64,000 nucleotides of DNA. It comes from Anaerolineaceae bacterium. GTDB taxonomy: Bacteria; Chloroflexota; Anaerolineae; Anaerolineales; Anaerolineaceae. Position 1 is the stretch's first letter, and the number at the start of each line of letters is the position of its first letter. Positions 1 through 64,000 of the stretch are shown in pieces. The notes under the pieces are model-generated. The model was not told the DNA's origin and searched no databases. It saw only the letters and a list, made by a program, of their open reading frames with translations. Position numbers and translations under genes: made by a program. The stretch covers positions 17,310-81,309 of the forward strand of contig JBCFBG010000001.1 of the NCBI GenBank assembly GCA_038562515.1, in the 5' to 3' direction.

Positions 1-49
1 CCTGCCAGCAACCTGGTTACCCGGTCTACAGCTGTCGAAGGAGGGATTC

Positions 50-1000
50 ATGCCTGAGCTCGAGTTAATCAAAGCTGAAGCGAAACGCTTGCTTGCCGAA
101 GGAGTTGTCGAGGTAGTGGTTGCTTTTAAACCTGGCGATACCCCACTGCATCCCCAACCTGCGTTTTTCACCAATGTTGATGAGGTCGAAAATCTTGTCC
201 ACAATGGTCTCTGCCAAAACAACCTGGCAACTTTCCTCACACGGCTTCCAAAAACAAAGAAAGTTGGCATGGTCGTACGAGGTTGTGAAAACCGCTCAGT
301 GAACGCATTGATCGTTGAGAAGCAGAAATCGCGGGAAAATTTGTTCTTGATTGGTATCACTTGCGAGGGCATCATCGACTGGCGCAAGATTGTTGAGCAT
401 GTAGGCGAAGCTGTTTTCGCTGTTCATGAAAACGGCCATAAAGTCGAAGTTGAAACTCCCACTGGGCAATTCAGTTTTGAGAAGAACGAATTGTTGCACG
501 AAAGCTGCCTGCGCTGCACGCATCGCAACCCAATGAGTGCAGACATTCTGATCGGTGAAGCACTTCCTGAAGGCAACCCTGCCATTGCTCGCGACGTAGT
601 CGAAGCTTTTGAAGCTCAGACTATCGAGGAAAGGCACACCTGGTTCCAAAAAGAAGCAGAACGCTGCATCCGCTGTTATGCCTGCCGCGAAGCCTGCCCG
701 ATGTGTTATTGCACTGAATGTTTTGTGGACCACATTGAACCTCGTTGGACCGAAAGCGGCGCAACTCCCGCCGGCATGCAAGGCTGGCACATTGTCCGCG
801 CGTTCCATCAAACTGGTCGCTGCACCAGTTGCGGCGCTTGCGAACGAGCCTGCCCAATGGATATCAAGATGACTTATCTCACCGAAAAGCTGAACTTGGA
901 CATGAAAAATAAATACAATTTTGAAGCTGGTTTAGACCTCCAGACCCAACCGCCTTTTGCAGTGGTCACGCTGGATGACAAAAACCGCTTCAAGGTATGA
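50..1000 (+). CDS. Fe-S oxidoreductase subunit, divergent AsrA / sulfhydrogenase-beta-like
   Basis: 316-aa ORF with AAGGAGGG RBS at 38-45. Cys-rich motifs CIRCYACREACPMCYCTECF and CTSCGACERACP. VVRGCENRSVNAL parallels GIRPCDAQAVQLL in the next ORF. Stop overlaps the next ORF (ATGA). Confidence 0.6.
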   Translation: MPELELIKAEAKRLLAEGVVEVVVAFKPGDTPLHPQPAFFTNVDEVENLVHNGLCQNNLATFLTRLPKTKKVGMVVRGCENRSVNALIVEKQKSRENLFLIGITCEGIIDWRKIVEHVGEAVFAVHENGHKVEVETPTGQFSFEKNELLHESCLRCTHRNPMSADILIGEALPEGNPAIARDVVEAFEAQTIEERHTWFQKEAERCIRCYACREACPMCYCTECFVDHIEPRWTESGATPAGMQGWHIVRAFHQTGRCTSCGACERACPMDIKMTYLTEKLNLDMKNKYNFEAGLDLQTQPPFAVVTLDDKNRFKV

Positions 1001-1014
1001 GGAGAGAGACAGAA

Positions 1015-2037
1015 ATGAACCTTATCCTCGAAAAACAAGCCCTGAATGGTTTACTGCAATCCTGGCGGACACAATACGATGTTTTTCTCCCGCAAAAAAT
1101 GGAGCGTTTCTCGCATTTTATACCCCTCAAGGAAGACAGTGTGCTGGTAACAGATGAACCGCATAACACGCGCATCCCTCCCAAGGCACTCTTTCTGCCC
1201 ATGACAGAAACTTTGGTGAAATTCACTCGTTTTGGTGGCTATGCGGATGCCCAACAAAACGTCCAACCCCGCATCGTCTTCGGCATTCGCCCCTGCGATG
1301 CTCAGGCTGTGCAGCTGCTGGACACCTCCTTCATTCAGGAAGGTTACACAGATCCGCTCTGGTTGGAAAAACGGGAAAAGACAATTACCATCGGGCTGGG
1401 TTGTCATCAGCCTTGCAATAATGGTTTTTGCACGACCGTTGGTTATGGTCCATTCAACAAATCTGACCTGGATGCTATGTTGACTGATTTAGGAGACACT
1501 TACCTCATCGAGACGCTCTCAGAAGCCGGTGAATCTTGTTTCCTCGGTCTGCCTTCTGCTTCTGATGAAACCTACGAACAGGCTCTGAATATACAACACG
1601 CAGCGCATGATCAAATGCCGGTCGCCTTTGAAACTGAGAATCTGAGGGAAAAGCTGGAGCAGAATTTCGACAGCAACTATTGGGAAACAGTGTCGCAAAG
1701 TTGCCTTGGCTGCGGTGTCTGCACCTTCCTCTGCCCCACCTGCTTCTGTTTTGACATTGTGGATGAAACCCAACGCAGAGAACGCGTCCGAAATTGGGAT
1801 ACCTGCATGTTCCGAACCTATTCCCTGGAAGCTTCCGGGCACAACCCGCGCCCATCCCGGGTGGAACGCACCCGCCAACGTCTGAGCCACAAATTCGTCT
1901 ACTGGCTGGACCAGGTCAATCAAATCGGTTGTACCGGCTGTGGTCGTTGCGTGCGCTATTGCCCTGTGGGACTGGACATCCGTGCCATGCTCCGCCAGGC
2001 ACAAAACCTTCCTTTTGAGGTGAGCCATGCAAACTGA
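1015..2037 (+). CDS. 4Fe-4S subunit, AsrA / sulfhydrogenase beta (HydB)-like
   Basis: ORF track gives 997..2037; ATG 1015 is preferred because AGGAGAG lies upstream. Motifs GIRPCDAQAVQLLD, CLGCGVCTFLCPTCFCFD, CTGCGRCVRYCP. Confidence 0.7.
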   Translation: MNLILEKQALNGLLQSWRTQYDVFLPQKMERFSHFIPLKEDSVLVTDEPHNTRIPPKALFLPMTETLVKFTRFGGYADAQQNVQPRIVFGIRPCDAQAVQLLDTSFIQEGYTDPLWLEKREKTITIGLGCHQPCNNGFCTTVGYGPFNKSDLDAMLTDLGDTYLIETLSEAGESCFLGLPSASDETYEQALNIQHAAHDQMPVAFETENLREKLEQNFDSNYWETVSQSCLGCGVCTFLCPTCFCFDIVDETQRRERVRNWDTCMFRTYSLEASGHNPRPSRVERTRQRLSHKFVYWLDQVNQIGCTGCGRCVRYCPVGLDIRAMLRQAQNLPFEVSHAN

Positions 2038-2884
2038 GGCACGCAGCCCCTACACGCCCATTCCCATGCACGTTTTGCATGCTTATTATGAATCAACCGA
2101 TCGATCCCTCAAGACGCTTGAGTTAAGTTTTGACAATGCGGAAGACAGCCGGGCTTTCTTCGAGGCTTTTAACCCTGGTCAGTTCTGCCTGCTTTCAGTA
2201 GCAGGTAAAGGCGAATCTGCTTTGGGTGTTGCCAGCGCTGCCTGGGAGGGCGATTTTGTGCGCTTCACCGCCCAGAAAATGGGTAGCGTCACTACCGCTT
2301 TGCATAATTTGAAAGCAGGCGATGCCCTTGGTATGCGCGGACCTTTAGGAAATGGTTTTCCGTTGGAAGATTGGAAAGGCAAAAACCTGGTCATCATCGG
2401 TGGCGGTTGCGCTTTTTCGACCCTCTATGCCCTGACCAAACACGTTCATCACCAAGATCACCGCGATGATTTCGGTAAACTTACCCTGGTTTATGGCACA
2501 CGCACTTCTGGTTTGTGTATGTACAAGCACGATATTGCCGCCTGGCATGAAAACGAAGATATGGAAATCCACCAGGCGATCGATGTGCCTGAGGATAACT
2601 GGCTTCACCATGTTGGTTATGTACCCGATGTCGTACGACAGGTAGCCCCCTCTCCCGATAATGCCGTTGCCGTGGTTTGCGGACCACCCATCATGACCAA
2701 GTTTACCCTGCCTGCCCTAGTCGAGATTGGCTTTGCGCCGGAGAATATTTTTACCTCGTTGGAAAAGCGAATGAAATGCGGCATTGGCAAGTGCGGACGC
2801 TGCAATCTTGGACCCAAATATATTTGTAAACACGGACCGGTCTTTTCGTTGGCTGAACTCAACGCACTTCCGGCTGATCTTTAG
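2027..2884 (+). CDS. FAD/NAD(P)-binding 2Fe-2S subunit, AsrB / sulfhydrogenase gamma (HydG) / PyrK-like
   Basis: 285 aa with GPLGNGF and VIIGGGCAF nucleotide-binding stretches. C-terminal CGIGKCGRCN...C 2Fe-2S motif. Start overlaps the previous stop. Confidence 0.75.
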   Translation: MQTEARSPYTPIPMHVLHAYYESTDRSLKTLELSFDNAEDSRAFFEAFNPGQFCLLSVAGKGESALGVASAAWEGDFVRFTAQKMGSVTTALHNLKAGDALGMRGPLGNGFPLEDWKGKNLVIIGGGCAFSTLYALTKHVHHQDHRDDFGKLTLVYGTRTSGLCMYKHDIAAWHENEDMEIHQAIDVPEDNWLHHVGYVPDVVRQVAPSPDNAVAVVCGPPIMTKFTLPALVEIGFAPENIFTSLEKRMKCGIGKCGRCNLGPKYICKHGPVFSLAELNALPADL

Positions 2885-2893
2885 GAGCAATTT

Positions 2894-3877
2894 ATGAGTC
2901 GCGGAACGCCAAAAAAGACCCGAACAGAACACTTAATGACCATCAACCGGGATATGCTAACCCGAAATTATTGGATGAAATGGGATCTGGATAAGTGTGT
3001 CGGCTGCCAGATTGGACCAGCCGTCTGTCCAAAAGAAGCCCTGAGCCATGTGCCAGCAATCCTAGAAAATGGACATATCTCCCAAAAAGCCTCCGTTGAT
3101 GTTGATGAAAAGAAGTGCGTGAATTGTGGCATCTGTGTGGAAGCTTGCCCCACACACGCCATAGAACTAACTGTTAATGGTAAGCCGGAAAACCCGGCGA
3201 TTGCCTATGGTGCCTTTCCTGAATATGATGCCAAAACAATTTTTCGAAAAGAGAAATTCGATTTTTCATTGAAAGATTTCATCATAGAGAACTGCCCTAC
3301 AAATGTGATCAGCTATGACGAAAAACGCGACACCATGCGGGTCGATTTTGAGAACTGCATCCATTGCCGCCAATGCGAAGTTGCCAGCAAAGGCGCCTTT
3401 GAGGTACGTCAACCCTGGGTTGGCTCAGTCTCTCTTTACAGGGAGCGATGCGTGCCTGGGTGTTTTGCCTGCGCAGATATTTGCCCAACCCGCGCACTTC
3501 ACATTAACGATGTCGGGGAGTTGGTTTTAGCAGATTATTATTGTATAAAATGCGGTGCCTGTATGCAGGTTTGCCCGGTCAAACCAGAGTATGAAGAAGA
3601 AGCCTTTACATTTGAGTCTCATGGAATGACGCATTCCCGTTCAAGGCAAAAACTTGTCAATGAGAATAGTTTGCCGATTGTAGTGGAACGCTGGAGGATC
3701 AACCACAGCAATGTTTCCAGCGCAGCTTGGATCGAAGCACTCCGTAAGCTCTCAGACGACAAGGCAAAATCAGTCGAAATCGATCGAAAACGTGCCTTAA
3801 GGCGAGCTGATCTGATTGAAGCACTCAAAGGCAATACGTTGGCAAAAGCCCGGTTAAAAGCGGAAATCGAGAAGTAG
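2894..3877 (+). CDS. polyferredoxin (multiple 4Fe-4S motifs)
   Basis: 327 aa with AGGAG RBS. Repeated CxxCxxCxxxCP-type motifs: CVGCQIGPAVCP, CVNCGICVEACP, CIHCRQCE, CFACADICP, CIKCGACMQVCP. Confidence 0.75.
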   Translation: MSRGTPKKTRTEHLMTINRDMLTRNYWMKWDLDKCVGCQIGPAVCPKEALSHVPAILENGHISQKASVDVDEKKCVNCGICVEACPTHAIELTVNGKPENPAIAYGAFPEYDAKTIFRKEKFDFSLKDFIIENCPTNVISYDEKRDTMRVDFENCIHCRQCEVASKGAFEVRQPWVGSVSLYRERCVPGCFACADICPTRALHINDVGELVLADYYCIKCGACMQVCPVKPEYEEEAFTFESHGMTHSRSRQKLVNENSLPIVVERWRINHSNVSSAAWIEALRKLSDDKAKSVEIDRKRALRRADLIEALKGNTLAKARLKAEIEK

Positions 3878-3909
3878 GTTCTGTTTCGTCTTCAGAAAGG
3901 ATATAGTAG

Positions 3910-4188
3910 ATGAGTTCATCCATTTTTATGTTTATCCCTCTCCTGAAACAGTTACTTACTGACTTCGATCCGGGCGAAATAAAACGGGTTGAAGAAATTC
4001 TGAAAGCAAATCAGATTCCTTATCGGATCAAGTCGTATTCGCCAAGAGGTCCTTTTGGCAGGCATTATGATTCAAAAACCTACGAGACCATCGTTATGCC
4101 CCTCTACAAAAACGCCCAACGCCCTAGCATTTCTTATGTAATTTACGTAAAGAAAAGTGATTTCGAACGGGCAATCAGCTTGATATAG
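3910..4188 (+). CDS. small hypothetical protein
   Basis: 92-aa ORF with an AAAGGA RBS-like sequence upstream. No recognisable catalytic motif; a DUF2007-like fold is only a guess. Confidence 0.35.
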   Translation: MSSSIFMFIPLLKQLLTDFDPGEIKRVEEILKANQIPYRIKSYSPRGPFGRHYDSKTYETIVMPLYKNAQRPSISYVIYVKKSDFERAISLI

Positions 4189-4265
4189 TGATTTCCTGAT
4201 AATCCGAGCGGAGCGTCACCTCAGGAGCGACTACTTCCCGATTTTCTATCGTAATGACGGACTGC

Positions 4266-5624
4266 TTATTCCACGTTAGAGCCGAAACCAAATCGAGCAT
4301 TGAAGTCGAAAGACCAGCCCGTCTGGCGGTTGTACTCCGGGTTTTGCTCATTCGGATTGAAAATCATCACGCGCGCTTTCGAACGGAGCCTTCCAAATTT
4401 ACCCATACTGGGGGTTGTGGTAATGACATTGCGAAACGTTCCGCTGTTAATGTGATATTTTTCAACACCGTTTTCAACTTTGACTAAATCCACTCTTGCA
4501 TTGTGTGTATGCCCGCTGACCACGCACATAATTGGCGAATTGTCTTTTTTGATACACTCCTCACGCATGATCACATCAAGGTTGTTGCTTATTTTCGAAG
4601 TCTTAAAAACTGGATTGAGTAAGGTTTTCATCACCCAAAAGGGCAGACCATGCCTCCACATTCGGGTTCGCAAAACCGATCGCAAGGTGGCAGCAGACGC
4701 ACCGCTAAGTTTCCCAAAATTGATCAGACTGGTACCAATATCCGGACTGACCGCCAGGTCATCGAGCAACTTGAGCATCACAGGTTCAATTAAACGCCAA
4801 ACATCTCTCTTGCTCAAACCGGGTGTGGTAAACAGGAAATTCACAAGAGCATTGGAAGGTCGAACATTGTCGAAATCGATCAAACGTTTATAAAGTGTCA
4901 GCAGATCATCCATCCTGAGAATGGATTCATCGCCGTAATATTCTCTAAAAAGAAGCGGGAGTTTGGATGCAATCTCGACGGTGACAATATCTCCCAAAAC
5001 GGGCTTATCGTAGTAGGGCTTGTCAATGTAAAGCGGTATCTCAGGCCAGGTACGTAAATCGACACTAAAATTGGAGTGATCGTATTCATGCCCATGTCGG
5101 ACGAGGACTAAAGGATTTCCATCGCTGTAATAAAGATACTGGTTCTCAAAAAATGATCCGGTTGTTTCCAAACCCAGAATGGATTGGACCCTATTTCGCA
5201 CAGCTTGACTTGAATTTGCTAAACGATCATGGTTACCTGGCACAAAATGTATGTTGACTGGTTTTTGGTAAAAGTCGCTCAATCTTCGAAAAATGCCTAA
5301 TGTGGCATCAACGCGCTCGTCCTCGGTGATCGCATCCATCACCCGCAGAACCATCGCTTCTGCCTGACTGCCTTCGACAATTTCGTCATTATGCAAATAA
5401 GGCCGTAACTGTCCATCATGCCACAAGGCGGAACGGGTAATTTCAAAGATATCACCGGCCAAAACAAGATCGATCGAATCTACATCACAATCACCGATAA
5501 AATCAGAAATCTCATTAAAGAAGGAGCTATACACTTCAGAAGGCAAATTATGGTTGTACCTTCGCCCATTCAAATTGTACGAACCTGAATCAGCGAAATG
5601 CAAGTCGGACATGACAATTAGCAT
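4266..5624 (-). CDS. metallophosphoesterase (calcineurin-like) with a large internal insertion
   Basis: 452 aa. Motifs SDLHF, GDIFE, GNHD, HGHEYD and a distant C-terminal SGHTH, with about 170 aa inserted between the metal-binding halves. Confidence 0.75.
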   Translation of the reverse strand: MLIVMSDLHFADSGSYNLNGRRYNHNLPSEVYSSFFNEISDFIGDCDVDSIDLVLAGDIFEITRSALWHDGQLRPYLHNDEIVEGSQAEAMVLRVMDAITEDERVDATLGIFRRLSDFYQKPVNIHFVPGNHDRLANSSQAVRNRVQSILGLETTGSFFENQYLYYSDGNPLVLVRHGHEYDHSNFSVDLRTWPEIPLYIDKPYYDKPVLGDIVTVEIASKLPLLFREYYGDESILRMDDLLTLYKRLIDFDNVRPSNALVNFLFTTPGLSKRDVWRLIEPVMLKLLDDLAVSPDIGTSLINFGKLSGASAATLRSVLRTRMWRHGLPFWVMKTLLNPVFKTSKISNNLDVIMREECIKKDNSPIMCVVSGHTHNARVDLVKVENGVEKYHINSGTFRNVITTTPSMGKFGRLRSKARVMIFNPNEQNPEYNRQTGWSFDFNARFGFGSNVE

Positions 5625-5695
5625 AAATTCCTCGAGACCATGCTGTTTTTATATCACAAAAATTGCGATTTTCTGGCAGAATGCATCAAATCCGA

Positions 5696-7783
5696 TCAGC
5701 GTAATGGGAGAATTAGTGCACCTGCTTCTTGTGAGCCGAGTAATAGTCGCTCGTTTTGCTCCCCAAGGAAGCCGATGGCTTGGTAGTGCCAGTCTTCCAA
5801 AACTTGTTCTTGCCAGGTCTCTCCACAATCAGAACTTTGCATTACAAAGCTTTGCCCGGCTGCGGCTATCAGGCATTCTCCAATCGCAGTAATGGACAAA
5901 ATATCTTTGCCTTGCCCACCCATCATTGTCCATTGGTCGTTATTTGGGTCAATCCAATAAATCCCCAAATTTGTTGCTGCCAGCAATCCCTTTTCGGTTC
6001 CCAGCAGTTTGTTTACCTTCACATCCTGGAAAATGGATTGAAGCAAAGTCCATTCCTCGTCCTTGGAGCGATAAACTTCACAGACTTCGGTAGAATCGCA
6101 AGCCACCACGAATAATTCTCTGGTTACATTGTAGTAAGCAGAATCGATAATACTCTTGCCTTCCAAACCTACCTGTTCCCATCTATTGGCTACGCGCATA
6201 AACAACCCGTTGCGGATGGTACCCAGGTACACACTCTCTTCGATACCAAACAAACGGAATGGAAGAACGGTAATCAGATTTGTGGGATCCAAACCCAAAT
6301 TGACTTGAGCCTGCTCTGTATGAACAGTGAGCACCTCACTGGGCAGACCCACTTTTTCACTGAGGATTTCAAGACCTGCCTCGCCCTTCATTCCTTCCAC
6401 CAAAGGCAATTCGATCGTAAGCCAGTCTTCACCTTCCAGAGTATACATTGCCGACTCGGTCAGCACTTGCAGGTTTCCTTGTACAAGTATCAAGTCGAGC
6501 ACGGCTTTGTCAGCTAAATTTTGTGTCAGTTCCACCCAATTCAAACCCGACGGGTCAACCGCATATACCCCTTTACCATAAACGGCTGCATACGTTAATC
6601 CATTCTGGTTATCATTCAACAAGGCAGTAACGGCGTTCAAACGCAAATCGCCCATGATGTTGCTCCAGCCGCTGCTTCCAGCATTAGTACGAAAAACACC
6701 GTTTGACTCGGTTGCCGCAAACCACCTTTTTGGGCTGCCATTCGCTACGACAAAATCATAGAGTCTCTGACCCTCCAACCCACGCGATGTCCAGCTTTGG
6801 GCAAAATCATCAGTTGAATACAGACCGTTTCCATAAGTACAGGCATAGACACGTTTTTGTGTCCCTCCGAATGGATCAGCATATAACCGGAATACGGCCG
6901 CATTGATAGGCAGCCCCACCCTGCTATTCGCCCATGAAGAACCACTGTTCCAAGTTCGGTAAACAGCATCATCATGCCAAACTGCCCCATAAACCAGCCC
7001 AGGATAAGCAGAGTCGAGCGCAAAACTACGCGCGGAAAGATCTGTGACGCCACTGTTGACCGCACTGAAGCTTGCACCTGCATTCGTGCTCTTATAAAAG
7101 CCGTGTTCGTGGGCTGTCAGATAGAGTTCATTTGAGTTCAATGGGTTAACATCAATGTCGTAGAAATAATCAAGTGTCGAAAAGGCATCACCAGTCAATA
7201 GCACATTCCAGGATGCCCCAGCGTTGCTACTCTTGTACACGTAACCTCTTAAGCTGCCGTTGATGCGTGTCGCTGCATAAATCACATTCCCGTTGTTCGG
7301 GTCAATTTCAATATCGTAGATTATGTGGTTTCCCAGCACCCCACCATTGGAGGCCGCCCAACTGCTTCCACCTGTAGAAGATTTGTAGACTCCGCCTGAA
7401 TAAGTTCCGGCGTAGACAATATTCGAGTTGGTTGGATGGATTGCCAGGGATTGAATTTTGATGTTGCCTAAACCAACATTTTGTCGATACCAGGTGTTAC
7501 CCTGATCATAAGTTTTATAGACCCCACTGACGTAACTGCCAGCATATACCGTTTGATTCTGATTCGGGTCCACCGCCAAAGCCGTGAAAGTGCCGCCCAC
7601 CGGACCAACCGGGGTCGGAATACTTGGCGTTGGTGTTGGAAGGTATTGTTTGGCTACAAACGGGAAATACCGTTTAAAAGGTCCCATACCAGAGCCAGAG
7701 GATGATAGGAGCATCATTAAGAAAAAAAGCGAAATGACTAATCCGCCAATCCAAACGGAGAGATTCCTGATTCTGCCCTTCAT
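5696..7783 (-). CDS. membrane-anchored BNR/Asp-box repeat (sortilin/Ycf48-like beta-propeller) protein
   Basis: 695 aa with an N-terminal TM helix and a P/T-rich linker. Repeated Asp-box-like motifs: YDQGNTW, STGGSSW, SNAGASW, WNSGSSW, SDCGETW. Confidence 0.7.
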   Translation of the reverse strand: MKGRIRNLSVWIGGLVISLFFLMMLLSSSGSGMGPFKRYFPFVAKQYLPTPTPSIPTPVGPVGGTFTALAVDPNQNQTVYAGSYVSGVYKTYDQGNTWYRQNVGLGNIKIQSLAIHPTNSNIVYAGTYSGGVYKSSTGGSSWAASNGGVLGNHIIYDIEIDPNNGNVIYAATRINGSLRGYVYKSSNAGASWNVLLTGDAFSTLDYFYDIDVNPLNSNELYLTAHEHGFYKSTNAGASFSAVNSGVTDLSARSFALDSAYPGLVYGAVWHDDAVYRTWNSGSSWANSRVGLPINAAVFRLYADPFGGTQKRVYACTYGNGLYSTDDFAQSWTSRGLEGQRLYDFVVANGSPKRWFAATESNGVFRTNAGSSGWSNIMGDLRLNAVTALLNDNQNGLTYAAVYGKGVYAVDPSGLNWVELTQNLADKAVLDLILVQGNLQVLTESAMYTLEGEDWLTIELPLVEGMKGEAGLEILSEKVGLPSEVLTVHTEQAQVNLGLDPTNLITVLPFRLFGIEESVYLGTIRNGLFMRVANRWEQVGLEGKSIIDSAYYNVTRELFVVACDSTEVCEVYRSKDEEWTLLQSIFQDVKVNKLLGTEKGLLAATNLGIYWIDPNNDQWTMMGGQGKDILSITAIGECLIAAAGQSFVMQSSDCGETWQEQVLEDWHYQAIGFLGEQNERLLLGSQEAGALILPLR

Positions 7784-7853
7784 ATTGCTGCCTGCCCCAA
7801 TTACTTACAACAATCGTGCCAAAGTAGCAGGTGCGGCTTAAACTCAGCCACCT

Positions 7854-8897
7854 TCAGTTGACGATTTCGCGCAAAGCCTCCAGACAATGTTCTATGGCAA
7901 CATCATCGACATCAAGGTGAGTGACTAAACGAATCTCGCCGTCATTGGTATCGTTGATCAGGACACCGCGTGCTCTCATTGTTTCGATCAATTGTCCGTT
8001 TTCCAACCCGAGTTCAGGATCGAGTTTGAAGAAAACCATATTGGTATTGGGCGAACCCTTTGTCAGCTGAAGACCTGGAAGCTTTGCCAAACCTTCAGCC
8101 AGCCTGTTAGCGCGAATATGATCTTCATCGAGTCGTTCGATCATGCTTTCGAGCGCGACAATACCTGCTGCCGCAATAATCCCTGCCTGGCGCATCCCGC
8201 CGCCCAGCATCTTCCTTAACCTACGAGCGTGGTCGATGAATTGCTTGTTTCCACATAAAACCGAACCAATGGGCGCACACAAACCTTTGCTCAGGCAGAA
8301 TGTTACACTGTCAGCCGATTCCAACAAAGATGCTGCCGGAACTTTAAGAGCTACTGCGGCGTTGAATATTCGAGCACCATCAACATGAAAATGCAAGCCA
8401 AGTTCCTTTGCCTTCATCCCAACACTGCGCATGTATTCCCTGCTCAGCGCCTTTCCCCCACAAGCATTCTGCGTATTTTCGACGATGACCATCCGAGAAA
8501 TTGGTTCATGGAAATCTCCAGGATTACGAATCGCCCCTTCGATATCCTCAAGTGCAAGACTGCCATCTTGCTGATTCGGGATCGTATGGATAACCACACC
8601 CCCCAAAGCAGAAACCCCTCCGGCTTCATGCAAAAAGGTATGCCCAGCAATGCCCATGATGACTTCGTCGCCGCGACCACAGACAGCTAAGACAGCAAGC
8701 AGGTTGCCCATCGTGCCGGAACTGACAAACAATCCAGCCTCCTTGCCAAGCATATCCGCTGCTTTCTCTTCCAGGTTTATTACTGTTGGGTCCTCCCCAT
8801 AAACATCATCGCCGACAACTGCGGATGCCATGGCTTCACGCATGGCTGCCGTCGGATGTGTGACCGTATCAGATCGGAAATCATAGTATTTTTTCAT
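7854..8897 (-). CDS. ltaE: low-specificity L-threonine aldolase
   Basis: 347 aa. FRSDTVTHPT and GDDVYGEDPT at the N-terminus; PLP-lysine region FCLSKGLCAP. Confidence 0.85.
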   Translation of the reverse strand: MKKYYDFRSDTVTHPTAAMREAMASAVVGDDVYGEDPTVINLEEKAADMLGKEAGLFVSSGTMGNLLAVLAVCGRGDEVIMGIAGHTFLHEAGGVSALGGVVIHTIPNQQDGSLALEDIEGAIRNPGDFHEPISRMVIVENTQNACGGKALSREYMRSVGMKAKELGLHFHVDGARIFNAAVALKVPAASLLESADSVTFCLSKGLCAPIGSVLCGNKQFIDHARRLRKMLGGGMRQAGIIAAAGIVALESMIERLDEDHIRANRLAEGLAKLPGLQLTKGSPNTNMVFFKLDPELGLENGQLIETMRARGVLINDTNDGEIRLVTHLDVDDVAIEHCLEALREIVN

Positions 8898-8898
8898 A

Positions 8899-9831
8899 TC
8901 AAGCTTTCTCTAAATTGTCTAAAACTGTTTGTAAGTCCAGAGGTAAAGGAGCTGTGAATTCCGTTTCTTCTTCGTTGCCTGGTAACCGAATGGTAAGCCG
9001 GCTGGCATGCAAGAAAAACCGCTTGATTTCCAGGCTGTTTCGACGACGACCGTAAATCTGATCGCCAACAACCGGACAGCCGAGAAACGCCAGGTGTACA
9101 CGAATTTGGTGGGTGCGACCCGTAAGCGGATTGACTTCCAGCAGCGTATGATCGGAATATTCAGCAACTGTATAGAATTCGCTCTCTGCTTTTCTACCCT
9201 GGTCACCATAAGTGACTGACATGCGCTGGCGGTGCTGTTCATCCCTGCCGATCCGGGTTTCTATGCGCCCGGTAGGCGTGGGTGGTTTGCCATCCACAAG
9301 AGCCAGGTAGGTTTTATTTGCTTTCCTGGTCTTGAATTGTTTTACCAGCCAGCTGTAACCGATGCTTGTCTTGGCAATAATCATGACGCCAGAGGTATCC
9401 TTATCCAGGCGATGCACGATTCCTGGGCGGCTGGTCTCACCCACGTTGGCAATTTGTGGCCAACGGTAGAGCAAGGCATTTACGAGCGTGTTTTCAGCAT
9501 TTCCGGCACCTGGATGCACTACCAAACCAGCAGGTTTGTTAATCACAATCACATTTTCGTCCTCGTAAATCACATCGAGGGCAATATTCTGTTCTAAGGG
9601 GTGTTCCTCGTTCACTTCCGTTATCACGGCACTGACTTTATCGCCTGTTTCCAGCTTGAAAGCCGGTTTGGTGATCACTTTTTCATTTACTTTGACTTCA
9701 CCTGCTGAAATCATGCTCTGAATTTTTGCCCGCGAAAGCTGCAAAATTTGTTCAGCCAAATATTTATCCAATCGTTTGGCTGACAACTCAGAGAAAACGA
9801 TTTCACGCAGTTCAGTTTTCATTTGTGCCAT
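8899..9831 (-). CDS. rluD: RluA-family 23S rRNA pseudouridine synthase (RluD-like)
   Basis: S4-like N-terminus (KRLDKYLAEQ) and catalytic HRLDKDTSGV. The ORF extends to 9879 but overlaps lspA; starts at 9831 or 9822 are more plausible. Confidence 0.85.
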   Translation of the reverse strand: MAQMKTELREIVFSELSAKRLDKYLAEQILQLSRAKIQSMISAGEVKVNEKVITKPAFKLETGDKVSAVITEVNEEHPLEQNIALDVIYEDENVIVINKPAGLVVHPGAGNAENTLVNALLYRWPQIANVGETSRPGIVHRLDKDTSGVMIIAKTSIGYSWLVKQFKTRKANKTYLALVDGKPPTPTGRIETRIGRDEQHRQRMSVTYGDQGRKAESEFYTVAEYSDHTLLEVNPLTGRTHQIRVHLAFLGCPVVGDQIYGRRRNSLEIKRFFLHASRLTIRLPGNEEETEFTAPLPLDLQTVLDNLEKA

Positions 9832-10345
9832 CCTGCTCAATTTCCATTGCCTTGCGAACAGATTTTTCCTTCTGTTCATGAATTAGAATTCCCAACAACA
9901 TCAGGAAAACACCGACCGTCACACAGGAATCAGCCACATTAAAAACAGCAAAGCGACCCACAGATATAAAATCCGTCACAAAACCAAATCGTACGCGGTC
10001 AATAATGTTCCCAACCGCGCCAGCCAACAACAATCCCAAACTGATCTTAAAAACCAAGGGTTCTTCGTAGGATTTATGGTAATAAACGATGATCAAGACA
10101 GAAATAATGGTCGAAAGGATCAAAAGTGGAATGTTCGCGTTTTGAAAAATGCCGAAAGCTGCCCCAGTGTTTTGCCAATAGGTGAAACGGAAAAACGGCG
10201 CCAGGAACGCGATCGGGTAAATTTCTTCACCGAGTGCAATATTCTGCCTGACCAAACCCTTGCTCCATTGATCAAAAATTATGAAGGCCACTGCTATGCC
10301 AAATAACAGCAAGTAGTGACCCGTCCATTTTTTGCTTGAGCTCAT
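9812..10345 (-). CDS. lspA: lipoprotein signal peptidase II
   Basis: 177 aa, four TM segments. Motifs NTGAAFG and FNVADS. ATGA overlap with the ileS stop; ileS-lspA linkage is classical. Confidence 0.9.
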   Translation of the reverse strand: MSSSKKWTGHYLLLFGIAVAFIIFDQWSKGLVRQNIALGEEIYPIAFLAPFFRFTYWQNTGAAFGIFQNANIPLLILSTIISVLIIVYYHKSYEEPLVFKISLGLLLAGAVGNIIDRVRFGFVTDFISVGRFAVFNVADSCVTVGVFLMLLGILIHEQKEKSVRKAMEIEQDGTNEN

Positions 10346-13300
10346 CTGACCGCCTTTTCAAGTTTGAGGATCAGATCTTCGCCGTCAAAGTTATCCGTAA
10401 AGTTCCTGTCTTTCTCCAGTTTGATTTCCTTCAGTTCCAGTGCCAGTGTCTCGCTGGAGATGTATTCCCCATTTTCCTGAATCGCTTGGGCCAGTTCGGG
10501 CGTAGCCTGGTAAGAAATCAGAATTCGGTCAGCAATCTCAAAACCAGATGTTTTCCGCAAATCCTGGACTCTTCGCACGAATTCCCGCGCTAAACCCTCG
10601 TGGAACAGTTCCGGGGTTAGCATCGTGATCAATGCTGCCATGTAAGCCCCTTCTGTCGCGACCTCATAGCCTTCTTTGGAGGAAGTATGGACTTCCACCT
10701 CATCAGGCATAATTTCATAATATTTTTCGTCCACCTTGACAACCAGGTTTAATCCTTCCAGCAGTTTTAGAGCACTCTCCTGTGCCGGTAGATCCAGAAT
10801 CGCCTGGCGGACTCTCGGGCTTAGCGCACGATATTTCTGCCCCAGTTGTTTTGGCAGTGGATTGAGACTGTAGGTAACCGCCTCCTCATCACCGCCCAGC
10901 AATCGGACACGCTTAACATTCAGTTCGTCTTCCAGAATATCCTGAAAGCGTTCGATCACTTCACCTTCTTCTGCCTTGCCAACGGCAAAAGCAGCTTCAG
11001 AAAGTGGTTGGCGCACCTTGATATTGGATTTGTTTCGCGCTGAGTGACCCAATGACGCCAGTTTCATCACCAGGGTCATATCCCGGTTCAGGTTTTCATT
11101 AATCAATTTCTCATCAACCTTTGGCCATTCAGCCAGGTGAACAGAAATGGGAGCGTCTTCATCAACCGAAGTAACCAAATTGCGATAAATTGTCTCGGCC
11201 ATAAAGGGCATGGTCGGCGCAATTAGTTTGCTGACTGTCACCAGTGCCTTGTAGAGCGTCTCGTAAGCTGCTGCTTTGTCCGCATCTGATTCACTCTTCC
11301 AGAAGCGTCGTCGTGAGCGACGCAAATACCAATTGGAAAGATCGTCCACAAATTTCTCAATCGGGCGAGTTGCGCCAATAACGTCAAAACTTTCGTAAGC
11401 ATTAGTTACGTCACGTACCAGGGTTTCCAAAGAGGAAAGCAGCCAGTCATCCAGTTCTGAGAACTGTGGAATGATTGCTGAGTCAGGTGTCCAGTTATCC
11501 AGGTTGGCATAGGTAACAAAGAAGGAATAAGTATTCCAAAGAGTAAGCATAAAGCTGCGAACAACTTCACCCACAAGCTCCTTGCTGAAGCGGCGTTCAT
11601 TCCCTGGAGGGCTGGATGTGTACATGTACCAACGCATCGGATCCGCACCGTATTCATTAATCACATCCCAAGGGTCGATGACATTGCCACGGGATTTGGA
11701 CATTTTCTGCCCATTTTCGTCCATGATCAAACCAAGGCAGATGACATTTTTGTATGCAATGCTGTCCATCACAAGGCTGCTGATAGCATGAAGTGAGTAA
11801 AACCAACCGCGTGTCTGATCGACCGCTTCGCAGATGAAGTCAGCCGGAAATTGCGACTTGAACTCATCCAGATTTTCAAAAGGATAATGCCACTGAGCAT
11901 ATGGCATCGAACCGGAATCGAACCAGACATCGATCAATTCGATCACCCGTTTCATCTGTCCGTGCCCGCATTTCGGGCAGGGGAAACGGACCTCATCAAC
12001 GAAAGGACGGTGTAATTCGAGCTCGCTCAAGTCATGGTCAACCAAATCCGACAATTCCTGCCTGGAACCTACACAAACCTGGTGGCGGCAATCCGGACAC
12101 TCCCAAACAGGTAGTGGCGTACCCCAATAGCGGTTACGCCCTAATGCCCAATCGATATTGTTTTCCAACCAGTTCCCAAAACGACCATTCTTAATATGTT
12201 CTGGCACCCAATTGATTTCCTGGTTGAGCTGGACCATTCGATCCTTAACCGTACTGGTCTTGATGAACCAGGTTGGTCTTGCCATGTAAAGCAACGGTGT
12301 CTGGCAGCGCCAGCAAAACGGGTAGGTGTGGTTCAGCTTGCCAGCATGAAAGAGCAGACCCCTGTCATGAAGATCCTGGATAATGGAAGAATCGGCATCC
12401 TTGACAAAAACACCCGCCCAACTCTGAACCTGGCGTAAGAATCGGCCTTCGTCGTCGATGGTCATGATCAGAGGCAAGTCGTATTGTTTGGCAACCTCCA
12501 TATCCTCCATGCCAAAAGCAGGGGCGATGTGTACCAACCCGGTACCATCTTCGGTAGTAACGTAATCGGCGTTGACAATGTAGTGTGCTGGTTTCTCAAC
12601 AGGGAAAAAGGTAAACAAAGGCGCGTAACGTTTGCCTTTTAAAGACTTGCCTTTTATGGTTTTCAGGATTCTTACAGTTCGGTCAGCAAACACCTTCTCG
12701 ACCAGGTTTTTGGCAAGGATCAGTTTTTCTTCGCCCATACCGTCGGCAGTGATCACTGCATATTCCACATCAGGGTGTACCGCGACAGCAACATTCCCAG
12801 GCAGCGTCCAGGGGGTTGTAGTCCAGACCAACAAACTGGTATCTTCTTCATCAACCAGAGGGAAGCGCACAAAGATGCTCGGGTCTTCGGTATCCTCGTA
12901 GCCCAATGCGACTTCGTGGTCCGAAAGAGGCGTACCGCAGCGTGGGCAATAAGGGACAACTTTATGCCCCTGGTAGAGCAGCCCTTTATCCCAGATCGAT
13001 TTCAACAGCCACCAGACCGATTCGATATATTCATTGGTGTAGGTAACGTAAGCACGGTCTTTATCCACCCAGTATGCGATCCGGTCGGTCATGCGTTCCC
13101 AATCCTGGATACGCGAAAAAGCTGATTCACGGCAAAGCTTGTTAAACTCAGCGACGCCGTATTCCTCAATTTGGCTCTTGTGTGTGAAACCCAGCTGCTT
13201 TTCAACCTCGATCTCAACTGGCAGACCGTGAGTATCCCAACCTCCACGTCGATCAACAAAAAAGCCCTGCATGGTTTTATAGCGTGGGAACATATCCTTG

Positions 13301-13491
13301 AAAGCTCTCGCCAAAACATGATGTACACCGGGCTTTCCGTTGGCAGTAGGAGGACCTTCGAAGATCACAAAAGGCGGACGGTCCTTGCGGTCATCTGAAG
13401 AGCGCTTGAAAATATCATGCGATTTCCAGAAGCGCAGTTGAGTTTCCTCTTCCGAAGGAATATTGAGTCTGGATGAAACTGGTTTAAACAT
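10342..13491 (-). CDS. ileS: isoleucine--tRNA ligase
   Basis: HIGH-type GKPGVHHVLAR, KMSKS, and Zn-finger CxxC pairs. ATG 13491 (MFKPVSS) is preferred, with GGAGG upstream. The ORF-track extension to 13563 runs into the T-box terminator. Confidence 0.95.
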   Translation of the reverse strand: MFKPVSSRLNIPSEEETQLRFWKSHDIFKRSSDDRKDRPPFVIFEGPPTANGKPGVHHVLARAFKDMFPRYKTMQGFFVDRRGGWDTHGLPVEIEVEKQLGFTHKSQIEEYGVAEFNKLCRESAFSRIQDWERMTDRIAYWVDKDRAYVTYTNEYIESVWWLLKSIWDKGLLYQGHKVVPYCPRCGTPLSDHEVALGYEDTEDPSIFVRFPLVDEEDTSLLVWTTTPWTLPGNVAVAVHPDVEYAVITADGMGEEKLILAKNLVEKVFADRTVRILKTIKGKSLKGKRYAPLFTFFPVEKPAHYIVNADYVTTEDGTGLVHIAPAFGMEDMEVAKQYDLPLIMTIDDEGRFLRQVQSWAGVFVKDADSSIIQDLHDRGLLFHAGKLNHTYPFCWRCQTPLLYMARPTWFIKTSTVKDRMVQLNQEINWVPEHIKNGRFGNWLENNIDWALGRNRYWGTPLPVWECPDCRHQVCVGSRQELSDLVDHDLSELELHRPFVDEVRFPCPKCGHGQMKRVIELIDVWFDSGSMPYAQWHYPFENLDEFKSQFPADFICEAVDQTRGWFYSLHAISSLVMDSIAYKNVICLGLIMDENGQKMSKSRGNVIDPWDVINEYGADPMRWYMYTSSPPGNERRFSKELVGEVVRSFMLTLWNTYSFFVTYANLDNWTPDSAIIPQFSELDDWLLSSLETLVRDVTNAYESFDVIGATRPIEKFVDDLSNWYLRRSRRRFWKSESDADKAAAYETLYKALVTVSKLIAPTMPFMAETIYRNLVTSVDEDAPISVHLAEWPKVDEKLINENLNRDMTLVMKLASLGHSARNKSNIKVRQPLSEAAFAVGKAEEGEVIERFQDILEDELNVKRVRLLGGDEEAVTYSLNPLPKQLGQKYRALSPRVRQAILDLPAQESALKLLEGLNLVVKVDEKYYEIMPDEVEVHTSSKEGYEVATEGAYMAALITMLTPELFHEGLAREFVRRVQDLRKTSGFEIADRILISYQATPELAQAIQENGEYISSETLALELKEIKLEKDRNFTDNFDGEDLILKLEKAVR

Positions 13492-13513
13492 ACAACCTCC
13501 AATAAAGATCAAA

Positions 13514-13543
13514 TAAAAAAAGCCCGCCCCAACAGGGACGAGC
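13514..13543 (-). terminator. intrinsic terminator of the ileS T-box leader
   Basis: Minus strand reads GCUCGUCCC-UGUU-GGGGCGGGC followed by UUUUUUU. It lies immediately 3' of the T-box sequence. Confidence 0.8.
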
Positions 13544-13750
13544 CAATTAGCTCGCGGTACCACCCCGCTTCCTGATCGAAACCAGGCGCTTGGTGCCCCT
13601 GTAACGGAGGGCGTTCGGCTCGCTTACTACCCAAAAGTTTGTTCAGCGTGCGGCTCAGGAAGGATTTTCATTCAATCGTTTCCACCCGGCTTCCACCATC
13701 CCGGGCTCGCTAATGGACAGCATCAAATTACTCGTTTCCGTCACAGCTTG
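13514..13750 (-). promoter_or_regulatory. T-box riboswitch leader upstream of ileS
   Basis: Minus strand contains the conserved T-box GGUGGUACCGCG (plus-strand 13553-13564) just 5' of the terminator. A Stem-I distal-like CCCGGGAUGGUGGAAGCCGGG is present. Extended -10 TGATAGAAT lies at 13758-13766. Confidence 0.8.
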
Positions 13751-13917
13751 AACAATTATTCTATCATAATTTTCGTAAGAGAGATATTTTATCGAGCAAA
13801 CCCGCATAAATGGTTTCCATGCAACCTCATCCACGGGAGACCGTCATAGATGACTGAAAGCGGCAATCTCATCCTGGCTATTCGATTAAACAAAAGAACC
13901 CTTGCGGGTTCTTGGTG

Positions 13918-13990
13918 GGTGCCTGGAGGGGGTCGAACCCTCAACATCTTCATCCACAGTGAAGCACTCTGCCATTGAGCTACAGGCACC
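13918..13990 (-). tRNA. tRNA-His (GUG)
   Basis: Hand-folded cloverleaf. Anticodon arm CTTCA-CTGTGGA-TGAAG, T arm GAGGG-TTCGACC-CCCTC. Encoded G-1 pairs with C73. CCA is not encoded. Confidence 0.85.
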
Positions 13991-14061
13991 ATGTTAGGCG
14001 GCTATTCTAACACAAGCCCAAATGGACTGCAAGCCAGATTTCCACCCGTTTTTACCAATGA

Positions 14062-15315
14062 TTACTTAATAATCGAACTCAAATCCTTCCTCGAAATCGA
14101 TCTCTGTTCGAAAGTGCCCAGGTCTTTGACGACGATGGTTCCATTTGCCAGTTCATCAGGACCCAAGACCAAAGCAAATTTGACGCCCAATCGGTCTGCA
14201 AGCTTGAACTGTTTTGTGAGCTTATCTGGCTCTGCTAAAATCACATAAAAACCATTCTCTCGGACGTCGGTTGCCAGTCTGATCGACTCAACCAGCATTT
14301 CCTCATTGAACACGGTTACAAAAACGGTGTCCGGGTAGCTGAGGTCAGCAGGGAGTAGGCCATACGCTTCTAAAACCAGCGTAATGACCACATCGCCCAT
14401 GGCAAAGCCAACCCCAGGTAAAGGCTGTCCACCCACATCTGCCACCAGGTTGGCATAATGCCCGCCGCCCAGGATCGCCCTGAATTCGCCTTTGACTTCG
14501 TGTGCCTCAAACACCAAACCAGTGTAATAATCCAAGCCGCGGATTATCTTTGGCTCATACATTATGTACTCACCAACACCCAACGCCTTGATGTATTCGA
14601 ACAGCAGGCTGAGTTCTTCCGATTCTTTCCATAGTTGGGTATTGGCAAGCAGAGCTCTGATGGAAACAATCTGATCTGCGCTCAAACCGAGGTCAGCCAC
14701 ATTTTTCTCCCAAACATCGGAAGGTTGTTTATCGATTCGATCTATCATGCGGAGCAAATCAGGTTTTGTATCACTGCTTATGCCAATTTCGGTTAGTTTT
14801 CGGTCCATCAAACGACGGTCATTGACCAAAATCTGGACCATGTCACTTTTCAGACCTACCAACTTGAGGAAGTTGGCTGCAACTGCCAGTAATTCCGCAT
14901 CCGCCTGGATGGCATCACTGCCAATCAGGTCGATATTCCATTGATAGAACTCCCGGGTACGGCCTTTCTGTGGGCGTTCATAGCGCCAGAACGGTCCAAA
15001 TGCCCACCATCGTAAAGGAAGAACCAGTTGGTTTTGCTGGTTTGCGACCATGCGTGCCAGGGTTGGTGTCAGCTCTGGACGAAGTGTGATCGGGTCACCT
15101 CCCCGGTCTTCAAACACGAAGGCTTGTTCCTTCACCAACTCCTCGCCCGATTTTGCTGCATACAGCTCAATGGTTTCAAGACAAGGACCCTCATAACGTC
15201 GGTAACCAAACGATTCCGAGGCCGTTTTCAGCTTCTCAACCAGCCAGTCACGTCTTGCCATTTCATCCGGGTAAAAGTCCCGCGTACCTTTAACACTTTT
15301 AATAATATTTTTCAT
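14062..15315 (-). CDS. hisS: histidine--tRNA ligase
   Basis: KGTRDFYP and class II motif 2 RYERPQKGRTREFYQ. MKNIIKS start at 15315 is preferred over the ORF-track 15381. Confidence 0.9.
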   Translation of the reverse strand: MKNIIKSVKGTRDFYPDEMARRDWLVEKLKTASESFGYRRYEGPCLETIELYAAKSGEELVKEQAFVFEDRGGDPITLRPELTPTLARMVANQQNQLVLPLRWWAFGPFWRYERPQKGRTREFYQWNIDLIGSDAIQADAELLAVAANFLKLVGLKSDMVQILVNDRRLMDRKLTEIGISSDTKPDLLRMIDRIDKQPSDVWEKNVADLGLSADQIVSIRALLANTQLWKESEELSLLFEYIKALGVGEYIMYEPKIIRGLDYYTGLVFEAHEVKGEFRAILGGGHYANLVADVGGQPLPGVGFAMGDVVITLVLEAYGLLPADLSYPDTVFVTVFNEEMLVESIRLATDVRENGFYVILAEPDKLTKQFKLADRLGVKFALVLGPDELANGTIVVKDLGTFEQRSISRKDLSSIIK

Positions 15316-15399
15316 AGGAGTCCAACCTCGAGTTTTAATCAATAGTAGTATAACATGCGGGTATCGTGTAAAATTAATCATTCAAACGAGAACAGAGGA

Positions 15400-15777
15400 A
15401 TGATTATGAATATTGGTGAAATTGCCGTTATTGTCGAGGGAAAGATCCTAACTGAAGGTGTAAACACCAATCTGGAGGTCGGAGGAGCATTCACAGGGGA
15501 TTTAATGAGTGATGTTCTGGCAACGATCAAGCCCGAAGCGATATTAATCACCGGTCTGAACAACCCCCAGGTCATTCGTACAGCTTTAATTGCTGATGTC
15601 CGTATGGTCATCATCGCCAGGGGGAAGCACCCTTCAATAGAAATGGTTGAACTGGCAAGAAGCGAAGGCATGCCTTTAGTCAGCTCTCCATTGGGTTTGT
15701 TTGAGCTCTCTGCCCGGCTGGCTGAAAACAATATTGTCAGTTTTGAGCAAGAATTCGATTTATCAAAATATGATTAA
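15400..15777 (+). CDS. DRTGG domain protein
   Basis: About 125 aa with AGAGGA RBS. Typical DRTGG-domain stretch ILITGLNNPQVIRTALIADVRMVIIARG. Start is 15400 or 15406. Confidence 0.65.
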   Translation: MIMNIGEIAVIVEGKILTEGVNTNLEVGGAFTGDLMSDVLATIKPEAILITGLNNPQVIRTALIADVRMVIIARGKHPSIEMVELARSEGMPLVSSPLGLFELSARLAENNIVSFEQEFDLSKYD

Positions 15778-15790
15778 CCGGTAGAAGACT

Positions 15791-16774
15791 ATGAGCGGCC
15801 AGGGATTCCTATCAGATTCTTCCGCAGGCAGAATCACTCGGGTTGAAGAGCTTGCCTACGAGTTGACCATCGCTGAGGTGATGACCAGGAATCCCATTAC
15901 GCTTGATATTAATGCGAGCATGCGCGACGCGCTCGACCTGATCGGAAAAAACAAGATCTCCGGCGCTCCTGTAACAAGAGATGGCAAGTTGATCGGCATC
16001 CTTTCCACAGAAGATTTGATACGTTCCCTTCGGGATGGACGGATTGACAGAAAAGTCACAGTCTACATGACTCAGAATGTGATCACTGTCCACGAGTATG
16101 ACCAGGTTGTGGAAGCTTTAAAGATATTTGCCAAGACCAAGGTTGGTCGGCTCCCTGTAGTGGACATTAACAACAAGCTAATCGGAATTCTGACCAAAGG
16201 TGATATCTCCAATGGCGTGCTCAATGCCCTCCAACGGGATTTCGAGGCAGAAGAGCTGATACGATACCGTGCATCCCATCTCTTCGAGGACATCGTCTCT
16301 GACAGAACCAGTTTGATACTTCGTTACACGATCAAAAAGGATGACTTTTTGCATGGCGGTGCTGCTTCCAACCGCATTAAAAAAGCACTTTTACGATTAG
16401 GTGCCTCCAGCCAAATTGCCCGTAAGTGCGGTATCGCTGTTTACGAAGCAGAGATGAACCTCATTATCCACACTAACAATGGAGGATTCCTCAGGGTGGA
16501 GGTTGAAGAAAACAAAATCATTATGGAAGCTTACGATGACGGACCTGGCATCCCGGATATTGAAAAAGCTTTGACCCCCGGCTGGTCCACAGCAAGTTCG
16601 GAGGTTCGTAACAAGGGCTTTGGTGCTGGCATGGGTCTGGTGAACATCAATAACTGTGTCGACGAAATGATTATCAAATCATCCAAGGAAAGTGGGACAA
16701 ATTTATACATGATCATGGATCTCGACAAAGCATCCAAACAGGAATTAACAAATGGATCTACAAACAATAATTGA
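15791..16774 (+). CDS. tandem-CBS protein fused to a GHKL (RsbW/SpoIIAB-like) kinase/ATPase domain
   Basis: 327 aa. Two CBS repeats (AEVMTRNPITL.., MTQNVITV..). C-terminal EAEMNLIIHT, DDGPGIPD and GFGAGMGL resemble anti-sigma-type Ser kinases. Confidence 0.7.
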   Translation: MSGQGFLSDSSAGRITRVEELAYELTIAEVMTRNPITLDINASMRDALDLIGKNKISGAPVTRDGKLIGILSTEDLIRSLRDGRIDRKVTVYMTQNVITVHEYDQVVEALKIFAKTKVGRLPVVDINNKLIGILTKGDISNGVLNALQRDFEAEELIRYRASHLFEDIVSDRTSLILRYTIKKDDFLHGGAASNRIKKALLRLGASSQIARKCGIAVYEAEMNLIIHTNNGGFLRVEVEENKIIMEAYDDGPGIPDIEKALTPGWSTASSEVRNKGFGAGMGLVNINNCVDEMIIKSSKESGTNLYMIMDLDKASKQELTNGSTNNN

Positions 16775-17096
16775 AGCTCTCGATTTGACGCTTCTTACGG
16801 AAAAAAGAGATTTTTGTCATGCTCATATCGCTTCCGCCTATATGTCTGACTTGCTCAGTTGTGTCATGACTGGCGCAAAACCCCACAGCGTTTGGGTCAC
16901 ATTGATTGCTAACATAAATATTGTTGCTGTTGCCAGCCTGCTTGAGATCTCGGCAATCATTATCACCGAAGACGCACAGCCAAATCAGGATACGATAGAT
17001 CGCGCAAATATGGAAGGAATCGTCCTACTCTCTACGAAAGACAGTAGTTACAATGTAGCGGGGCACCTCTGGGATTTAGGAATTAAGGATCATTGA
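16752..17096 (+). CDS. DRTGG domain protein (second copy)
   Basis: 114 aa. Overlaps the preceding gene by 23 nt. MSDLLSCV....VWVTLIANINIVAVASL pattern resembles the 15400 gene. Confidence 0.6.
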   Translation: MDLQTIIEALDLTLLTEKRDFCHAHIASAYMSDLLSCVMTGAKPHSVWVTLIANINIVAVASLLEISAIIITEDAQPNQDTIDRANMEGIVLLSTKDSSYNVAGHLWDLGIKDH

Positions 17097-17099
17097 ACA

Positions 17100-17816
17100 A
17101 TGTCAATCCACCGAATGGAACTGCACGTTCATTCTGTACTTTCACCCTGTGCGAGCCTGGAGATGCTTCCCCCTTTTATCATTGAGAAAGCCTTGAATAC
17201 CGGGATAGATATCGTTGCCCTGACCGATCACAACAGCATTCTGAATGTGCAGGCTATGCTCGAAGCAGCCCAAGGAACCAGCGTCAAGATCATTCCCGGT
17301 ATCGAACTTGAGACAGCTGAAGAGATCCATGTGCTATGTCTGTTTGATACTCTTGCTCAACTTCAGGATTTTGGAAAAATCGTGGACAGTAACCTCCCTG
17401 ACTATAAGAACAATGATGAATTTTTTGGTTGCCAATTAGTGGTAGACAAAGATGGTGCTTTTATACGAAAAGAAGAACGCTTACTCCATACCGCCTCAAG
17501 ACTCTCAATTTTCCAAGCACAGAAGGAAGTACACAAATTGGGAGGATTGTTTATCCCAGCCCACGTAGAACGGGAAGAAAATGGGATGCTTCCACGCCTG
17601 GGCGGAATGCCACCAGAGCTAAATCTCTCAATCGTTGAAATTTCCAGTTACGAAAGCATCCCGTCCGTACGGAAAACATGGCCAGATCTAAAGACCATCC
17701 ACATTATCAAAAATGGAGACGCACACGACCTGGATGGAATGGTTGGGGCGACAATACTCGAAATTGACGAAATCACAATCGCGAACCTTGAACGGGCAAT
17801 ATTGGAACAAACCTAA
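17100..17816 (+). CDS. PHP-domain phosphoesterase
   Basis: 238 aa. MELHVHSVLSPCA and VALTDHNS metal-binding motifs of the PHP family. Confidence 0.75.
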   Translation: MSIHRMELHVHSVLSPCASLEMLPPFIIEKALNTGIDIVALTDHNSILNVQAMLEAAQGTSVKIIPGIELETAEEIHVLCLFDTLAQLQDFGKIVDSNLPDYKNNDEFFGCQLVVDKDGAFIRKEERLLHTASRLSIFQAQKEVHKLGGLFIPAHVEREENGMLPRLGGMPPELNLSIVEISSYESIPSVRKTWPDLKTIHIIKNGDAHDLDGMVGATILEIDEITIANLERAILEQT

Positions 17817-18169
17817 TTTGTTCCTGTCGACCTGAGCAATGCAGCAATCTGAGTTGTGATTCTCCATCAGGCAACTTATGGAATTTGTGATTGTCATGAA
17901 AGTAGCTATGTAATATACTTGGTTGTGTCACAACTTTCATAACAATTCCTGGCTGTTGAGATTCCATAAAGGACTTAAGCCGGTTGAAATCTATTCTTTC
18001 GTTTCACAAACTCTATCGTCCCGCCAGATCAAAGGATCTGTATTTTTCCCATGTCTATTGTACAAAGAAAACTACCCCCAACCATCCTACGGATTTTTGT
18101 CATATTCTGGGTTGACGTTTCGCCCAAATTAAATCGATTTGATCAGCCAAGCTATCAACGGGAGAATTT

Positions 18170-18667
18170 ATGGACAATGCAAACAACCAACAAAAATCTA
18201 CTTATGAACATCCGGGAGCAATTCAGGAAATTCGCGATATTGTCCTGGAAACCGGACAAAGCAAAGATGCCCTCATCGCGGTCCTAAAGAAAGTAGCTGA
18301 CCGCTTCGGGTACATCTCAAACGCCGCCGTCCAGGAGATTAGTCGTCAGACTTCCATTTCAGCAGGCGATATTTTCTCTGTGGCAACATTTTACCGAATG
18401 CTGCCCACCACTCAACGCGGTCGGCATGTTATCGAATTTTGCGAAAGTCTTCCTTGTCACGTTGTGGGAGGACGCGAGTTATATCGTGCTTTAGTAGAAC
18501 AGCTTGGCGTGCAACCAGGAGAAACTAGTGCTGATGGCAGGTTTACGCTGCTTACCACCAGTTGCCTGGGAGTTTGCGAAGTTGGTCCCGTCCTTTCGAT
18601 CGACAACAATATCCACGGAAATCTCAGTGCTGAAACCCTGCCTGAAATTCTCCAAAAGTACGAATAG
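18170..18667 (+). CDS. NuoE-like 2Fe-2S flavoprotein small subunit (pair 1)
   Basis: 165 aa. CESLPC...CLGVCEVGP is the thioredoxin-like 2Fe-2S motif of NuoE/HydC/FdsG. Confidence 0.85.
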   Translation: MDNANNQQKSTYEHPGAIQEIRDIVLETGQSKDALIAVLKKVADRFGYISNAAVQEISRQTSISAGDIFSVATFYRMLPTTQRGRHVIEFCESLPCHVVGGRELYRALVEQLGVQPGETSADGRFTLLTTSCLGVCEVGPVLSIDNNIHGNLSAETLPEILQKYE

Positions 18668-18675
18668 GAGCTCTG

Positions 18676-20295
18676 ATGAAAAAGTTTCGGTCAATGGTTT
18701 TAATATCTAACGGCGAATCGAGCAAATCGAAAGGTTCTGAAGCCGTAATTGATGCCTTTCATCAGGCGATTGAGAAATATGACCTCGGTACTGAAGTCTA
18801 TGTGACCACCATTCCAGATTCAGTTAGCCAAAAAACACAACCCCTGGTAATTGTTTACCCGGAGGCTGTGGCATATGGTCCTGTACTCGAAGAAAATGTT
18901 GATTTCCTGGTCTCCGAGCACCTCTATAAAGGGCGGGTCGCGGAAACCTTGAAAATCAGTGACCCTTTCGAAATGAAGCGAATCTCCTGGTTGCTTCAAC
19001 GCAGCGGCACCATGCCAGCCGAAAACCGAATTGTTCTTGAGTATGTGGGCGTTATTGATCCCAACAGCATCAATGATTTTCTGACCCATGATGGTGGACA
19101 AGCATTTGCGACTGCCATGGAAATGGAGCCTCAGGCAATCATTGACACCATCAAAAAATCGGGGCTGCGTGGACGCGGTGGAGCAGGTTTTCCGACAGGC
19201 ATCAAATGGCAGGCTGTGAGGGATGCTCCTGGAGATAAGAAATACGTTGTCTGCAATGCCGATGAAAGCGAACCGGGCACCTTCAAAGATAGGGTCATTT
19301 TGGAGGGTAACCCCTTCTCCATGATCGAGGCCATGTTGATTGCGGGGTATGCCTGTGGAGCAGACGAAGGCTACATTTATATCCGGGGTGAATACATCGA
19401 CGCCCTTGAAAAAATAACCAACGCCCTCCAGGCTGCCAAAGAATTCGGCGTTCTGGGGAAAAACATTCTCAACACCGGCTTCAACTTCGACATCCATGTC
19501 CACTCAGGGGCTGGGGCTTACATTTGCGGCGAAGAGACTGCGCTGCTCGCGTCGATTGAAGGAAAACGAGGTGAACCCCGTTCAAAACCACCTTATCCAA
19601 CCACCAACGGGCTTTGGGGCAAACCAACATTAATTAACAATGTTGAAACACTCGGTAATATTCCGCCAATAATTCAAAATGGGGCGGATTGGTTCCGCGC
19701 ACAGGGAATGCCGTCCAGTCCAGGCACGAAGGTGTACACCATCCTGGGAAACGTAAACAAAACCGGTCTAATGGAAGTGCCCATGGGCATTACCTTGCGG
19801 GAAGTGATTGGGATCTATGGAAAAGGAATGAAGAGCGGGACCTTTAAATTCGCTCAAACGGGCGGCTCCAGTGGATCGATCATCCCTGCTATCCTGCAAG
19901 ACACACCCATGGACTTCGATTCCTACCGCAACGTTGGTGTCGCTCTGGGATCAGGCGCGCTGTTGATTTGCGATGACAGTAACTGTATCGTTGATTGTGT
20001 GCGGGTGCTGATGAAGTTTTTCAAAGTGGAGTCTTGTGGGAAGTGCGTGCCATGTCGTATTGGAACTGAACAAGCACTCGAAATAATGACAACCATTTCT
20101 GAAGGAAAAGGAACCATGGAGCAATTAGAACAGTTGGAATGGCTTCGGGCTGGCATGGAACAATTATCAAATTGCGGTCTGGGTCAAACTGCTGGAACGC
20201 CAATCAAAAACATGCTCGATCATTTTCGAGCTGAAGTGGAAGCCCATATAAAATTGGGCGTCTGTCCAGCTGGAGTATGCTCGATGGGAAAGTAA
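18676..20295 (+). CDS. NuoF-like FMN/NAD(H)-binding 4Fe-4S subunit (pair 1, no C-terminal ferredoxin domain)
   Basis: 539 aa. Motifs GRGGAGFPTGIKW, NADESEPGTFKDR, CGKCVPCRIGT...C. Cys-free N-terminal Trx-like extension. Confidence 0.9.
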   Translation: MKKFRSMVLISNGESSKSKGSEAVIDAFHQAIEKYDLGTEVYVTTIPDSVSQKTQPLVIVYPEAVAYGPVLEENVDFLVSEHLYKGRVAETLKISDPFEMKRISWLLQRSGTMPAENRIVLEYVGVIDPNSINDFLTHDGGQAFATAMEMEPQAIIDTIKKSGLRGRGGAGFPTGIKWQAVRDAPGDKKYVVCNADESEPGTFKDRVILEGNPFSMIEAMLIAGYACGADEGYIYIRGEYIDALEKITNALQAAKEFGVLGKNILNTGFNFDIHVHSGAGAYICGEETALLASIEGKRGEPRSKPPYPTTNGLWGKPTLINNVETLGNIPPIIQNGADWFRAQGMPSSPGTKVYTILGNVNKTGLMEVPMGITLREVIGIYGKGMKSGTFKFAQTGGSSGSIIPAILQDTPMDFDSYRNVGVALGSGALLICDDSNCIVDCVRVLMKFFKVESCGKCVPCRIGTEQALEIMTTISEGKGTMEQLEQLEWLRAGMEQLSNCGLGQTAGTPIKNMLDHFRAEVEAHIKLGVCPAGVCSMGK

Positions 20296-20363
20296 GTTAA
20301 GCGACCAGGAGTTTCAAAAAACATCGAGATAGCGTAATTTATTGAATACAATTTGTAATTTCG

Positions 20364-20392
20364 TTGACCAATATTGGGTTCAAGGTTACACT
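20364..20392 (+). promoter_or_regulatory. putative sigma70-type promoter of the second NuoE..FdhA operon
   Basis: TTGACC (20364-20369), 17-nt spacer, TACACT (20387-20392). Confidence 0.4.
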
Positions 20393-20394
20393 TA

Positions 20395-20412
20395 TTGTAA
20401 ATAATTTCACAA
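20395..20412 (+). promoter_or_regulatory. candidate Rex (redox-sensing repressor) operator
   Basis: TTGTAAATAATTTCACAA matches the Rex consensus TTGTGAA-N4-TTCACAA with one mismatch. It lies just downstream of the putative -10. Confidence 0.45.
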
Positions 20413-20449
20413 AGTAAGATCATGATTCTTACAAGGAGAAAAAACGACT

Positions 20450-20962
20450 ATGACGAGTACAACCCAGCCTATTGACCCACTTTACAACCCAAAACTGAGG
20501 CCAATTATCGACAAAATCATCGAGGATAACAGCGACCTCGACGGTGGACTTATGGTTGTTCTAAACAGCTTACAATCCAAAATTGGTTACCTTTCGGTTC
20601 CAATGCAAGAGTATGTTGCAGAACGCCTCAGCATCCCGGTCAGTAAAGTGCATGGCGTGGTTTCCTTTTACTCTTTCTTTACCACGGTTCCCCGCGGTAA
20701 ACATGTCATCAAGTTCTGTATTGGTACCGCTTGTTATGTTGGCGGTATCACCCAGATGCTTGACAAAGCCAAGCAAATGCTGGGGATCGGACCTGGTCAA
20801 ACTACCAGTGACGGTATGATCACCCTGGAAGTTTGCCGATGTGTTGGCGCTTGTAGCCAGGCACCCGTCGTTGTCGTTGACGAAGTCAATAACGGTCATA
20901 TGAAACCGACCAAGTTCACCAAAATCATCGAAAAAGTCCTTAGCGATGAGGCAGCAGCTTGA
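20450..20962 (+). CDS. NuoE/HydC/HndA-like 2Fe-2S subunit (pair 2)
   Basis: 170 aa with AAGGAGA RBS. Cys motifs CIGTAC...CVGACSQAP. Confidence 0.85.
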   Translation: MTSTTQPIDPLYNPKLRPIIDKIIEDNSDLDGGLMVVLNSLQSKIGYLSVPMQEYVAERLSIPVSKVHGVVSFYSFFTTVPRGKHVIKFCIGTACYVGGITQMLDKAKQMLGIGPGQTTSDGMITLEVCRCVGACSQAPVVVVDEVNNGHMKPTKFTKIIEKVLSDEAAA

Positions 20963-21537
20963 GAGAACTTGCCCTTCACATTCTGGATATCGCTGAAAAC
21001 GGCATTTCTGCCGGCGCAAGCCGGATTGAAATTCTGGTAAAGCAAGATAGCCTGAATGATGAGTTGTGGATTTCCGTGAAAGATAACGGTAAAGGTATGG
21101 ACAAAGAATTCCTTGCCAAAGTAATGAATCCTTTCGTCACCAGTCGCACCACCCGAAAAGTGGGACTGGGTATTCCATTGCTGAAACAGGCAGCAGAAGC
21201 TTGTAATGGCGGAATGACCATGATCTCCGAACCAGGAAAGGGCACAGAACTGACAGTGAAATTCCAGGATAGCCACATTGACCGCATGCCGTTGGGTAAC
21301 CTGGCAGACACCTTCTTAAGCCTGCTTTTGGGGACACCGGATGTAAACTGGGTGCTCGATTACCAGGTTAACGACCGGGTCTTCCATTTTGACGACAGCG
21401 AAGTTAAACAAGTGCTTGATGGAATGTCACTAACAGATTATCGAGTGATTGAGTATCTCACCAATACCATTCAAAACGGTATTAATGAATTAAATGAAAA
21501 TGCATTCAAACAAGGAGTGAATCATGCCCACAATTAA
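20959..21537 (+). CDS. single-domain GHKL ATPase (histidine-kinase-like ATPase)
   Basis: 192 aa. Motifs HILDIAENG, VKDNGKGM, GLGIPLL, GKGTEL. Its position between NuoE and the small ferredoxin matches HydABC-type clusters. Confidence 0.75.
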   Translation: MRELALHILDIAENGISAGASRIEILVKQDSLNDELWISVKDNGKGMDKEFLAKVMNPFVTSRTTRKVGLGIPLLKQAAEACNGGMTMISEPGKGTELTVKFQDSHIDRMPLGNLADTFLSLLLGTPDVNWVLDYQVNDRVFHFDDSEVKQVLDGMSLTDYRVIEYLTNTIQNGINELNENAFKQGVNHAHN

Positions 21538-21892
21538 TTCTATTGAAGACCTAAAAAGACTGCGCGAAGAAGCCCAAAAAATTAAAGAAATGCGTGACCA
21601 AACTGGCAAGACCCAGATCGTGGTTGGCATGGGTACCATTGGGATTGCTGCTGGTGCCCGCGAGACCTTGAAAGCCATCCTCACCGTGATTGAGGAAAAG
21701 AACCTGCCCGATGTCGTCTTGCGTCAGACCGGGAACCTCGGTCTCAGCGGACAGGACCCAGTTGTGAAAGTGATGCTTCCAAACCAGGATGAAGTAATCT
21801 ATGTAAAAGTCAATCCTGACATCGCGCGCAAAATTATGCAAGAGCATGTTATCGGTGGCAAAGTGGTCACTGATTATGTAATTAACGAGTAA
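21524..21892 (+). CDS. HndB / thioredoxin-like ferredoxin homologue lacking all cysteines
   Basis: 122 aa. Has GMGTIGIAAGA and QTGNLGLSGQDP where homologues have C-containing GTCGIAAGA / TGCxGxCxxxP. No Cys residue anywhere in the ORF. Confidence 0.7.
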   Translation: MPTINSIEDLKRLREEAQKIKEMRDQTGKTQIVVGMGTIGIAAGARETLKAILTVIEEKNLPDVVLRQTGNLGLSGQDPVVKVMLPNQDEVIYVKVNPDIARKIMQEHVIGGKVVTDYVINE

Positions 21893-21925
21893 AAAATATA
21901 GAAAGGTAAGAAAAGAGAATCCAAT

Positions 21926-23710
21926 ATGGCATATTATCGATCAACGATTCTTGTTTCGATGGATCCAATCTGTGTCGAGAAAGGCGCTCTCCAGATCAAA
22001 GAGCAGATTATCGAAGAGTTGAAACTGCAAAAAATCCTGGATGAAGTCGAAATTCTTGATAGTCCTCGAATTGGTGACCCCGAAACTGAAGGACCAGACA
22101 TTCTGGTTTATCCGGAAGGTAGCCACTACATCAGCCTGACACCTGAGAGCGTTCGCCCATTGGTAGTCGAACACTTCATCAAGGGACGTGAACTTGCGCA
22201 ATATAGTGCAAAAATGCGTGACCTCATGGATGAGGAGATCCGGGAACCTAAAGACAAAGAGGTGCGCATCATCCTGGAGAACATTGGCAAAATTGATCCC
22301 CGAAATATTGAGGATTATATTGCTACTGATGGTTACGCAGCTCTGGCAAAAGTCCTGACTGAGATGACCCCTGAAGATGTTATCCAGACTGTTCTGGATT
22401 CCAAATTACGAGGTCGTGGTGGCGCTGGTTTTCCAACTGGTTTGAAATGGAAATTTGCACGCCAGGCTCAAGGATCTCCAAAATTCATGGTCTGTAACGC
22501 AGACGAGGGAGACCCCGGCGCGTTTATGAATCGTAAAGTTTTGGAAGGCGACCCTCACTCGGTTATCGAAGGTATGGCTATCGGCGCTTATGCTGTTGGT
22601 TCCACACAAGGATACGTTTACTGTCGCGCGGAATATCCGATCGCGGTAAGTACGTTGAACATCGCCATTAAACAGGCGAAGGAATATGGTCTACTTGGTA
22701 AAAACATTCTGGGCACGGATTTTTCCTTCGATTTGGAAGTTCGTATGGGTGCAGGGGCTTTTGTGTGTGGTGAAGAAACTGCATTGATCGCCTCGATCGA
22801 AGGCAGTCGTGGTGAACCCCGCGTCCGCCCGCCATTCCCTGCCAGCAAGGGTCTTTGGGGCAAGCCTACCAATATTAACAATGTTGAAACTTATGCCAAT
22901 GTTCCAAAAATCATTCATCGTGGGTTGGAATGGTACACCAGCATGGGTTCTGAGAAGAGCAAGGGCACAAAAACCTTTGCGCTTGCAGGCGATGTTGCCC
23001 ATACCGGTCTGATTGAAGTGCCCTTTGGTATGACCTTACGCGAGATCATTTACGATATTGGTGGTGGCATCAAGAACGGTAAGGGATACAAAGCAGTCCA
23101 GACTGGCGGTCCCATGGGTGGCTGTTTACCTTCACAGTATCTTGATCTGGAAGTTGACTACGAAACACTGGGTGCTGCTGGCTCGATCATGGGCTCTGGT
23201 GGCATGATCGTCATGGATGAAGACACTTGCATGGTCGACATTGCCCGCTTCTTCATGGAATTTACGCAAGATGAGTCCTGCGGTAAATGTGTGCCCTGTC
23301 GCATTGGCACCCGGCAAATCCTTGAGATCCTCGAACGCATCTGCGCTGGTGAAGGGGTCCCAGGAGATATTGAAGAACTGCAGACACTCTGCGATGTGAT
23401 CAAGAAAAACAGTCTATGTGGTCTTGGTCAGGGCGCTCCTAATCCTGTGGTTTCCACACTTACACATTTCATGGACGAATATAAAGCCCATATTTATGAA
23501 AAACGCTGCCCTGCAAAGGTCTGTCGAAACCTGATCAAATACCACATCTCTGAAGAAAAATGCACTGGTTGTACTGTCTGTGCCCGAAACTGCCCGGTTA
23601 GTGCAATCACAGGTGAACGCAAGCTTACACACGTCATCAATCAAGATATCTGCATACGTTGCGGCATTTGCCAGCAGGTCTGTAATTTTGACGCTGTAGA
23701 GGTCAATTAG
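21926..23710 (+). CDS. HydB/HndC-type NuoF-like subunit with C-terminal 2x[4Fe-4S] domain (pair 2)
   Basis: 594 aa. Motifs GRGGAGFPTGLKW, NADEGDPGAF, CGKCVPCRIGT. C-terminal CTGCTVCARNCP and CIRCGICQQVC. Confidence 0.9.
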   Translation: MAYYRSTILVSMDPICVEKGALQIKEQIIEELKLQKILDEVEILDSPRIGDPETEGPDILVYPEGSHYISLTPESVRPLVVEHFIKGRELAQYSAKMRDLMDEEIREPKDKEVRIILENIGKIDPRNIEDYIATDGYAALAKVLTEMTPEDVIQTVLDSKLRGRGGAGFPTGLKWKFARQAQGSPKFMVCNADEGDPGAFMNRKVLEGDPHSVIEGMAIGAYAVGSTQGYVYCRAEYPIAVSTLNIAIKQAKEYGLLGKNILGTDFSFDLEVRMGAGAFVCGEETALIASIEGSRGEPRVRPPFPASKGLWGKPTNINNVETYANVPKIIHRGLEWYTSMGSEKSKGTKTFALAGDVAHTGLIEVPFGMTLREIIYDIGGGIKNGKGYKAVQTGGPMGGCLPSQYLDLEVDYETLGAAGSIMGSGGMIVMDEDTCMVDIARFFMEFTQDESCGKCVPCRIGTRQILEILERICAGEGVPGDIEELQTLCDVIKKNSLCGLGQGAPNPVVSTLTHFMDEYKAHIYEKRCPAKVCRNLIKYHISEEKCTGCTVCARNCPVSAITGERKLTHVINQDICIRCGICQQVCNFDAVEVN

Positions 23711-23740
23711 TTGAAAAATAATTTAGAAGAGGAAAAGAAA

Positions 23741-24580
23741 ATGGCAGAACCTATCGTTTCAGTTGATGATCTAACCCCGGCAGAAGTTGCTGCCAAGGCA
23801 GTGAATGTAGGCGTAAAGAAAGCCAGTTTGGAATTTTGGCCAATGTTTTTGCTTGCTCTTTACGGCGGCGCCTTCATTGCTTTTGGCGCTATCCTTGCCA
23901 CAACTGTAGGAACAAACGGAGCAGAATTCCCATTTGGTTTGAATTCACTGCTAAAAGGTTTGATCTTTACCGTTGGACTTGTACTGGTAATCGTAGCAGG
24001 CGCAGAACTTTTCACAGGCAACAATTTGATGATAATTGCTTTGCTGAGCAAGAAAATTACTCTGAAGCAAATGCTTCGGAATTGGGGTGTTGTTTACCTG
24101 GGCAACTTCGTCGGTTCAGTGATTGTTGCTGCTATCATGCTCCTGGCCAAACAATATACGTTTGCTGGTGGTGCAATCGGCAAAACAGTGCTGACAATTG
24201 CAAACGCAAAATCAGGACTGGGCTTGGGATCTGCCATCGGTTTAGGTATCATGTGCAATCTTCTGGTTTGTCTTGCGGTTTGGATGACCTTTTCCGCTCG
24301 CACCACTGCTGGGAAAATTGCTGCAATTATTCTTCCCATTTCCGCTTTCGTTGCCGCTGGGTTTGAACATAGCGTCGCAAACATGTACTTTATTCCAATG
24401 GGTCTTTTCGTTAAATGGTTTGACCCCAGCTTTACAGCCAACGCGGGTGAATTTGCAAATCTGTCGCTTGGTAATTTCTTCCTAAAGAATCTGATCCCAG
24501 TCACAATTGGCAATATCATTGGCGGCGCATTATTCATTGGTGCGGTCTATTGGATGATTTATCTCAAAAAAAGCAAGTAG
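23741..24580 (+). CDS. focA: formate/nitrite transporter family channel (FocA-like)
   Basis: FNT signatures AGAELFTGNN and GFEHSVANM; multi-pass membrane protein. ATG 23741 after GAGGAAAAG is preferred over TTG 23711. Confidence 0.8.
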   Translation: MAEPIVSVDDLTPAEVAAKAVNVGVKKASLEFWPMFLLALYGGAFIAFGAILATTVGTNGAEFPFGLNSLLKGLIFTVGLVLVIVAGAELFTGNNLMIIALLSKKITLKQMLRNWGVVYLGNFVGSVIVAAIMLLAKQYTFAGGAIGKTVLTIANAKSGLGLGSAIGLGIMCNLLVCLAVWMTFSARTTAGKIAAIILPISAFVAAGFEHSVANMYFIPMGLFVKWFDPSFTANAGEFANLSLGNFFLKNLIPVTIGNIIGGALFIGAVYWMIYLKKSK

Positions 24581-24646
24581 GTCTGAAGTAATTTTTGAAA
24601 GGAAAATGCGAAAAGTTGTGAGTTTTCACACCTAAAAGGAAATCAT

Positions 24647-27409
24647 ATGACAAAAATAACGATCAATGGCATTGAAATTGATGCGCAGCCTAATTGGACA
24701 ATTCTGCAAGCAGCACAGCACACTGGCATTACGATCCCAACACTGTGCAACCACAAAGATCTATCTCCTACTGGCGCATGCCGAATGTGCCTGGTGAATG
24801 TCAAAGGAGCGAGGGGATTGTTAACAGCCTGTACAACTCCCATCAACGAAGGGATGGAAGTTGAGACTGAGAACGCAGCCCTTACGTCTTCAAGGCAATT
24901 AGTACTTAAACTTTTATTGAGTGTCTATCACGATAATGGTTACAAACCCGATGAGACAGACAACGAACTGTTCAAACTGGCTCGCCAGTATGGTCTTGAC
25001 CCTCAAAAGTATATGTCGCCGAAACAACGCTACGAGATCGACCCCGATCCCAACCCATTCGTTTGGATTGACCGAAACAAGTGCATTTTATGTACTCGCT
25101 GCGTAAGAGCATGTTCCGAAGTTCAGGGTCGCTTTGTATGGGGCATCTCTGAAAGAGGTTTTGATGCCCACATTACAGCCGGTGTCGATGAAAATATGAT
25201 CGATGCCCGTTGTGAATCCTGTGGTGCTTGTGTGGCCTATTGCCCAACCGGCGCGCTTTCCTTGAAGCCAACCATCAATGTTGAAGCACCCGAGAAAAAA
25301 ATAACCACTACTTGTGCATATTGTGGTGTTGGTTGCCAATTTGATCTGAATGTCATCGATGACAAGGTCGTAAAAGTTACATCCAACCCACTTGCTCCCG
25401 CCAACGGAATGCACCTTTGTGTAAAAGGACGTTTCGGCTTCTCCTACATCCATCATGAGGATCGTCTCACCAAACCTTTGGTGCGGGATTACCTGCTGAA
25501 TGGTACCGAACGACCTTCAAAATCCGATCGCGGTAAGTGGGTTGAAACCGATTGGGATACAGCTCTCGATCTTGTTGCCAAAAAACTTGCCCAAACACGG
25601 GCCACCTTTGGTCCAGATAGCATCGGTGTGTTGTCTTCTGCCAAGTGCACCAATGAAGAAAACTACCTGATGAACAAATTTGCTCGCCAGGTGATTGGTA
25701 CGAATAACATTGACCACTGCGCGCGTCTCTGCCACGCCAGCACCGTCGCTGGTTTGGCGACTGCCCTTGGTTCAGGTGCTATGACCAACTCGATGCAGGA
25801 TGTTTACGAATCTGCTCAATCGATGCTCGTAATTGGTTCAAACACAACTGAACAGCATCCGGTATTTGGCGCCAAAATGCGTCAGGCTGTCTTGAATCGA
25901 AATGTCAAGTTGATTGTTGCGGACCCAAGAAAAATTGATCTTAGCGAATTTGCTACGATGCACCTTCAGCAAAAACCAGGCACCGATATTGCCTTGGTAA
26001 ATGGTTTGATGTACATCATCCTTGAAAAAGGCTATGAAAATAAGCAGTTCATCGAGGAACGTACTGAAAACTTTGAGACTTTGGTCGAAAACGTCAAGCA
26101 GTATCCCCCCGAGAAAGTCTCGCAGATCACAGGTATTCCAGTTGATCAACTTTATAAGGCAGTAGAAATCATTGTCAAGAACGCTCCCATGGCTGTTTTC
26201 TGGGCAATGGGCATCACCCAACATACCGTTGGTGTTCACAACGTATTTTCGCTTGCTGACTTACAAATGATGCTCGGAAACTTTGGCATTCCTGGCGGCG
26301 GAGTCAATCCGTTGCGTGGACAGAACAACGTACAGGGAGCCTGTGATATGGGCTGTCTTGTCAATGTTTACCCTGGCTATCAAGCGGTAACAGCTGAGGC
26401 TTCCCAACAAAAATTTGAAGCTGCCTGGGGCACCACTCTCTCGAATAAAATCGGAAAAACAGTTACCGAGATCATCCCGGAGGTACTTACAGGTGCCACC
26501 AAGGCGCTCTATATCCTTGGTGAAAACCCAATGATGACAGATCCCGATACCAACCACATCAGGCACTGCCTTGAAGAGTTGGATTTCATGATATTGCAGG
26601 AGATTTTTCCGTCTGAAACCTCAAAATTTGCCGATGTCCTTTTGCCTGGTGTCACTTTCGCTGAAAAAACCGGCACATTTACAAGTACTGAACGCCGAGT
26701 CCAAATGGTACGTGAGGCTATTACCCCCCGTGGTGAATCCAGAGTCGATTGGTCAATTACAGCCGACCTTGCAAAACGCGTCATTGCTGAAAGCGATCGC
26801 CAAATCAATGCAGCTCCTTATTCAGGTTGGGACTATGCTGATTCAGGTGAGATCATGGCAGAAGTGGCTGCTCTTACCCCCAGTTATGGTGGTATCTCGC
26901 ATGCCCGTTTGAATACTGGCGAAACACTTTGCTGGCCTTGCCCAGATTCAAATCATCCCGGCACACCCATCCTCCACATCGGCAAATTCACACGTGGCAA
27001 GGGCAATTTCATCCCAGCCATTCACCTGGATCCGTCTGAGCTTCCGAATGAGGAATACCCGGTCATGATGACCACCGGTCGTGTAATTTACCACTGGCAC
27101 AGTGGCGAGCAAACCCGTCGTGTTAAGGAACTGATGGAAATCTACGGCGAACCCCTTATTGAGGTTTCTCCCGAAGATGCTGTCCATCTTGGATTGAACG
27201 AGGAAGTCAATCATGTCAAATTGACATCACGCCGGGGTACCATTACTGCCCGGGCTTGGGTGACCAATCGCGTGCCCGAAGGTTTGATCTACGGTAACTT
27301 CCACTTCCCTGAAGCAAACGTAAACACCTTGACCAAAGCTGCTTTGGACCCAATTGCTAAAATTCCGGAGTACAAAGTTACAGCTGTCAGGATTGAAGCG
27401 GTAAGTTAA
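24647..27409 (+). CDS. fdhA: formate dehydrogenase catalytic subunit (bis-MGD, Cys-type) with NuoG-like N-terminal Fe-S domain
   Basis: 920 aa. N-terminal 2Fe-2S (C34, C45, C48, C62), two CxxCxxCxxxC motifs, CAYCGVGC MGD-domain cluster. Active site HCARLCH with TGC (Cys) at 25730-25732. No signal or Tat motif. Confidence 0.9.
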   Translation: MTKITINGIEIDAQPNWTILQAAQHTGITIPTLCNHKDLSPTGACRMCLVNVKGARGLLTACTTPINEGMEVETENAALTSSRQLVLKLLLSVYHDNGYKPDETDNELFKLARQYGLDPQKYMSPKQRYEIDPDPNPFVWIDRNKCILCTRCVRACSEVQGRFVWGISERGFDAHITAGVDENMIDARCESCGACVAYCPTGALSLKPTINVEAPEKKITTTCAYCGVGCQFDLNVIDDKVVKVTSNPLAPANGMHLCVKGRFGFSYIHHEDRLTKPLVRDYLLNGTERPSKSDRGKWVETDWDTALDLVAKKLAQTRATFGPDSIGVLSSAKCTNEENYLMNKFARQVIGTNNIDHCARLCHASTVAGLATALGSGAMTNSMQDVYESAQSMLVIGSNTTEQHPVFGAKMRQAVLNRNVKLIVADPRKIDLSEFATMHLQQKPGTDIALVNGLMYIILEKGYENKQFIEERTENFETLVENVKQYPPEKVSQITGIPVDQLYKAVEIIVKNAPMAVFWAMGITQHTVGVHNVFSLADLQMMLGNFGIPGGGVNPLRGQNNVQGACDMGCLVNVYPGYQAVTAEASQQKFEAAWGTTLSNKIGKTVTEIIPEVLTGATKALYILGENPMMTDPDTNHIRHCLEELDFMILQEIFPSETSKFADVLLPGVTFAEKTGTFTSTERRVQMVREAITPRGESRVDWSITADLAKRVIAESDRQINAAPYSGWDYADSGEIMAEVAALTPSYGGISHARLNTGETLCWPCPDSNHPGTPILHIGKFTRGKGNFIPAIHLDPSELPNEEYPVMMTTGRVIYHWHSGEQTRRVKELMEIYGEPLIEVSPEDAVHLGLNEEVNHVKLTSRRGTITARAWVTNRVPEGLIYGNFHFPEANVNTLTKAALDPIAKIPEYKVTAVRIEAVS

Positions 27410-27423
27410 TCGATTTTTACACT

Positions 27424-27455
27424 AAAACCCCACTGTTTTCCAGTGGGGTTTTTTT
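27424..27455. terminator. bidirectional intrinsic terminator (fdhA / mobA)
   Basis: AAAA-CCCCACTG-TTTTC-CAGTGGGG-TTTTTTT. Overlaps the mobA stop codon. Confidence 0.85.
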
Positions 27456-28083
27456 AATTTTGCTTCGCGAGCTCAATCTTCTCGGCCAGTAAAAAATCTT
27501 CTTTGTTGTTGATATTGAAAAATGCCAGACCATCGGGATCCAACCTTCTGCACAAAGCCTCATCCATTTCCACGATGTTGACGGAAGGAAACCAGGAAAC
27601 CAGGCGTCGTTGGTCTGTCTCAATTGCTTGCAATATCGCTTTTTTACACGATTCCCGACGATAGACAGCATGGAGTGGTTCATAAAAGTTACTACTCAAC
27701 CTCGGGATTGCCACATCTGCACCGGTCTGGTCCAAAAGCCGCACGCCTTCATTTAAAATGGCTGCATTCACGAAGGGTAGATCACAAGCTACCACTGCCA
27801 CTAAATCACAGTTCGCCCTGTCCATTGCCGTATAAAGCCCTCCGATGGCACCAAGACCAATAATGCTATCTTTTACCACTTTGACATCCAAAAAAGATAG
27901 TTCATCAGGTTTGTTGCTTACGATTAGTATTTGCTGGGCAATTCTTTGGGTCCGCTCAAGCACTCTTTGGATCAAAGGGACTCCCATGAATGGCATGAGT
28001 ATCTTATTCTCGCCCATCCTGCTCGATTTCCCACCGGCTTGAATCACCAAACTGATTGAACTTTGATCGGTATTCGAATCCAT
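27454..28083 (-). CDS. mobA: molybdenum cofactor guanylyltransferase
   Basis: 209 aa. Motifs LVIQAGGKSSRMG and ACDLPF. Confidence 0.85.
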   Translation of the reverse strand: MDSNTDQSSISLVIQAGGKSSRMGENKILMPFMGVPLIQRVLERTQRIAQQILIVSNKPDELSFLDVKVVKDSIIGLGAIGGLYTAMDRANCDLVAVVACDLPFVNAAILNEGVRLLDQTGADVAIPRLSSNFYEPLHAVYRRESCKKAILQAIETDQRRLVSWFPSVNIVEMDEALCRRLDPDGLAFFNINNKEDFLLAEKIELAKQN

Positions 28084-28186
28084 GACACCTCATTGGTGAT
28101 TATACCGGTCTTAAACATTTTTGATCAATTATTCCAATTTATTAACAAGGATCTCTTCTTGGATCACTAAGGGAAACATGAAAAGT

Positions 28187-28216
28187 TTGTCAAGAATGCC
28201 TTTCTTGCGGTATGAT
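28187..28216 (+). promoter_or_regulatory. putative promoter for fdhD
   Basis: TTGTCA (28187-28192), 18-nt spacer, TATGAT (28211-28216). An 8-bp perfect inverted repeat AAGTAAAT-N9-ATTTACTT follows at 28234-28258. Confidence 0.35.
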
Positions 28217-28311
28217 GGAAGCGCCTCTTGCTTAAGTAAATATTCGATTGATTTACTTGGCATTAATTCTGAAATTATTAGTTAAGAAAATTTACGACGA
28301 AATAGATATTT

Positions 28312-29076
28312 ATGAAAGATCAAAAACCTTACCTTGAATTAGCAGTAAAAACTTATCTCAACGCAAACGGTTCGATAATTGACGAGAAGATTCAAGTCAT
28401 CAAAGAGCATATGCTCGAATTGTTTATCAATGATGAAAAATGGATGACGTTTATCTGTTCTCCTACCAACCTGGAAGAACTCGCTCTTGGTTTCCTTTGG
28501 AATGAAAACGTGATTTCTGACGTAAACCAGATTCAATCTTTACAATTAAGCTCAGATCGCTCAAGAATCGAGATATACCTCGACAAACAGGTGACAAAGC
28601 CGACCCATTTTCATCGAACTACTACTGGAATGGCACTTCCGCAATCCGAGATAGCCGCTCGAAAATTGAACGGTTTTTCATATCCAGCCAAAGATTTACA
28701 CCCGCTTTACAATCGATTTTCCGATGAACAAAAACTGCACGACCTTGTAGGTGGGTTTCATAGCGCGGGATTAAGCGATGGCAAAGACATCAGAATAATT
28801 ATGGAAGACTTAGGTCGTCACAACTGTTTGGATAAGTTGGCTGGTGCCTTGCTGAAAACAGAGCATTCCTTTATTCCAACCGTGTTAATGATTAGTGGTC
28901 GGATTAGTTCTGAAATGGTCTTAAAGAGTGTATTTATGGGAAGCCCTATCCTTGTTTCCAGGACCTCACCGACAGCTCTGGCAATCGAGATGGCTGAAAA
29001 GTCAGGTATTTGCCTTGTAGGCTATATGCGCTCAAAACAATTCCACATCTATTCTCACCCTGAATATTTGGTTTGA
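28312..29076 (+). CDS. fdhD: FdhD/FdsC-family formate dehydrogenase maturation protein
   Basis: 254 aa. Motifs TPxxLEELALGF, GGFHSAG, GRHNCLDKLAG. No CxxC loop is present (see findings). Confidence 0.8.
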   Translation: MKDQKPYLELAVKTYLNANGSIIDEKIQVIKEHMLELFINDEKWMTFICSPTNLEELALGFLWNENVISDVNQIQSLQLSSDRSRIEIYLDKQVTKPTHFHRTTTGMALPQSEIAARKLNGFSYPAKDLHPLYNRFSDEQKLHDLVGGFHSAGLSDGKDIRIIMEDLGRHNCLDKLAGALLKTEHSFIPTVLMISGRISSEMVLKSVFMGSPILVSRTSPTALAIEMAEKSGICLVGYMRSKQFHIYSHPEYLV

Positions 29077-29135
29077 CACTTTTCGATTGCGCTTCGCTGC
29101 CAGTTGCCCTTCATTACAGAGGGTATAATTTCGTT

Positions 29136-29510
29136 ATGCATGAATTAGCAGTCACAGAAAGTCTTCTGGAAATTGTGATCCAATTTGCTGAGGAAAACCA
29201 GGCTCAAGTAGTGACCGATGTTGCACTATCTATTGGAGCACTCTCGTCGATCATCGATGATTCCGTTCAGTTCTATTGGGACCACATCAGCAAGGATACT
29301 GTGGCAGAAAAGGCAACCCTCCATTTCAATCGCATCCCTGCAACCTTGCTTTGCCTGGATTGCAGCACTGAATTCACACTTGAAGACGAACTGATGCCCT
29401 GTCCAAACTGCAATAGTATCAACCTGAATATCGTCGCCGGAGAAGAATTCCAAGTAGACTACATTGAAATTCAAAAAATGGAAGATGGCAAGCATGAAAC
29501 AACGAGTTGA
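29136..29510 (+). CDS. hypA: hydrogenase nickel insertion protein HypA
   Basis: MHELAVTESLL N-terminus; Zn site CLDC...CPNC. The ORF-track TTG 29073 extension is judged unlikely. Confidence 0.85.
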   Translation: MHELAVTESLLEIVIQFAEENQAQVVTDVALSIGALSSIIDDSVQFYWDHISKDTVAEKATLHFNRIPATLLCLDCSTEFTLEDELMPCPNCNSINLNIVAGEEFQVDYIEIQKMEDGKHETTS

Positions 29511-30159
29511 AATAGTCAAAAGCATTTTAGATTCCAACGAACAACTCGCGGTACAAAACCAGAAGAAACTGGATGACCACCATGTCTTTGCCATCAATGT
29601 TATGGCATCACCAGGTGCAGGGAAGACCACCTTTATCCTTCAAACGATTGCCAAACTGCCTAAGAATCTGCGCCTGTGCGTGATCGAAGGCGATACCGCA
29701 CCTGTCACAATTGACGCAGACAAAATCACAGCTGCTGGCATGCCGGCTGTCCAGATCAACACCGGTGGTGACTGCCACCTCGACGCAAATATGGTCGGTC
29801 TGGCTCTCAAAGAACTTGACCTTGATGAAATTGATCTGCTCCTGATCGAAAACGTTGGCAACCTGATTTGCCCTGCAGGCTTTGCGCTGGGTAATCATGC
29901 TAATATTCTGATTGCCTCAGTTCCCGAAGGTGACGATAAGCCCTATAAATATCCAAACATTTATCGTCATCTTGATGTTCTCATTATCAACAAAACCGAT
30001 CTTTTACCCTATCTCGACTTTCGGATGGATTATTTTCGCGAAGGCGTAGAGATGCTGAATCCAGGCTTAAAGACTTTCGCAGTCAGCTCAAAAACCGGCG
30101 AGGGCTTTGAGAATTGGATCAAATGGCTGGAAGATAAAGTCAGATCCAACCGGGCATAA
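29494..30159 (+). CDS. hypB: hydrogenase nickel incorporation GTPase HypB
   Basis: P-loop ASPGAGKTT, ENVGNLICPA, NKTDL. Start is 29494 (or 29485), overlapping the hypA end. Confidence 0.9.
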   Translation: MKQRVEIVKSILDSNEQLAVQNQKKLDDHHVFAINVMASPGAGKTTFILQTIAKLPKNLRLCVIEGDTAPVTIDADKITAAGMPAVQINTGGDCHLDANMVGLALKELDLDEIDLLLIENVGNLICPAGFALGNHANILIASVPEGDDKPYKYPNIYRHLDVLIINKTDLLPYLDFRMDYFREGVEMLNPGLKTFAVSSKTGEGFENWIKWLEDKVRSNRA

Positions 30160-32457
30160 ATGAACAAAATTAACAAACGGGTGCTCGTTCAAGGCATCGT
30201 CCAGGGTGTCGGTTTTCGACCAACGGTCTATGGCTACGCGCATAAGCATAGCTTGACCGGGTGGATTCTCAACTCTGCTCAAGGCGTCGAGATCGAAGTT
30301 CACGGTGATCCCCAAAATTTGCAGGCTTTTCTTCAGGATTTGCGCGAACAGCCACCCCAAATGGCACAGATTGACGTATTTCTCGTTTCTGATTCACCTA
30401 CAAAGCATTTTGAGAGTTTCGAAATCATAGCGAGCCAGGATAATCCGAACGACTTTTTGCCCGTCTCCCCTGACCTGAACGTTTGCCCGGATTGCTTGCG
30501 GGACTTATTTAACCCCACAGATCGCCGCTATCGCTACCCGTTTATCAATTGCACCAACTGCGGTCCACGTTTTTCGATTGTGAAAGGCATCCCCTACGAC
30601 CGTCCAAACACTAGTATGTCTGGTTTTCCGCTTTGTTCTGATTGCACTCGTGAATATCACGACCCTGCTGACCGTCGTTTTCAAGCCCAACCAATTGCCT
30701 GCCCGGTTTGTGGACCACATGTCTGGCTGCAAAAAAACGGTCAAGAGATTGCATCTGCTGAGGACGCTATTCGCCTGACTCGGAAGATGCTGGCTGATGG
30801 CAAAATTTTAGCGATCAAAGGCTTAGGCGGCTTTCATCTCGCTTGCAACGCCTTGAATGAAAGCGCAGTTTTGCAACTCCGATTGCGCAAGCGCAGGAGC
30901 ATGAAACCTTTTGCGTTGATGAGCTATGACCTTGAGATTATCAGGCAGTTTGCTGATGTTTCTGAGCAAGAAGCAGAGCTTCTTTATTCGACCCAGTCAC
31001 CGATTGTTGTGCTCAACCTGACCGAACGAGGTCATAACCTGGCGAAAACAGTCTCCCCCGATCAGAACACGCTTGGCTTCATGCTGCCTTACACGCCCTT
31101 ACATTACCTTTTACTCGCAAAAGAATCCAATTACCCCGAGGTTCTGGTGATGACCAGCGGCAATTTGAGTGAAGATCCCATTGTGACCGAGAACGAAGAT
31201 GCACTCGAAAAACTTGGTGATATCGCCGATGCCTTTCTGCTGCATGACCGACCCATCGAAACCCGCATTGACGACTCGGTTCTTACCCAGGTCGTCGGAC
31301 AGCCCTATTTTATCCGCCGTTCCAGAAGTTATGCGCCTTCTCCGATCCGTCTGCCTTTCAATACTGTTCCTGCACTGGCGGCTGGCACGCATCTGAAGAA
31401 TACTTTCGCACTTTCGCGTGACCGTTATGCTTTTATCAGTCACCATATCGGCGACCTTGAGAACCAGGAAACCCTGGCTGCCTATACCAAGGCTATCGAC
31501 CATTACCAGGAGATTTTCAGGATCCAACCGCAATTGATTGCAGCTGACATGCACCCGGATTATTTGGCAACCCGTTACGCCCAGGAACGCACCAGCAAAG
31601 AGCACCTGCCTTTAGTTCTGGTTCAGCATCATCATGCTCATATCAGTTCCTGCCTGGCTGACAACGGTTGGAAAACAGACGAGCCGGTCATCGGCTTAGC
31701 ATTTGATGGCACCGGCTACGGTACCGATGGCTCCATTTGGGGCGGCGAGGTGCTTCTTGCGAATTACTCAAGTTTTGTCCGCCGCTTTCAGCTCGAATAC
31801 GCACCCTTGCCCGGTGGTGATGTTTCTATTCGCAAACCTGCCAGGCTCGCCTTTGCTTATTTGCATCACTTTGGCTTGCTCGAAAATGCTGAAGATCTTG
31901 CCCCCTATAACTACCTGGATGAAATTGAAAAACAAGTGCTGATCCACCAGGTGGAAACTGGTTTTAACACCCCGCTAACAAGCAGTATGGGCAGGCTTTT
32001 TGACGCTGTGGCGTCCCTGATCGGGTTGTATCAGGAAATCAACTACGAAGCCCAGAATGCCATCCGTCTGGAAGCAATTGCTGACCCCGATGAGTGGAAA
32101 ACGTATGAATTCCCGATCAAAGGCAGCCAGTTTTTGCTCAAACCGGTCCTCGAGCAGATCTTGACCGACTTACATCAAAATCTGCCCCAATCCACCATCT
32201 CTGCAAAGTTCCACAATGCCATTTTGCAACTTACGCTCGAAGTCTGTGAGCAACTAAGAAGCGAGACAGACCTCAATACTGTGGCAATTTCGGGGGGAGT
32301 GTGGCAGAATAAACGCTTGATCAACAATATCATTCCCGCCTTGGAAAAGGCTGGTTTTACCCCGCTGTGGCATCACCAGGTGCCCACTAACGACGGTGGC
32401 GTAGCTCTCGGGCAATTGCTAACAGCGCTCTTTCAAACAGGATTGGCAAAGGAGTAA
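30160..32457 (+). CDS. hypF: carbamoyltransferase HypF
   Basis: 765 aa. Acylphosphatase VQGIVQGVGFRP, two CxxC...CxxC zinc fingers, YrdC-like and Kae1-like C-terminal regions. Confidence 0.95.
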   Translation: MNKINKRVLVQGIVQGVGFRPTVYGYAHKHSLTGWILNSAQGVEIEVHGDPQNLQAFLQDLREQPPQMAQIDVFLVSDSPTKHFESFEIIASQDNPNDFLPVSPDLNVCPDCLRDLFNPTDRRYRYPFINCTNCGPRFSIVKGIPYDRPNTSMSGFPLCSDCTREYHDPADRRFQAQPIACPVCGPHVWLQKNGQEIASAEDAIRLTRKMLADGKILAIKGLGGFHLACNALNESAVLQLRLRKRRSMKPFALMSYDLEIIRQFADVSEQEAELLYSTQSPIVVLNLTERGHNLAKTVSPDQNTLGFMLPYTPLHYLLLAKESNYPEVLVMTSGNLSEDPIVTENEDALEKLGDIADAFLLHDRPIETRIDDSVLTQVVGQPYFIRRSRSYAPSPIRLPFNTVPALAAGTHLKNTFALSRDRYAFISHHIGDLENQETLAAYTKAIDHYQEIFRIQPQLIAADMHPDYLATRYAQERTSKEHLPLVLVQHHHAHISSCLADNGWKTDEPVIGLAFDGTGYGTDGSIWGGEVLLANYSSFVRRFQLEYAPLPGGDVSIRKPARLAFAYLHHFGLLENAEDLAPYNYLDEIEKQVLIHQVETGFNTPLTSSMGRLFDAVASLIGLYQEINYEAQNAIRLEAIADPDEWKTYEFPIKGSQFLLKPVLEQILTDLHQNLPQSTISAKFHNAILQLTLEVCEQLRSETDLNTVAISGGVWQNKRLINNIIPALEKAGFTPLWHHQVPTNDGGVALGQLLTALFQTGLAKE

Positions 32458-32459
32458 TT

Positions 32460-32720
32460 ATGTGTCTTGGCATTCCAGGAAAAGTAATAGAAATCTACGA
32501 AATCGATGGAACCTTGATGTCCAAAGTCAATTTTGATGGTGTGATTCAGGAAGTCTGCATCGCTACCACTCCTGATGCAAAAATCGGGGAATATGTATTG
32601 GTACATGCCGGTTTTGCTTTGAACGTGCTTTCTGACCAGGAAGCCAGTGAGACTCTGAAGATTCTCAAAGACCTTGAAAAATTCAACCAGGATTATTACG
32701 GAGATCAGAACTCTCGATGA
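32460..32720 (+). CDS. hypC: hydrogenase assembly chaperone HypC
   Basis: 86 aa starting with MCLGIPGKV. Confidence 0.9.
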   Translation: MCLGIPGKVIEIYEIDGTLMSKVNFDGVIQEVCIATTPDAKIGEYVLVHAGFALNVLSDQEASETLKILKDLEKFNQDYYGDQNSR

Positions 32721-33808
32721 CAACTAGTAAAGTCAGCCAGGAATCGATCCGCCAGACCAAGATCGTCCTGGACGAAATTCACCGCATCACCACCCGACCA
32801 TGGAATATCATGGAAATTTGTGGCGGGCAAACCCATTCGATTATGGAATACGGGTTGGATCAACTTCTGCCTGAAAAAATCAACCTTATCCATGGTCCGG
32901 GCTGCCCGGTTTGTGTGACCTCCTTGGAGCTTGTCGAACGCTCGCTGCAGATTGCGGCAGAACCCGGTGTAATTTTCACCAGTTTTGGCGACATGCTGCG
33001 TGTACCCGGTTCAAGTTCTGACTTGTTCGGTGCCCGTGCAAGCGGTGCCGATGTACGCGTGGTTTACTCTCCAATGGATGCCGTAAAGTTGGCTCTACAA
33101 AATCCGAACAAACAGGTCGTCTTCTTTGCGGTCGGATTTGAAACGACAGTTCCTGCAATCGCCGCCAGCTTGCTGCATGCTGAAAAAATCGGTCTCAAAA
33201 ACTTCTCCATCCTTCCAGCCAACGTGTTAGTTCCCCCAGCCATGCATGCAATACTGCAGAGCCCTGACAACCGTGTCAATGCGTTCCTGGCTGCTGGTCA
33301 TGTCTGCGCCATCATGGGTTACTGGCAATATGAACCAGTTGCCGCAATGTATCAGACGCCAATCGTCGTGACTGGTTTCGCCCCCCTTGACCTGGTTATG
33401 GGCATCCTGATGAATGTCCGGCAGTTGGAGGAAGGACGTTGTGAGGTTGAAAACGCCTATCCCCGCAACGTTACCCGGGATGGTAACCTGACTGCTCAAT
33501 CCATGATCGACCAGGTATTCGAACCGGTTGACCGCCAATGGCGCGGAATTGGGATGATCCCTCTATCAGGTCTCGGTCTGAAAGATGCTTATCGACAATT
33601 CGATGCTGGAATCCGTTTTGATATTCAGCTTGCTCAACTCCAGGAATCACCTCTTTGCATTGCAGGTTCGGTCCTGAGAGGCGTTGCCAAACCCATTGAC
33701 TGCGCGGCGTTTGGCAAACTCTGCACCCCCACCAACCCACTTGGCGCTCCGATGGTCTCCGCAGAAGGCGCTTGCTCGGCTTACTATCGCTATCACAAGG
33801 TGAATTAA
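32717..33808 (+). CDS. hypD: hydrogenase maturation factor HypD
   Basis: 363 aa. Motifs GPGCPVCV and GFETT. Confidence 0.9.
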   Translation: MTTSKVSQESIRQTKIVLDEIHRITTRPWNIMEICGGQTHSIMEYGLDQLLPEKINLIHGPGCPVCVTSLELVERSLQIAAEPGVIFTSFGDMLRVPGSSSDLFGARASGADVRVVYSPMDAVKLALQNPNKQVVFFAVGFETTVPAIAASLLHAEKIGLKNFSILPANVLVPPAMHAILQSPDNRVNAFLAAGHVCAIMGYWQYEPVAAMYQTPIVVTGFAPLDLVMGILMNVRQLEEGRCEVENAYPRNVTRDGNLTAQSMIDQVFEPVDRQWRGIGMIPLSGLGLKDAYRQFDAGIRFDIQLAQLQESPLCIAGSVLRGVAKPIDCAAFGKLCTPTNPLGAPMVSAEGACSAYYRYHKVN

Positions 33809-33809
33809 C

Positions 33810-34886
33810 ATGGATCCCAAAATGCCATTAATGGAAGGACCAGTCTGTCCCATTCCTATCAGCAGGCATGACCATGTCATAATAGGACATGGTGCCGGCG
33901 GTGTCTTAACCCATGATCTGATCCGAAATGTTTTTCAAAAATATCTGGGTAATGTAATTCTCAACCAGGGCAACGATGCTGCGATGTTAAAAATGTGGCA
34001 GGATGTTCCTGAAGGTCGAAACCTGGTCGTTTCTACTGATGCTCACATTGTCTCCCCGCTCTTCTTTGCTGGCGGAGATATCGGTCGATTGGCAATTTGC
34101 GGAACCGTCAACGATGTTTCCATGCTTGGTGCGGTACCCAAGTTTCTCACTGCCACCTTTATCCTCGAAGAGGGTTTTCCCCTCAGTGAACTTGGAAAAA
34201 TCCTGGTTTCCATGGCAAGAGCAGCAGATGAAGCACAGGTCAAGATCGTTGCAGCTGACACCAAGGTTACCGAAAAAGGTAAATCGGATGGTGTTTTCAT
34301 CAGTACCACTGGTATCGGTTGGGTCGATCGTGAGGTTCATATCTCAGGTCAATCTGCACTCCCTGGAGATGTAGTAATTTTAAGTGGACCAATTGGCAAT
34401 CACGGCATCGCAGTCGCGGAAGCCCGTGGTAACCTGGGATTTCGAAGTCAGATCCAATCTGATGTCGCACCACTGAATGGCATGATCGCCGACTTGCTCA
34501 AAGGTGTCCCCAATGTACACGTCCTGCGCGACCCTACCCGCGGAGGTTTGGCAACAACCCTGGTCGAAATCGCCTGCCAGAGTAAAGTCACCATCCGTAT
34601 ACAAGAAGCAAGCATCCCGGTTGACCGCGATGTGCGAAGTGCCTGCGACATGTTGGGGCTCGACCCACTATATATGGCGAACGAAGGCAAGTTGATCGTT
34701 ATCGTTCCTTCTGAAAACTCGGAACTTGCTCTTGAGACGCTCAGAAAACACCCATTCGGTCAGCAAGCTGTTCAAATCGGAAGTGTGGATAATGGTTCCG
34801 ATGGACAACTCTTGCTGAAAACTCCCTTGGGGACCACCCGCCACCTGGACATGCTGGCTGGTGAAATGCTTCCCAGAATTTGCTGA
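33810..34886 (+). CDS. hypE: hydrogenase maturation protein HypE
   Basis: 358 aa. AIR-synthase-like fold; C-terminal PRIC. Confidence 0.9.
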   Translation: MDPKMPLMEGPVCPIPISRHDHVIIGHGAGGVLTHDLIRNVFQKYLGNVILNQGNDAAMLKMWQDVPEGRNLVVSTDAHIVSPLFFAGGDIGRLAICGTVNDVSMLGAVPKFLTATFILEEGFPLSELGKILVSMARAADEAQVKIVAADTKVTEKGKSDGVFISTTGIGWVDREVHISGQSALPGDVVILSGPIGNHGIAVAEARGNLGFRSQIQSDVAPLNGMIADLLKGVPNVHVLRDPTRGGLATTLVEIACQSKVTIRIQEASIPVDRDVRSACDMLGLDPLYMANEGKLIVIVPSENSELALETLRKHPFGQQAVQIGSVDNGSDGQLLLKTPLGTTRHLDMLAGEMLPRIC

Positions 34887-34893
34887 TATTGCG

Positions 34894-35856
34894 ATGCCAA
34901 GACCACGTATTTTTTCATTTTGCCTCCTTCTCGTTGTTTTATTGATATCAACTGTCGTTCTGCAGGCTTGCCAGATAAGTTCTTCCCAGCCAACACAGAC
35001 CGAACCTGCGACCCAGGTTTCGCCGACCTCTTTACAAACTCAAGAAGCCAGCCCGACCCTTGCTCCTTCCCCATCCAGCCAGGCAGCCACTGCCAGTATC
35101 GCTCCTGAAACACCTACGCCATCACCCGATCTGGCTAAACAGGTAGATCAAGCATTAATTGAAGGTGTAGATTGGTATGTAGGGATCGAATCCATGAAAG
35201 GGGACAGGCTTTACTCTCGCAACACTGAAGTGGGCTTCGCACCTGCATCGATGATCAAGATCCCGATTGCCCTGGTGGTATTGAAAATCCTTGAATTTCG
35301 CGGGGATACTGTTGAAGACATCCAAAATTACGGCATTAGCCGGAATTTCAGCGAATTGCTGGAGGCGATGGTCGTTCGCAGTGAAGAAACAGCTACGGAT
35401 TCGCTTGAGTACTTTGCCCGTGGAGATAACCGGCTCAGGAGTTACCTGGATTGGTGGGGATTAAAACATACGACCTTTGACCCCCGCAGAAGCACGGTTG
35501 AAGACCTGATGCTTTCATTGAAACTGATTTACAACCAGGAAGCACTTAACAAGGAATTTAACACATACCTTCTTGACTTGATGAGCACTTATACCGAAAA
35601 TGATGCGATCCTCCTCGGTTTGATGATGGATCAGCTGCCAGATTGCACGTTTTACAACAAGCGCGGTACCTTGCTAAACCCAACAATAGTCTCAGATATG
35701 GGCATCCTGAAATGCGGCGATCAAACCTGGTATCTTGTCATCGCTGGCACGCCAGCCATTGACTCGAAAGCCACCTTTGAAGACATCCAGGTTTCAATCG
35801 AAGACCTCAGTAAAGTCCTCGCCACCTATATTCAAAAGCAGATAATCATTAATTGA
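34894..35856 (+). CDS. class A beta-lactamase-like serine hydrolase, membrane-anchored
   Basis: N-terminal TM helix, P/S/T-rich linker, SMIK (SxxK) motif. ATG 34894 follows the hypE stop. Confidence 0.6.
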   Translation: MPRPRIFSFCLLLVVLLISTVVLQACQISSSQPTQTEPATQVSPTSLQTQEASPTLAPSPSSQAATASIAPETPTPSPDLAKQVDQALIEGVDWYVGIESMKGDRLYSRNTEVGFAPASMIKIPIALVVLKILEFRGDTVEDIQNYGISRNFSELLEAMVVRSEETATDSLEYFARGDNRLRSYLDWWGLKHTTFDPRRSTVEDLMLSLKLIYNQEALNKEFNTYLLDLMSTYTENDAILLGLMMDQLPDCTFYNKRGTLLNPTIVSDMGILKCGDQTWYLVIAGTPAIDSKATFEDIQVSIEDLSKVLATYIQKQIIIN

Positions 35857-36197
35857 ATTCGGTAGATACCCTTTTTGCAAGCGAAACGAAGCGAAGCAAT
35901 CTCATCAATGGAGGCCACCTGCAAGGTGAGATTGAGGGAACTACGATCATTGTGGGAGACGAACACATCGTGCCATCAATCCACCACCGTAATTGTCAAA
36001 ATGGCGGATTGGAATTACACGTAAGTTTCCGAATGCCAAGGCTCTCGAAACTTCCAATCTCGCACTACAGAGATATTAACCCTAATGGAACCGTCACTGC
36101 GAGCAAGGCAACCTCGTCCTTGAGATCACTCAACTTCTTGAAACTTGGTCAACGGCAAAGTATACTTAATTTTTAGAAATTTCTACTTGAGGTAATA

Positions 36198-36998
36198 ATG
36201 AAGATTGATTTTCAAGAAACATCCGATGACCTTGCCAAGCGCATAAATATCCATTCCCAGTTTGGAAGACGCGATATTGACCAATGGATGCTCGAGATCC
36301 TTGACTTAAAGCCAGGTATCAAAATTATGGATGCTGGCTGTGGTTCCGGCAAACAATGCTTCTCTTTCTACCGCCATCTAAACGGTGATGTTGAGATCAC
36401 TGGCACTGATGTATCCGAATCCTTACTGGATGAAGCACGCGAGAAAAACAATGAAATTAACAACGCTATCGATTTCAGGTTTCTCGACTTCAACCTGCCC
36501 TTTGATTTGCCCGAAAATTACTACGACCTGATTTCAGCTTGTTTCACGATTTACTATGCGCAAGATATCCCCTTCACTCTCTCCGAGATGCATCGTCTGC
36601 TCTTGCCCGGTGGTCGCCTTTTTACCACGGGTCCCATGCCAACCAACAAGCAGCTCTTTTACGACATCATCAAGGAGGCAACTGGCAAGTCCATTCCGCC
36701 CATGCCCGGGAGTTCACGCTATGCTTCCGAAATCTATGGCACAATGCAAGCGCTTTTCAGCAAGACAGAACAGCACATTTTTGAAAACCCTCTGACCTTT
36801 GAATCGGTTGCGCCATTTATGGTCTACACCCGTGCATCCATGTCTGAGGACCGAAAATTGTGGAATTCCCTCTTCCAGACACATGAAGAATTCGAAAATG
36901 TGATGTCAGCCATCGAAAATACGGCTCAGAAATACCTGGAACGAGATGGCAAATTAGTCATGACCAAGGTCGTGGGCGGCTTCATAGCCACCAAATAA
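36198..36998 (+). CDS. class I SAM-dependent methyltransferase
   Basis: 266 aa. Motif I IMDAGCGSGK. GAGG RBS. Confidence 0.8.
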   Translation: MKIDFQETSDDLAKRINIHSQFGRRDIDQWMLEILDLKPGIKIMDAGCGSGKQCFSFYRHLNGDVEITGTDVSESLLDEAREKNNEINNAIDFRFLDFNLPFDLPENYYDLISACFTIYYAQDIPFTLSEMHRLLLPGGRLFTTGPMPTNKQLFYDIIKEATGKSIPPMPGSSRYASEIYGTMQALFSKTEQHIFENPLTFESVAPFMVYTRASMSEDRKLWNSLFQTHEEFENVMSAIENTAQKYLERDGKLVMTKVVGGFIATK

Positions 36999-37006
36999 GG
37001 GCAAAT

Positions 37007-37654
37007 ATGAACAATATGACCTTTTATGGAAAGTCCTTGCTCTTTCTGGGTGCACACCCGGATGATATCGAACTGGGTTGCGGTGCTTTGTTGGCTGATT
37101 TGGCAGATCAGGCGGATGTCTTCTGCATGACTTTTTCTGACAATAAGAAGAACCCGGATCTGCAAAACCTGCAAAATGAACATTACAACAGCATGCATGT
37201 TTTGGGTTTGAAGGATCACCAAATCGGGTTAGGCAGTTACGAAACCCGCCGTTTCCCCGACTTTCGCCAGGAAATGCTTCAGGACATGCTCACTCTTCGT
37301 AAAAAATACCAACCTGAAATTGTTTTTGTCAATACACCCAAGGATATCCATCAGGATCATCAAACGTTGACCGAAGAAGCAACTCGTGCTTTTCGTGGGA
37401 CGACCGTCTTAGGTTACGACGTATTGCGTAGCAGTTTTGGTTTCTTCCCTCATTTTCTGGCAGAGGTCAGCGAAAAAGCAGTGGAAACAAAAATAGCGGC
37501 CCTGGCTGAATATACTACCTATTCGGGTCGCTATTACTTTGCTCCGGAAATTATTCGCGCAACCGCGATTCGTCATGGCGCTTTAGCCGAACGTCCTTAC
37601 GCGGAAGGCTTTGATATTATCCGGATTGTAGGACAATTCTCTAAAACAAATTAA
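37007..37654 (+). CDS. PIG-L/LmbE family deacetylase
   Basis: 215 aa. Motifs GAHPDDIELGCG and HQDH. Confidence 0.8.
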   Translation: MNNMTFYGKSLLFLGAHPDDIELGCGALLADLADQADVFCMTFSDNKKNPDLQNLQNEHYNSMHVLGLKDHQIGLGSYETRRFPDFRQEMLQDMLTLRKKYQPEIVFVNTPKDIHQDHQTLTEEATRAFRGTTVLGYDVLRSSFGFFPHFLAEVSEKAVETKIAALAEYTTYSGRYYFAPEIIRATAIRHGALAERPYAEGFDIIRIVGQFSKTN

Positions 37655-37961
37655 GACTGTCCAGATCGAGTTCTTCGAGGGGGTCGACTTTCTTCTTTTT
37701 GTAAACGTAAGGTCGTAAATTTGCTGAGTCAAGCGGGAACCAGAGGATTCGGTCTGGCACCATCCAACCGTCGGTCAAGTAAACATTTTCTCTGAACTGA
37801 ACAGCGATTAATTTATTTTCAAATTGGACGACGGTTCCTTTGAGCCAATCGCGGATCCGTTGCCCATCGGCGTCCTCGTGATCGCAAAAAACTTCTACCC
37901 GATCGCCGATCTTGTAGACATCTTCTTCATCAGGTGCTCGCATGTAATTTGTGCTTCTCAT
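37641..37961 (-). CDS. hypothetical 106-aa protein downstream of sufD
   Basis: Strong GGAGGAG RBS. Lies 28 nt after the sufD stop on the same strand. No recognisable motif; an SH3/Tudor-like beta-rich core is a guess. Confidence 0.55.
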   Translation of the reverse strand: MRSTNYMRAPDEEDVYKIGDRVEVFCDHEDADGQRIRDWLKGTVVQFENKLIAVQFRENVYLTDGWMVPDRILWFPLDSANLRPYVYKKKKVDPLEELDLDSLNLF

Positions 37962-37989
37962 AATTCTTGTTTCTCCTCCTAGCCCTGTC

Positions 37990-39282
37990 TTACAAACTCA
38001 TTCTATTCATCAATTGGTCAATTAATTCCTTGCGCGATGTTTCCAACGCGAAAGATTGGATAACTTGGTTGCAAAAGCCTTCAACGATTAACAACTCGGC
38101 TTCCTTTATCGGTATTCCTCTTGCCTGCAGATAGTAAAGCTCTTCTGCATCAATGTTCCCCATGGTGGCACCGTGTGAGCATTTGACATCATCGTTATGG
38201 ATCTCGAGACCTGGCACCGATTTTACATCCGCGCTTTCATCCAAAATCAGGTTTTTGTTGCTTTGGTAGGCATCCGTTTTTCTGGCATTAATATCGACAT
38301 AGATCATTCCATGCCAGATTGAACGACCTTCCTGCCTGGCAACACTTTTGAATAACAGATTGCTGTAGGTTTGCTCAGCCCAATGGTTTTGACGTGTATC
38401 CAGGTTAATCACTTGACCAGCTGATGGGAACATGATGCCGTTCACATTCGCCTGGCTGCCTTTGCCTTCCATCTCAACCCTGATGAAGTTCTTACTGGTA
38501 CCGCCACCAACGGCAGCATAGTTCCATTGCAACTGTGCGTCAGCACCCAGGCAGGCTAACTCATGGGTAATATTCCAGGCGTTCAAGTCAAACTGCTGGC
38601 GCTCATCCAGGTGGAGATCGCTGCGATCGCCCAAATTCACTTGTAGAATGCCATTATGCAAACCACTTTGAGCAATAAAGTCATTTACCCAAACCAATTC
38701 CAATTTTATTTTGGTGTCATCTTCCAGCCAGATCAAGTTCCTCGTAAATGCAGCCTGATTATCCAGGGATACGTTCAAAAAACACTGTACGACGCCTTCA
38801 ACACTGACACCGCGGGGCACATAGACTACCAAACCGTCGTTGGCAAGAGCAGATGGCAAGGCTTCAAACAAATCTTCGCTGACCATCGCGTGGTCTGCTA
38901 AAAGTTTGACTGCCAACCCAGATTTGGAAGCAAAAAGCTGCTTCAACGTGGTAACCACCACGCCCTTCGGAAGTGGGGTGGTCACTAAACGGTGTTCTTC
39001 ATCTTCATGCACATGCCGGACATCCAGGCGAATCGGGCTGCTTTTAGCGTTGAGCTCCAGGCTTTCCAAATCAAGCTCTTTGAAATCCATCCAGCGCCAA
39101 CTCTCGTCTTTTCGGCTGGGAAACTCTTTGGTTGAGGCGAAAGCCCAGGCTGACATCAGTTGAGGTTGCAACTCCAGTGGGTAGTTTGAACGGTTATCCT
39201 GAAAAACGTTTTCCCAGGAAGCCGGCAACTCATTTTCCGCAAATATTTGGTAAGGGGAGTTTGCTGTTATCGCCATAATCAC
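37990..39282 (-). CDS. sufD: Fe-S cluster assembly protein SufD
   Basis: 430 aa. C-terminal beta-helix region ...[23 protein letters not shown]. Overlaps the sufB stop. Confidence 0.9.
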
Positions 39283-40694
39283 CCTACCGACCCGACCATC
39301 TGCAGTTGGATTAGTTTGTTCATCTCTACGGCGTACTCCATAGGCAATTCTTTTACAAGGGGCTCGATGAAGCCCGAGACGATCATCGTAGTGGCTTCTT
39401 CCTCACTTAATCCGCGGCTGGTGAGGTAAAACAGTTGCTCTTCACCCACTTTGCTTACGGAAGCTTCATGACCAATGCTGACGTCAGAAGAACCCGAGTC
39501 AATGGTTGGCCATGTATCGGTGCGTGATTCCGGGTCCAGCAAAAGCGCATCACAGACCACGTTGGATCGAACATTTTTCAAGTTTCGGGCAACTTTTACG
39601 AGACCACGATAGGATGCTTGCCCATTACCTCGTGAAATCGACTTCGAAGTAATTTTGCTGCTTGTGTTGGAAGCAAAATGTACCATCTTTGATCCCGCGT
39701 CCTGAATTTGACCAGGTCCGGCAAACGCGACTGAGAGCATCTCTCCGTGAGCACCTTCTCCACGCAGGTAGCAGGAGGGGTATTTCATCGTGACTTTCGA
39801 GCCCAGGTTGGCATCCACCCACTCCATCGTGCCGTTCTCAAAAACCGAAGCACGCTGTGTGACCAGGTTATAAACATTGGTTGACCAGTTCTGAATCGTA
39901 GAGTAACGTACGCGGGCGTTTTTTTTGACAACGATTTCGATTACACCGCTGTGATAGGATTCTGTGGTGTAAGTCGGGGCAGTACAGCCCTCCACATAGT
40001 GCACCTGGGAACCCTCATCGGCTATGATCAATGTACGCTCAAACTGACCAATGCTGGCATTGTTCAATCGGAAATACGCTTGCAAAGGCAAGTCCACTTT
40101 GACACCTTTGGGAACGTAAACAAAGGACCCACCGGACCAAACCGCGCTGTTCAACGCTGAAAATTTGTTATCCTGAATCGGCACAACCGTTGAAAAATAT
40201 TCTTTGAATAGATCCGGATATTGCTTAAGTCCATTTTCGATACTTAAAAAGATGACGCCTTGTTTTTCAAGATGTTCATTGATGTTGTGATAAACCATTT
40301 CAGAATCGTATTGTGCGCCGACACCTGCCAGGTATTTCTGTTCAGCTTCTGGCAGTCCCAAACGGTCAAAAGTGTTCTTGATTGTCTCTGGAACATCATC
40401 CCAGGATTTCTGGTCGATTTCTTCGGGTCGTACATAAAAATAAATTTCGTCCAGGTTTAACCCACTTAGATCAGGCCCCCAGTTGGGCATCGGTCGTTCA
40501 AGAAAATGACGGTAAGCTTTGAGTCGAAATTCAAGCATCCAAGCAGGTTCTTCCTTGAAGGCTGAAATTTGGTGAATTACCTCCTCGTCCAGCCCTTTTC
40601 TGCTCTTGAAACTTGAAAGGTCTGGGTCGAAGAACCCATGTTCATAGTCCTTGCTCAGGTTTGCAAGCAAATCCTTATTATTCGAATCTGTCAT
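39279..40694 (-). CDS. sufB: Fe-S cluster assembly scaffold SufB
   Basis: 471 aa with typical SufB C-terminal region ...[21 protein letters not shown]. Confidence 0.95.
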
Positions 40695-40696
40695 TG

Positions 40697-41485
40697 TTAG
40701 CCTTGCGCCTGAATGCCATCTGAATTGTCAAATTCATCTCTGACCCAGTCATAGCCATGTTCTTCCAGCTTCAAAGCCAGTTCAGGTCCACCAGTCTCAA
40801 CGATTCTTCCGTCAAAAAGGATATGCACGAAATCGGGTTTGATGTAGTTCAGCAAGCGTTGATAGTGCGTGATCACCAGAATGCCAAGGTTGTCACTTGC
40901 CAACGAGTTAACACCCTCTGAAACAATTCTTATCGCGTCAATATCGAGCCCGGAGTCAGTTTCATCCAGAATGGCAAATTTAGGTTCAAGCATGGCCAGT
41001 TGCAGCACCTCTGCGCGTTTCTTTTCCCCGCCAGAAAAGCCCTCATTCAGGTAACGACCACCGAAACTGTAGTCCATCTTGAGCATGTCCATTTTGGCTT
41101 TCATCTTTTTGCGGAAATCGACCAAAGAAATACCCTTTGAAGCGGGATCGTGTGCCTTTAGTTTTGCGTTGACGGCAACTCTTAAGAAATTTGCTAACGT
41201 AACACCTGGAATCGCAATAGGATATTGAAAAGCCAGGAAAATCCCCTTATGCGAGCGTTCATCGACTGCTAAAGAAGTGATGTCTTCTCCGTCTAAAAGG
41301 ATCTGCCCTTCAACAATTTCATTCTTAGGATGGCCCATGATAGCGTTCGAGAGTGTCGATTTGCCGGCACCATTAGGTCCCATTAACGCATGAACTTCTC
41401 CCTGGTTGATCGTCAGGTTAAAGCCTCTGATAATTTCTTGACCGCCAACATTGACATACAGGTTCTTGATTTCTAAGGTAGACAT
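40697..41485 (-). CDS. sufC: Fe-S cluster assembly ATPase SufC
   Basis: Walker [31 protein letters not shown] 41485 (MSTLEIKNL) has a GAGGAAA RBS. The ORF-track extension to 41557 covers the promoter. Confidence 0.95.
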
Positions 41486-41528
41486 ACAGGTATTTTCCTC
41501 GATAATTCTGTTAAAAATGACTGGCGGG

Positions 41529-41557
41529 ATTATAGCAGATCGAGAAGGCAAAGTCAA
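41529..41557 (-). promoter_or_regulatory. near-consensus sigma70 promoter of sufCBD
   Basis: Minus strand: TTGACT (41552-41557), 17 nt, TATAAT (41529-41534). A perfect 12-bp palindrome AAACTATAGTTT at 41569-41580 lies just upstream of the -35. Confidence 0.6.
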
Positions 41558-41731
41558 TTTATTATAGAAAACTATAGTTTATTAACATTCCCACCTACGC
41601 TGGACAATCATTGTTATTTCCCCGGCTGATATACTATAATAAGATAAGAACAGAGAATTTTTGCTGTTCACTAATAACAGTGTGAAGAAATTCATCTACT
41701 CAAATCAAAGTATAAGGAGCAAAAAAAAATT

Positions 41732-42274
41732 ATGGCAGACCAGAAAAAAGGAATTTTCGGAAAACTTTTCGGAAAAAAAGACGAAGCAAAAGACAAGATT
41801 GAAGAAGTTGCAAAAGACATAAAATCAGAGGCAGAAATTGCGGCAGAGAATGCCAAGCGCGTTGCCGAAGCAGCACAAAAGAAAGCAGAATCCGAAGCCC
41901 GCAAGGCTGAATATGAAGCCCAAAAATTTGCCGACGAAGCTAAAGCCAAGTTGGAAGAAGCAAGGCTTGAAGCTCGCGAAAAACTGGAAGAAGCTAAGGA
42001 AGCCGCCAAGGACAAACTTGAAGAGTTGGGCTCCAAGCGAGACAATCTTGCCAAGGACATGGCCGAGAAAGCTGCCGCAGCATATATCGATAATTATACC
42101 GTCCAGGCCAACGACACACTCAGCCACATCGCAAATCGTTTCTATGGCAAATCCGGACCTGCTTATTACACCCTCATCTACGAACACAACAAAGATGTGA
42201 TCGGTGGGAATATGAACCTTATCAAACCCGGTCAGGTTCTACGCATCCCCGCTCTGCCTGACGAACTGAAATAG
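41732..42274 (+). CDS. LysM-domain protein with K/E/A-rich coiled-coil N-terminus, no signal peptide
   Basis: 180 aa. C-terminal LysM YTVQANDTLSHIANRFYG...IKPGQVLRIP. The N-terminal 110 aa are low-complexity helical. Confidence 0.8.
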   Translation: MADQKKGIFGKLFGKKDEAKDKIEEVAKDIKSEAEIAAENAKRVAEAAQKKAESEARKAEYEAQKFADEAKAKLEEARLEAREKLEEAKEAAKDKLEELGSKRDNLAKDMAEKAAAAYIDNYTVQANDTLSHIANRFYGKSGPAYYTLIYEHNKDVIGGNMNLIKPGQVLRIPALPDELK

Positions 42275-42290
42275 GCAGAGGCACGTTTCG

Positions 42291-43211
42291 ATGACCGAAG
42301 AACTTAACCTAAGTACTGTTTTCAAAGAGATCACAAAAGTACTGGCGACAAACCGTCAGCAACTGGATGATGCCGACGAATACAACCATAACCATGGCAG
42401 TAACATGGTGCATACTTTCAACCTGATCCAACAAGCAGTGGCGAGCAAAGAAACCGAACCTGCTTCAGAGCAGCTCGCTTTTGCAAGCAAAATCTTGGCA
42501 GATCAGAGCACCGGAAGCACAGCGCAAATTTATGCGGAAGGGCTTGCCAAAGCTTCTCAGGAATTTGTTGGCAAGGATTTCAACGCTTCAACCGCTGGTA
42601 CCCTCATTAACTCTATGATGGGGATGGGCGGAGGTACCGAACGAGGTGCCGGTGATTTCCTTTCCACGCTTTTAGGCTCACTTTCAAAGCCTGAGGCTCA
42701 GCAAGAAACCGCGGCTCCAGCACCAGCCCAGCCAACCGATCTTTTTGGATCGTTAATTGGCAACCTGACAGCCCAACAACCAGTCGATACAACACCCAGC
42801 CAACCTGATGTAAGTGATCTGTTGGGAGGACTGCTTGGTGGTATGACTGGTCAACAACAAACCCCTGCAACGAGCAATCAGCCTGACGCAAGTGATTTAT
42901 TGGGTGGATTGCTTGGTGGGCTGACTGGTTCAGATTCAAGTTCATCACAATCAAATTCTGGTGGAATCGGCGACCTGGTAGGCAGTTTGCTTGGTGGTCA
43001 ATCCAGTGGAAGTCAGAGCTCCGGACTTGACGCTAAGGATCTGTTATCACTTGGTTTAGCCTATTTTGCCGCCAAACAAAGCGGACAGTCCAACCTGCAA
43101 GCAATTATGCAAGCTTTGGCATCTGCCAGCCCGCTGGGAAAAAGGCAAGACCAGCAGCAATCAGGCGCACTGGTGATTAACACTATCCTGAATATGCTCG
43201 GTAAAAAGTAA
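42291..43211 (+). CDS. hypothetical protein: degenerate DhaL/DAK2-like N-terminus plus G/L/S/Q-rich repeats
   Basis: 306 aa. LDDADEYNHNHGSNM resembles the DhaL LDxxIGDxDHGxNM motif. Tandem PD(V/A)SDLLGGLLGG(M/L)TG repeats. Confidence 0.55.
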   Translation: MTEELNLSTVFKEITKVLATNRQQLDDADEYNHNHGSNMVHTFNLIQQAVASKETEPASEQLAFASKILADQSTGSTAQIYAEGLAKASQEFVGKDFNASTAGTLINSMMGMGGGTERGAGDFLSTLLGSLSKPEAQQETAAPAPAQPTDLFGSLIGNLTAQQPVDTTPSQPDVSDLLGGLLGGMTGQQQTPATSNQPDASDLLGGLLGGLTGSDSSSSQSNSGGIGDLVGSLLGGQSSGSQSSGLDAKDLLSLGLAYFAAKQSGQSNLQAIMQALASASPLGKRQDQQQSGALVINTILNMLGKK

Positions 43212-43234
43212 AAATCGTTTACGTTTTGGATTTA

Positions 43235-43259
43235 CCCCTCTTTTTAGAGGGGTTTTTTC
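43235..43259 (+). terminator. intrinsic terminator
   Basis: CCCCTC-TTTTTA-GAGGGG followed by TTTTTT. Confidence 0.8.
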
Positions 43260-43474
43260 TTTAATTCTCTCCTGGTTGCCAACTTGAGCAAAGCAAAGTT
43301 GGGATTAACCTTTTAACAACGGTAAATTTGGGCAGTTGGTTCAGGAAATCAAAACCTCGCTGAGGATTTACACAGCACAACCATTGGCTTGCGATTTGCC
43401 TTACGGAGGGTACTGAGCACGGCTGACTCAGATGACAGAATTTTCAGCTGCCCACCAGCGAAAGACTTGTAATT

Positions 43475-43509
43475 CAAAAAGAAAGCCCTTTGAGACTGCT
43501 CAAAGGGCT
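43475..43509 (-). terminator. intrinsic terminator of the DUF4332 gene
   Basis: 11-bp stem AGCCCTTTGAG / CTCAAAGGGCT followed by a U-rich tract on the minus strand. Confidence 0.8.
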
Positions 43510-43520
43510 ATGTATTCGGT

Positions 43521-43925
43521 TTAGTAGAAAACGCCGCGAGGCATATCCTTAGCCTGGTGGACCCAATCCTCAACCATTTTTTGGGATGGTGGACGGCGAA
43601 CAAGTTTTTTCGCTTCGTTCACTTCCAAAATCTTTTTAAACAGGTTTTCGGGGTTGCGAGTAGCCAGCTCAACTACAGTATCGACACCGGCTTCTTCGAG
43701 CAGGTCTGAATATTCTTCTCCAACGCCCTTGATGCGATAGAGGTCAGCATGATTGACCCATTCAAGGATCAGATCATAACTAATACCAGCCTTCTCAGCC
43801 AATTCCTGGCGACCCTTGGGTTGCGCTCCGGCTTTGAGCAGTGCCTCTACAGAGCTGATCCCAGCTTCCTGTAGCTTTGCGGCGTATGCTGGTCCAATAC
43901 CTTCAATATCCATAATTTTTGTCAT
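43521..43925 (-). CDS. DUF4332-type helix-hairpin-helix protein
   Basis: 134 aa. Repeated IEGIGPAYAAKL / IKGVGEEYSDLL HhH-like motifs. Confidence 0.65.
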   Translation of the reverse strand: MTKIMDIEGIGPAYAAKLQEAGISSVEALLKAGAQPKGRQELAEKAGISYDLILEWVNHADLYRIKGVGEEYSDLLEEAGVDTVVELATRNPENLFKKILEVNEAKKLVRRPPSQKMVEDWVHQAKDMPRGVFY

Positions 43926-44112
43926 GATTTTCTCCTTTTGGTAAGAATTCGATTAAAAAATTATAGCACAGCAATATAATTGCAATCCAGCAACTTATCC
44001 AACATTGTGAGCCAAAGCAACAAGAAAAACATGGATCATCAGATTACTTCCCGTTTAAGGTTGGATTTCAGCAGACCCATCTCAATGGTATACTGGCAAT
44101 TCAGTAAATACT

Positions 44113-44727
44113 ATGAAAAACATCCGAGAACTACTTTTAAAGACACTGGCTGTTACAAGGTTGGCAACCATCAGCAGCCTGGCTGCGCAATTGGAAATCA
44201 ATCCGATTACGGTTCGTAGCCACCTCCAAACCATGGAGCTAGAAGGTCTGATCAAGTCCAGCGAAAGACGGCATGGAGTTGGGCGTCCGCACGTGGTTTA
44301 CCAGTTGACAAACGCAGGTCAGGAAGAAGTAGCTTCCAAATATCGCTTTCTTGCCGAGAGCCTGATAGCATCGATTAAGCAGCACCTTGGCAGCGAGGGT
44401 CTGGTTGATACGTTGGAGACGATCGGTCAAGAAATGGCAAGAGCGCAAAATCTCGAATCCAATCCAAACCTGTCAGAATGGATGGACAGTTTTTGCGACT
44501 TGATGGCTGAGCAAGGCTACCAGGTTGATTGGGAAATGAAGGATAACCGGGTTTACATTCACAGTGCCAGCTGTCCTTATCATCATTTGAAACAGACCTA
44601 CCCAGAAATCTGCTCCTTGGATCGTTCCCTTTTCTCGCACCTGTTGGCAACGGATTTGCGTTTCGAAAATGCCTTATCAGCTAAAGGCTCAGCTTGTATA
44701 TATTCTTACGAGGTAATAAATGACTGA
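44113..44727 (+). CDS. winged-helix transcriptional regulator, SufR-like
   Basis: 204 aa. N-terminal HTH (ISSLAAQLEINPITVRSHLQTMELEGLI). Four Cys in the C-terminal half, including C-x12-C. Overlaps the start of a DUF59 gene. Confidence 0.55.
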   Translation: MKNIRELLLKTLAVTRLATISSLAAQLEINPITVRSHLQTMELEGLIKSSERRHGVGRPHVVYQLTNAGQEEVASKYRFLAESLIASIKQHLGSEGLVDTLETIGQEMARAQNLESNPNLSEWMDSFCDLMAEQGYQVDWEMKDNRVYIHSASCPYHHLKQTYPEICSLDRSLFSHLLATDLRFENALSAKGSACIYSYEVIND

Positions 44728-45064
44728 ACATCAACCAGCAATCTGGGATATTGACCAGACTCACCCCCAATTTCATGACGACTTGGTAATCGGACTTTCG
44801 GGTCTGGTCGACCAGGAAATCGGTCTCTCCTTTATCGAACTTGGATTAATCCGCAACATTCAGATAGAAGCGGACAAAGTCAAAGTGAGCATGGTCCTCA
44901 CCACACCGTTCTGCCCTTACGGACCAGAAATGATCAGCGACACCCAGGCGTTGGTCGAGAAAATCATCGAACTTCCGACCACCGTCGAATTGACCAGCGA
45001 AATGTGGAGCCCCGCTATGATGGACGAAGAACTCCGGGATTCCGACTGGGGACTTTTCCCGTAG
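44720..45064 (+). CDS. DUF59 / SufT-like Fe-S assembly protein
   Basis: 114 aa. LTTPFCPYGP motif of the MIP18/DUF59 family. GAGG RBS. Confidence 0.75.
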   Translation: MTEHQPAIWDIDQTHPQFHDDLVIGLSGLVDQEIGLSFIELGLIRNIQIEADKVKVSMVLTTPFCPYGPEMISDTQALVEKIIELPTTVELTSEMWSPAMMDEELRDSDWGLFP

Positions 45065-45066
45065 AA

Positions 45067-45384
45067 TTATCTCAACAGATCGAGAAGTTTCATTGCCAGC
45101 GCCATATCGCCAGCGACTTTTACCTTGCCTGTCATAAAAGCGCCTACCGGATTCAGTTCGCCACGCATCAACTTGAGTGCATTTGCCGAGCTGGCTTTAA
45201 TGATCAACTGGGGTTTGGCAAGCTGTCCGGGCACGACAAGGACCTTTCCGTCATCCACCGACACGCCCCAATCGCCGCCCCCCTCACCCGAAAGAGAAAA
45301 TTGCAGAAGCGCATGGATGCCTTTGGTCTTTTCAAGATCGATCTGGTTGGGCATATTGTTTATAAAATCTGAGAATTTTTCCAT
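45067..45384 (-). CDS. SCP2 sterol-binding-domain protein
   Basis: 105 aa. LMRGELNPVGAFMTGKVKVAGDMALAMKL is the SCP2 C-terminal signature. Confidence 0.75.
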   Translation of the reverse strand: MEKFSDFINNMPNQIDLEKTKGIHALLQFSLSGEGGGDWGVSVDDGKVLVVPGQLAKPQLIIKASSANALKLMRGELNPVGAFMTGKVKVAGDMALAMKLLDLLR

Positions 45385-45500
45385 TTATTACCTCCCATTC
45401 ATTTTACTCGTGGATTAGTTGGAGTGTAAACCACGAAGTTATTGTATAATATCAGTAGGACAGAAAAGAATCTGTCAACCAAGATTTATAAGGAGAAATA

Positions 45501-45659
45501 ATGGACAAATACGAATGCATCGCCTGTGGATACATTTACGACCCCGAGCTCGGTGATCCCACTGCCGACATCGCACCCGGTACTGCTTTTGAAGACTTGC
45601 CAGACGATTGGGTATGCCCCGATTGCGGCGTTGGTAAAGACCAGTTCGAAAAAATCTAA
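45501..45659 (+). CDS. rubredoxin
   Basis: 52-aa ORF absent from the track (below 60 aa): [52 protein letters not shown]. Two CxxCG knuckles. AAGGAGA RBS at 45490-45496 and a terminator downstream. Confidence 0.9.
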
Positions 45660-45684
45660 ATCGAAAAATAACTCTAAATTGATG

Positions 45685-45709
45685 AAAAAGGCGCATTTTG
45701 CGTCTTTTT
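45685..45709 (+). terminator. intrinsic terminator after rubredoxin
   Basis: GGCGC-ATTTT-GCGTC hairpin followed by TTTTT. Confidence 0.6.
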
Positions 45710-45899
45710 CGCATTTTCTCCAAACAACTACAACTGAAACCCTCAGTTTTCGTTCTCAGACTTGTTGGCTGAGCAAAATTCTTCCTGCAGTTGGTATACT
45801 ATCCGCTACTGGGGGCATATGGGGAATGTGGAAATTTGCTCTCGTGAAATTCTGAAAATATAACATCTTAACACTGCCCTCAAGTCATCTCTTAAATAG

Positions 45900-45928
45900 T
45901 TGTTAACTTTTCAAAAAGGACGTATAAT
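45900..45928 (+). promoter_or_regulatory. putative promoter of the ABC ATPase gene
   Basis: TTGTTA (45900-45905), 17 nt, TATAAT (45923-45928). Confidence 0.45.
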
Positions 45929-45966
45929 TAGGTCACTATACTCGTTCAAGTTAGGAGGAATAAATT

Positions 45967-47094
45967 ATGGCAAGTGTAACGTACAATCATGTTTGGAAAA
46001 AGTATGGCGACGTTGTCGCCGTGCAAGATCTCAATCTTGCAATCGAGGACAAAGAGTTCCTGGTGTTGGTCGGTCCTTCCGGCTGCGGTAAAACCACGGC
46101 TCTGCGCTGTTTAGCTGGCCTCGAAGAAATCACTGAAGGTGAAGTTCTGATTGGAGACCAGGTTGTCAATGATGTCGCGCCAAAAGACCGCGACATTGCA
46201 ATGGTGTTCCAGAGCTACGCCCTTTATCCCCATATGTCCGTTTACGACAACATGGCCTTTGGGCTCAAGCTTCGCAAGCTTGATAAAGCCGATATCGATC
46301 GCCGCGTGCAGGAATCTGCCCGCACCCTGGGTATCGAAGGTCTGTTGAAACGTAAACCAAAGGAACTCTCCGGTGGTCAACGTCAGCGCGTCGCAGTTGG
46401 TCGTGCTATCGTTCGTGAGCCTAAAGTATTCCTCTTCGATGAACCCCTCTCAAACCTTGATGCCAAATTGCGCGTTCAGACCCGTGCTGAGCTCTCTAAA
46501 CTGCACAAGCGCCTTGAGACCACCTTCATCTACGTCACCCATGACCAAACTGAAGCCATGACCATGGCAAGCCGAATTGCTGTTATGAACAAGGGTAAGC
46601 TGCAGCAACTGGATACCCCCCAGATGCTCTATGATCACCCCGCCAACCTTTTTGTGGCTGGATTCATTGGTTCACCTGCTATGAACTTCTTCAATGGTAA
46701 GGTCCTTGTTGAAGATGGTCAAATGTCAGTGGATATGGACACCTTCCGAGTAAAGGTTCCCCAACATTTGATGGCTCGCTACGAGACTGTGGTTGGAAAA
46801 GATATTATTTTTGGTATCCGCCCGGAAGATATTCACAAGCCAGAGTTTGCGCCTCCAGGTATCATCGCTGAACTTGTTGATGTAACCGTGGACGTGACGG
46901 AGTTGATGGGTAATGAAATCTTCCTGTACCTGGTCAATGGGACTCATAGCTTCACTGCCAGGGTTGACCCTCGCACCCAGGCCAAATTTGGAGATAAGCT
47001 GCAAGTTGCCTTCAATATGGACAACATCCACATCTTTGACCCAAGTCTCGACCCCGAGAACCCTCCTGTCGTTGGTGATCCGGCCATCGGATAA
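45967..47094 (+). CDS. sugar ABC transporter ATP-binding protein (MalK/MsmK/UgpC family)
   Basis: 375 aa. GPSGCGKTT, LSGGQRQR, LFDEPLSNLD, and a MalK-like C-terminal regulatory domain. No permease or binding protein is adjacent. Confidence 0.9.
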   Translation: MASVTYNHVWKKYGDVVAVQDLNLAIEDKEFLVLVGPSGCGKTTALRCLAGLEEITEGEVLIGDQVVNDVAPKDRDIAMVFQSYALYPHMSVYDNMAFGLKLRKLDKADIDRRVQESARTLGIEGLLKRKPKELSGGQRQRVAVGRAIVREPKVFLFDEPLSNLDAKLRVQTRAELSKLHKRLETTFIYVTHDQTEAMTMASRIAVMNKGKLQQLDTPQMLYDHPANLFVAGFIGSPAMNFFNGKVLVEDGQMSVDMDTFRVKVPQHLMARYETVVGKDIIFGIRPEDIHKPEFAPPGIIAELVDVTVDVTELMGNEIFLYLVNGTHSFTARVDPRTQAKFGDKLQVAFNMDNIHIFDPSLDPENPPVVGDPAIG

Positions 47095-47108
47095 TTTTTA
47101 TCGATTTG

Positions 47109-47141
47109 AAAAAGTGCGCCTTCATTGGCGCACTTTTTTTA
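47109..47141. terminator. bidirectional intrinsic terminator
   Basis: AAAAAGTGCGCC-TTCATT-GGCGCACTTTTTTT. Confidence 0.85.
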
Positions 47142-47182
47142 TCCATTATTCTGAAGGATCCAAGTAAGGAGTTAATCCTTCT

Positions 47183-47851
47183 TCAACTAACCTTACGCAC
47201 CGTTCTTCTCTTCGTAAGCACCACCAACAATATCCCAACCAACAGCGCAAACCCAATCACAACAACAAATGCATCCCGCCAGAATTCAAACGGAAACAGT
47301 CGGATCAAGGTAGAGGATTGCGAAAAGGTCCAGGTGCCATCCTGGAAGAATAGTCGGTGGAAATATTCAAACAACTTGTCAAAACTCACTGCCAAAAAGA
47401 CAAATAGTACACCCAGCAGTCCGATTGTAATCCAGCCGCCAGCATTAAAGGCCTTGCGGATGCTCTCCCACTGACGCATGATCACAAACCACAACAAAAT
47501 TGCAATACTCACTCCCCCCAATATGTACCAAACCGTTGAAGCAGCCGTGACCACATTCTTAACGTCCACCATATGCGAAAGTTCGTCAGGTGTATACATC
47601 TTCTGACCCAACTCATCTTGCAGGTTGCCCAGGTATTCGATACCTTGATCGTTGGTTAAATAACTGACCGCATAAGCTGACCATTTGGTACGTTCCTGCA
47701 CTGTGAACCCGTATGGGTCCTGTGGAAATCCCGACCGTTTGTATTCCAACTCAGGAAACGATGGTGTCATTACCAACCTGATGCCTGCCATGAGCAGGAT
47801 GTAGGGAATAAAAATTGCCAAAACTACGACTAAAATCTTATTGATTTTCAC
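47183..47851 (-). CDS. integral membrane protein (TIGR01906/DUF1461-like)
   Basis: 222 aa with N- and C-terminal TM helices. Family assignment is from recollection of the N-terminal pattern only. Confidence 0.5.
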   Translation of the reverse strand: MKINKILVVVLAIFIPYILLMAGIRLVMTPSFPELEYKRSGFPQDPYGFTVQERTKWSAYAVSYLTNDQGIEYLGNLQDELGQKMYTPDELSHMVDVKNVVTAASTVWYILGGVSIAILLWFVIMRQWESIRKAFNAGGWITIGLLGVLFVFLAVSFDKLFEYFHRLFFQDGTWTFSQSSTLIRLFPFEFWRDAFVVVIGFALLVGILLVVLTKRRTVRKVS

Positions 47852-48099
47852 AAAATGACCTCATTTTTTTCTTAGAAACCATCCATCACCCGCCCTGTCA
47901 CTCTCCCCAAGCAGTGCCAACGATAGGGATTAACCTTTACTACTGAGAAAATGTGTTTTCCTTTAAGGTATTATAAATCAAGAGAGAGAATGATTACTAA
48001 CAAACCCAGCATCATTGGTCAGGCAGTGATCAGGGCTTTGTTCATCACCTTCCTCAGTAAATAGCCTACTCTGCCTGATCTTTGGAAATGAAGGTAAAA

Positions 48100-50346
48100 A
48101 TGGATAATAACCCTCAAGATAATCACGAACTAATTGAATCGACACCAGATTCTCATCTTCATCACAGACACCATTCTGCACACAACCATTCCGAGCATTC
48201 TGAGCAAATTGAAGTTCACGCCCACCACGAACATCACATGGAGGTTCATGCATCAGAGCCAAACAATTCAGATAAAGAACAAACACACCAAAACCATACC
48301 CATCACGAACCCATGGATCACAGCAAAGCACCCGAAAGCCACATGGATCATGAAAGCATGGACCATGGTGCTCATAGTGGACACGCCCAAAGTCACAGCC
48401 AGCATCACGCAGCCATGATTGAAGATTTCAGAAAGCGCTTCTGGGTTGTGCTCGCTCTCAGCATCCCTATCGTCATCCTTTCTGAAATGGTCCAGATGCT
48501 TTTTGGCTACACACTATCTTTCTCAGGCTCCAAAATCATTCTCTTTATGCTCTCCAGTATCGTCTTTTTCTATGGTGGCATGCCCTTTTTCACCGGCGCA
48601 AGAGACGAAATAAAGAATCGCAAACCTGGGATGATGATGTTGATCACTCTCGCCATAACCGCCTCGTACATTTACAGCACATTGACAACTTTCTTCATCG
48701 AAGGCTCCGAGTTCTACTTCGAGCTTTCCACCTTGATCCTCATTATGCTCCTCGGTCATTGGATCGAAATGCGCTCGCAATTGGGAGCATCACGGGCGTT
48801 GGAAGAGCTGGTCAGGCTTATGCCTGAAACCGCTCACAAACTGGACGGATCAGGCAACATCAGCGAGGTCAGCATGCAGGAATTGGTGCCTGGTGACCTG
48901 ATTTTGGTTAAATCCGGTGAGAAGGTCCCTACCGATGGAAAAATCGTCGAAGGCGAATCTTCTGTTAACGAAGCAATGCTTACCGGTGAGTCCGTTCCTG
49001 TGAATAAGAAACCTGGCCTGCAAGTCATCGGAGGATCCATCAACGGAAATGGTGTCCTCACCGTTAAAGTTGAGCGGCTTGGCGATGAAACTTACCTTGC
49101 CCAGGTTATCAAGACCGTTCAGGATGCCCAGGCGCAAAAATCCCGTACCCAGGGGTTGGCTGATAGAGCTGCCGGCTGGTTGTTTTACATCGCAGTAGGT
49201 GCTGGAGTAATCACGTTTATCTACTGGATTATCCAAGGTGATATCAATTTTGCCCTTGAACGCATGGTTACCGTGCTGGTCATCGCCTGCCCCCATGCCT
49301 TGGGGCTGGCGGTTCCCCTTGTCAACGCAGTTTCCACCTCCATCGCAGCGCGTAACGGGTTGCTAATCCGGAACCGTAATCAGTTTGAAGAGGCAAGAAA
49401 CGTAGACATCATCGTCTTCGACAAGACCGGTACGCTCACAAAGGGCGAATTTGGTGTAACCGATATCATTCCCAGCGAAGGTATCAGTGAAGAGCAACTG
49501 CTCATTATTGCCGGTTCACTGGAATCCCAATCTGAGCATCCCATTGCTGTTGGTGTTACCAAATTAGCCCAGGAACGCGGGCTGCCGCTCGAAAAAGTTA
49601 CCAATTTCGAAAATCTGACCGGAGCTGGACTGAAAGCCGATCTGAGAGGCAAGACTTACCTCATTGTCAGTCCGGGTGAGGTTGACCGACGCAACATTGG
49701 TTATGACAAAACATCCTTTGATAAGGTTGCTTCCGAAGGCAAGACCGTTGTCTTTGTTTTGGAGGAAGACCAACTTCTCGGTCTTATCGCAGTCATGGAT
49801 ATCGTCCGGGAAACTTCAAAAGAGATCATTGCTGAGCTAAAGCGGCTTGGAATTGATTCTGTCATGATGACGGGTGATAATGACAAGGTAGCCTCCTTCA
49901 TAGGCAAACAACTCGACCTCTCCCGGGTCTACAGCCAGGTACTGCCAAACCAGAAATCATCCAAGGTCAAACAACTGCAGGAAAACGGTACCATAAAGGT
50001 TGCCATGGTTGGTGACGGGATCAACGATGCCCCTGCTCTTGCTACGGCAGACCTGGGTATTGCCATTGGTGCAGGTACCGATGTTGCTATGGAGACTGCC
50101 GACGTCATTTTGGTGAATTCTGACCCCAAAGACGTGTTGAGCATCATCAAGCTCTCCAAAGCAACCTACCGGAAGACAATCGAGAATCTTCTCTGGGCGG
50201 CTGGCTATAACATTGTCGCCATCCCTCTGGCAGCCGGCATTCTCGCCTCCCGTGGATTCTTCATAACCCCTGCCATCGGTGCCGCCGTGATGTCCCTCAG
50301 TACTATTATCGTAGCTATTAATTCAAGGTTGCTAAAAATTGAATGA
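48100..50346 (+). CDS. copB: P1B-type heavy-metal ATPase, CopB-like (CPH motif, His-rich N-terminus)
   Basis: Motifs TGES, CPH in TM6, DKTGTLT, GDGINDAP. The N-terminal ~100 aa are rich in H/E/S. The ORF opens at 48082; ATG 48100 follows AAGG. Confidence 0.85.
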   Translation: MDNNPQDNHELIESTPDSHLHHRHHSAHNHSEHSEQIEVHAHHEHHMEVHASEPNNSDKEQTHQNHTHHEPMDHSKAPESHMDHESMDHGAHSGHAQSHSQHHAAMIEDFRKRFWVVLALSIPIVILSEMVQMLFGYTLSFSGSKIILFMLSSIVFFYGGMPFFTGARDEIKNRKPGMMMLITLAITASYIYSTLTTFFIEGSEFYFELSTLILIMLLGHWIEMRSQLGASRALEELVRLMPETAHKLDGSGNISEVSMQELVPGDLILVKSGEKVPTDGKIVEGESSVNEAMLTGESVPVNKKPGLQVIGGSINGNGVLTVKVERLGDETYLAQVIKTVQDAQAQKSRTQGLADRAAGWLFYIAVGAGVITFIYWIIQGDINFALERMVTVLVIACPHALGLAVPLVNAVSTSIAARNGLLIRNRNQFEEARNVDIIVFDKTGTLTKGEFGVTDIIPSEGISEEQLLIIAGSLESQSEHPIAVGVTKLAQERGLPLEKVTNFENLTGAGLKADLRGKTYLIVSPGEVDRRNIGYDKTSFDKVASEGKTVVFVLEEDQLLGLIAVMDIVRETSKEIIAELKRLGIDSVMMTGDNDKVASFIGKQLDLSRVYSQVLPNQKSSKVKQLQENGTIKVAMVGDGINDAPALATADLGIAIGAGTDVAMETADVILVNSDPKDVLSIIKLSKATYRKTIENLLWAAGYNIVAIPLAAGILASRGFFITPAIGAAVMSLSTIIVAINSRLLKIE

Positions 50347-50380
50347 GCAGGGTCTTTACCCTGCTCATCTTCTTCTCTTC
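50344..50380 (+). terminator. intrinsic terminator after copB
   Basis: TGAGCAGGG-TCTTTA-CCCTGCTCA followed by a T-rich tract. Confidence 0.7.
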
Positions 50381-50433
50381 ACTTTTTAACCTGTCGTCCT
50401 GTGTTTTTTTGTGAAGAATGACAACTAGCTAAC

Positions 50434-51375
50434 TCAGACTATGCTCTTTACTGGCAGCATCTCGATATACCCTCGCCAGCCTTCAGGCGCGAGCTGCATC
50501 CGGGGTGCCAACTCCGGCGCATACTGATAGCCGTAGACCTCAGGGTTGAATGAGCCAATGCGTTGCATACAAATCCCCACCGCGTCCTCAAAATTAGCAT
50601 CGTCATAAGGCTCGCCCTGAAATACGATCATCTTGCACGGAGGTAGATCGATTACATCGAATCCTTCTGGTACCGTACCGCTATAATCCGCCGCAACTTC
50701 CACACCTTGGGCGTAAATACCCGTTCCTTCAGGTCGCATATTTTCTGGAAGCCACACCCCCACCGGTTCGTACAGAGCTTCCTTCATTTCAGTCAGCACA
50801 TCCCACGCATCGGAAGAGTCGTTGTTCTTCCCACATCCGATCTCCGTTGCGTAGGCAAAGTAGTCACCAGCCGCCTTGCTGCGTCTGAGAATCAGTTTTC
50901 TGGCTGGTCGTTCAATTATTTGAGTAAAAATCACTGCTGTATCTTTCATCTTGGTTTCCTCCGAATTCTTATTGGTTCGATCAAAATAGTTGTATGGGAT
51001 CAGCCACCCTTCCGGTGTCGGGAAGGTAGCATACTTTTTTGGCGAAATGCCAAATCCATTACTAAAGGCACGAGTAAAACCCTCGTGACTGTCAAAAACA
51101 AAATCGAGTGCGACATCGATGATCTTGTGTTTACCTACACGCAAGGCTCTCGCTGATGCGGTCAGCCTTTCGCGGCGAATGTATTCGAATGGGCTAAATC
51201 CAGTCTCCGCTTTGAACAACCTGGCAGCGTGGTATTGTGAATAACCAGCAGCCTTCGCCACATCTACTGCAGTTATGTGCTCATGCAGGTGGTCTTGAAT
51301 GAACTTTTTCATTCTTGCAATGGCAGGTTTGCTTTCACTTTTTGACTCGTTCATGTTTTCAGTTTCCATTTTCAA
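50434..51375 (-). CDS. AraC-family regulator with GyrI-like effector domain
   Basis: 313 aa. N-terminal HTH (AGYSQYHAARLFK...). C-terminal SOUL/GyrI-like half. Start is uncertain (51375, 51369 or 51354). Confidence 0.75.
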   Translation of the reverse strand: MKMETENMNESKSESKPAIARMKKFIQDHLHEHITAVDVAKAAGYSQYHAARLFKAETGFSPFEYIRRERLTASARALRVGKHKIIDVALDFVFDSHEGFTRAFSNGFGISPKKYATFPTPEGWLIPYNYFDRTNKNSEETKMKDTAVIFTQIIERPARKLILRRSKAAGDYFAYATEIGCGKNNDSSDAWDVLTEMKEALYEPVGVWLPENMRPEGTGIYAQGVEVAADYSGTVPEGFDVIDLPPCKMIVFQGEPYDDANFEDAVGICMQRIGSFNPEVYGYQYAPELAPRMQLAPEGWRGYIEMLPVKSIV

Positions 51376-51533
51376 ATTATAAGAGTGTATATTCGGGTTT
51401 TCTTGACTTCAATTGCTGTATTTCTGATCGATTTGAATGATGGATTTGGGGTTTGAGCCAAATCCACCGAATCTGGTATTAATTGGTAAAATTATGCCTC
51501 ATAGTCAAAAAATATGGTTATTTGAGAGGTTTC

Positions 51534-53393
51534 ATGAAATACGATGCCATCATAATCGGCGGGGGGTTATCCGGACTCACAGCAGCCAGCTTACTTGCCA
51601 AGAGGCAGCTAAAAGTTGCCGTAATTGATAAAGGTTACAATCCAGGTGGTTCTTGTGGTATTTTCAAACGAGGATCGGTAACTTTTGACAATGGGGCTGC
51701 CATGCTGTATGGCTTTGGTCCGCATGGATTCAATGCTCATCGCTTCGTTTTTAATTGTCTCGAAGAACCAATCGATGTGATTCAACACGAGATGCTCTAC
51801 ACCGTAGTTTTCAAAGGACACCGAATCCCCTTTTGGCAAGATGTAGACAAGTTTGCGGATGAACTTTCTAAAGTTTTCCCATCTGAAGCTGCTAACATTC
51901 ATCGATTTTACCGGGATATGTCAGCGATGTATCAGCATATCATGGTGGAATCTCCCAGTTACAGCACTGCCGACGAAACCGACCCAAAAGAAGGGCTCAA
52001 AAAACTTCTCAAACATCCAGTTTCGTATGCAAAATTTCTGGGCTATTTAAACAAAAGCGCGAAAAGCCTGTTAAGTAAATATTTTTCTGATCCAGAGATT
52101 TTCAAGTTTTTTGACAAACTAACCTCCACCTATTGCTACGCAACTGTGGAAGAAGCTCCAGCCGTTCTGGCAGCAGTGATGTTTGTTGACAACCATATCG
52201 GCGGAAGTTATTATCCTGCCGGCTCAACCCTTTTTCTGCCAGGTAAATTGGAGAAAGTCATCGAAGAAAATGGCGGGGACATGTTGCTCGAACGGGAAGT
52301 AACCTCCATCCTGTTTGAAGACGGAAAACCAGCTGGTGTAAAACTTGATGACGGAAGCCAGCTTTATGCTTCCAACTTGATTTACGCAGGTACTGTCTGG
52401 AATCTTTATGAAAAATTGATCGACCCGGCTTATACGACAGAAGCACGGCGCAATTGGGCAAAAAACATGGTCCCCACCTACCCGAGTGTAGTTCTCTATT
52501 CCGTCGTTGATCGGAATATCATCCCCCAGGATACCCAACCAATCGAAATGTTGGTAGGCAACCCGGACCAGTTGGACGAGAGCGAAGTAACCGCCTATAT
52601 TCTGAGCATTGATGACAGAACGCTCTGCGCAGATGATGAACACACCGTACTTGCGATCGGACCAACCTTCGAAAATTGGGCTACCTCTGACCCTGAAACC
52701 TATCAAAAAATGAAAAGGAATGAGGAAGCAAGGTTAATCGCCGTACTGGAGAAAAGATTCCCCAATTTCTCTTCCGCCGTTCGTTATGCTGAAGTAGCCA
52801 CGCCAAAGACTATCGAAAGATATACATTAAAAAATGGCGGAGCAGTTGCCGGACCGAAACAGATGCTTGGTCAGCATATGTTCCGCAGGTTACATACCAG
52901 GAGCGAATGGGACAACCTTTTCTGCTGCGGAGAATCAACAGTCATGGGCACCGGAACACCGACAGTCACGACTTCTGGTCTTTCGGCCGCCAATGCATTG
53001 CTGAAGAAGTTGGGTTTGCAACCATTTGTCTACCAGCAAGACATGAAAAACTATGTCAGGATCGTCGAAAAACCTTTTACTGAGCGAATGCTTTACGACA
53101 CTTATCCTGAGCAAGAACAGAAGATCATGCGACTGGCAAGGCAATGCCGCTTCTGTGAAAAGCCTTCCTGCACAAACGGTAGTTTCACGGACGTTCGAGG
53201 CATGATGAGGCGAGTTGCTTCAGGAAATTTTGTTGGAGCAAAAAAAGCCTGGCTAAAAGCCCCCGTTGACATTGCCAAGCTTAAAACTTTCGAGGAAAAA
53301 TGTATTTGTACCGTTGAAGACGGACAAAGTGTCGCCATCAGAGAAGTTGTTTCATATGTAGAAAAGTATCGCTTTGATGCTGTCGTTAACTAA
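51534..53393 (+). CDS. FAD-dependent oxidoreductase of the phytoene desaturase (CrtI/COG1233) family with a C-terminal Cys-containing extension
   Basis: MKYDAIIIGGGLSGL dinucleotide fold. GAGAGG RBS before ATG 51534. The last ~90 aa contain CRFCEKPSC...GNFVGAKKAW. Confidence 0.75.
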   Translation: MKYDAIIIGGGLSGLTAASLLAKRQLKVAVIDKGYNPGGSCGIFKRGSVTFDNGAAMLYGFGPHGFNAHRFVFNCLEEPIDVIQHEMLYTVVFKGHRIPFWQDVDKFADELSKVFPSEAANIHRFYRDMSAMYQHIMVESPSYSTADETDPKEGLKKLLKHPVSYAKFLGYLNKSAKSLLSKYFSDPEIFKFFDKLTSTYCYATVEEAPAVLAAVMFVDNHIGGSYYPAGSTLFLPGKLEKVIEENGGDMLLEREVTSILFEDGKPAGVKLDDGSQLYASNLIYAGTVWNLYEKLIDPAYTTEARRNWAKNMVPTYPSVVLYSVVDRNIIPQDTQPIEMLVGNPDQLDESEVTAYILSIDDRTLCADDEHTVLAIGPTFENWATSDPETYQKMKRNEEARLIAVLEKRFPNFSSAVRYAEVATPKTIERYTLKNGGAVAGPKQMLGQHMFRRLHTRSEWDNLFCCGESTVMGTGTPTVTTSGLSAANALLKKLGLQPFVYQQDMKNYVRIVEKPFTERMLYDTYPEQEQKIMRLARQCRFCEKPSCTNGSFTDVRGMMRRVASGNFVGAKKAWLKAPVDIAKLKTFEEKCICTVEDGQSVAIREVVSYVEKYRFDAVVN

Positions 53394-53418
53394 TTAAGCT
53401 ACACCAAGTGAAAATAAC

Positions 53419-53449
53419 AAATGAGGAGATTCAAAGAATCTCCTCATTT
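53419..53449. terminator. 14-bp perfect hairpin between the oxidoreductase gene and tRNA-Gln
   Basis: AAATGAGGAGATTC-AAA-GAATCTCCTCATTT. Confidence 0.65.
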
Positions 53450-53456
53450 ATTCAGG

Positions 53457-53527
53457 CTGGGGGCACTGGAGTCGAACCAATACATACGGATTCAGAGTCC
53501 GCTGTCCTGCCATTAGACGAGCCCCCA
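53457..53527 (-). tRNA. tRNA-Gln (CUG)
   Basis: Hand-folded. Acceptor TGGGGGC/GCCCCCA (U1-A72), anticodon arm GCGGA-CTCTGAA-TCCGT, T arm ATTGG-TTCGACT-CCAGT, discriminator G. Confidence 0.85.
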
Positions 53528-53617
53528 CTAACGAAACAATAGTTTACCAAGAATTAATGATTCTAACAAGGGTTCAATGGGAAAAATGGCGGTTACTCGC
53601 TTCCTTCCTAATCGCTT

Positions 53618-54763
53618 CTAACCGTAAACTGGTTCATCTTGCACGCTCCCTTTTCCCTGCTTGGGTTGGCTGCGCATGTGAACATTTTCTACAAGACCAA
53701 TACCCAACAACATTGAAACCAGCGAGCTGCCGCCATAACTGATAAAAGGCAGGGTCAGACCGGTGACCGGTAGCAGGCGCAGATTTACGCCAACATTGAC
53801 AATAGTTTGAAATCCCATTAAAACACCAAATCCATAAGCGATCAGGGCACCATAGGCATCTGGAGCGTTTTGAGCGACCTTAAAACAGCGGATAATCACA
53901 AAAACAAGGGCGGCAACCACAATCACTGTGCCAACAAAACCAAACTCATTCGCCAGAACTGAAAAAATAAAGTCGTTATGCCTGATCTTCAAAAAGCGCA
54001 ACTGCACCTGGCTGCCCTGCCCATATCCGTTGCCGAACCAGCCGCCCGCACCAATACTGATGAGCGCTTGTTCAACGTTATAGGTATCACCATGCCTGGC
54101 GTTTTCATCGGGCTGTAAAAAGTTGGTGATGCGCGCCTTCTGGTAATCCGCCAGGTAGGGGAAGTCAAGCGCAAACGAAATCAAAAGGAAAAGTGCTGCC
54201 ACTCCAACCATGATCAGGATGTACTTGGTCTTCAATCCGCTAATCCAGAGCATAGCTGCCCAGATAACAAAAATCACAATACTGGTGCTCAGGTTTGGTT
54301 GCAGTAAAATCCAGGTAACAATTCCAAGCGTGATAATGAGGCTTCGGCTAATTGTTAACCAATTGTTTATTCGCTCGATGTTGGCTGAGAAATAGCTCGC
54401 CAGAGACAAAATTATGGCAATTTTTGACAGCTCAGCCGGCTGAATGGTAACTAATCCTGTTTCCAACCAACGTGCTGCACCAAACCGTGCACCCCCAATT
54501 ACAAAGACAAGCAACAACAGAATTGCTACAAATATGTAAAACGGTTTACTCAGTGTGGACCAGACATGATAGTCGAAAGAAGCAACAACAAATAACACAA
54601 CCAGCCCAATCCCCAGGAATACTGCCTGGCGCTGAGGGTGTTCCGCCAACGTTGGGTTACCAGCGATGGCAGAGCTGATCAGTGCGACACTAAAAACGCA
54701 TAAAAGCAAAACTACCGCAAAGAGCAGAAAATCAAAGCGCTGCCAGATCTTACGAGTAAGCAT
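53618..54763 (-). CDS. rodA: peptidoglycan glycosyltransferase RodA (SEDS family)
   Basis: 381 aa, polytopic. Contains LPFISYGGSS. Located in an mre/mrd context. Confidence 0.9.
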   Translation of the reverse strand: MLTRKIWQRFDFLLFAVVLLLCVFSVALISSAIAGNPTLAEHPQRQAVFLGIGLVVLFVVASFDYHVWSTLSKPFYIFVAILLLLVFVIGGARFGAARWLETGLVTIQPAELSKIAIILSLASYFSANIERINNWLTISRSLIITLGIVTWILLQPNLSTSIVIFVIWAAMLWISGLKTKYILIMVGVAALFLLISFALDFPYLADYQKARITNFLQPDENARHGDTYNVEQALISIGAGGWFGNGYGQGSQVQLRFLKIRHNDFIFSVLANEFGFVGTVIVVAALVFVIIRCFKVAQNAPDAYGALIAYGFGVLMGFQTIVNVGVNLRLLPVTGLTLPFISYGGSSLVSMLLGIGLVENVHMRSQPKQGKGSVQDEPVYG

Positions 54764-55455
54764 CAGAGCAATCTCCGGGGTAACAAGCTATGAACGTCAA
54801 TCCCATCATCACCCTTTGAAACTACCAGTCCGTTTTGTTTGCGAAGTTTTGGCGGGATTTCCACTTCTTCCCCGTTGAGTATCAGGCGTCCAGTCTCTAC
54901 CTTCAACAACCAGACGTTTTTAGTGATATCAGAAGCAGAATTAACAACTGCCATCCCAAACAGCCTGCCCCACAAAACCAGTGAGCCAGTCACCTCCAGA
55001 CGGGCGTCTGCGGGAACATCTCCGATGACAAGCAAATTGCCCTTATGTTGGAAGTGTTCGCCTGTAGTCAAACTTCTCGGTAGGCAAGTGAATTTTTGCA
55101 AATCGCTGATGCTATCAAGTTGAGACGGTTGAGACTCACCCGGTTTCTTGTTGGGGTCTGGAAGTGAGGTGGGAAGGCCATGGTATTCTGCTGCTTGCAC
55201 GGTTTTTTCAGAACTGCTTAGAATTGTCCACAGGCAAACGCCCTCATCTGAAAGGTCTTTTAACAGTTTTAGCACGTGATCTTCAGACCAATCGGTCGAG
55301 CCAACATCAAGAGCAATTCGTCCACCCTTAAAGAAGCGCTCCTGGGTCTGGATTCGTCCGACCAAAAGATCGCGTTGCTGGTACCAAGGCACAACAGGGA
55401 GCGTGATCAAAACGCCTCCATGAATTCCTTTGACCTGCAATTCCAGCTGTTTCAT
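54763..55455 (-). CDS. minC: MinC-like septum site-determining protein
   Basis: 230 aa. C-terminal beta-helix pattern GNLLVIGDVPADARLEVTGSLVLWGRLFGMA resembles the MinC C-domain. Confidence 0.6.
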   Translation of the reverse strand: MKQLELQVKGIHGGVLITLPVVPWYQQRDLLVGRIQTQERFFKGGRIALDVGSTDWSEDHVLKLLKDLSDEGVCLWTILSSSEKTVQAAEYHGLPTSLPDPNKKPGESQPSQLDSISDLQKFTCLPRSLTTGEHFQHKGNLLVIGDVPADARLEVTGSLVLWGRLFGMAVVNSASDITKNVWLLKVETGRLILNGEEVEIPPKLRKQNGLVVSKGDDGIDVHSLLPRRLL

Positions 55456-55458
55456 TAC

Positions 55459-57552
55459 CTAATTTCCTGTCTGAAGCCCTTCCAATTCGGCATCGATAGC
55501 CTTGAACTCAAAATATGCATCGATGATCTTCCGTACGATCGGACCTGAAACCGTCGAACCTTCACGACCATTATAGATGAAAGAGACGACCACGATTTCC
55601 GGGTCATCATAGGGAGCATATCCGGCAAACCAGGCATGCGAAGGCCACGATCCGGGAATACACAAACCTTCGCGATTTGCCCAGTCGTCACAATATTCAG
55701 CAGTACCGGTCTTGCCAGCGATTCTATTCTCGTCACCCGCAAACTCGATCTTGGCGGTACCTTCTTGGCTTGTAACCAACTCCATCCCCTCCATCGCCAG
55801 GTCAATTACCCAAGGCTCGATAGTTTTTACTTCGCTGGTCTGGTTGTTGCCTTCATACGTGTGGATCAAGGCATCCTTGGTAATATCCCATAGCATCTTT
55901 GGCTCAAAAGATTGCAACACATTACCATCAGTGTCAATGGTTTTGCCAATCATGCTCAGCTGCATGTGTTTACCGCCATTTACGATCGTTGAGAAGGCAT
56001 TCATTACCTGTACCGGTGTAGCCAAAACATAGCCCTGTCCAACACCCGCCAGATAGGTATCACCAGTAGCCCAGTTTTCACCCTGGTTTAAGCGTTTCCA
56101 GGTTGGGTTGGGTAATAGTCCATCCGCCTCACCGGGAAGTTCGATCCCGGTTTCTTTTCCATATCCAAGGGCAGCTCCGTACTCATAAATATTCCAAATA
56201 CCTAACCCGCCGTCTTCGACTTCACCAGGGTATCCACCGCTGGTTTTGTACCAGTAAACATTACAGGAGTAGCCAATACCGTGTTTATAATCAACTGCTC
56301 CATGACCAGCCTTATCATGGCAATAATAGCTTTGTTCTGTACCGATATCGCTTTCATAAAACTGCTGGCGCAAGGTGATCGTCGGGGTACAGCTGATTGT
56401 CTGTTCGGGAGTTACGATATCCTCGTTGAGCACGCCCAAAGCCGGGACCATCTTGAAAACGGACCCTGGTGGCAACTCAGACGAGATGGATTTATTAACC
56501 AATGGCTTGTTCTCATCGATACTGAGCTGGGTGTAATAATCACCAGGGATAAATTGTGTCATGCGGTTGTTTTCGTAATTTGGATAAGAAACCATGAACA
56601 GCAACTCACCAGTTTTCGGATTCATTCCAATAACGGTTCCGGTGGTGCTCATTACTTCGCCACGTTCCCGCATGTAAAATTCGTTCCAATAGCGCAATTG
56701 TTCGACCAGGGCGGCCCGGGCAGCCATCTGCAGACGATAATCTATCGTCAGGTGGATATCCGCACCAGGCACTGCTTCGACCGGTTCTTCGATGTCGCGC
56801 ACAATTTCGCCACCAACTGTCACTTCAACCACTCTCTTTCCATTGCTGCCAGCCAGGATACTCTGCATCGAGTTCTCGATACCCATGTAGCCAACCTTGT
56901 CTCGTCCTGAAACAAAACCAAGATCAGTGTAGTAATCGAGCAAGACCTCAGGGATTGGGCCTAAAAAACCTATGATTTCAGAGGTTTGCCCACCTGTGGG
57001 GTATTCGCGAATGGACTCAACCTCGATATCAATGCCAGTCCAATCCATTTTCTTTTCTTCGATAACCATGGCAGTTTCCTTGCTCAGGTTACACTTCAGG
57101 CGGGTAGCCTGGAAAGGCCACAGACTCTCGGCAATTTCAACAATCTGAAAAATGCCCAGGTCTGTATAACATGGCGAAAAAGCACTGGCTGTCTGGTCGT
57201 TGACCTCACCGCGGTTGACCGGAATGTCAATCAGCTTACTGAGTTGGTCAAAGATTTCGCGGATCTCACCATCTGAGTCTGGAAGTTCTGCAGGAGTGAC
57301 GGTTACATTGTATTGGGCGGTGTTGCGCGCAAGCACAATGCCATTTCGATCATAAATCATGCCTCTTTGGGTCGGAATGCTAATTTCAGTTGTGCGGTTA
57401 TCTTCCGCCTGGGCAACATAGGTTTCCCCCTCAATGATCTGGTAGTTGAACAATTGAGATGCGTAATAGAAGAACACCACAGCAATGATCAAATAGATCC
57501 AGCGAAATCTGCCCATGTTGATGGTTGGTTTTTTGTATTCTTGATTGTTCAT
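55459..57552 (-). CDS. mrdA: penicillin-binding protein 2 (elongasome transpeptidase)
   Basis: 697 aa. N-terminal TM helix; motifs SVFK (SxxK), SCN (SxN), KTGTA. Confidence 0.9.
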   Translation of the reverse strand: MNNQEYKKPTINMGRFRWIYLIIAVVFFYYASQLFNYQIIEGETYVAQAEDNRTTEISIPTQRGMIYDRNGIVLARNTAQYNVTVTPAELPDSDGEIREIFDQLSKLIDIPVNRGEVNDQTASAFSPCYTDLGIFQIVEIAESLWPFQATRLKCNLSKETAMVIEEKKMDWTGIDIEVESIREYPTGGQTSEIIGFLGPIPEVLLDYYTDLGFVSGRDKVGYMGIENSMQSILAGSNGKRVVEVTVGGEIVRDIEEPVEAVPGADIHLTIDYRLQMAARAALVEQLRYWNEFYMRERGEVMSTTGTVIGMNPKTGELLFMVSYPNYENNRMTQFIPGDYYTQLSIDENKPLVNKSISSELPPGSVFKMVPALGVLNEDIVTPEQTISCTPTITLRQQFYESDIGTEQSYYCHDKAGHGAVDYKHGIGYSCNVYWYKTSGGYPGEVEDGGLGIWNIYEYGAALGYGKETGIELPGEADGLLPNPTWKRLNQGENWATGDTYLAGVGQGYVLATPVQVMNAFSTIVNGGKHMQLSMIGKTIDTDGNVLQSFEPKMLWDITKDALIHTYEGNNQTSEVKTIEPWVIDLAMEGMELVTSQEGTAKIEFAGDENRIAGKTGTAEYCDDWANREGLCIPGSWPSHAWFAGYAPYDDPEIVVVSFIYNGREGSTVSGPIVRKIIDAYFEFKAIDAELEGLQTGN

Positions 57553-58052
57553 GCTTCAACTCCTTTCGGAAAAGCATAATGAGCGGTTTCACGGACAATT
57601 GCATGTACCGGAATCGCGAGCAGCATATTCAATAAAACAGACGGTAAAACCACCTCTACCAGGGCATCGTTGAAGTTCAGATTTACCTGGGTCACAAAGA
57701 GATAGGCAAGGTTAAGGATTATTTGTAGCAATGTGGCTCCAAAAGTCAGCACAAGCATCCCCAGCAGGGGCGATTGCATTAGCCTGGCCTGAACCAGCCT
57801 GCTGGCTCGATAGACTATTAGATAAACAATGACTGAAATATAAGCAGGTAAAGCAGACACAGTACCTGCAATTCCAGCCATGATCACCACAAGCAACCAT
57901 AGCCACTTGCTACGATCTTGCAGGCACCAGGCGATGATAAAAAGCAAAATGATGTCAGCGCTGCCCGATAGAATTTTCCATTGGCTGAATACGCTCATTT
58001 GAAGAACGGCGGTAAGCAGAAAACCTGCGAATCCGATCAGATAAGACAACAT
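57549..58052 (-). CDS. mreD: rod shape-determining protein MreD
   Basis: Hydrophobic ~167-aa protein between mreC and pbp2. ATG 58052 follows a GAGG RBS. Confidence 0.75.
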   Translation of the reverse strand: MLSYLIGFAGFLLTAVLQMSVFSQWKILSGSADIILLFIIAWCLQDRSKWLWLLVVIMAGIAGTVSALPAYISVIVYLIVYRASRLVQARLMQSPLLGMLVLTFGATLLQIILNLAYLFVTQVNLNFNDALVEVVLPSVLLNMLLAIPVHAIVRETAHYAFPKGVEA

Positions 58053-58059
58053 TGCTGCC

Positions 58060-58899
58060 TCACGGTACCAGTGGAGAAATGTCGACCGAGTCGAAATTGG
58101 TGATAACCAAAACGGCACTCAGGTTCGAAAAATCCACAACCGGTTGAACCGAACCTGTTTGAAAGAGAACATTTTGTTTGGATTGCATGGTCAAAACCTG
58201 ACCCACAAAGATGTTAGGTGGATAAGTTCCGCCCAACCCTGATGTCATGAGAATATCGCCAATTTGAGCCTCGGTGTCCACCGGAACCATATCCAGTGTA
58301 ATTTCACCGGTCACTGACCCTCGCACCACGCCCTCAACCCCGGCAGTCTGGAGTTTGATATTCACTGTAGAATTTGCATCTGTAATCAGTTGAATTCTGG
58401 CAGCATCGGAGATTAAAGCGTCGATGCGACCAACCAAACCTTGTTGGGTGACCACAGGCATGCCGTGCCGAAGTCCGTCATTACTGCCTTTATCAATGAT
58501 GATGTATTGTAAAAAAGGACTGATTTCGCGCCCAATCACTGTTGCGGCAACGTACTCGTGTTCCGGGTTCGTGCGCGCAAAATCGAGCAAGGTGTAAAGG
58601 ATGTCGGACTGCGCCAGGTTCTCCTGTAATGCCACAATTTCGCTTTGCAGCATGGCTACTTCAATTTCCAACTGGGCATTTTGAGCTCTCAATGTTGCCA
58701 TATCACGCGGTGAATTAAAGAAATCGTTGAACGCGAGGTAACGTTGAGAAAGCCAGCTTTGCGCTGAGATGAGAGGGCTGACCGAAAAGCTGAAAAAAGG
58801 AGTCAGATAGCCTGAGACTGCCAGGAAAAGTACCCCCACCACAACCAGGATGATGATCAGGTTGCGTAAATTTTTGGGTGTTAAGAGTTTAGTTATCAT
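58060..58899 (-). CDS. mreC: rod shape-determining protein MreC
   Basis: 279 aa. N-terminal TM helix, coiled coil (LRAQNAQLEIEVAMLQSE), beta-rich C-domain. Confidence 0.85.
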   Translation of the reverse strand: MITKLLTPKNLRNLIIILVVVGVLFLAVSGYLTPFFSFSVSPLISAQSWLSQRYLAFNDFFNSPRDMATLRAQNAQLEIEVAMLQSEIVALQENLAQSDILYTLLDFARTNPEHEYVAATVIGREISPFLQYIIIDKGSNDGLRHGMPVVTQQGLVGRIDALISDAARIQLITDANSTVNIKLQTAGVEGVVRGSVTGEITLDMVPVDTEAQIGDILMTSGLGGTYPPNIFVGQVLTMQSKQNVLFQTGSVQPVVDFSNLSAVLVITNFDSVDISPLVP

Positions 58900-58932
58900 A
58901 GCAGGGTAGACCGGAAACCACGGTCATTGAAC

Positions 58933-60012
58933 TTACGCTGGTTGGCTGCTGGAAAATGGATCTCGCTCAATGCCGACCAATAAGCTTTCATACAGGTCCA
59001 TATCTTCTAAAACCATGCCGCAACCACGTGCCACACAAGTCATCGGGTCTTCAGCCACCCAAACACGTACATGGGTTTCATTCGAAAGGCGATCAGCCAA
59101 ACCCTGAAGTTGGGAGGTGCCTCCAGCCAGGCAGATACCATTGTCCATCAAATCTGCCAAAATTTCTGGTGGGGATTCATCCAGGGCATCTTTGACGGTA
59201 TCTACAATCACCTGTACTGAAGAAGACAGAGCTTCACGAATTTCTACAGAAGAAATTTCGATTGATTCCGGCAAACCAGTGATCAGGTTACGCCCACGAA
59301 CATCAACCGTTTTTTCTTCCTTAAGCGGATATGCCGAACCGATGGCGATCTTCACTTTTTCTGCCATCTGGTCGCCAACGAAAAGGTTGTATTTGCTGCG
59401 GACATATTCAATAATTGCCTGATCAAGCTCATCTCCGGCTACGCGTAGCGATCGAGAGATAACAACACCACCACCAGCAATGACCGCCACTTCAGTGGTG
59501 CCACCACCAATGTCCACGATCATGTTGCCAGTATCTTCTTCAATTGGCAGACCCGCACCAATCGCAGCCGCTGCAGGTTCGTGAATCATGAAAGCCTCGC
59601 GAGCGCCAGCTGCCATGGCAGCATCATATACAGCTCTCTTTTCAACTTCGGTGGCACCAGAGGGAATTCCAACCACCACGCGAGAATACGGAAAAAGGAC
59701 GATGCTGTTCTCATGTGCTTTGCTAATGAAATATTCCAGCATAGCCTGAGTGATGTCGTATTCGGAAATGACGCCATCGCGCAGTGGTCGCAATGTGACC
59801 ATATTAGCAGGCGTACGACCGACCATAGCCTTGGCAGCAGCGCCAATCTTTTCGGGTTCGCGGGTACGTTTGTTGATGGCTACCCAGGAAGGTTCGTTGA
59901 TAACGATGCCCTTCCCTCTGACGTTAACTAAAGTATTCGCTGTGCCCAGGTCGATTCCCAGATCCAGCGATAGCAACCCCAGCAACCATTTTATTGGGTT
60001 GAAAAAAGCCAA
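58933..60012 (-). CDS. mreB: rod shape-determining actin homologue MreB
   Basis: 359 aa. Motifs DLGTANT, VDIGGGTTEVA, LAGGTSQLQGL. Confidence 0.95.
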   Translation of the reverse strand: MAFFNPIKWLLGLLSLDLGIDLGTANTLVNVRGKGIVINEPSWVAINKRTREPEKIGAAAKAMVGRTPANMVTLRPLRDGVISEYDITQAMLEYFISKAHENSIVLFPYSRVVVGIPSGATEVEKRAVYDAAMAAGAREAFMIHEPAAAAIGAGLPIEEDTGNMIVDIGGGTTEVAVIAGGGVVISRSLRVAGDELDQAIIEYVRSKYNLFVGDQMAEKVKIAIGSAYPLKEEKTVDVRGRNLITGLPESIEISSVEIREALSSSVQVIVDTVKDALDESPPEILADLMDNGICLAGGTSQLQGLADRLSNETHVRVWVAEDPMTCVARGCGMVLEDMDLYESLLVGIERDPFSSSQPA

Positions 60013-60142
60013 GTTTTATCTCCATCTATCGAAGAGTTATCTTCAAATGTATTGGCGAATTATAACATAGTGCAAATATCTGATCAGTAGTCAAACCGAT
60101 TACCAATTCGGATATGAAATATGTAAATGCATAAATCTATTT

Positions 60143-60212
60143 ATCTATCAGCTATCAGCTATCGCCTATCACCTATCAATTATCAGCTTTCAGTCATCAG
60201 CTAAGAGCTATC
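60143..60212. repeat. degenerate 7-bp tandem repeat, consensus AGCTATC, about 10 units
   Basis: Units read directly: atctatc agctatc agctatc gcctatc acctatc aattatc agctttc agtcatc agctaag agctatc. Located in the mreB / 60258-gene divergent intergenic region. Confidence 0.9.
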
Positions 60213-60257
60213 ATCTGTTACAATCAATACGCAAACCGAAATCAACAACGGAGTCAT

Positions 60258-60959
60258 ATGAACGAAACATTCAGCCTTTACCGACTGCAACAGCTCGACT
60301 CACAACGAATCCAACGACTCAAAAGAATCAAGCAAATTGATCAAATTATCGCATCTGACAAAGCGGTCCTTAGGGCTCAGGTTATCATCCAAAGAGCAAC
60401 CGCCGCGCTGACCAAAAGCGATAACGAACTTGAAGAAGTGCGTAAAAAAGTTGAAGAGAAAACACTGAAACTAAAACTGACCCAGTCAAAACTTTTCGGT
60501 GGAAAAATCAGCGCGACAAAAGAATTACAAGATCTCCAGGCAGAAAGCGAAGCCCTTCACCGAACGATTAAGACCCTGGAAGACGAACAAATTACACTGC
60601 TGGCAGAAAATGATGCCTGTCAGGATAAAAAGAAAAAAGCCGAGACCGATTTACAACAACTTCTAAACAAAAAAGCCACAGAAAACTCTCTGCTGCTCGG
60701 AGAGCGTGAAAGACTGAAGAGCCAATTGCTTAAAATCAACTCGCAGCGTGACGCTCTGAAAAGTCAATTGGACGCAAAACTGCTCGAAGAATATGAATTC
60801 CTGTTCAAGAGCAAAGGTGGTGTCGCAGTTGCCGAGGTTTTTGACGAAAGCTGTAAAGCATGCGGTGTAGAACTCTCTCCAACCGATATTCAGATTGCGG
60901 CCAACCCAAACCTGATCACCAAGTGTAAAAGCTGCGGCAGGATCTTGTATAAAAACTAA
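60258..60959 (+). CDS. coiled-coil protein with C-terminal C4 zinc ribbon (COG1579/DUF164-like)
   Basis: 233 aa. Long heptad-rich region. CKACG...CKSCG at the C-terminus. GGAG RBS. Confidence 0.7.
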   Translation: MNETFSLYRLQQLDSQRIQRLKRIKQIDQIIASDKAVLRAQVIIQRATAALTKSDNELEEVRKKVEEKTLKLKLTQSKLFGGKISATKELQDLQAESEALHRTIKTLEDEQITLLAENDACQDKKKKAETDLQQLLNKKATENSLLLGERERLKSQLLKINSQRDALKSQLDAKLLEEYEFLFKSKGGVAVAEVFDESCKACGVELSPTDIQIAANPNLITKCKSCGRILYKN

Positions 60960-61030
60960 TTGATGCAATTTTGGATGTGGGAACACTTTCACAACAAGAA
61001 TTTTTGACCGCCATCCTGACCAAGAACGAT

Positions 61031-61066
61031 AAAAAAACTCCACTGCATAAGTAGTGGAGTTTTTTA
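61031..61066. terminator. bidirectional intrinsic terminator
   Basis: AAAAAAACTCCACT-GCATAAGT-AGTGGAGTTTTTT. Confidence 0.85.
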
Positions 61067-61081
61067 GTAATCAAGACTGCA

Positions 61082-61753
61082 TTAATTCTTCTCGTGTACG
61101 CCAGGATACTTTGGTGTGTTCTGCCCGTAGTATTTGAAGACATCAACAGCTTGCTCAATTTGCTCATCCGTCAACATTGCCACAGTCCCGCCAAGCGATC
61201 TGGCTATGGCGTAGGTTTTTGCCGCTTCTTCTAAGTAGACACAAGCATACAAAGCCTGCTTTAGCGAGTCTCCCACAGCTATCACGCCGTGATGCTTAAG
61301 GATAACAGCCCGGCGGCCATCTAAATAATTGACCGCCTCGATCCCCATTTGTTCAGTTGCTGTGGATGAATAAGGGGCAACATGAACTGAGCCATTCACT
61401 GCATTAGCCATCGTGGTCAAATTGCATGGCAATTCATCTGTCACCAGACCCACTGCAGTTGCATACGGCTGGTGTGTATGAATGACCGATTTAATGGTTT
61501 CGTCAGATCTAAAAATAAAAAGTAGAGCGCTGGTGTCCACTGATGGTTTTCGAGAACCCTCAACAACATTGCCATAAAGATCTACGACGAGAACGTCATC
61601 CTCAACCATGTCCTCATAAATCATACCGGACGGTGTAACGAGCACGTGATCACCAATTCGCATACTAATATTTCCACCGGACAGGGCAATTAATTCATAC
61701 CGATCCAAGGTCATACCAGCTTTTATTAATTCATTTTTTTCTTTTTGATACAT
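61082..61753 (-). CDS. class II aldolase/adducin-family protein (L-fuculose-phosphate aldolase / ribulose-5-P epimerase-like)
   Basis: 223 aa. Motifs SGGNIS, TPSG, HTHQPYATA, LKHHGVIAVG. Confidence 0.8.
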   Translation of the reverse strand: MYQKEKNELIKAGMTLDRYELIALSGGNISMRIGDHVLVTPSGMIYEDMVEDDVLVVDLYGNVVEGSRKPSVDTSALLFIFRSDETIKSVIHTHQPYATAVGLVTDELPCNLTTMANAVNGSVHVAPYSSTATEQMGIEAVNYLDGRRAVILKHHGVIAVGDSLKQALYACVYLEEAAKTYAIARSLGGTVAMLTDEQIEQAVDVFKYYGQNTPKYPGVHEKN

Positions 61754-62270
61754 CGCTTACTTTCTTATTTTGAAACTGTTTGTTATGTGATTTGATCATC
61801 GCCTTCATCTCATCCGGATGAATTCTTTCTTCAACCTTCAGTAGCTGTTCTTCGAGAATTTTTTGATCGGAATAAACTTTCAACTCAATCCAATATTTGC
61901 TTTTTTTGCCAGATTTATCCTTGATTCGAATAAATTGGGTTGCTTGAATTCTGAACTCTTTGACGAGAAACTCAGAGAGGTCGCTGATGAGAAATTCACG
62001 TGTCTTTCCTGCACCTTCGAATCTAACTCTTTCAGGCGTGATAGTAATCAGCTCTGGCGTGCTGCGGCTGATAAGTAACCGATAAAAAGAGTAAATACAA
62101 ACAATCCCAACTAAAACCCAAAGAATTCGAATAGATGTAAGTGTTGTTATGTATTTATAGATACAGAAAGCGAGGGCAAACAGTGATACCATGCCCTCCC
62201 CATACACTCTTGAACGATAAAGTTTTGGGTCATGACGAAAAGTTGTGGGCATGGTATCAGAGTTTAACAT
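61731..62270 (-). CDS. hypothetical membrane protein (two TM helices plus soluble C-terminal domain)
   Basis: 179 aa. Sits between PTS IIC and the aldolase and overlaps the aldolase start by 23 nt. No motif recognised. Confidence 0.5.
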   Translation of the reverse strand: MLNSDTMPTTFRHDPKLYRSRVYGEGMVSLFALAFCIYKYITTLTSIRILWVLVGIVCIYSFYRLLISRSTPELITITPERVRFEGAGKTREFLISDLSEFLVKEFRIQATQFIRIKDKSGKKSKYWIELKVYSDQKILEEQLLKVEERIHPDEMKAMIKSHNKQFQNKKVSDVSKRKK

Positions 62271-62275
62271 TTTTA

Positions 62276-63658
62276 TTATTCGACTGTTGATTCAGCGCGG
62301 AGGGCAGCTGCTTCTTTGAGGATTCTGCCACGGTTCCAGATTGCCAGAGCAATTGAGCCTGCAGTAACGATAATAGTGCCTACGATCCCCAACCCATTCA
62401 ACCTGACAATACCCCAGGTAAGCGGGTTAGCTCCATCGACAATACTGGAAACCATTGACGCACCGGTTGGCATAGCAAACTGGGCATCGATTGCGGCCTG
62501 GGTGAATAGAGGTGCCAGGTTGGTTGCAATCAAGAGACCAACAGCCAGGACAACAATACCAACAAGCAAAGCCCGGAAGCCGTTACCGCGAACGATAGGG
62601 GTAATCAAAACAAACATCCAGGGAATGGTGGCAAGATCGCCGAAGGGCAGGACCTTGTTGCCTGGGAGAATTACAGCCAGGAAAACAGCGATAGGAACCA
62701 GGATTAAGGCAACTGTCAGGGTAATAGGATGTCCAATACCAACAGCTGAGTCCAAACCGATATAGATCTGACCACGATTCTTGAAACGTTTCTTGATCAT
62801 TTCAGTTGCTGCATCGGAAATTGGGAGCAAGCCTTCCATCAACAGGGCAGCCATTTTTGGGATCAGAACAAGCACTGCACCCATGGTCACACCAAGCAGA
62901 AGGATATCTTTGAAAGCGTAACCTGCAAGGGCACCAATAGCCAGACCAAGAATGGTTCCAATTAAAATAGGCTCGCCAAAAACACCAAATTTTTGCTGTG
63001 CTTTTTCGATATTGAAATCAACTTTGTTTAAACCAGGAATGACGTCGATGAGTTTGTTGAAAACCCATGCAATCGGCGCATAAGCGGTTGAAAAACCGTG
63101 TGGCAAAGAAATACCGGGCATGTCCAGGCTTTCCTGCACTAATGGAGCAGTGACATCACCAAACACCATGATAATGATCATATTCACAACGGCTGCAAGC
63201 ACACCAAGGGGAACACTATTGGTCAAAATTGCGACCAATGCGCCTGTAAAGGCAAAGTGCCAGTAATCCCAGATGTCAACATCAACGGTTTGGGTTGTAT
63301 TGGTCAATAACATAATGATGTTAACAAGCAGTCCAACGGGGATGATGATCAGACCGACAGTAGAAGCGAAAGAAATCGCTGCAGCCGCTGGCCAACCAAC
63401 GTCGATGATTGATAGTGAGAATCCAAATCGATCCACCATCTGTGAGACTGCTGGACCAAGGTTGCCAGTTAAAGCACCGATGACCAGATTCAAGCCGATG
63501 AAACCTACGCCAACGGTCAAACCAGCACGCAGGGATTTTCCAAATTTTGCACCTAAAGCCAAACCAAAGATGCAGATAATAATAGGCATCATTACAGAAG
63601 GACCGAGTGCCTGAATATAGTTAAAGATCTTTAAAACAAAATCCATGATATTCTCCAA
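62276..63658 (-). CDS. gatC: PTS galactitol-family EIIC component
   Basis: 460 aa. DVGWP, VDIWDYWHFAFTGAL and LPFGDLATI closely parallel E. coli GatC as I recall it. Confidence 0.8.
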   Translation of the reverse strand: MENIMDFVLKIFNYIQALGPSVMMPIIICIFGLALGAKFGKSLRAGLTVGVGFIGLNLVIGALTGNLGPAVSQMVDRFGFSLSIIDVGWPAAAAISFASTVGLIIIPVGLLVNIIMLLTNTTQTVDVDIWDYWHFAFTGALVAILTNSVPLGVLAAVVNMIIIMVFGDVTAPLVQESLDMPGISLPHGFSTAYAPIAWVFNKLIDVIPGLNKVDFNIEKAQQKFGVFGEPILIGTILGLAIGALAGYAFKDILLLGVTMGAVLVLIPKMAALLMEGLLPISDAATEMIKKRFKNRGQIYIGLDSAVGIGHPITLTVALILVPIAVFLAVILPGNKVLPFGDLATIPWMFVLITPIVRGNGFRALLVGIVVLAVGLLIATNLAPLFTQAAIDAQFAMPTGASMVSSIVDGANPLTWGIVRLNGLGIVGTIIVTAGSIALAIWNRGRILKEAAALRAESTVE

Positions 63659-63673
63659 TTATGATAAGGTGGG

Positions 63674-63958
63674 TTAGGAATCCATAAGCTTGTAGACTTC
63701 TTCCATCGTCTCTTCAATTCCAATCCCAGTGAGAAAAGCAGTACCTCTGATATAAGGGCAAGATACACCCTGAGGTTTCATGCTGGTTGCAACACAAAAG
63801 TCATATTGTGAAGACTTCTGAGGAACTTCAGAGACTCGACATTGCTCGATTTTGTATTTTCCAGCATAACCCTTTGCGTTGAGATGCTGTTCTAACTTAG
63901 CTCTCGCAATAGTAGATGTCACAATTCCAGATCCACAAGCCAATAAAATTCTTTTCAT
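63674..63958 (-). CDS. gatB: PTS galactitol-family EIIB component
   Basis: MKRILLACGSGIVTST has the active-site Cys near the N-terminus. ATG 63958 is preferred over 63985. Confidence 0.8.
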   Translation of the reverse strand: MKRILLACGSGIVTSTIARAKLEQHLNAKGYAGKYKIEQCRVSEVPQKSSQYDFCVATSMKPQGVSCPYIRGTAFLTGIGIEETMEEVYKLMDS

Positions 63959-64000
63959 TTCTAAATATCCTTTCTGATAAACCACGTAAAAACTAAAATT

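Follow-up and report, generated by a model that had tools for sequence, protein, structure and literature searches.

The locus belongs to an uncultured Anaerolineaceae bacterium and was analysed within a stretch of 64 kb, hereafter the window. As the preliminary description had it, twelve co-directional genes are present; all were recovered as ORFs on the + strand, and their Pfam domains agree with those first assigned (Table 1). A putative regulatory unit of four genes is followed, after a gap of 354 nt, by NuoE1 and NuoF1 (pair 1) and, after a further gap of 154 nt, by NuoE2, two accessory genes and NuoF2 (pair 2), a formate channel and the formate dehydrogenase FdhA.

Table 1. Genes and sequence features of the locus, in window coordinates.
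Feature	Position	Strand	Evidence and remarks
DRTGG protein	15355..15777	+	Pfam PF07085, 1.8e-9; gene 1 of 4-gene putative regulatory unit
2xCBS + GHKL (HATPase_c) protein	15791..16774	+	Pfam CBS 2.2e-30, HATPase_c_2
Second, weak DRTGG protein	16752..17096	+	Pfam 25.0 bits vs cut-off 25.2; syntenic in relatives
PHP-domain phosphoesterase	17100..17816	+	Pfam PF02811, 6e-10
Promoter-like TTGTCA-17-TATACT	17891..17919	+	In 354-nt gap 5' of NuoE1; 10/12 positions
NuoE1	18170..18667	+	Pfam PF01257, 2.3e-41; NCBIfam NuoE NF005722, 145 bits vs cut-off 141
NuoF1	18676..20295	+	539 aa; FMN, B1 [4Fe-4S], His/Cys 'B2/Zn' site
Promoter-like TTGACC-17-TACACT	20364..20392	+	In 154-nt gap 5' of NuoE2
Rex-like operator TTGTAAATAATTTCACAA	20395..20412	+	One mismatch from TTGTGAANNNNTTCACAA
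NuoE2 (BfuC/HydC equivalent)	20450..20962	+	Pfam 2.7e-43; C1 [2Fe-2S], Cys90, 95, 131, 135
GHKL ATPase 'hisK', stand-alone	20959..21537	+	Pfam HATPase_c, 1.8e-16; accessory gene
hydD/HndB-like thioredoxin-fold protein	21524..21892	+	122 aa; zero Cys
NuoF2 (BfuB/HydB equivalent, predicted bifurcating type)	21926..23710	+	594 aa; FMN, B1, B2 site, C-terminal B3/B4 (2x[4Fe-4S])
FNT (FocA-like) formate channel	23741..24580	+	Pfam 3e-80; mechanical ORF starts 23711
FdhA	24647..27409	+	920 aa; TIGR01591 774 bits vs cut-off 666; Mo/W-bisPGD, NuoG-like N-terminus
Intrinsic terminator	27424..27452	+	12-bp stem, then T run; strongest terminator-like site in 15.0-28.5 kb
MobA-like NTP transferase	27454..28083	-	Pfam PF12804, 2.4e-33; part of FDH cassette
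FdhD, sulfurtransferase/chaperone for FDH	28312..29076	+	Pfam PF02634, 2.4e-61
hypA, hypB, hypF, hypC, hypD, hypE ([NiFe]-hydrogenase maturation)	29073..34886	+	Pfam; HypC at 32460-32720

Within the upstream unit, the first DRTGG protein probably starts near 15406; its orthologue in the related locus L083 was called at 123 aa. The 2xCBS-GHKL protein, which contains an spIIAB-like stretch according to NCBIfam and resembles an anti-sigma-type Ser/Thr kinase, keeps its place 5' of the cluster in most loci. The promoter-like site 5' of NuoE1 is partially conserved with L011 and L083. Another relative, L081, carries a transposase gene inside the PHP-NuoE1 gap.

The two NuoEF pairs are unlike in kind, as had been proposed, and NuoE2 shares only 30% identity with NuoE1. 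The [2Fe-2S] ligands of NuoE1 are Cys91, Cys96, Cys132 and Cys136. NuoF1 lacks both the C-terminal Fer4 (B3/B4) domain and the N-terminal cluster, and its motifs EPGTFKDR, GAGAYICGEE and GGSSG have the diagnostic T/K, Y and GGSSG, matching published criteria for non-bifurcating enzymes (PMC7311640). The idea that pair 1 is minimal and FdsGB-like is not borne out by its sequence: NuoF1 scores 544 bits over residues 3-536 against the HydB of Acetomicrobium mobile, compared with 363 and 320 bits against FdsB proteins, and it retains an N-terminal thioredoxin-like domain. By its motifs and alignment scores, NuoF1 is a BfuB-derived flavoprotein of predicted non-bifurcating type.

NuoF2 carries the C-terminal 2x[4Fe-4S] ligands first noticed in it, all five B2-site ligands (Cys435, Cys473, His522, Cys528 and Cys533), the motifs GAFM, GAGAFVCGEE and GGPMG, and the bifurcation-specific A/M and F residues. 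It is without ligands for the B5 [2Fe-2S] cluster, in contrast to the description of B5 as universal by Schut et al. 2022; its absence extends across the whole Anaerolineae NuoF2 clade, hydrogenase-bearing loci included. In NfnABC of Caldicellulosiruptor saccharolyticus the minimal set is B1-FMN-C1 plus B3/B4, Zn occupying the B2 and B5 sites, and NuoF2, judged by its ligands, has what is currently required at minimum of a bifurcating BfuB. Over its full length it scores 811 bits against the A. mobile NiFe-HydB (7t2r_B) and 791 bits against the A. woodii [FeFe] HydB. A HydBC/Hnd-type module without a hydrogenase gene does lie directly upstream of a formate dehydrogenase, but its nearest characterised relative is, by this small margin, the [NiFe] HydABCSL of A. 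mobile rather than an [FeFe] HydABC/Hnd enzyme.

NuoE2, hisK, the hydD-like gene and NuoF2 match the gene set of the A. mobile NiFe-HydABCSL operon, which also carries hisK and hydD. The A. mobile HisK is reported to be encoded in the operon and to be absent from the holoenzyme (PMC8880783, PMC9304861). The hydD-like protein has no Pfam or NCBIfam match; its family profile matches the N-terminal domain of BfuB (6.8e-21) and Aquifex Fd4 (1.8e-8). Its reading as HndB-like therefore survives as membership of a thioredoxin-like fold family. Its reading as a small ferredoxin does not, because without cysteine it cannot bind a cluster; three cysteines are retained in the protein of 24/49 relatives.

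The loss of every cysteine from this protein and of the B5 ligands from NuoF2 could be taken as a sign that pair 2, with its accessory genes, is a relic decaying after the loss of a hydrogenase, leaving pair 1 and FdhA as the functional parts. However, the ORFs are all intact, 42-45 of the 45 NuoF2 proteins compared keep the B1, B2, B3 and B4 ligands, and the loss of B5 is clade-wide. Comparison of the window with L083, and comparisons within the group of loci with FDH only, gave dN/dS values of 0.04 (NuoF2), 0.08 (NuoE2) and ~0.10 (hydD-like gene). Genes with estimable dS ranged from 0.03 to 0.17, in line with purifying selection; these values are rough since dS is saturated. For all genes dN is low (0.06-0.18). 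Decay is contradicted by these selection and conservation data, and we consider it scarcely credible.

The catalytic subunit encoded here is, as first described, a Cys-type NuoG-fused formate dehydrogenase. FdhA aligns over its full length with Rhodobacter capsulatus FdsA (6tg9_A, 735 bits), and its 'CARLCH' motif places Cys362 opposite the active-site Cys-His of that protein. Among the 82 relatives whose FdhA could be classified, 39 have an in-frame TGA at exactly the Cys362 codon, a Sec/Cys dimorphism. The cysteine map gives FdhA one [2Fe-2S] and three [4Fe-4S] clusters, whereas the His-ligated [4Fe-4S] cluster of FdsA is missing. The FNT channel, which probably begins with the ATG at 23741, does sit inside the operon between NuoF2 and FdhA and is FocA-like: it exceeds the TIGR00790 cut-off (242 against 232 bits) and falls below that of the FocA equivalog (274 against 290 bits). 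Counting the window, FNT directly precedes FdhA in 30 loci. The order NuoF2-FNT-FdhA was found in three independent assemblies and is therefore no assembly artefact. The MobA-like gene accompanies FdhA in relatives, and its product would make the guanine dinucleotide form of the cofactor.

No H-cluster motif was found in six frames of the 64 kb, which bears out the earlier statement to that effect; nor was a NiFe hydrogenase subunit found in the 64 kb, or any hydrogenase gene in the ~2 kb by which another assembly extends the left flank. The intact hyp genes suggest a NiFe hydrogenase elsewhere in the genome, which could partner pair 2.

The stretch from NuoE2 to FdhA looks like a single operon: the spacings are -4, -14, 33, 30 and 66 nt, a conserved promoter and a Rex-like operator precede it, and a strong terminator follows. 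The promoter-like sequence previously pointed out in the 154-nt gap agrees with the consensus at only 9/12 positions, and promoter-like sites in the region are not more numerous than in shuffled sequence, but its -35 and -10 elements are kept in five diverged loci (the window, L011, L083, L081 and L082). The adjacent Rex-like box is the sole one-mismatch match in the 64 kb to the consensus quoted in PMC6391272, and across loci 23/37 such matches lie directly upstream of NuoE2. No rex gene occurs within the window; the box is a consensus match that may indicate control by Rex.

A survey of gene neighbourhoods in relatives revealed a redox supercluster across Anaerolineae, in which these two flavin modules are found with a NiFe-HydABCSL-type hydrogenase, an FDH or both. 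Both pairs occur in 47 loci, 46 of them in relatives and all in Anaerolineae, usually with pair 2 preceding pair 1. The presence of two pairs beside FdhA is a class-wide feature and no peculiarity of this contig. The arrangement had been called unrecognised as characterised; no biochemical study of a cluster of this kind was found in the literature, but the window is not alone in its layout. In 19 loci the two catalytic modules are clustered with both pairs, 27 loci including the window have FDH only, and L081, L085 and L087 have hydrogenase only. L085 is close to the window (both NuoF proteins 91-92% identical, NuoE2 94%, NuoE1 85%), and L087, a sister lineage like L085, has the same gene lengths and order. 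In these two, a hydA-like (NuoG-like) gene, hydS and hydL occupy exactly the place that FNT, FdhA, MobA and FdhD take in the window, and the L085 breakpoints, at which homology ends and resumes, fall exactly at window positions 23709 and 29105. The HydL of L081 matches that of A. mobile with 579 bits. The hyp genes, common to the window and the hydrogenase-cassette relatives, fit this exchange of cassettes.

Each pair may belong to its own enzyme: NuoE1/NuoF1 with FdhA would form a simple NAD+-dependent FDH like FdsABG, and the genes from NuoE2 to NuoF2 would belong to a NiFe-HydABCSL whose hydA, hydS and hydL have moved elsewhere. In 43/47 both-pair loci pair 1' stands downstream of pair 2 and nearer FdhA, often with FNT-FdhA or FdhA next after it, and this adjacency in the relatives would make pair 1 the likelier partner of the FDH. 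Separate enzymes are also favoured by the NADH-only signature of NuoF1, typical of FdsB-type enzymes, the match of NuoF2 and its accessory genes to the A. mobile operon, the genes hydA-like, hydS and hydL directly following NuoF2 in L081, L085 and L087, and the complete hypABFCDE still in the window. However, in the window the conserved promoter parts FdhA from pair 1, and the spacing with pair 2 is tight. In L025 pair 2 runs directly into FdhA and pair 1 is absent, and pair 1 is kept in L081 and L085 though the locus is without FdhA. Where the two pairs are followed at once by a NuoG-like gene and HydSL, pair 1' adjoins these and not FdhA, and a protease gene lies directly 5' of FdhA in 17/19 loci holding both enzymes. 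On balance, we regard separate partners as unlikely, while giving them appreciable weight.

The FDH might instead be joined with the two flavin modules and a NiFe hydrogenase in a single larger soluble complex, of which the window shows part only; such an assembly could interconvert formate, H2, NADH and ferredoxin in the manner of the Hyt-Fdh complex of Clostridium autoethanogenum. The FdhFeFe-Bfu enzyme provides a precedent (PMC9304861), both catalytic modules cluster with both pairs in the 19 loci noted above, and hyp and fdhD occur together in both cassette states. Against this stand the missing hydrogenase gene in the window and its left flank, and the loci with one enzyme only. To our knowledge, moreover, a single NuoEF unit is bound per NuoG-type N-terminus in the Bfu and FdsABG structures that have been solved. 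Such a complex seems improbable.

The explanation that we prefer, with a confidence about evenly balanced between acceptance and doubt, is a Type 1 Fdh-Bfu enzyme accompanied by an NADH-only module; FDHs fused to BfuA were already predicted under that name by Schut et al. 2022. Weighing against it, besides the adjacency of pair 1' and FdhA in relatives, are the missing B5 ligands of NuoF2, its GGPMG rather than GGPSG, the missing His-ligated cluster of FdhA, and the fact that the nearest characterised homologue of NuoF2 serves the NiFe hydrogenase of A. mobile. FdhA would be a soluble cytoplasmic formate dehydrogenase/CO2 reductase, with a Mo or W cofactor and a Cys ligand, co-transcribed with the Bfu-type module and the FocA-type channel from a promoter bearing an NADH-sensing, Rex-like operator to the terminator. 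Electrons would leave the pterin and travel along the [4Fe-4S] clusters of FdhA, three in number, and its one [2Fe-2S] cluster to B1-FMN-C1, to be split there between NAD+ and, via B3/B4, ferredoxin. NuoE1/NuoF1, with its own promoter region, may provide an NADH-only route, whether to this FdhA or to some partner whose gene lies elsewhere.

Formate and H2 are among the products released by cultured Anaerolineae (PMC5481317). In a fermenter the reverse direction would be more likely, NADH and reduced ferredoxin reducing CO2 to formate, which would be exported. With a NiFe hydrogenase in exactly this slot in sister lineages, the locus looks like a swappable redox platform, and the window would represent the 'FDH cassette state' of the Anaerolineae redox supercluster.

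The reading best supported by the sequence is that FdhA, NuoE2 and NuoF2 form a Type-1 Fdh-Bfu enzyme, a member of the electron-bifurcating family BfuABC, in which BfuB resembles HydB/NuoF, BfuC resembles HydC/NuoE and BfuA is NuoG-like. The ORF listing and Pfam matches bear out the twelve co-directional genes, with the domains named in the preliminary description (NCBI protein accessions MEL7636148-58, Anaerolineaceae MAG). Their order is DRTGG, 2xCBS-GHKL, weak DRTGG and PHP (the regulators), NuoE1 and NuoF1 (539 aa; pair 1), NuoE2, a GHKL ATPase (hisK, 192 aa), a hydD-like gene (122 aa, no Pfam match) and NuoF2 (594 aa; pair 2 with two genes between), then the channel gene FNT and FdhA (920 aa). 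The 5' flank, on the opposite strand, holds the genes for HisRS, tRNA-His and IleRS, the last with a T-box leader; the 3' flank holds a MobA-like gene (- strand), FdhD and a complete hypA-B-F-C-D-E set. A SufC, SufB, SufD operon for Fe-S assembly lies close to this Fe-S-rich cluster, and a P-type ATPase gene is also present. At the left edge of the window is a Flx/Hdr-like redox cluster, found also in locus L084 of another assembly, which encodes an FrhB-like Fe-S protein, an AsrA-like Fer4_22 protein, an AsrB-like NAD-binding/DHOD-B Fe-S protein and a polyferredoxin. The other assembly shows, ahead of this cluster, genes for an MvhD/FlpD protein, a ferredoxin and a protein of 422 aa; no hydrogenase subunit is encoded in the window or in these ~2 kb of added flank.

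Positions of features in the window and in related loci (L0xx) from other assemblies
Feature	Locus	Position	Strand	Remark
Flx/Hdr-like redox cluster	window	50-3877	+	
Flx/Hdr-like redox cluster	L084	1-2293		
T-box leader	window	13531-13753	-	113 bits; 5' of IleRS gene
tRNA-His gene	window	13917-13989	-	adjoins HisRS gene
NuoE1/NuoF1	window	18170-20295		pair 1
Rex-like box	window	20395-20412	+	5' of NuoE2
NuoE2 to NuoF2	window	20450-23710		pair 2
hydD-like gene	window	21524-21892		
End of homology with L085	window	23709		NuoF2 end
FdhA active-site codon	window	25730-25732		Cys362
Terminator	window	27424-27452		12-bp stem, 3' of FdhA
Restart of homology with L085	window	29105		hypA
SufC, SufB, SufD operon	window	37990-41557	-	
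P-type ATPase	window	48082-50346		
Rex-like box	L011	5755		
Rex-like box	L083	11705		
Rex-like box	L082	2001		
UPF0236-family transposase gene	L081	7736-9142	-	between PHP and NuoE1
Protease-FdhD fusion ORF	L085	11501-12745		414 aa; protease 2-157, FdhD 166-414

With 774 bits, FdhA clears the 666-bit cut-off of the NCBIfam equivalog TIGR01591, and it aligns over its full length with Rhodobacter capsulatus FdsA (6tg9_A, 735 bits). Its Pfam domains (Fer2_4, Fer4_Nqo3, Molybdop_Fe4S4, Molybdopterin, Molydop_binding) place a NuoG-like N-terminus and a pterin domain in one polypeptide, and Cys362 of the motif CARLCH, followed by His363, aligns with the FdsA active-site Cys, as expected of the Cys-type, NuoG-fused FDH that had been described. 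The same codon is an in-frame TGA in 39 of 82 related FdhA genes (loci L035-L078); in the window and its closer relatives it encodes Cys. Since the TGA falls exactly at this codon, the family is dimorphic, with the window as the Cys form, and the TGA-bearing relatives are presumably selenoproteins. The N-terminus has ligands for one [2Fe-2S] and three [4Fe-4S] clusters but not for the His-ligated [4Fe-4S] cluster (HxxxCxxCx5C) of FdsA and of the relatives' NuoG-like HydA, a loss common to 75 of the 84 aligned N-termini (82 FdhA homologues and two reference sequences). This cluster, termed A3, is required if a separate catalytic subunit docks but not if the site lies within BfuA itself (PMC9304861). 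FdhA thus unites in one polypeptide the [2Fe-2S] cluster, the [4Fe-4S] clusters and the pterin domain by which a Type 1 Fdh-Bfu BfuA is defined; it also matches, the missing His-ligated cluster apart, the alpha subunit of FdsABG, in which a NuoG-like N-terminus is joined to an FDH with a Cys-ligated Mo-bisPGD.

The best PDB matches of both NuoF proteins are Bfu-type B subunits. NuoF2 gives 811 bits with NiFe-HydB of Acetomicrobium mobile (7t2r_B) and 791 with A. woodii HydB, against 438 and 388 with FdsB proteins; for NuoF1 the corresponding scores are 544 (residues 3-536) and 535, against 363 and 320. By these scores the descent of pair 1 is not FdsB-like, and its earlier characterization as a minimal, FdsGB-like pair has to be given up in that sense. 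NuoE1 also lies under the cut-off of the FDH-gamma model NF004638 (114 bits against 198), and pair 1 does not class with FdsB/FdsG as orthologous beta and gamma subunits, although NuoF1 does carry the NADH-only residue signature.

The two pairs (30% identity between NuoE1 and NuoE2, 45% between NuoF1 and NuoF2) are distinguished by the residues that Losey et al. 2020 (PMC7311640) and Schut et al. 2022 (PMC9304861) use to recognize bifurcation. At the A/M positions (A202 and M204, A. mobile numbering), NuoF2 reads GAFM and NuoF1 EPGTFKDR (T/K); the residue near the FMN is Phe in NuoF2 (GAGAFVCGEE) and Tyr in NuoF1 (GAGAYICGEE); and the GGPSG motif is GGPMG in NuoF2 (four of five positions) and GGSSG in NuoF1. 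NuoF2 has the B3/B4 domain, whereas the BfuB-like NuoF1 ends directly after its CPxxVC motif and so has no such C-terminal ferredoxin domain. All five B2-site ligands (Cys435, Cys473, His522, Cys528, Cys533) are present in NuoF2, and the His with three Cys in NuoF1. These states are uniform among relatives (45 of 45 NuoF2-type and 54 of 54 NuoF1-type proteins) and, by the published discriminators, predict NuoF2 to be of the bifurcating and NuoF1 of the non-bifurcating type.

That pair 2 is HydCB-like with a C-terminal 2x[4Fe-4S] is upheld both by its scores to HydB proteins and by the NuoF2 domains (Complex1_51K, SLBB, NADH_4Fe-4S, Fer4 x2), with a full set of Cys ligands. The predicted NuoF2 cofactors and domains are those of a BfuB (FMN/NADH, SLBB, B1, C-terminal B3/B4), accompanied by the bifurcation-specific residues, and NuoE2 (PF01257, 2.7e-43) has the four Cys ligands of the C1 [2Fe-2S] of BfuC. 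The ligands of the N-terminal B5 [2Fe-2S] are missing from NuoF1, from NuoF2 and from the entire Anaerolineae NuoF2 clade; NuoF2 keeps one of four (Cys16), and in 44 of the 45 Anaerolineae NuoF2 proteins the Cys48 position is an Arg. The B5 cluster has been described as conserved throughout the Bfu enzymes (PMC9304861), yet NfnABC of C. saccharolyticus bifurcates with Zn at its B2 and B5 sites, the minimal set being B1-FMN-C1 plus B3/B4 (PMC11829005), and B5 is thus no longer held essential. NuoE2/NuoF2 is predicted to contain this minimal set; NuoE1/NuoF1 is not.

Type 1 Fdh-Bfu enzymes, with the pterin site inside BfuA, are a prediction of Schut et al. 2022, with Carboxydothermus hydrogenoformans (BfuB clade 49) as one example; they were then uncharacterized, Nfn-Bfu alone among Type 1 non-hydrogenase enzymes having been characterized (PMC9304861); no later characterization was found in our literature searches. 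The arrangement had been put forward as one not known to be characterized, and indeed no biochemical description was found, but its class, the BfuA-fused FDHs, had already been predicted. The window shares with this class a BfuC-like NuoE, a BfuB with C-terminal 2x[4Fe-4S] and bifurcation-specific residues, an FDH domain of the Mo/W-bisPGD kind joined to a NuoG-like subunit, and the BfuB neighbourhood of the A. mobile NiFe-Bfu enzyme. It differs in the absence of the B5 ligands and of the His-ligated FdhA cluster, in its second, non-bifurcating NuoEF pair and in-operon FocA channel, and in belonging to the Chloroflexota rather than the Firmicutes.

The enzyme that best matches NuoF2 in the PDB, A. 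mobile NiFe-HydABCSL (PDB 7T2R; PMC8880783), has hisK and hydD in common with the window, and in L081, L085 and L087, lineages with a NiFe hydrogenase in the FDH slot, the likeness extends to a NuoG-like HydA, HydS and HydL, followed by protease and hyp genes. In contrast, no HydS (Oxidored_q6), HydL (NiFeSe_Hases) or NuoG-like HydA is found in the 64-kb window, which has instead the cassette FNT, FdhA, MobA, FdhD, an extra NuoE1/NuoF1, and no B5 ligands. As had been reported, the window is also without an H-cluster domain: the L1, L2 and L3 motifs are absent from its six frames, and they were not found in any ORF of the 80 related loci. FdsABG/FdsGBA of R. capsulatus and Cupriavidus necator (PDB 6TGA, 6VW7) resembles the window in FdhA, which aligns along its full length, in the Cys-His site, an FdhD (FdsC-like) gene and the availability of a NuoE/NuoF pair with an NADH-only signature, namely pair 1. 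However, NuoF1 is nearer HydB/BfuB and has a His/Cys site as well as a thioredoxin-like N-terminal domain, NuoE1 scores too low for the FDH-gamma model, FdhA is without the His-ligated [4Fe-4S], and FdsD was not identified in the window.

To our knowledge, HylABC-FdhF2 of Gottschalkia acidurici (Type 3 Fdh-Bfu) is the only purified bifurcating FDH. Like the enzyme proposed here, it couples formate to NAD+ and ferredoxin via a BfuBC core, but its pterin subunit FdhF2 (Sec, W) is separate from BfuA (HylA), whereas the window pterin domain is fused and Cys-type. Close to pair 1 are the non-bifurcating, NADH-dependent [FeFe] hydrogenases Hyd1ABC of Syntrophomonas wolfei and HydAB of Syntrophus aciditrophicus: the features diagnostic of such beta subunits (T/K, Y, no GGPSG, no extra Fe-S domains) are all seen in NuoF1 (PMC7311640). 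In the window, though, the catalytic partner is an enzyme other than an [FeFe] hydrogenase, and NuoF1 keeps a His/Cys 'B2' site of the kind reported absent from non-bifurcating homologues (PMC9304861).

A scan of GTDB species genomes, centred on FdhA, yielded 80 loci (all Chloroflexota, nearly all labelled Anaerolineae), among them loci of Ornatilinea apprima, Thermanaerothrix daxensis and Bellilinea caldifistulae; they were annotated by BLASTP with the window proteins and the L081 hydrogenase genes. Both pairs occur together in 47 loci, the window counted. In 43 of these the order is regulators, NuoE2-hisK-hydD-NuoF2, NuoE1'-NuoF1' (pair 1', the pair-1 counterpart near FdhA), with FDH only in 24 and with FDH plus NuoG-like HydA, HydS, HydL and protease in 19. 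NuoE1-NuoF1 stands before NuoE2 in the other four, three with FDH (the window, L011 and L083) and one, L081, with the hydrogenase only; the HydL and NuoG-like proteins of L081 best match A. mobile HydL (579 bits) and HydA (286 bits). The insertion of FNT between NuoF2 and FdhA is confirmed by the same order in three independent assemblies with the exact NuoF2 protein, and FNT is directly 5' of FdhA in 30 loci. Model matches to PF01226 (3e-80) and TIGR00790 (242 bits, above the cut-off of 232), with a score just under the cut-off of the FocA equivalog TIGR04060 (274 against 290), place the channel in the FNT/FocA family, with formate as its predicted substrate.

Some other arrangements were seen. 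Deeper-branching loci (L040, L042, L045) have NuoF2-type ORFs of 1032-1041 aa, apparently with an extra fused domain, and L040 has two NuoF2-type modules and no NuoF1-type module. In other Chloroflexota (L049, L052, L057, L059, L060, L072, L074, L075) a related FdhA of the Sec type goes with a third type of NuoF, in which three or four N-terminal-domain Cys are kept and B2-site and B3/B4 ligands are absent; their order FdhD, NuoF, FdhA is more FdsABG-like, and the L075 FdhA retains the His-ligated [4Fe-4S] motif.

Against the FDH-adjacent NuoF1' of all other lineages, window NuoF1 has ~64% identity, whatever the FdhA identity (61-90%), and against L081 NuoF1 it has 71%. The constant value could suggest an ancient paralogue, but in a NJ tree the upstream-type NuoF1 proteins, these two included, instead make up a clade with a long branch that is nested among the Anaerolineaceae NuoF1' proteins. 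Between NuoE1/NuoF1 of L081 and NuoE1'/NuoF1' of locus L001, dN is 0.43 and 0.27, compared with 0.05-0.18 for neighbouring genes. These data fit either a relocation of pair 1 with accelerated change or a (recent) paralogue replacement.

The NiFe cassette (NuoG-like HydA, HydS, HydL) that occupies the FDH slot in L081, L085 (GCA_964507335.1) and L087 (GCA_011620465.1) is also encoded in 19 further loci. From the regulators through NuoF2, L085 and L087 match the window in gene length and order, and L085 does so again from hypA on; identities of L085 to the window are 92% for NuoF1, 94% for NuoE2, 91% for NuoF2 and for the hydD-like protein, and 85% for HypF. Between the two breakpoints of nucleotide homology, FNT, FdhA, MobA and FdhD in the window correspond in L085 to NuoG-like, HydS and HydL genes and an ORF in which a hydrogenase maturation protease is fused to FdhD. 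One orthologous dual flavin module thus accompanies either catalytic cassette in sister lineages, an exchange that accounts for hyp genes 3' of an FDH in the window. Through the fusion ORF, L085 retains an FDH maturation factor at a locus without FdhA.

Spacings from NuoE2 to FdhA are short (-4, -14, 33, 30 and 66 nt). Promoter and terminator counts over the whole region do not exceed those in shuffled sequence, and the evidence for transcription signals is accordingly limited to conserved sites. In the 154-nt gap before NuoE2, conservation among five diverged loci is confined to TTGACC, TACACT and an 18-bp near-palindrome, TTGTAAATAATTTCACAA, which lies 3 nt past the conserved -10 element and has one mismatch from the Rex operator consensus, the 18-bp palindrome TTGTGAANNNNTTCACAA (PMC6391272). 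It is the only such match in 64 kb. The related loci, 1.45 Mb in all, contain 37 matches with at most two mismatches, 34 of them intergenic and 23 directly 5' of NuoE2, whatever the locus type. This conservation and placement support a predicted NADH/NAD+-responsive control of the NuoE2 operon via a putative Rex operator; no rex gene lies within the 64-kb window. Besides the positions tabulated, the box is found 5' of NuoE2 in ~20 other loci, and it also precedes the upstream-type NuoE1 in L011, L083 and L081 but not in the window, where a 5-nt indel accounts for its absence. The transposase gene between PHP and NuoE1 in L081 implies that NuoE1-NuoF1 is independent of read-through from the regulator genes, on which a literature search (DRTGG, CBS-GHKL, PHP) yielded nothing usable. 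No Moco or other riboswitch was found in the gaps between genes: with a limit of E<=0.1, Rfam gave only the T-box and the tRNA, both outside the cluster.

The NuoE2, GHKL, 122-aa and NuoF2 genes correspond to hydC, hisK, hydD and hydB of the A. mobile operon, whose HisK, HydD and HydP products are outside the holoenzyme (PMC8880783; PMC9304861). The 122-aa family profile matches the BfuB N-terminal thioredoxin-like domain (6.8e-21) and Aquifex Fd4 (1.8e-8), so 'HndB-like' is correct as a fold family; a role as a small ferredoxin does not fit the window copy, which has no Cys. Three Cys are retained in 24 of 49 relatives and all three are gone in 21 of the 49 loci, the window among them, while purifying selection continues, a statement that is qualitative since dS is saturated (>=1 or undefined) for dN/dS. 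Cys loss under such selection implies a cluster-free role, structural or regulatory.

The proposed FdhA-NuoE2-NuoF2 enzyme would couple CO2/formate to NAD(H) and ferredoxin, with formate passing via the FocA-like channel. Since formate and H2 are excreted by cultured Anaerolineae (PMC5481317), the enzyme would probably work in the direction of CO2 reduction, as an electron sink. Pair 1 would provide an NADH-only route, and the data allow it either to dock on the same FdhA, in which case the cell could switch with formate level and redox state, or to serve a hydrogenase encoded elsewhere. Gene neighbourhoods in most relatives speak for pair 1' as the partner of the FDH, whereas the window operon structure and L025, where pair 2 abuts FdhA directly and pair 1 is absent, favour pair 2. 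Retention of both pairs in single-cassette loci fits both readings, because the other enzyme may sit elsewhere in each genome, as the intact hyp genes of the window and the fdhD of L085 hint. A broader reading, which we advance tentatively and regard as rather unlikely, is a conserved dual flavin platform of bifurcating BfuBC and NADH-only NuoEF on which interchangeable NiFe hydrogenase and FDH cassettes would dock, the same FdhA working with either module and a Rex-sensed shift selecting between NADH-only and NADH-plus-ferredoxin modes.

Literature searches found neither co-encoded bifurcating and non-bifurcating modules nor hydrogenase/FDH cassette exchange, nor a B5-less BfuB, an A3-less FdhA or a Cys-free HydD, and the Anaerolineae genome papers found mention FDH only in passing ('a formate dehydrogenase'). 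The locus and its class-wide supercluster would give a natural, uncharacterized Type-1 bifurcating FDH, and the presence of the full cluster in cultured B. caldifistulae, T. daxensis and O. apprima makes the biochemistry testable. A predicted bifurcating module beside a non-bifurcating one of the same BfuB stock would help to define what makes a Bfu enzyme bifurcate, and orthologous flavin modules (~91% identical, both NuoF) beside either a NiFe hydrogenase or an FDH would be a clean natural experiment. Anaerolineae are among the most abundant fermenters of anaerobic digesters and sediments, and their disposal of reducing equivalents as formate or H2 is poorly described. If the dual platform exists, their mode of formate or H2 production would be set by redox state, through Rex, and by product partial pressure, giving a thermodynamic gearbox for interspecies electron transfer.
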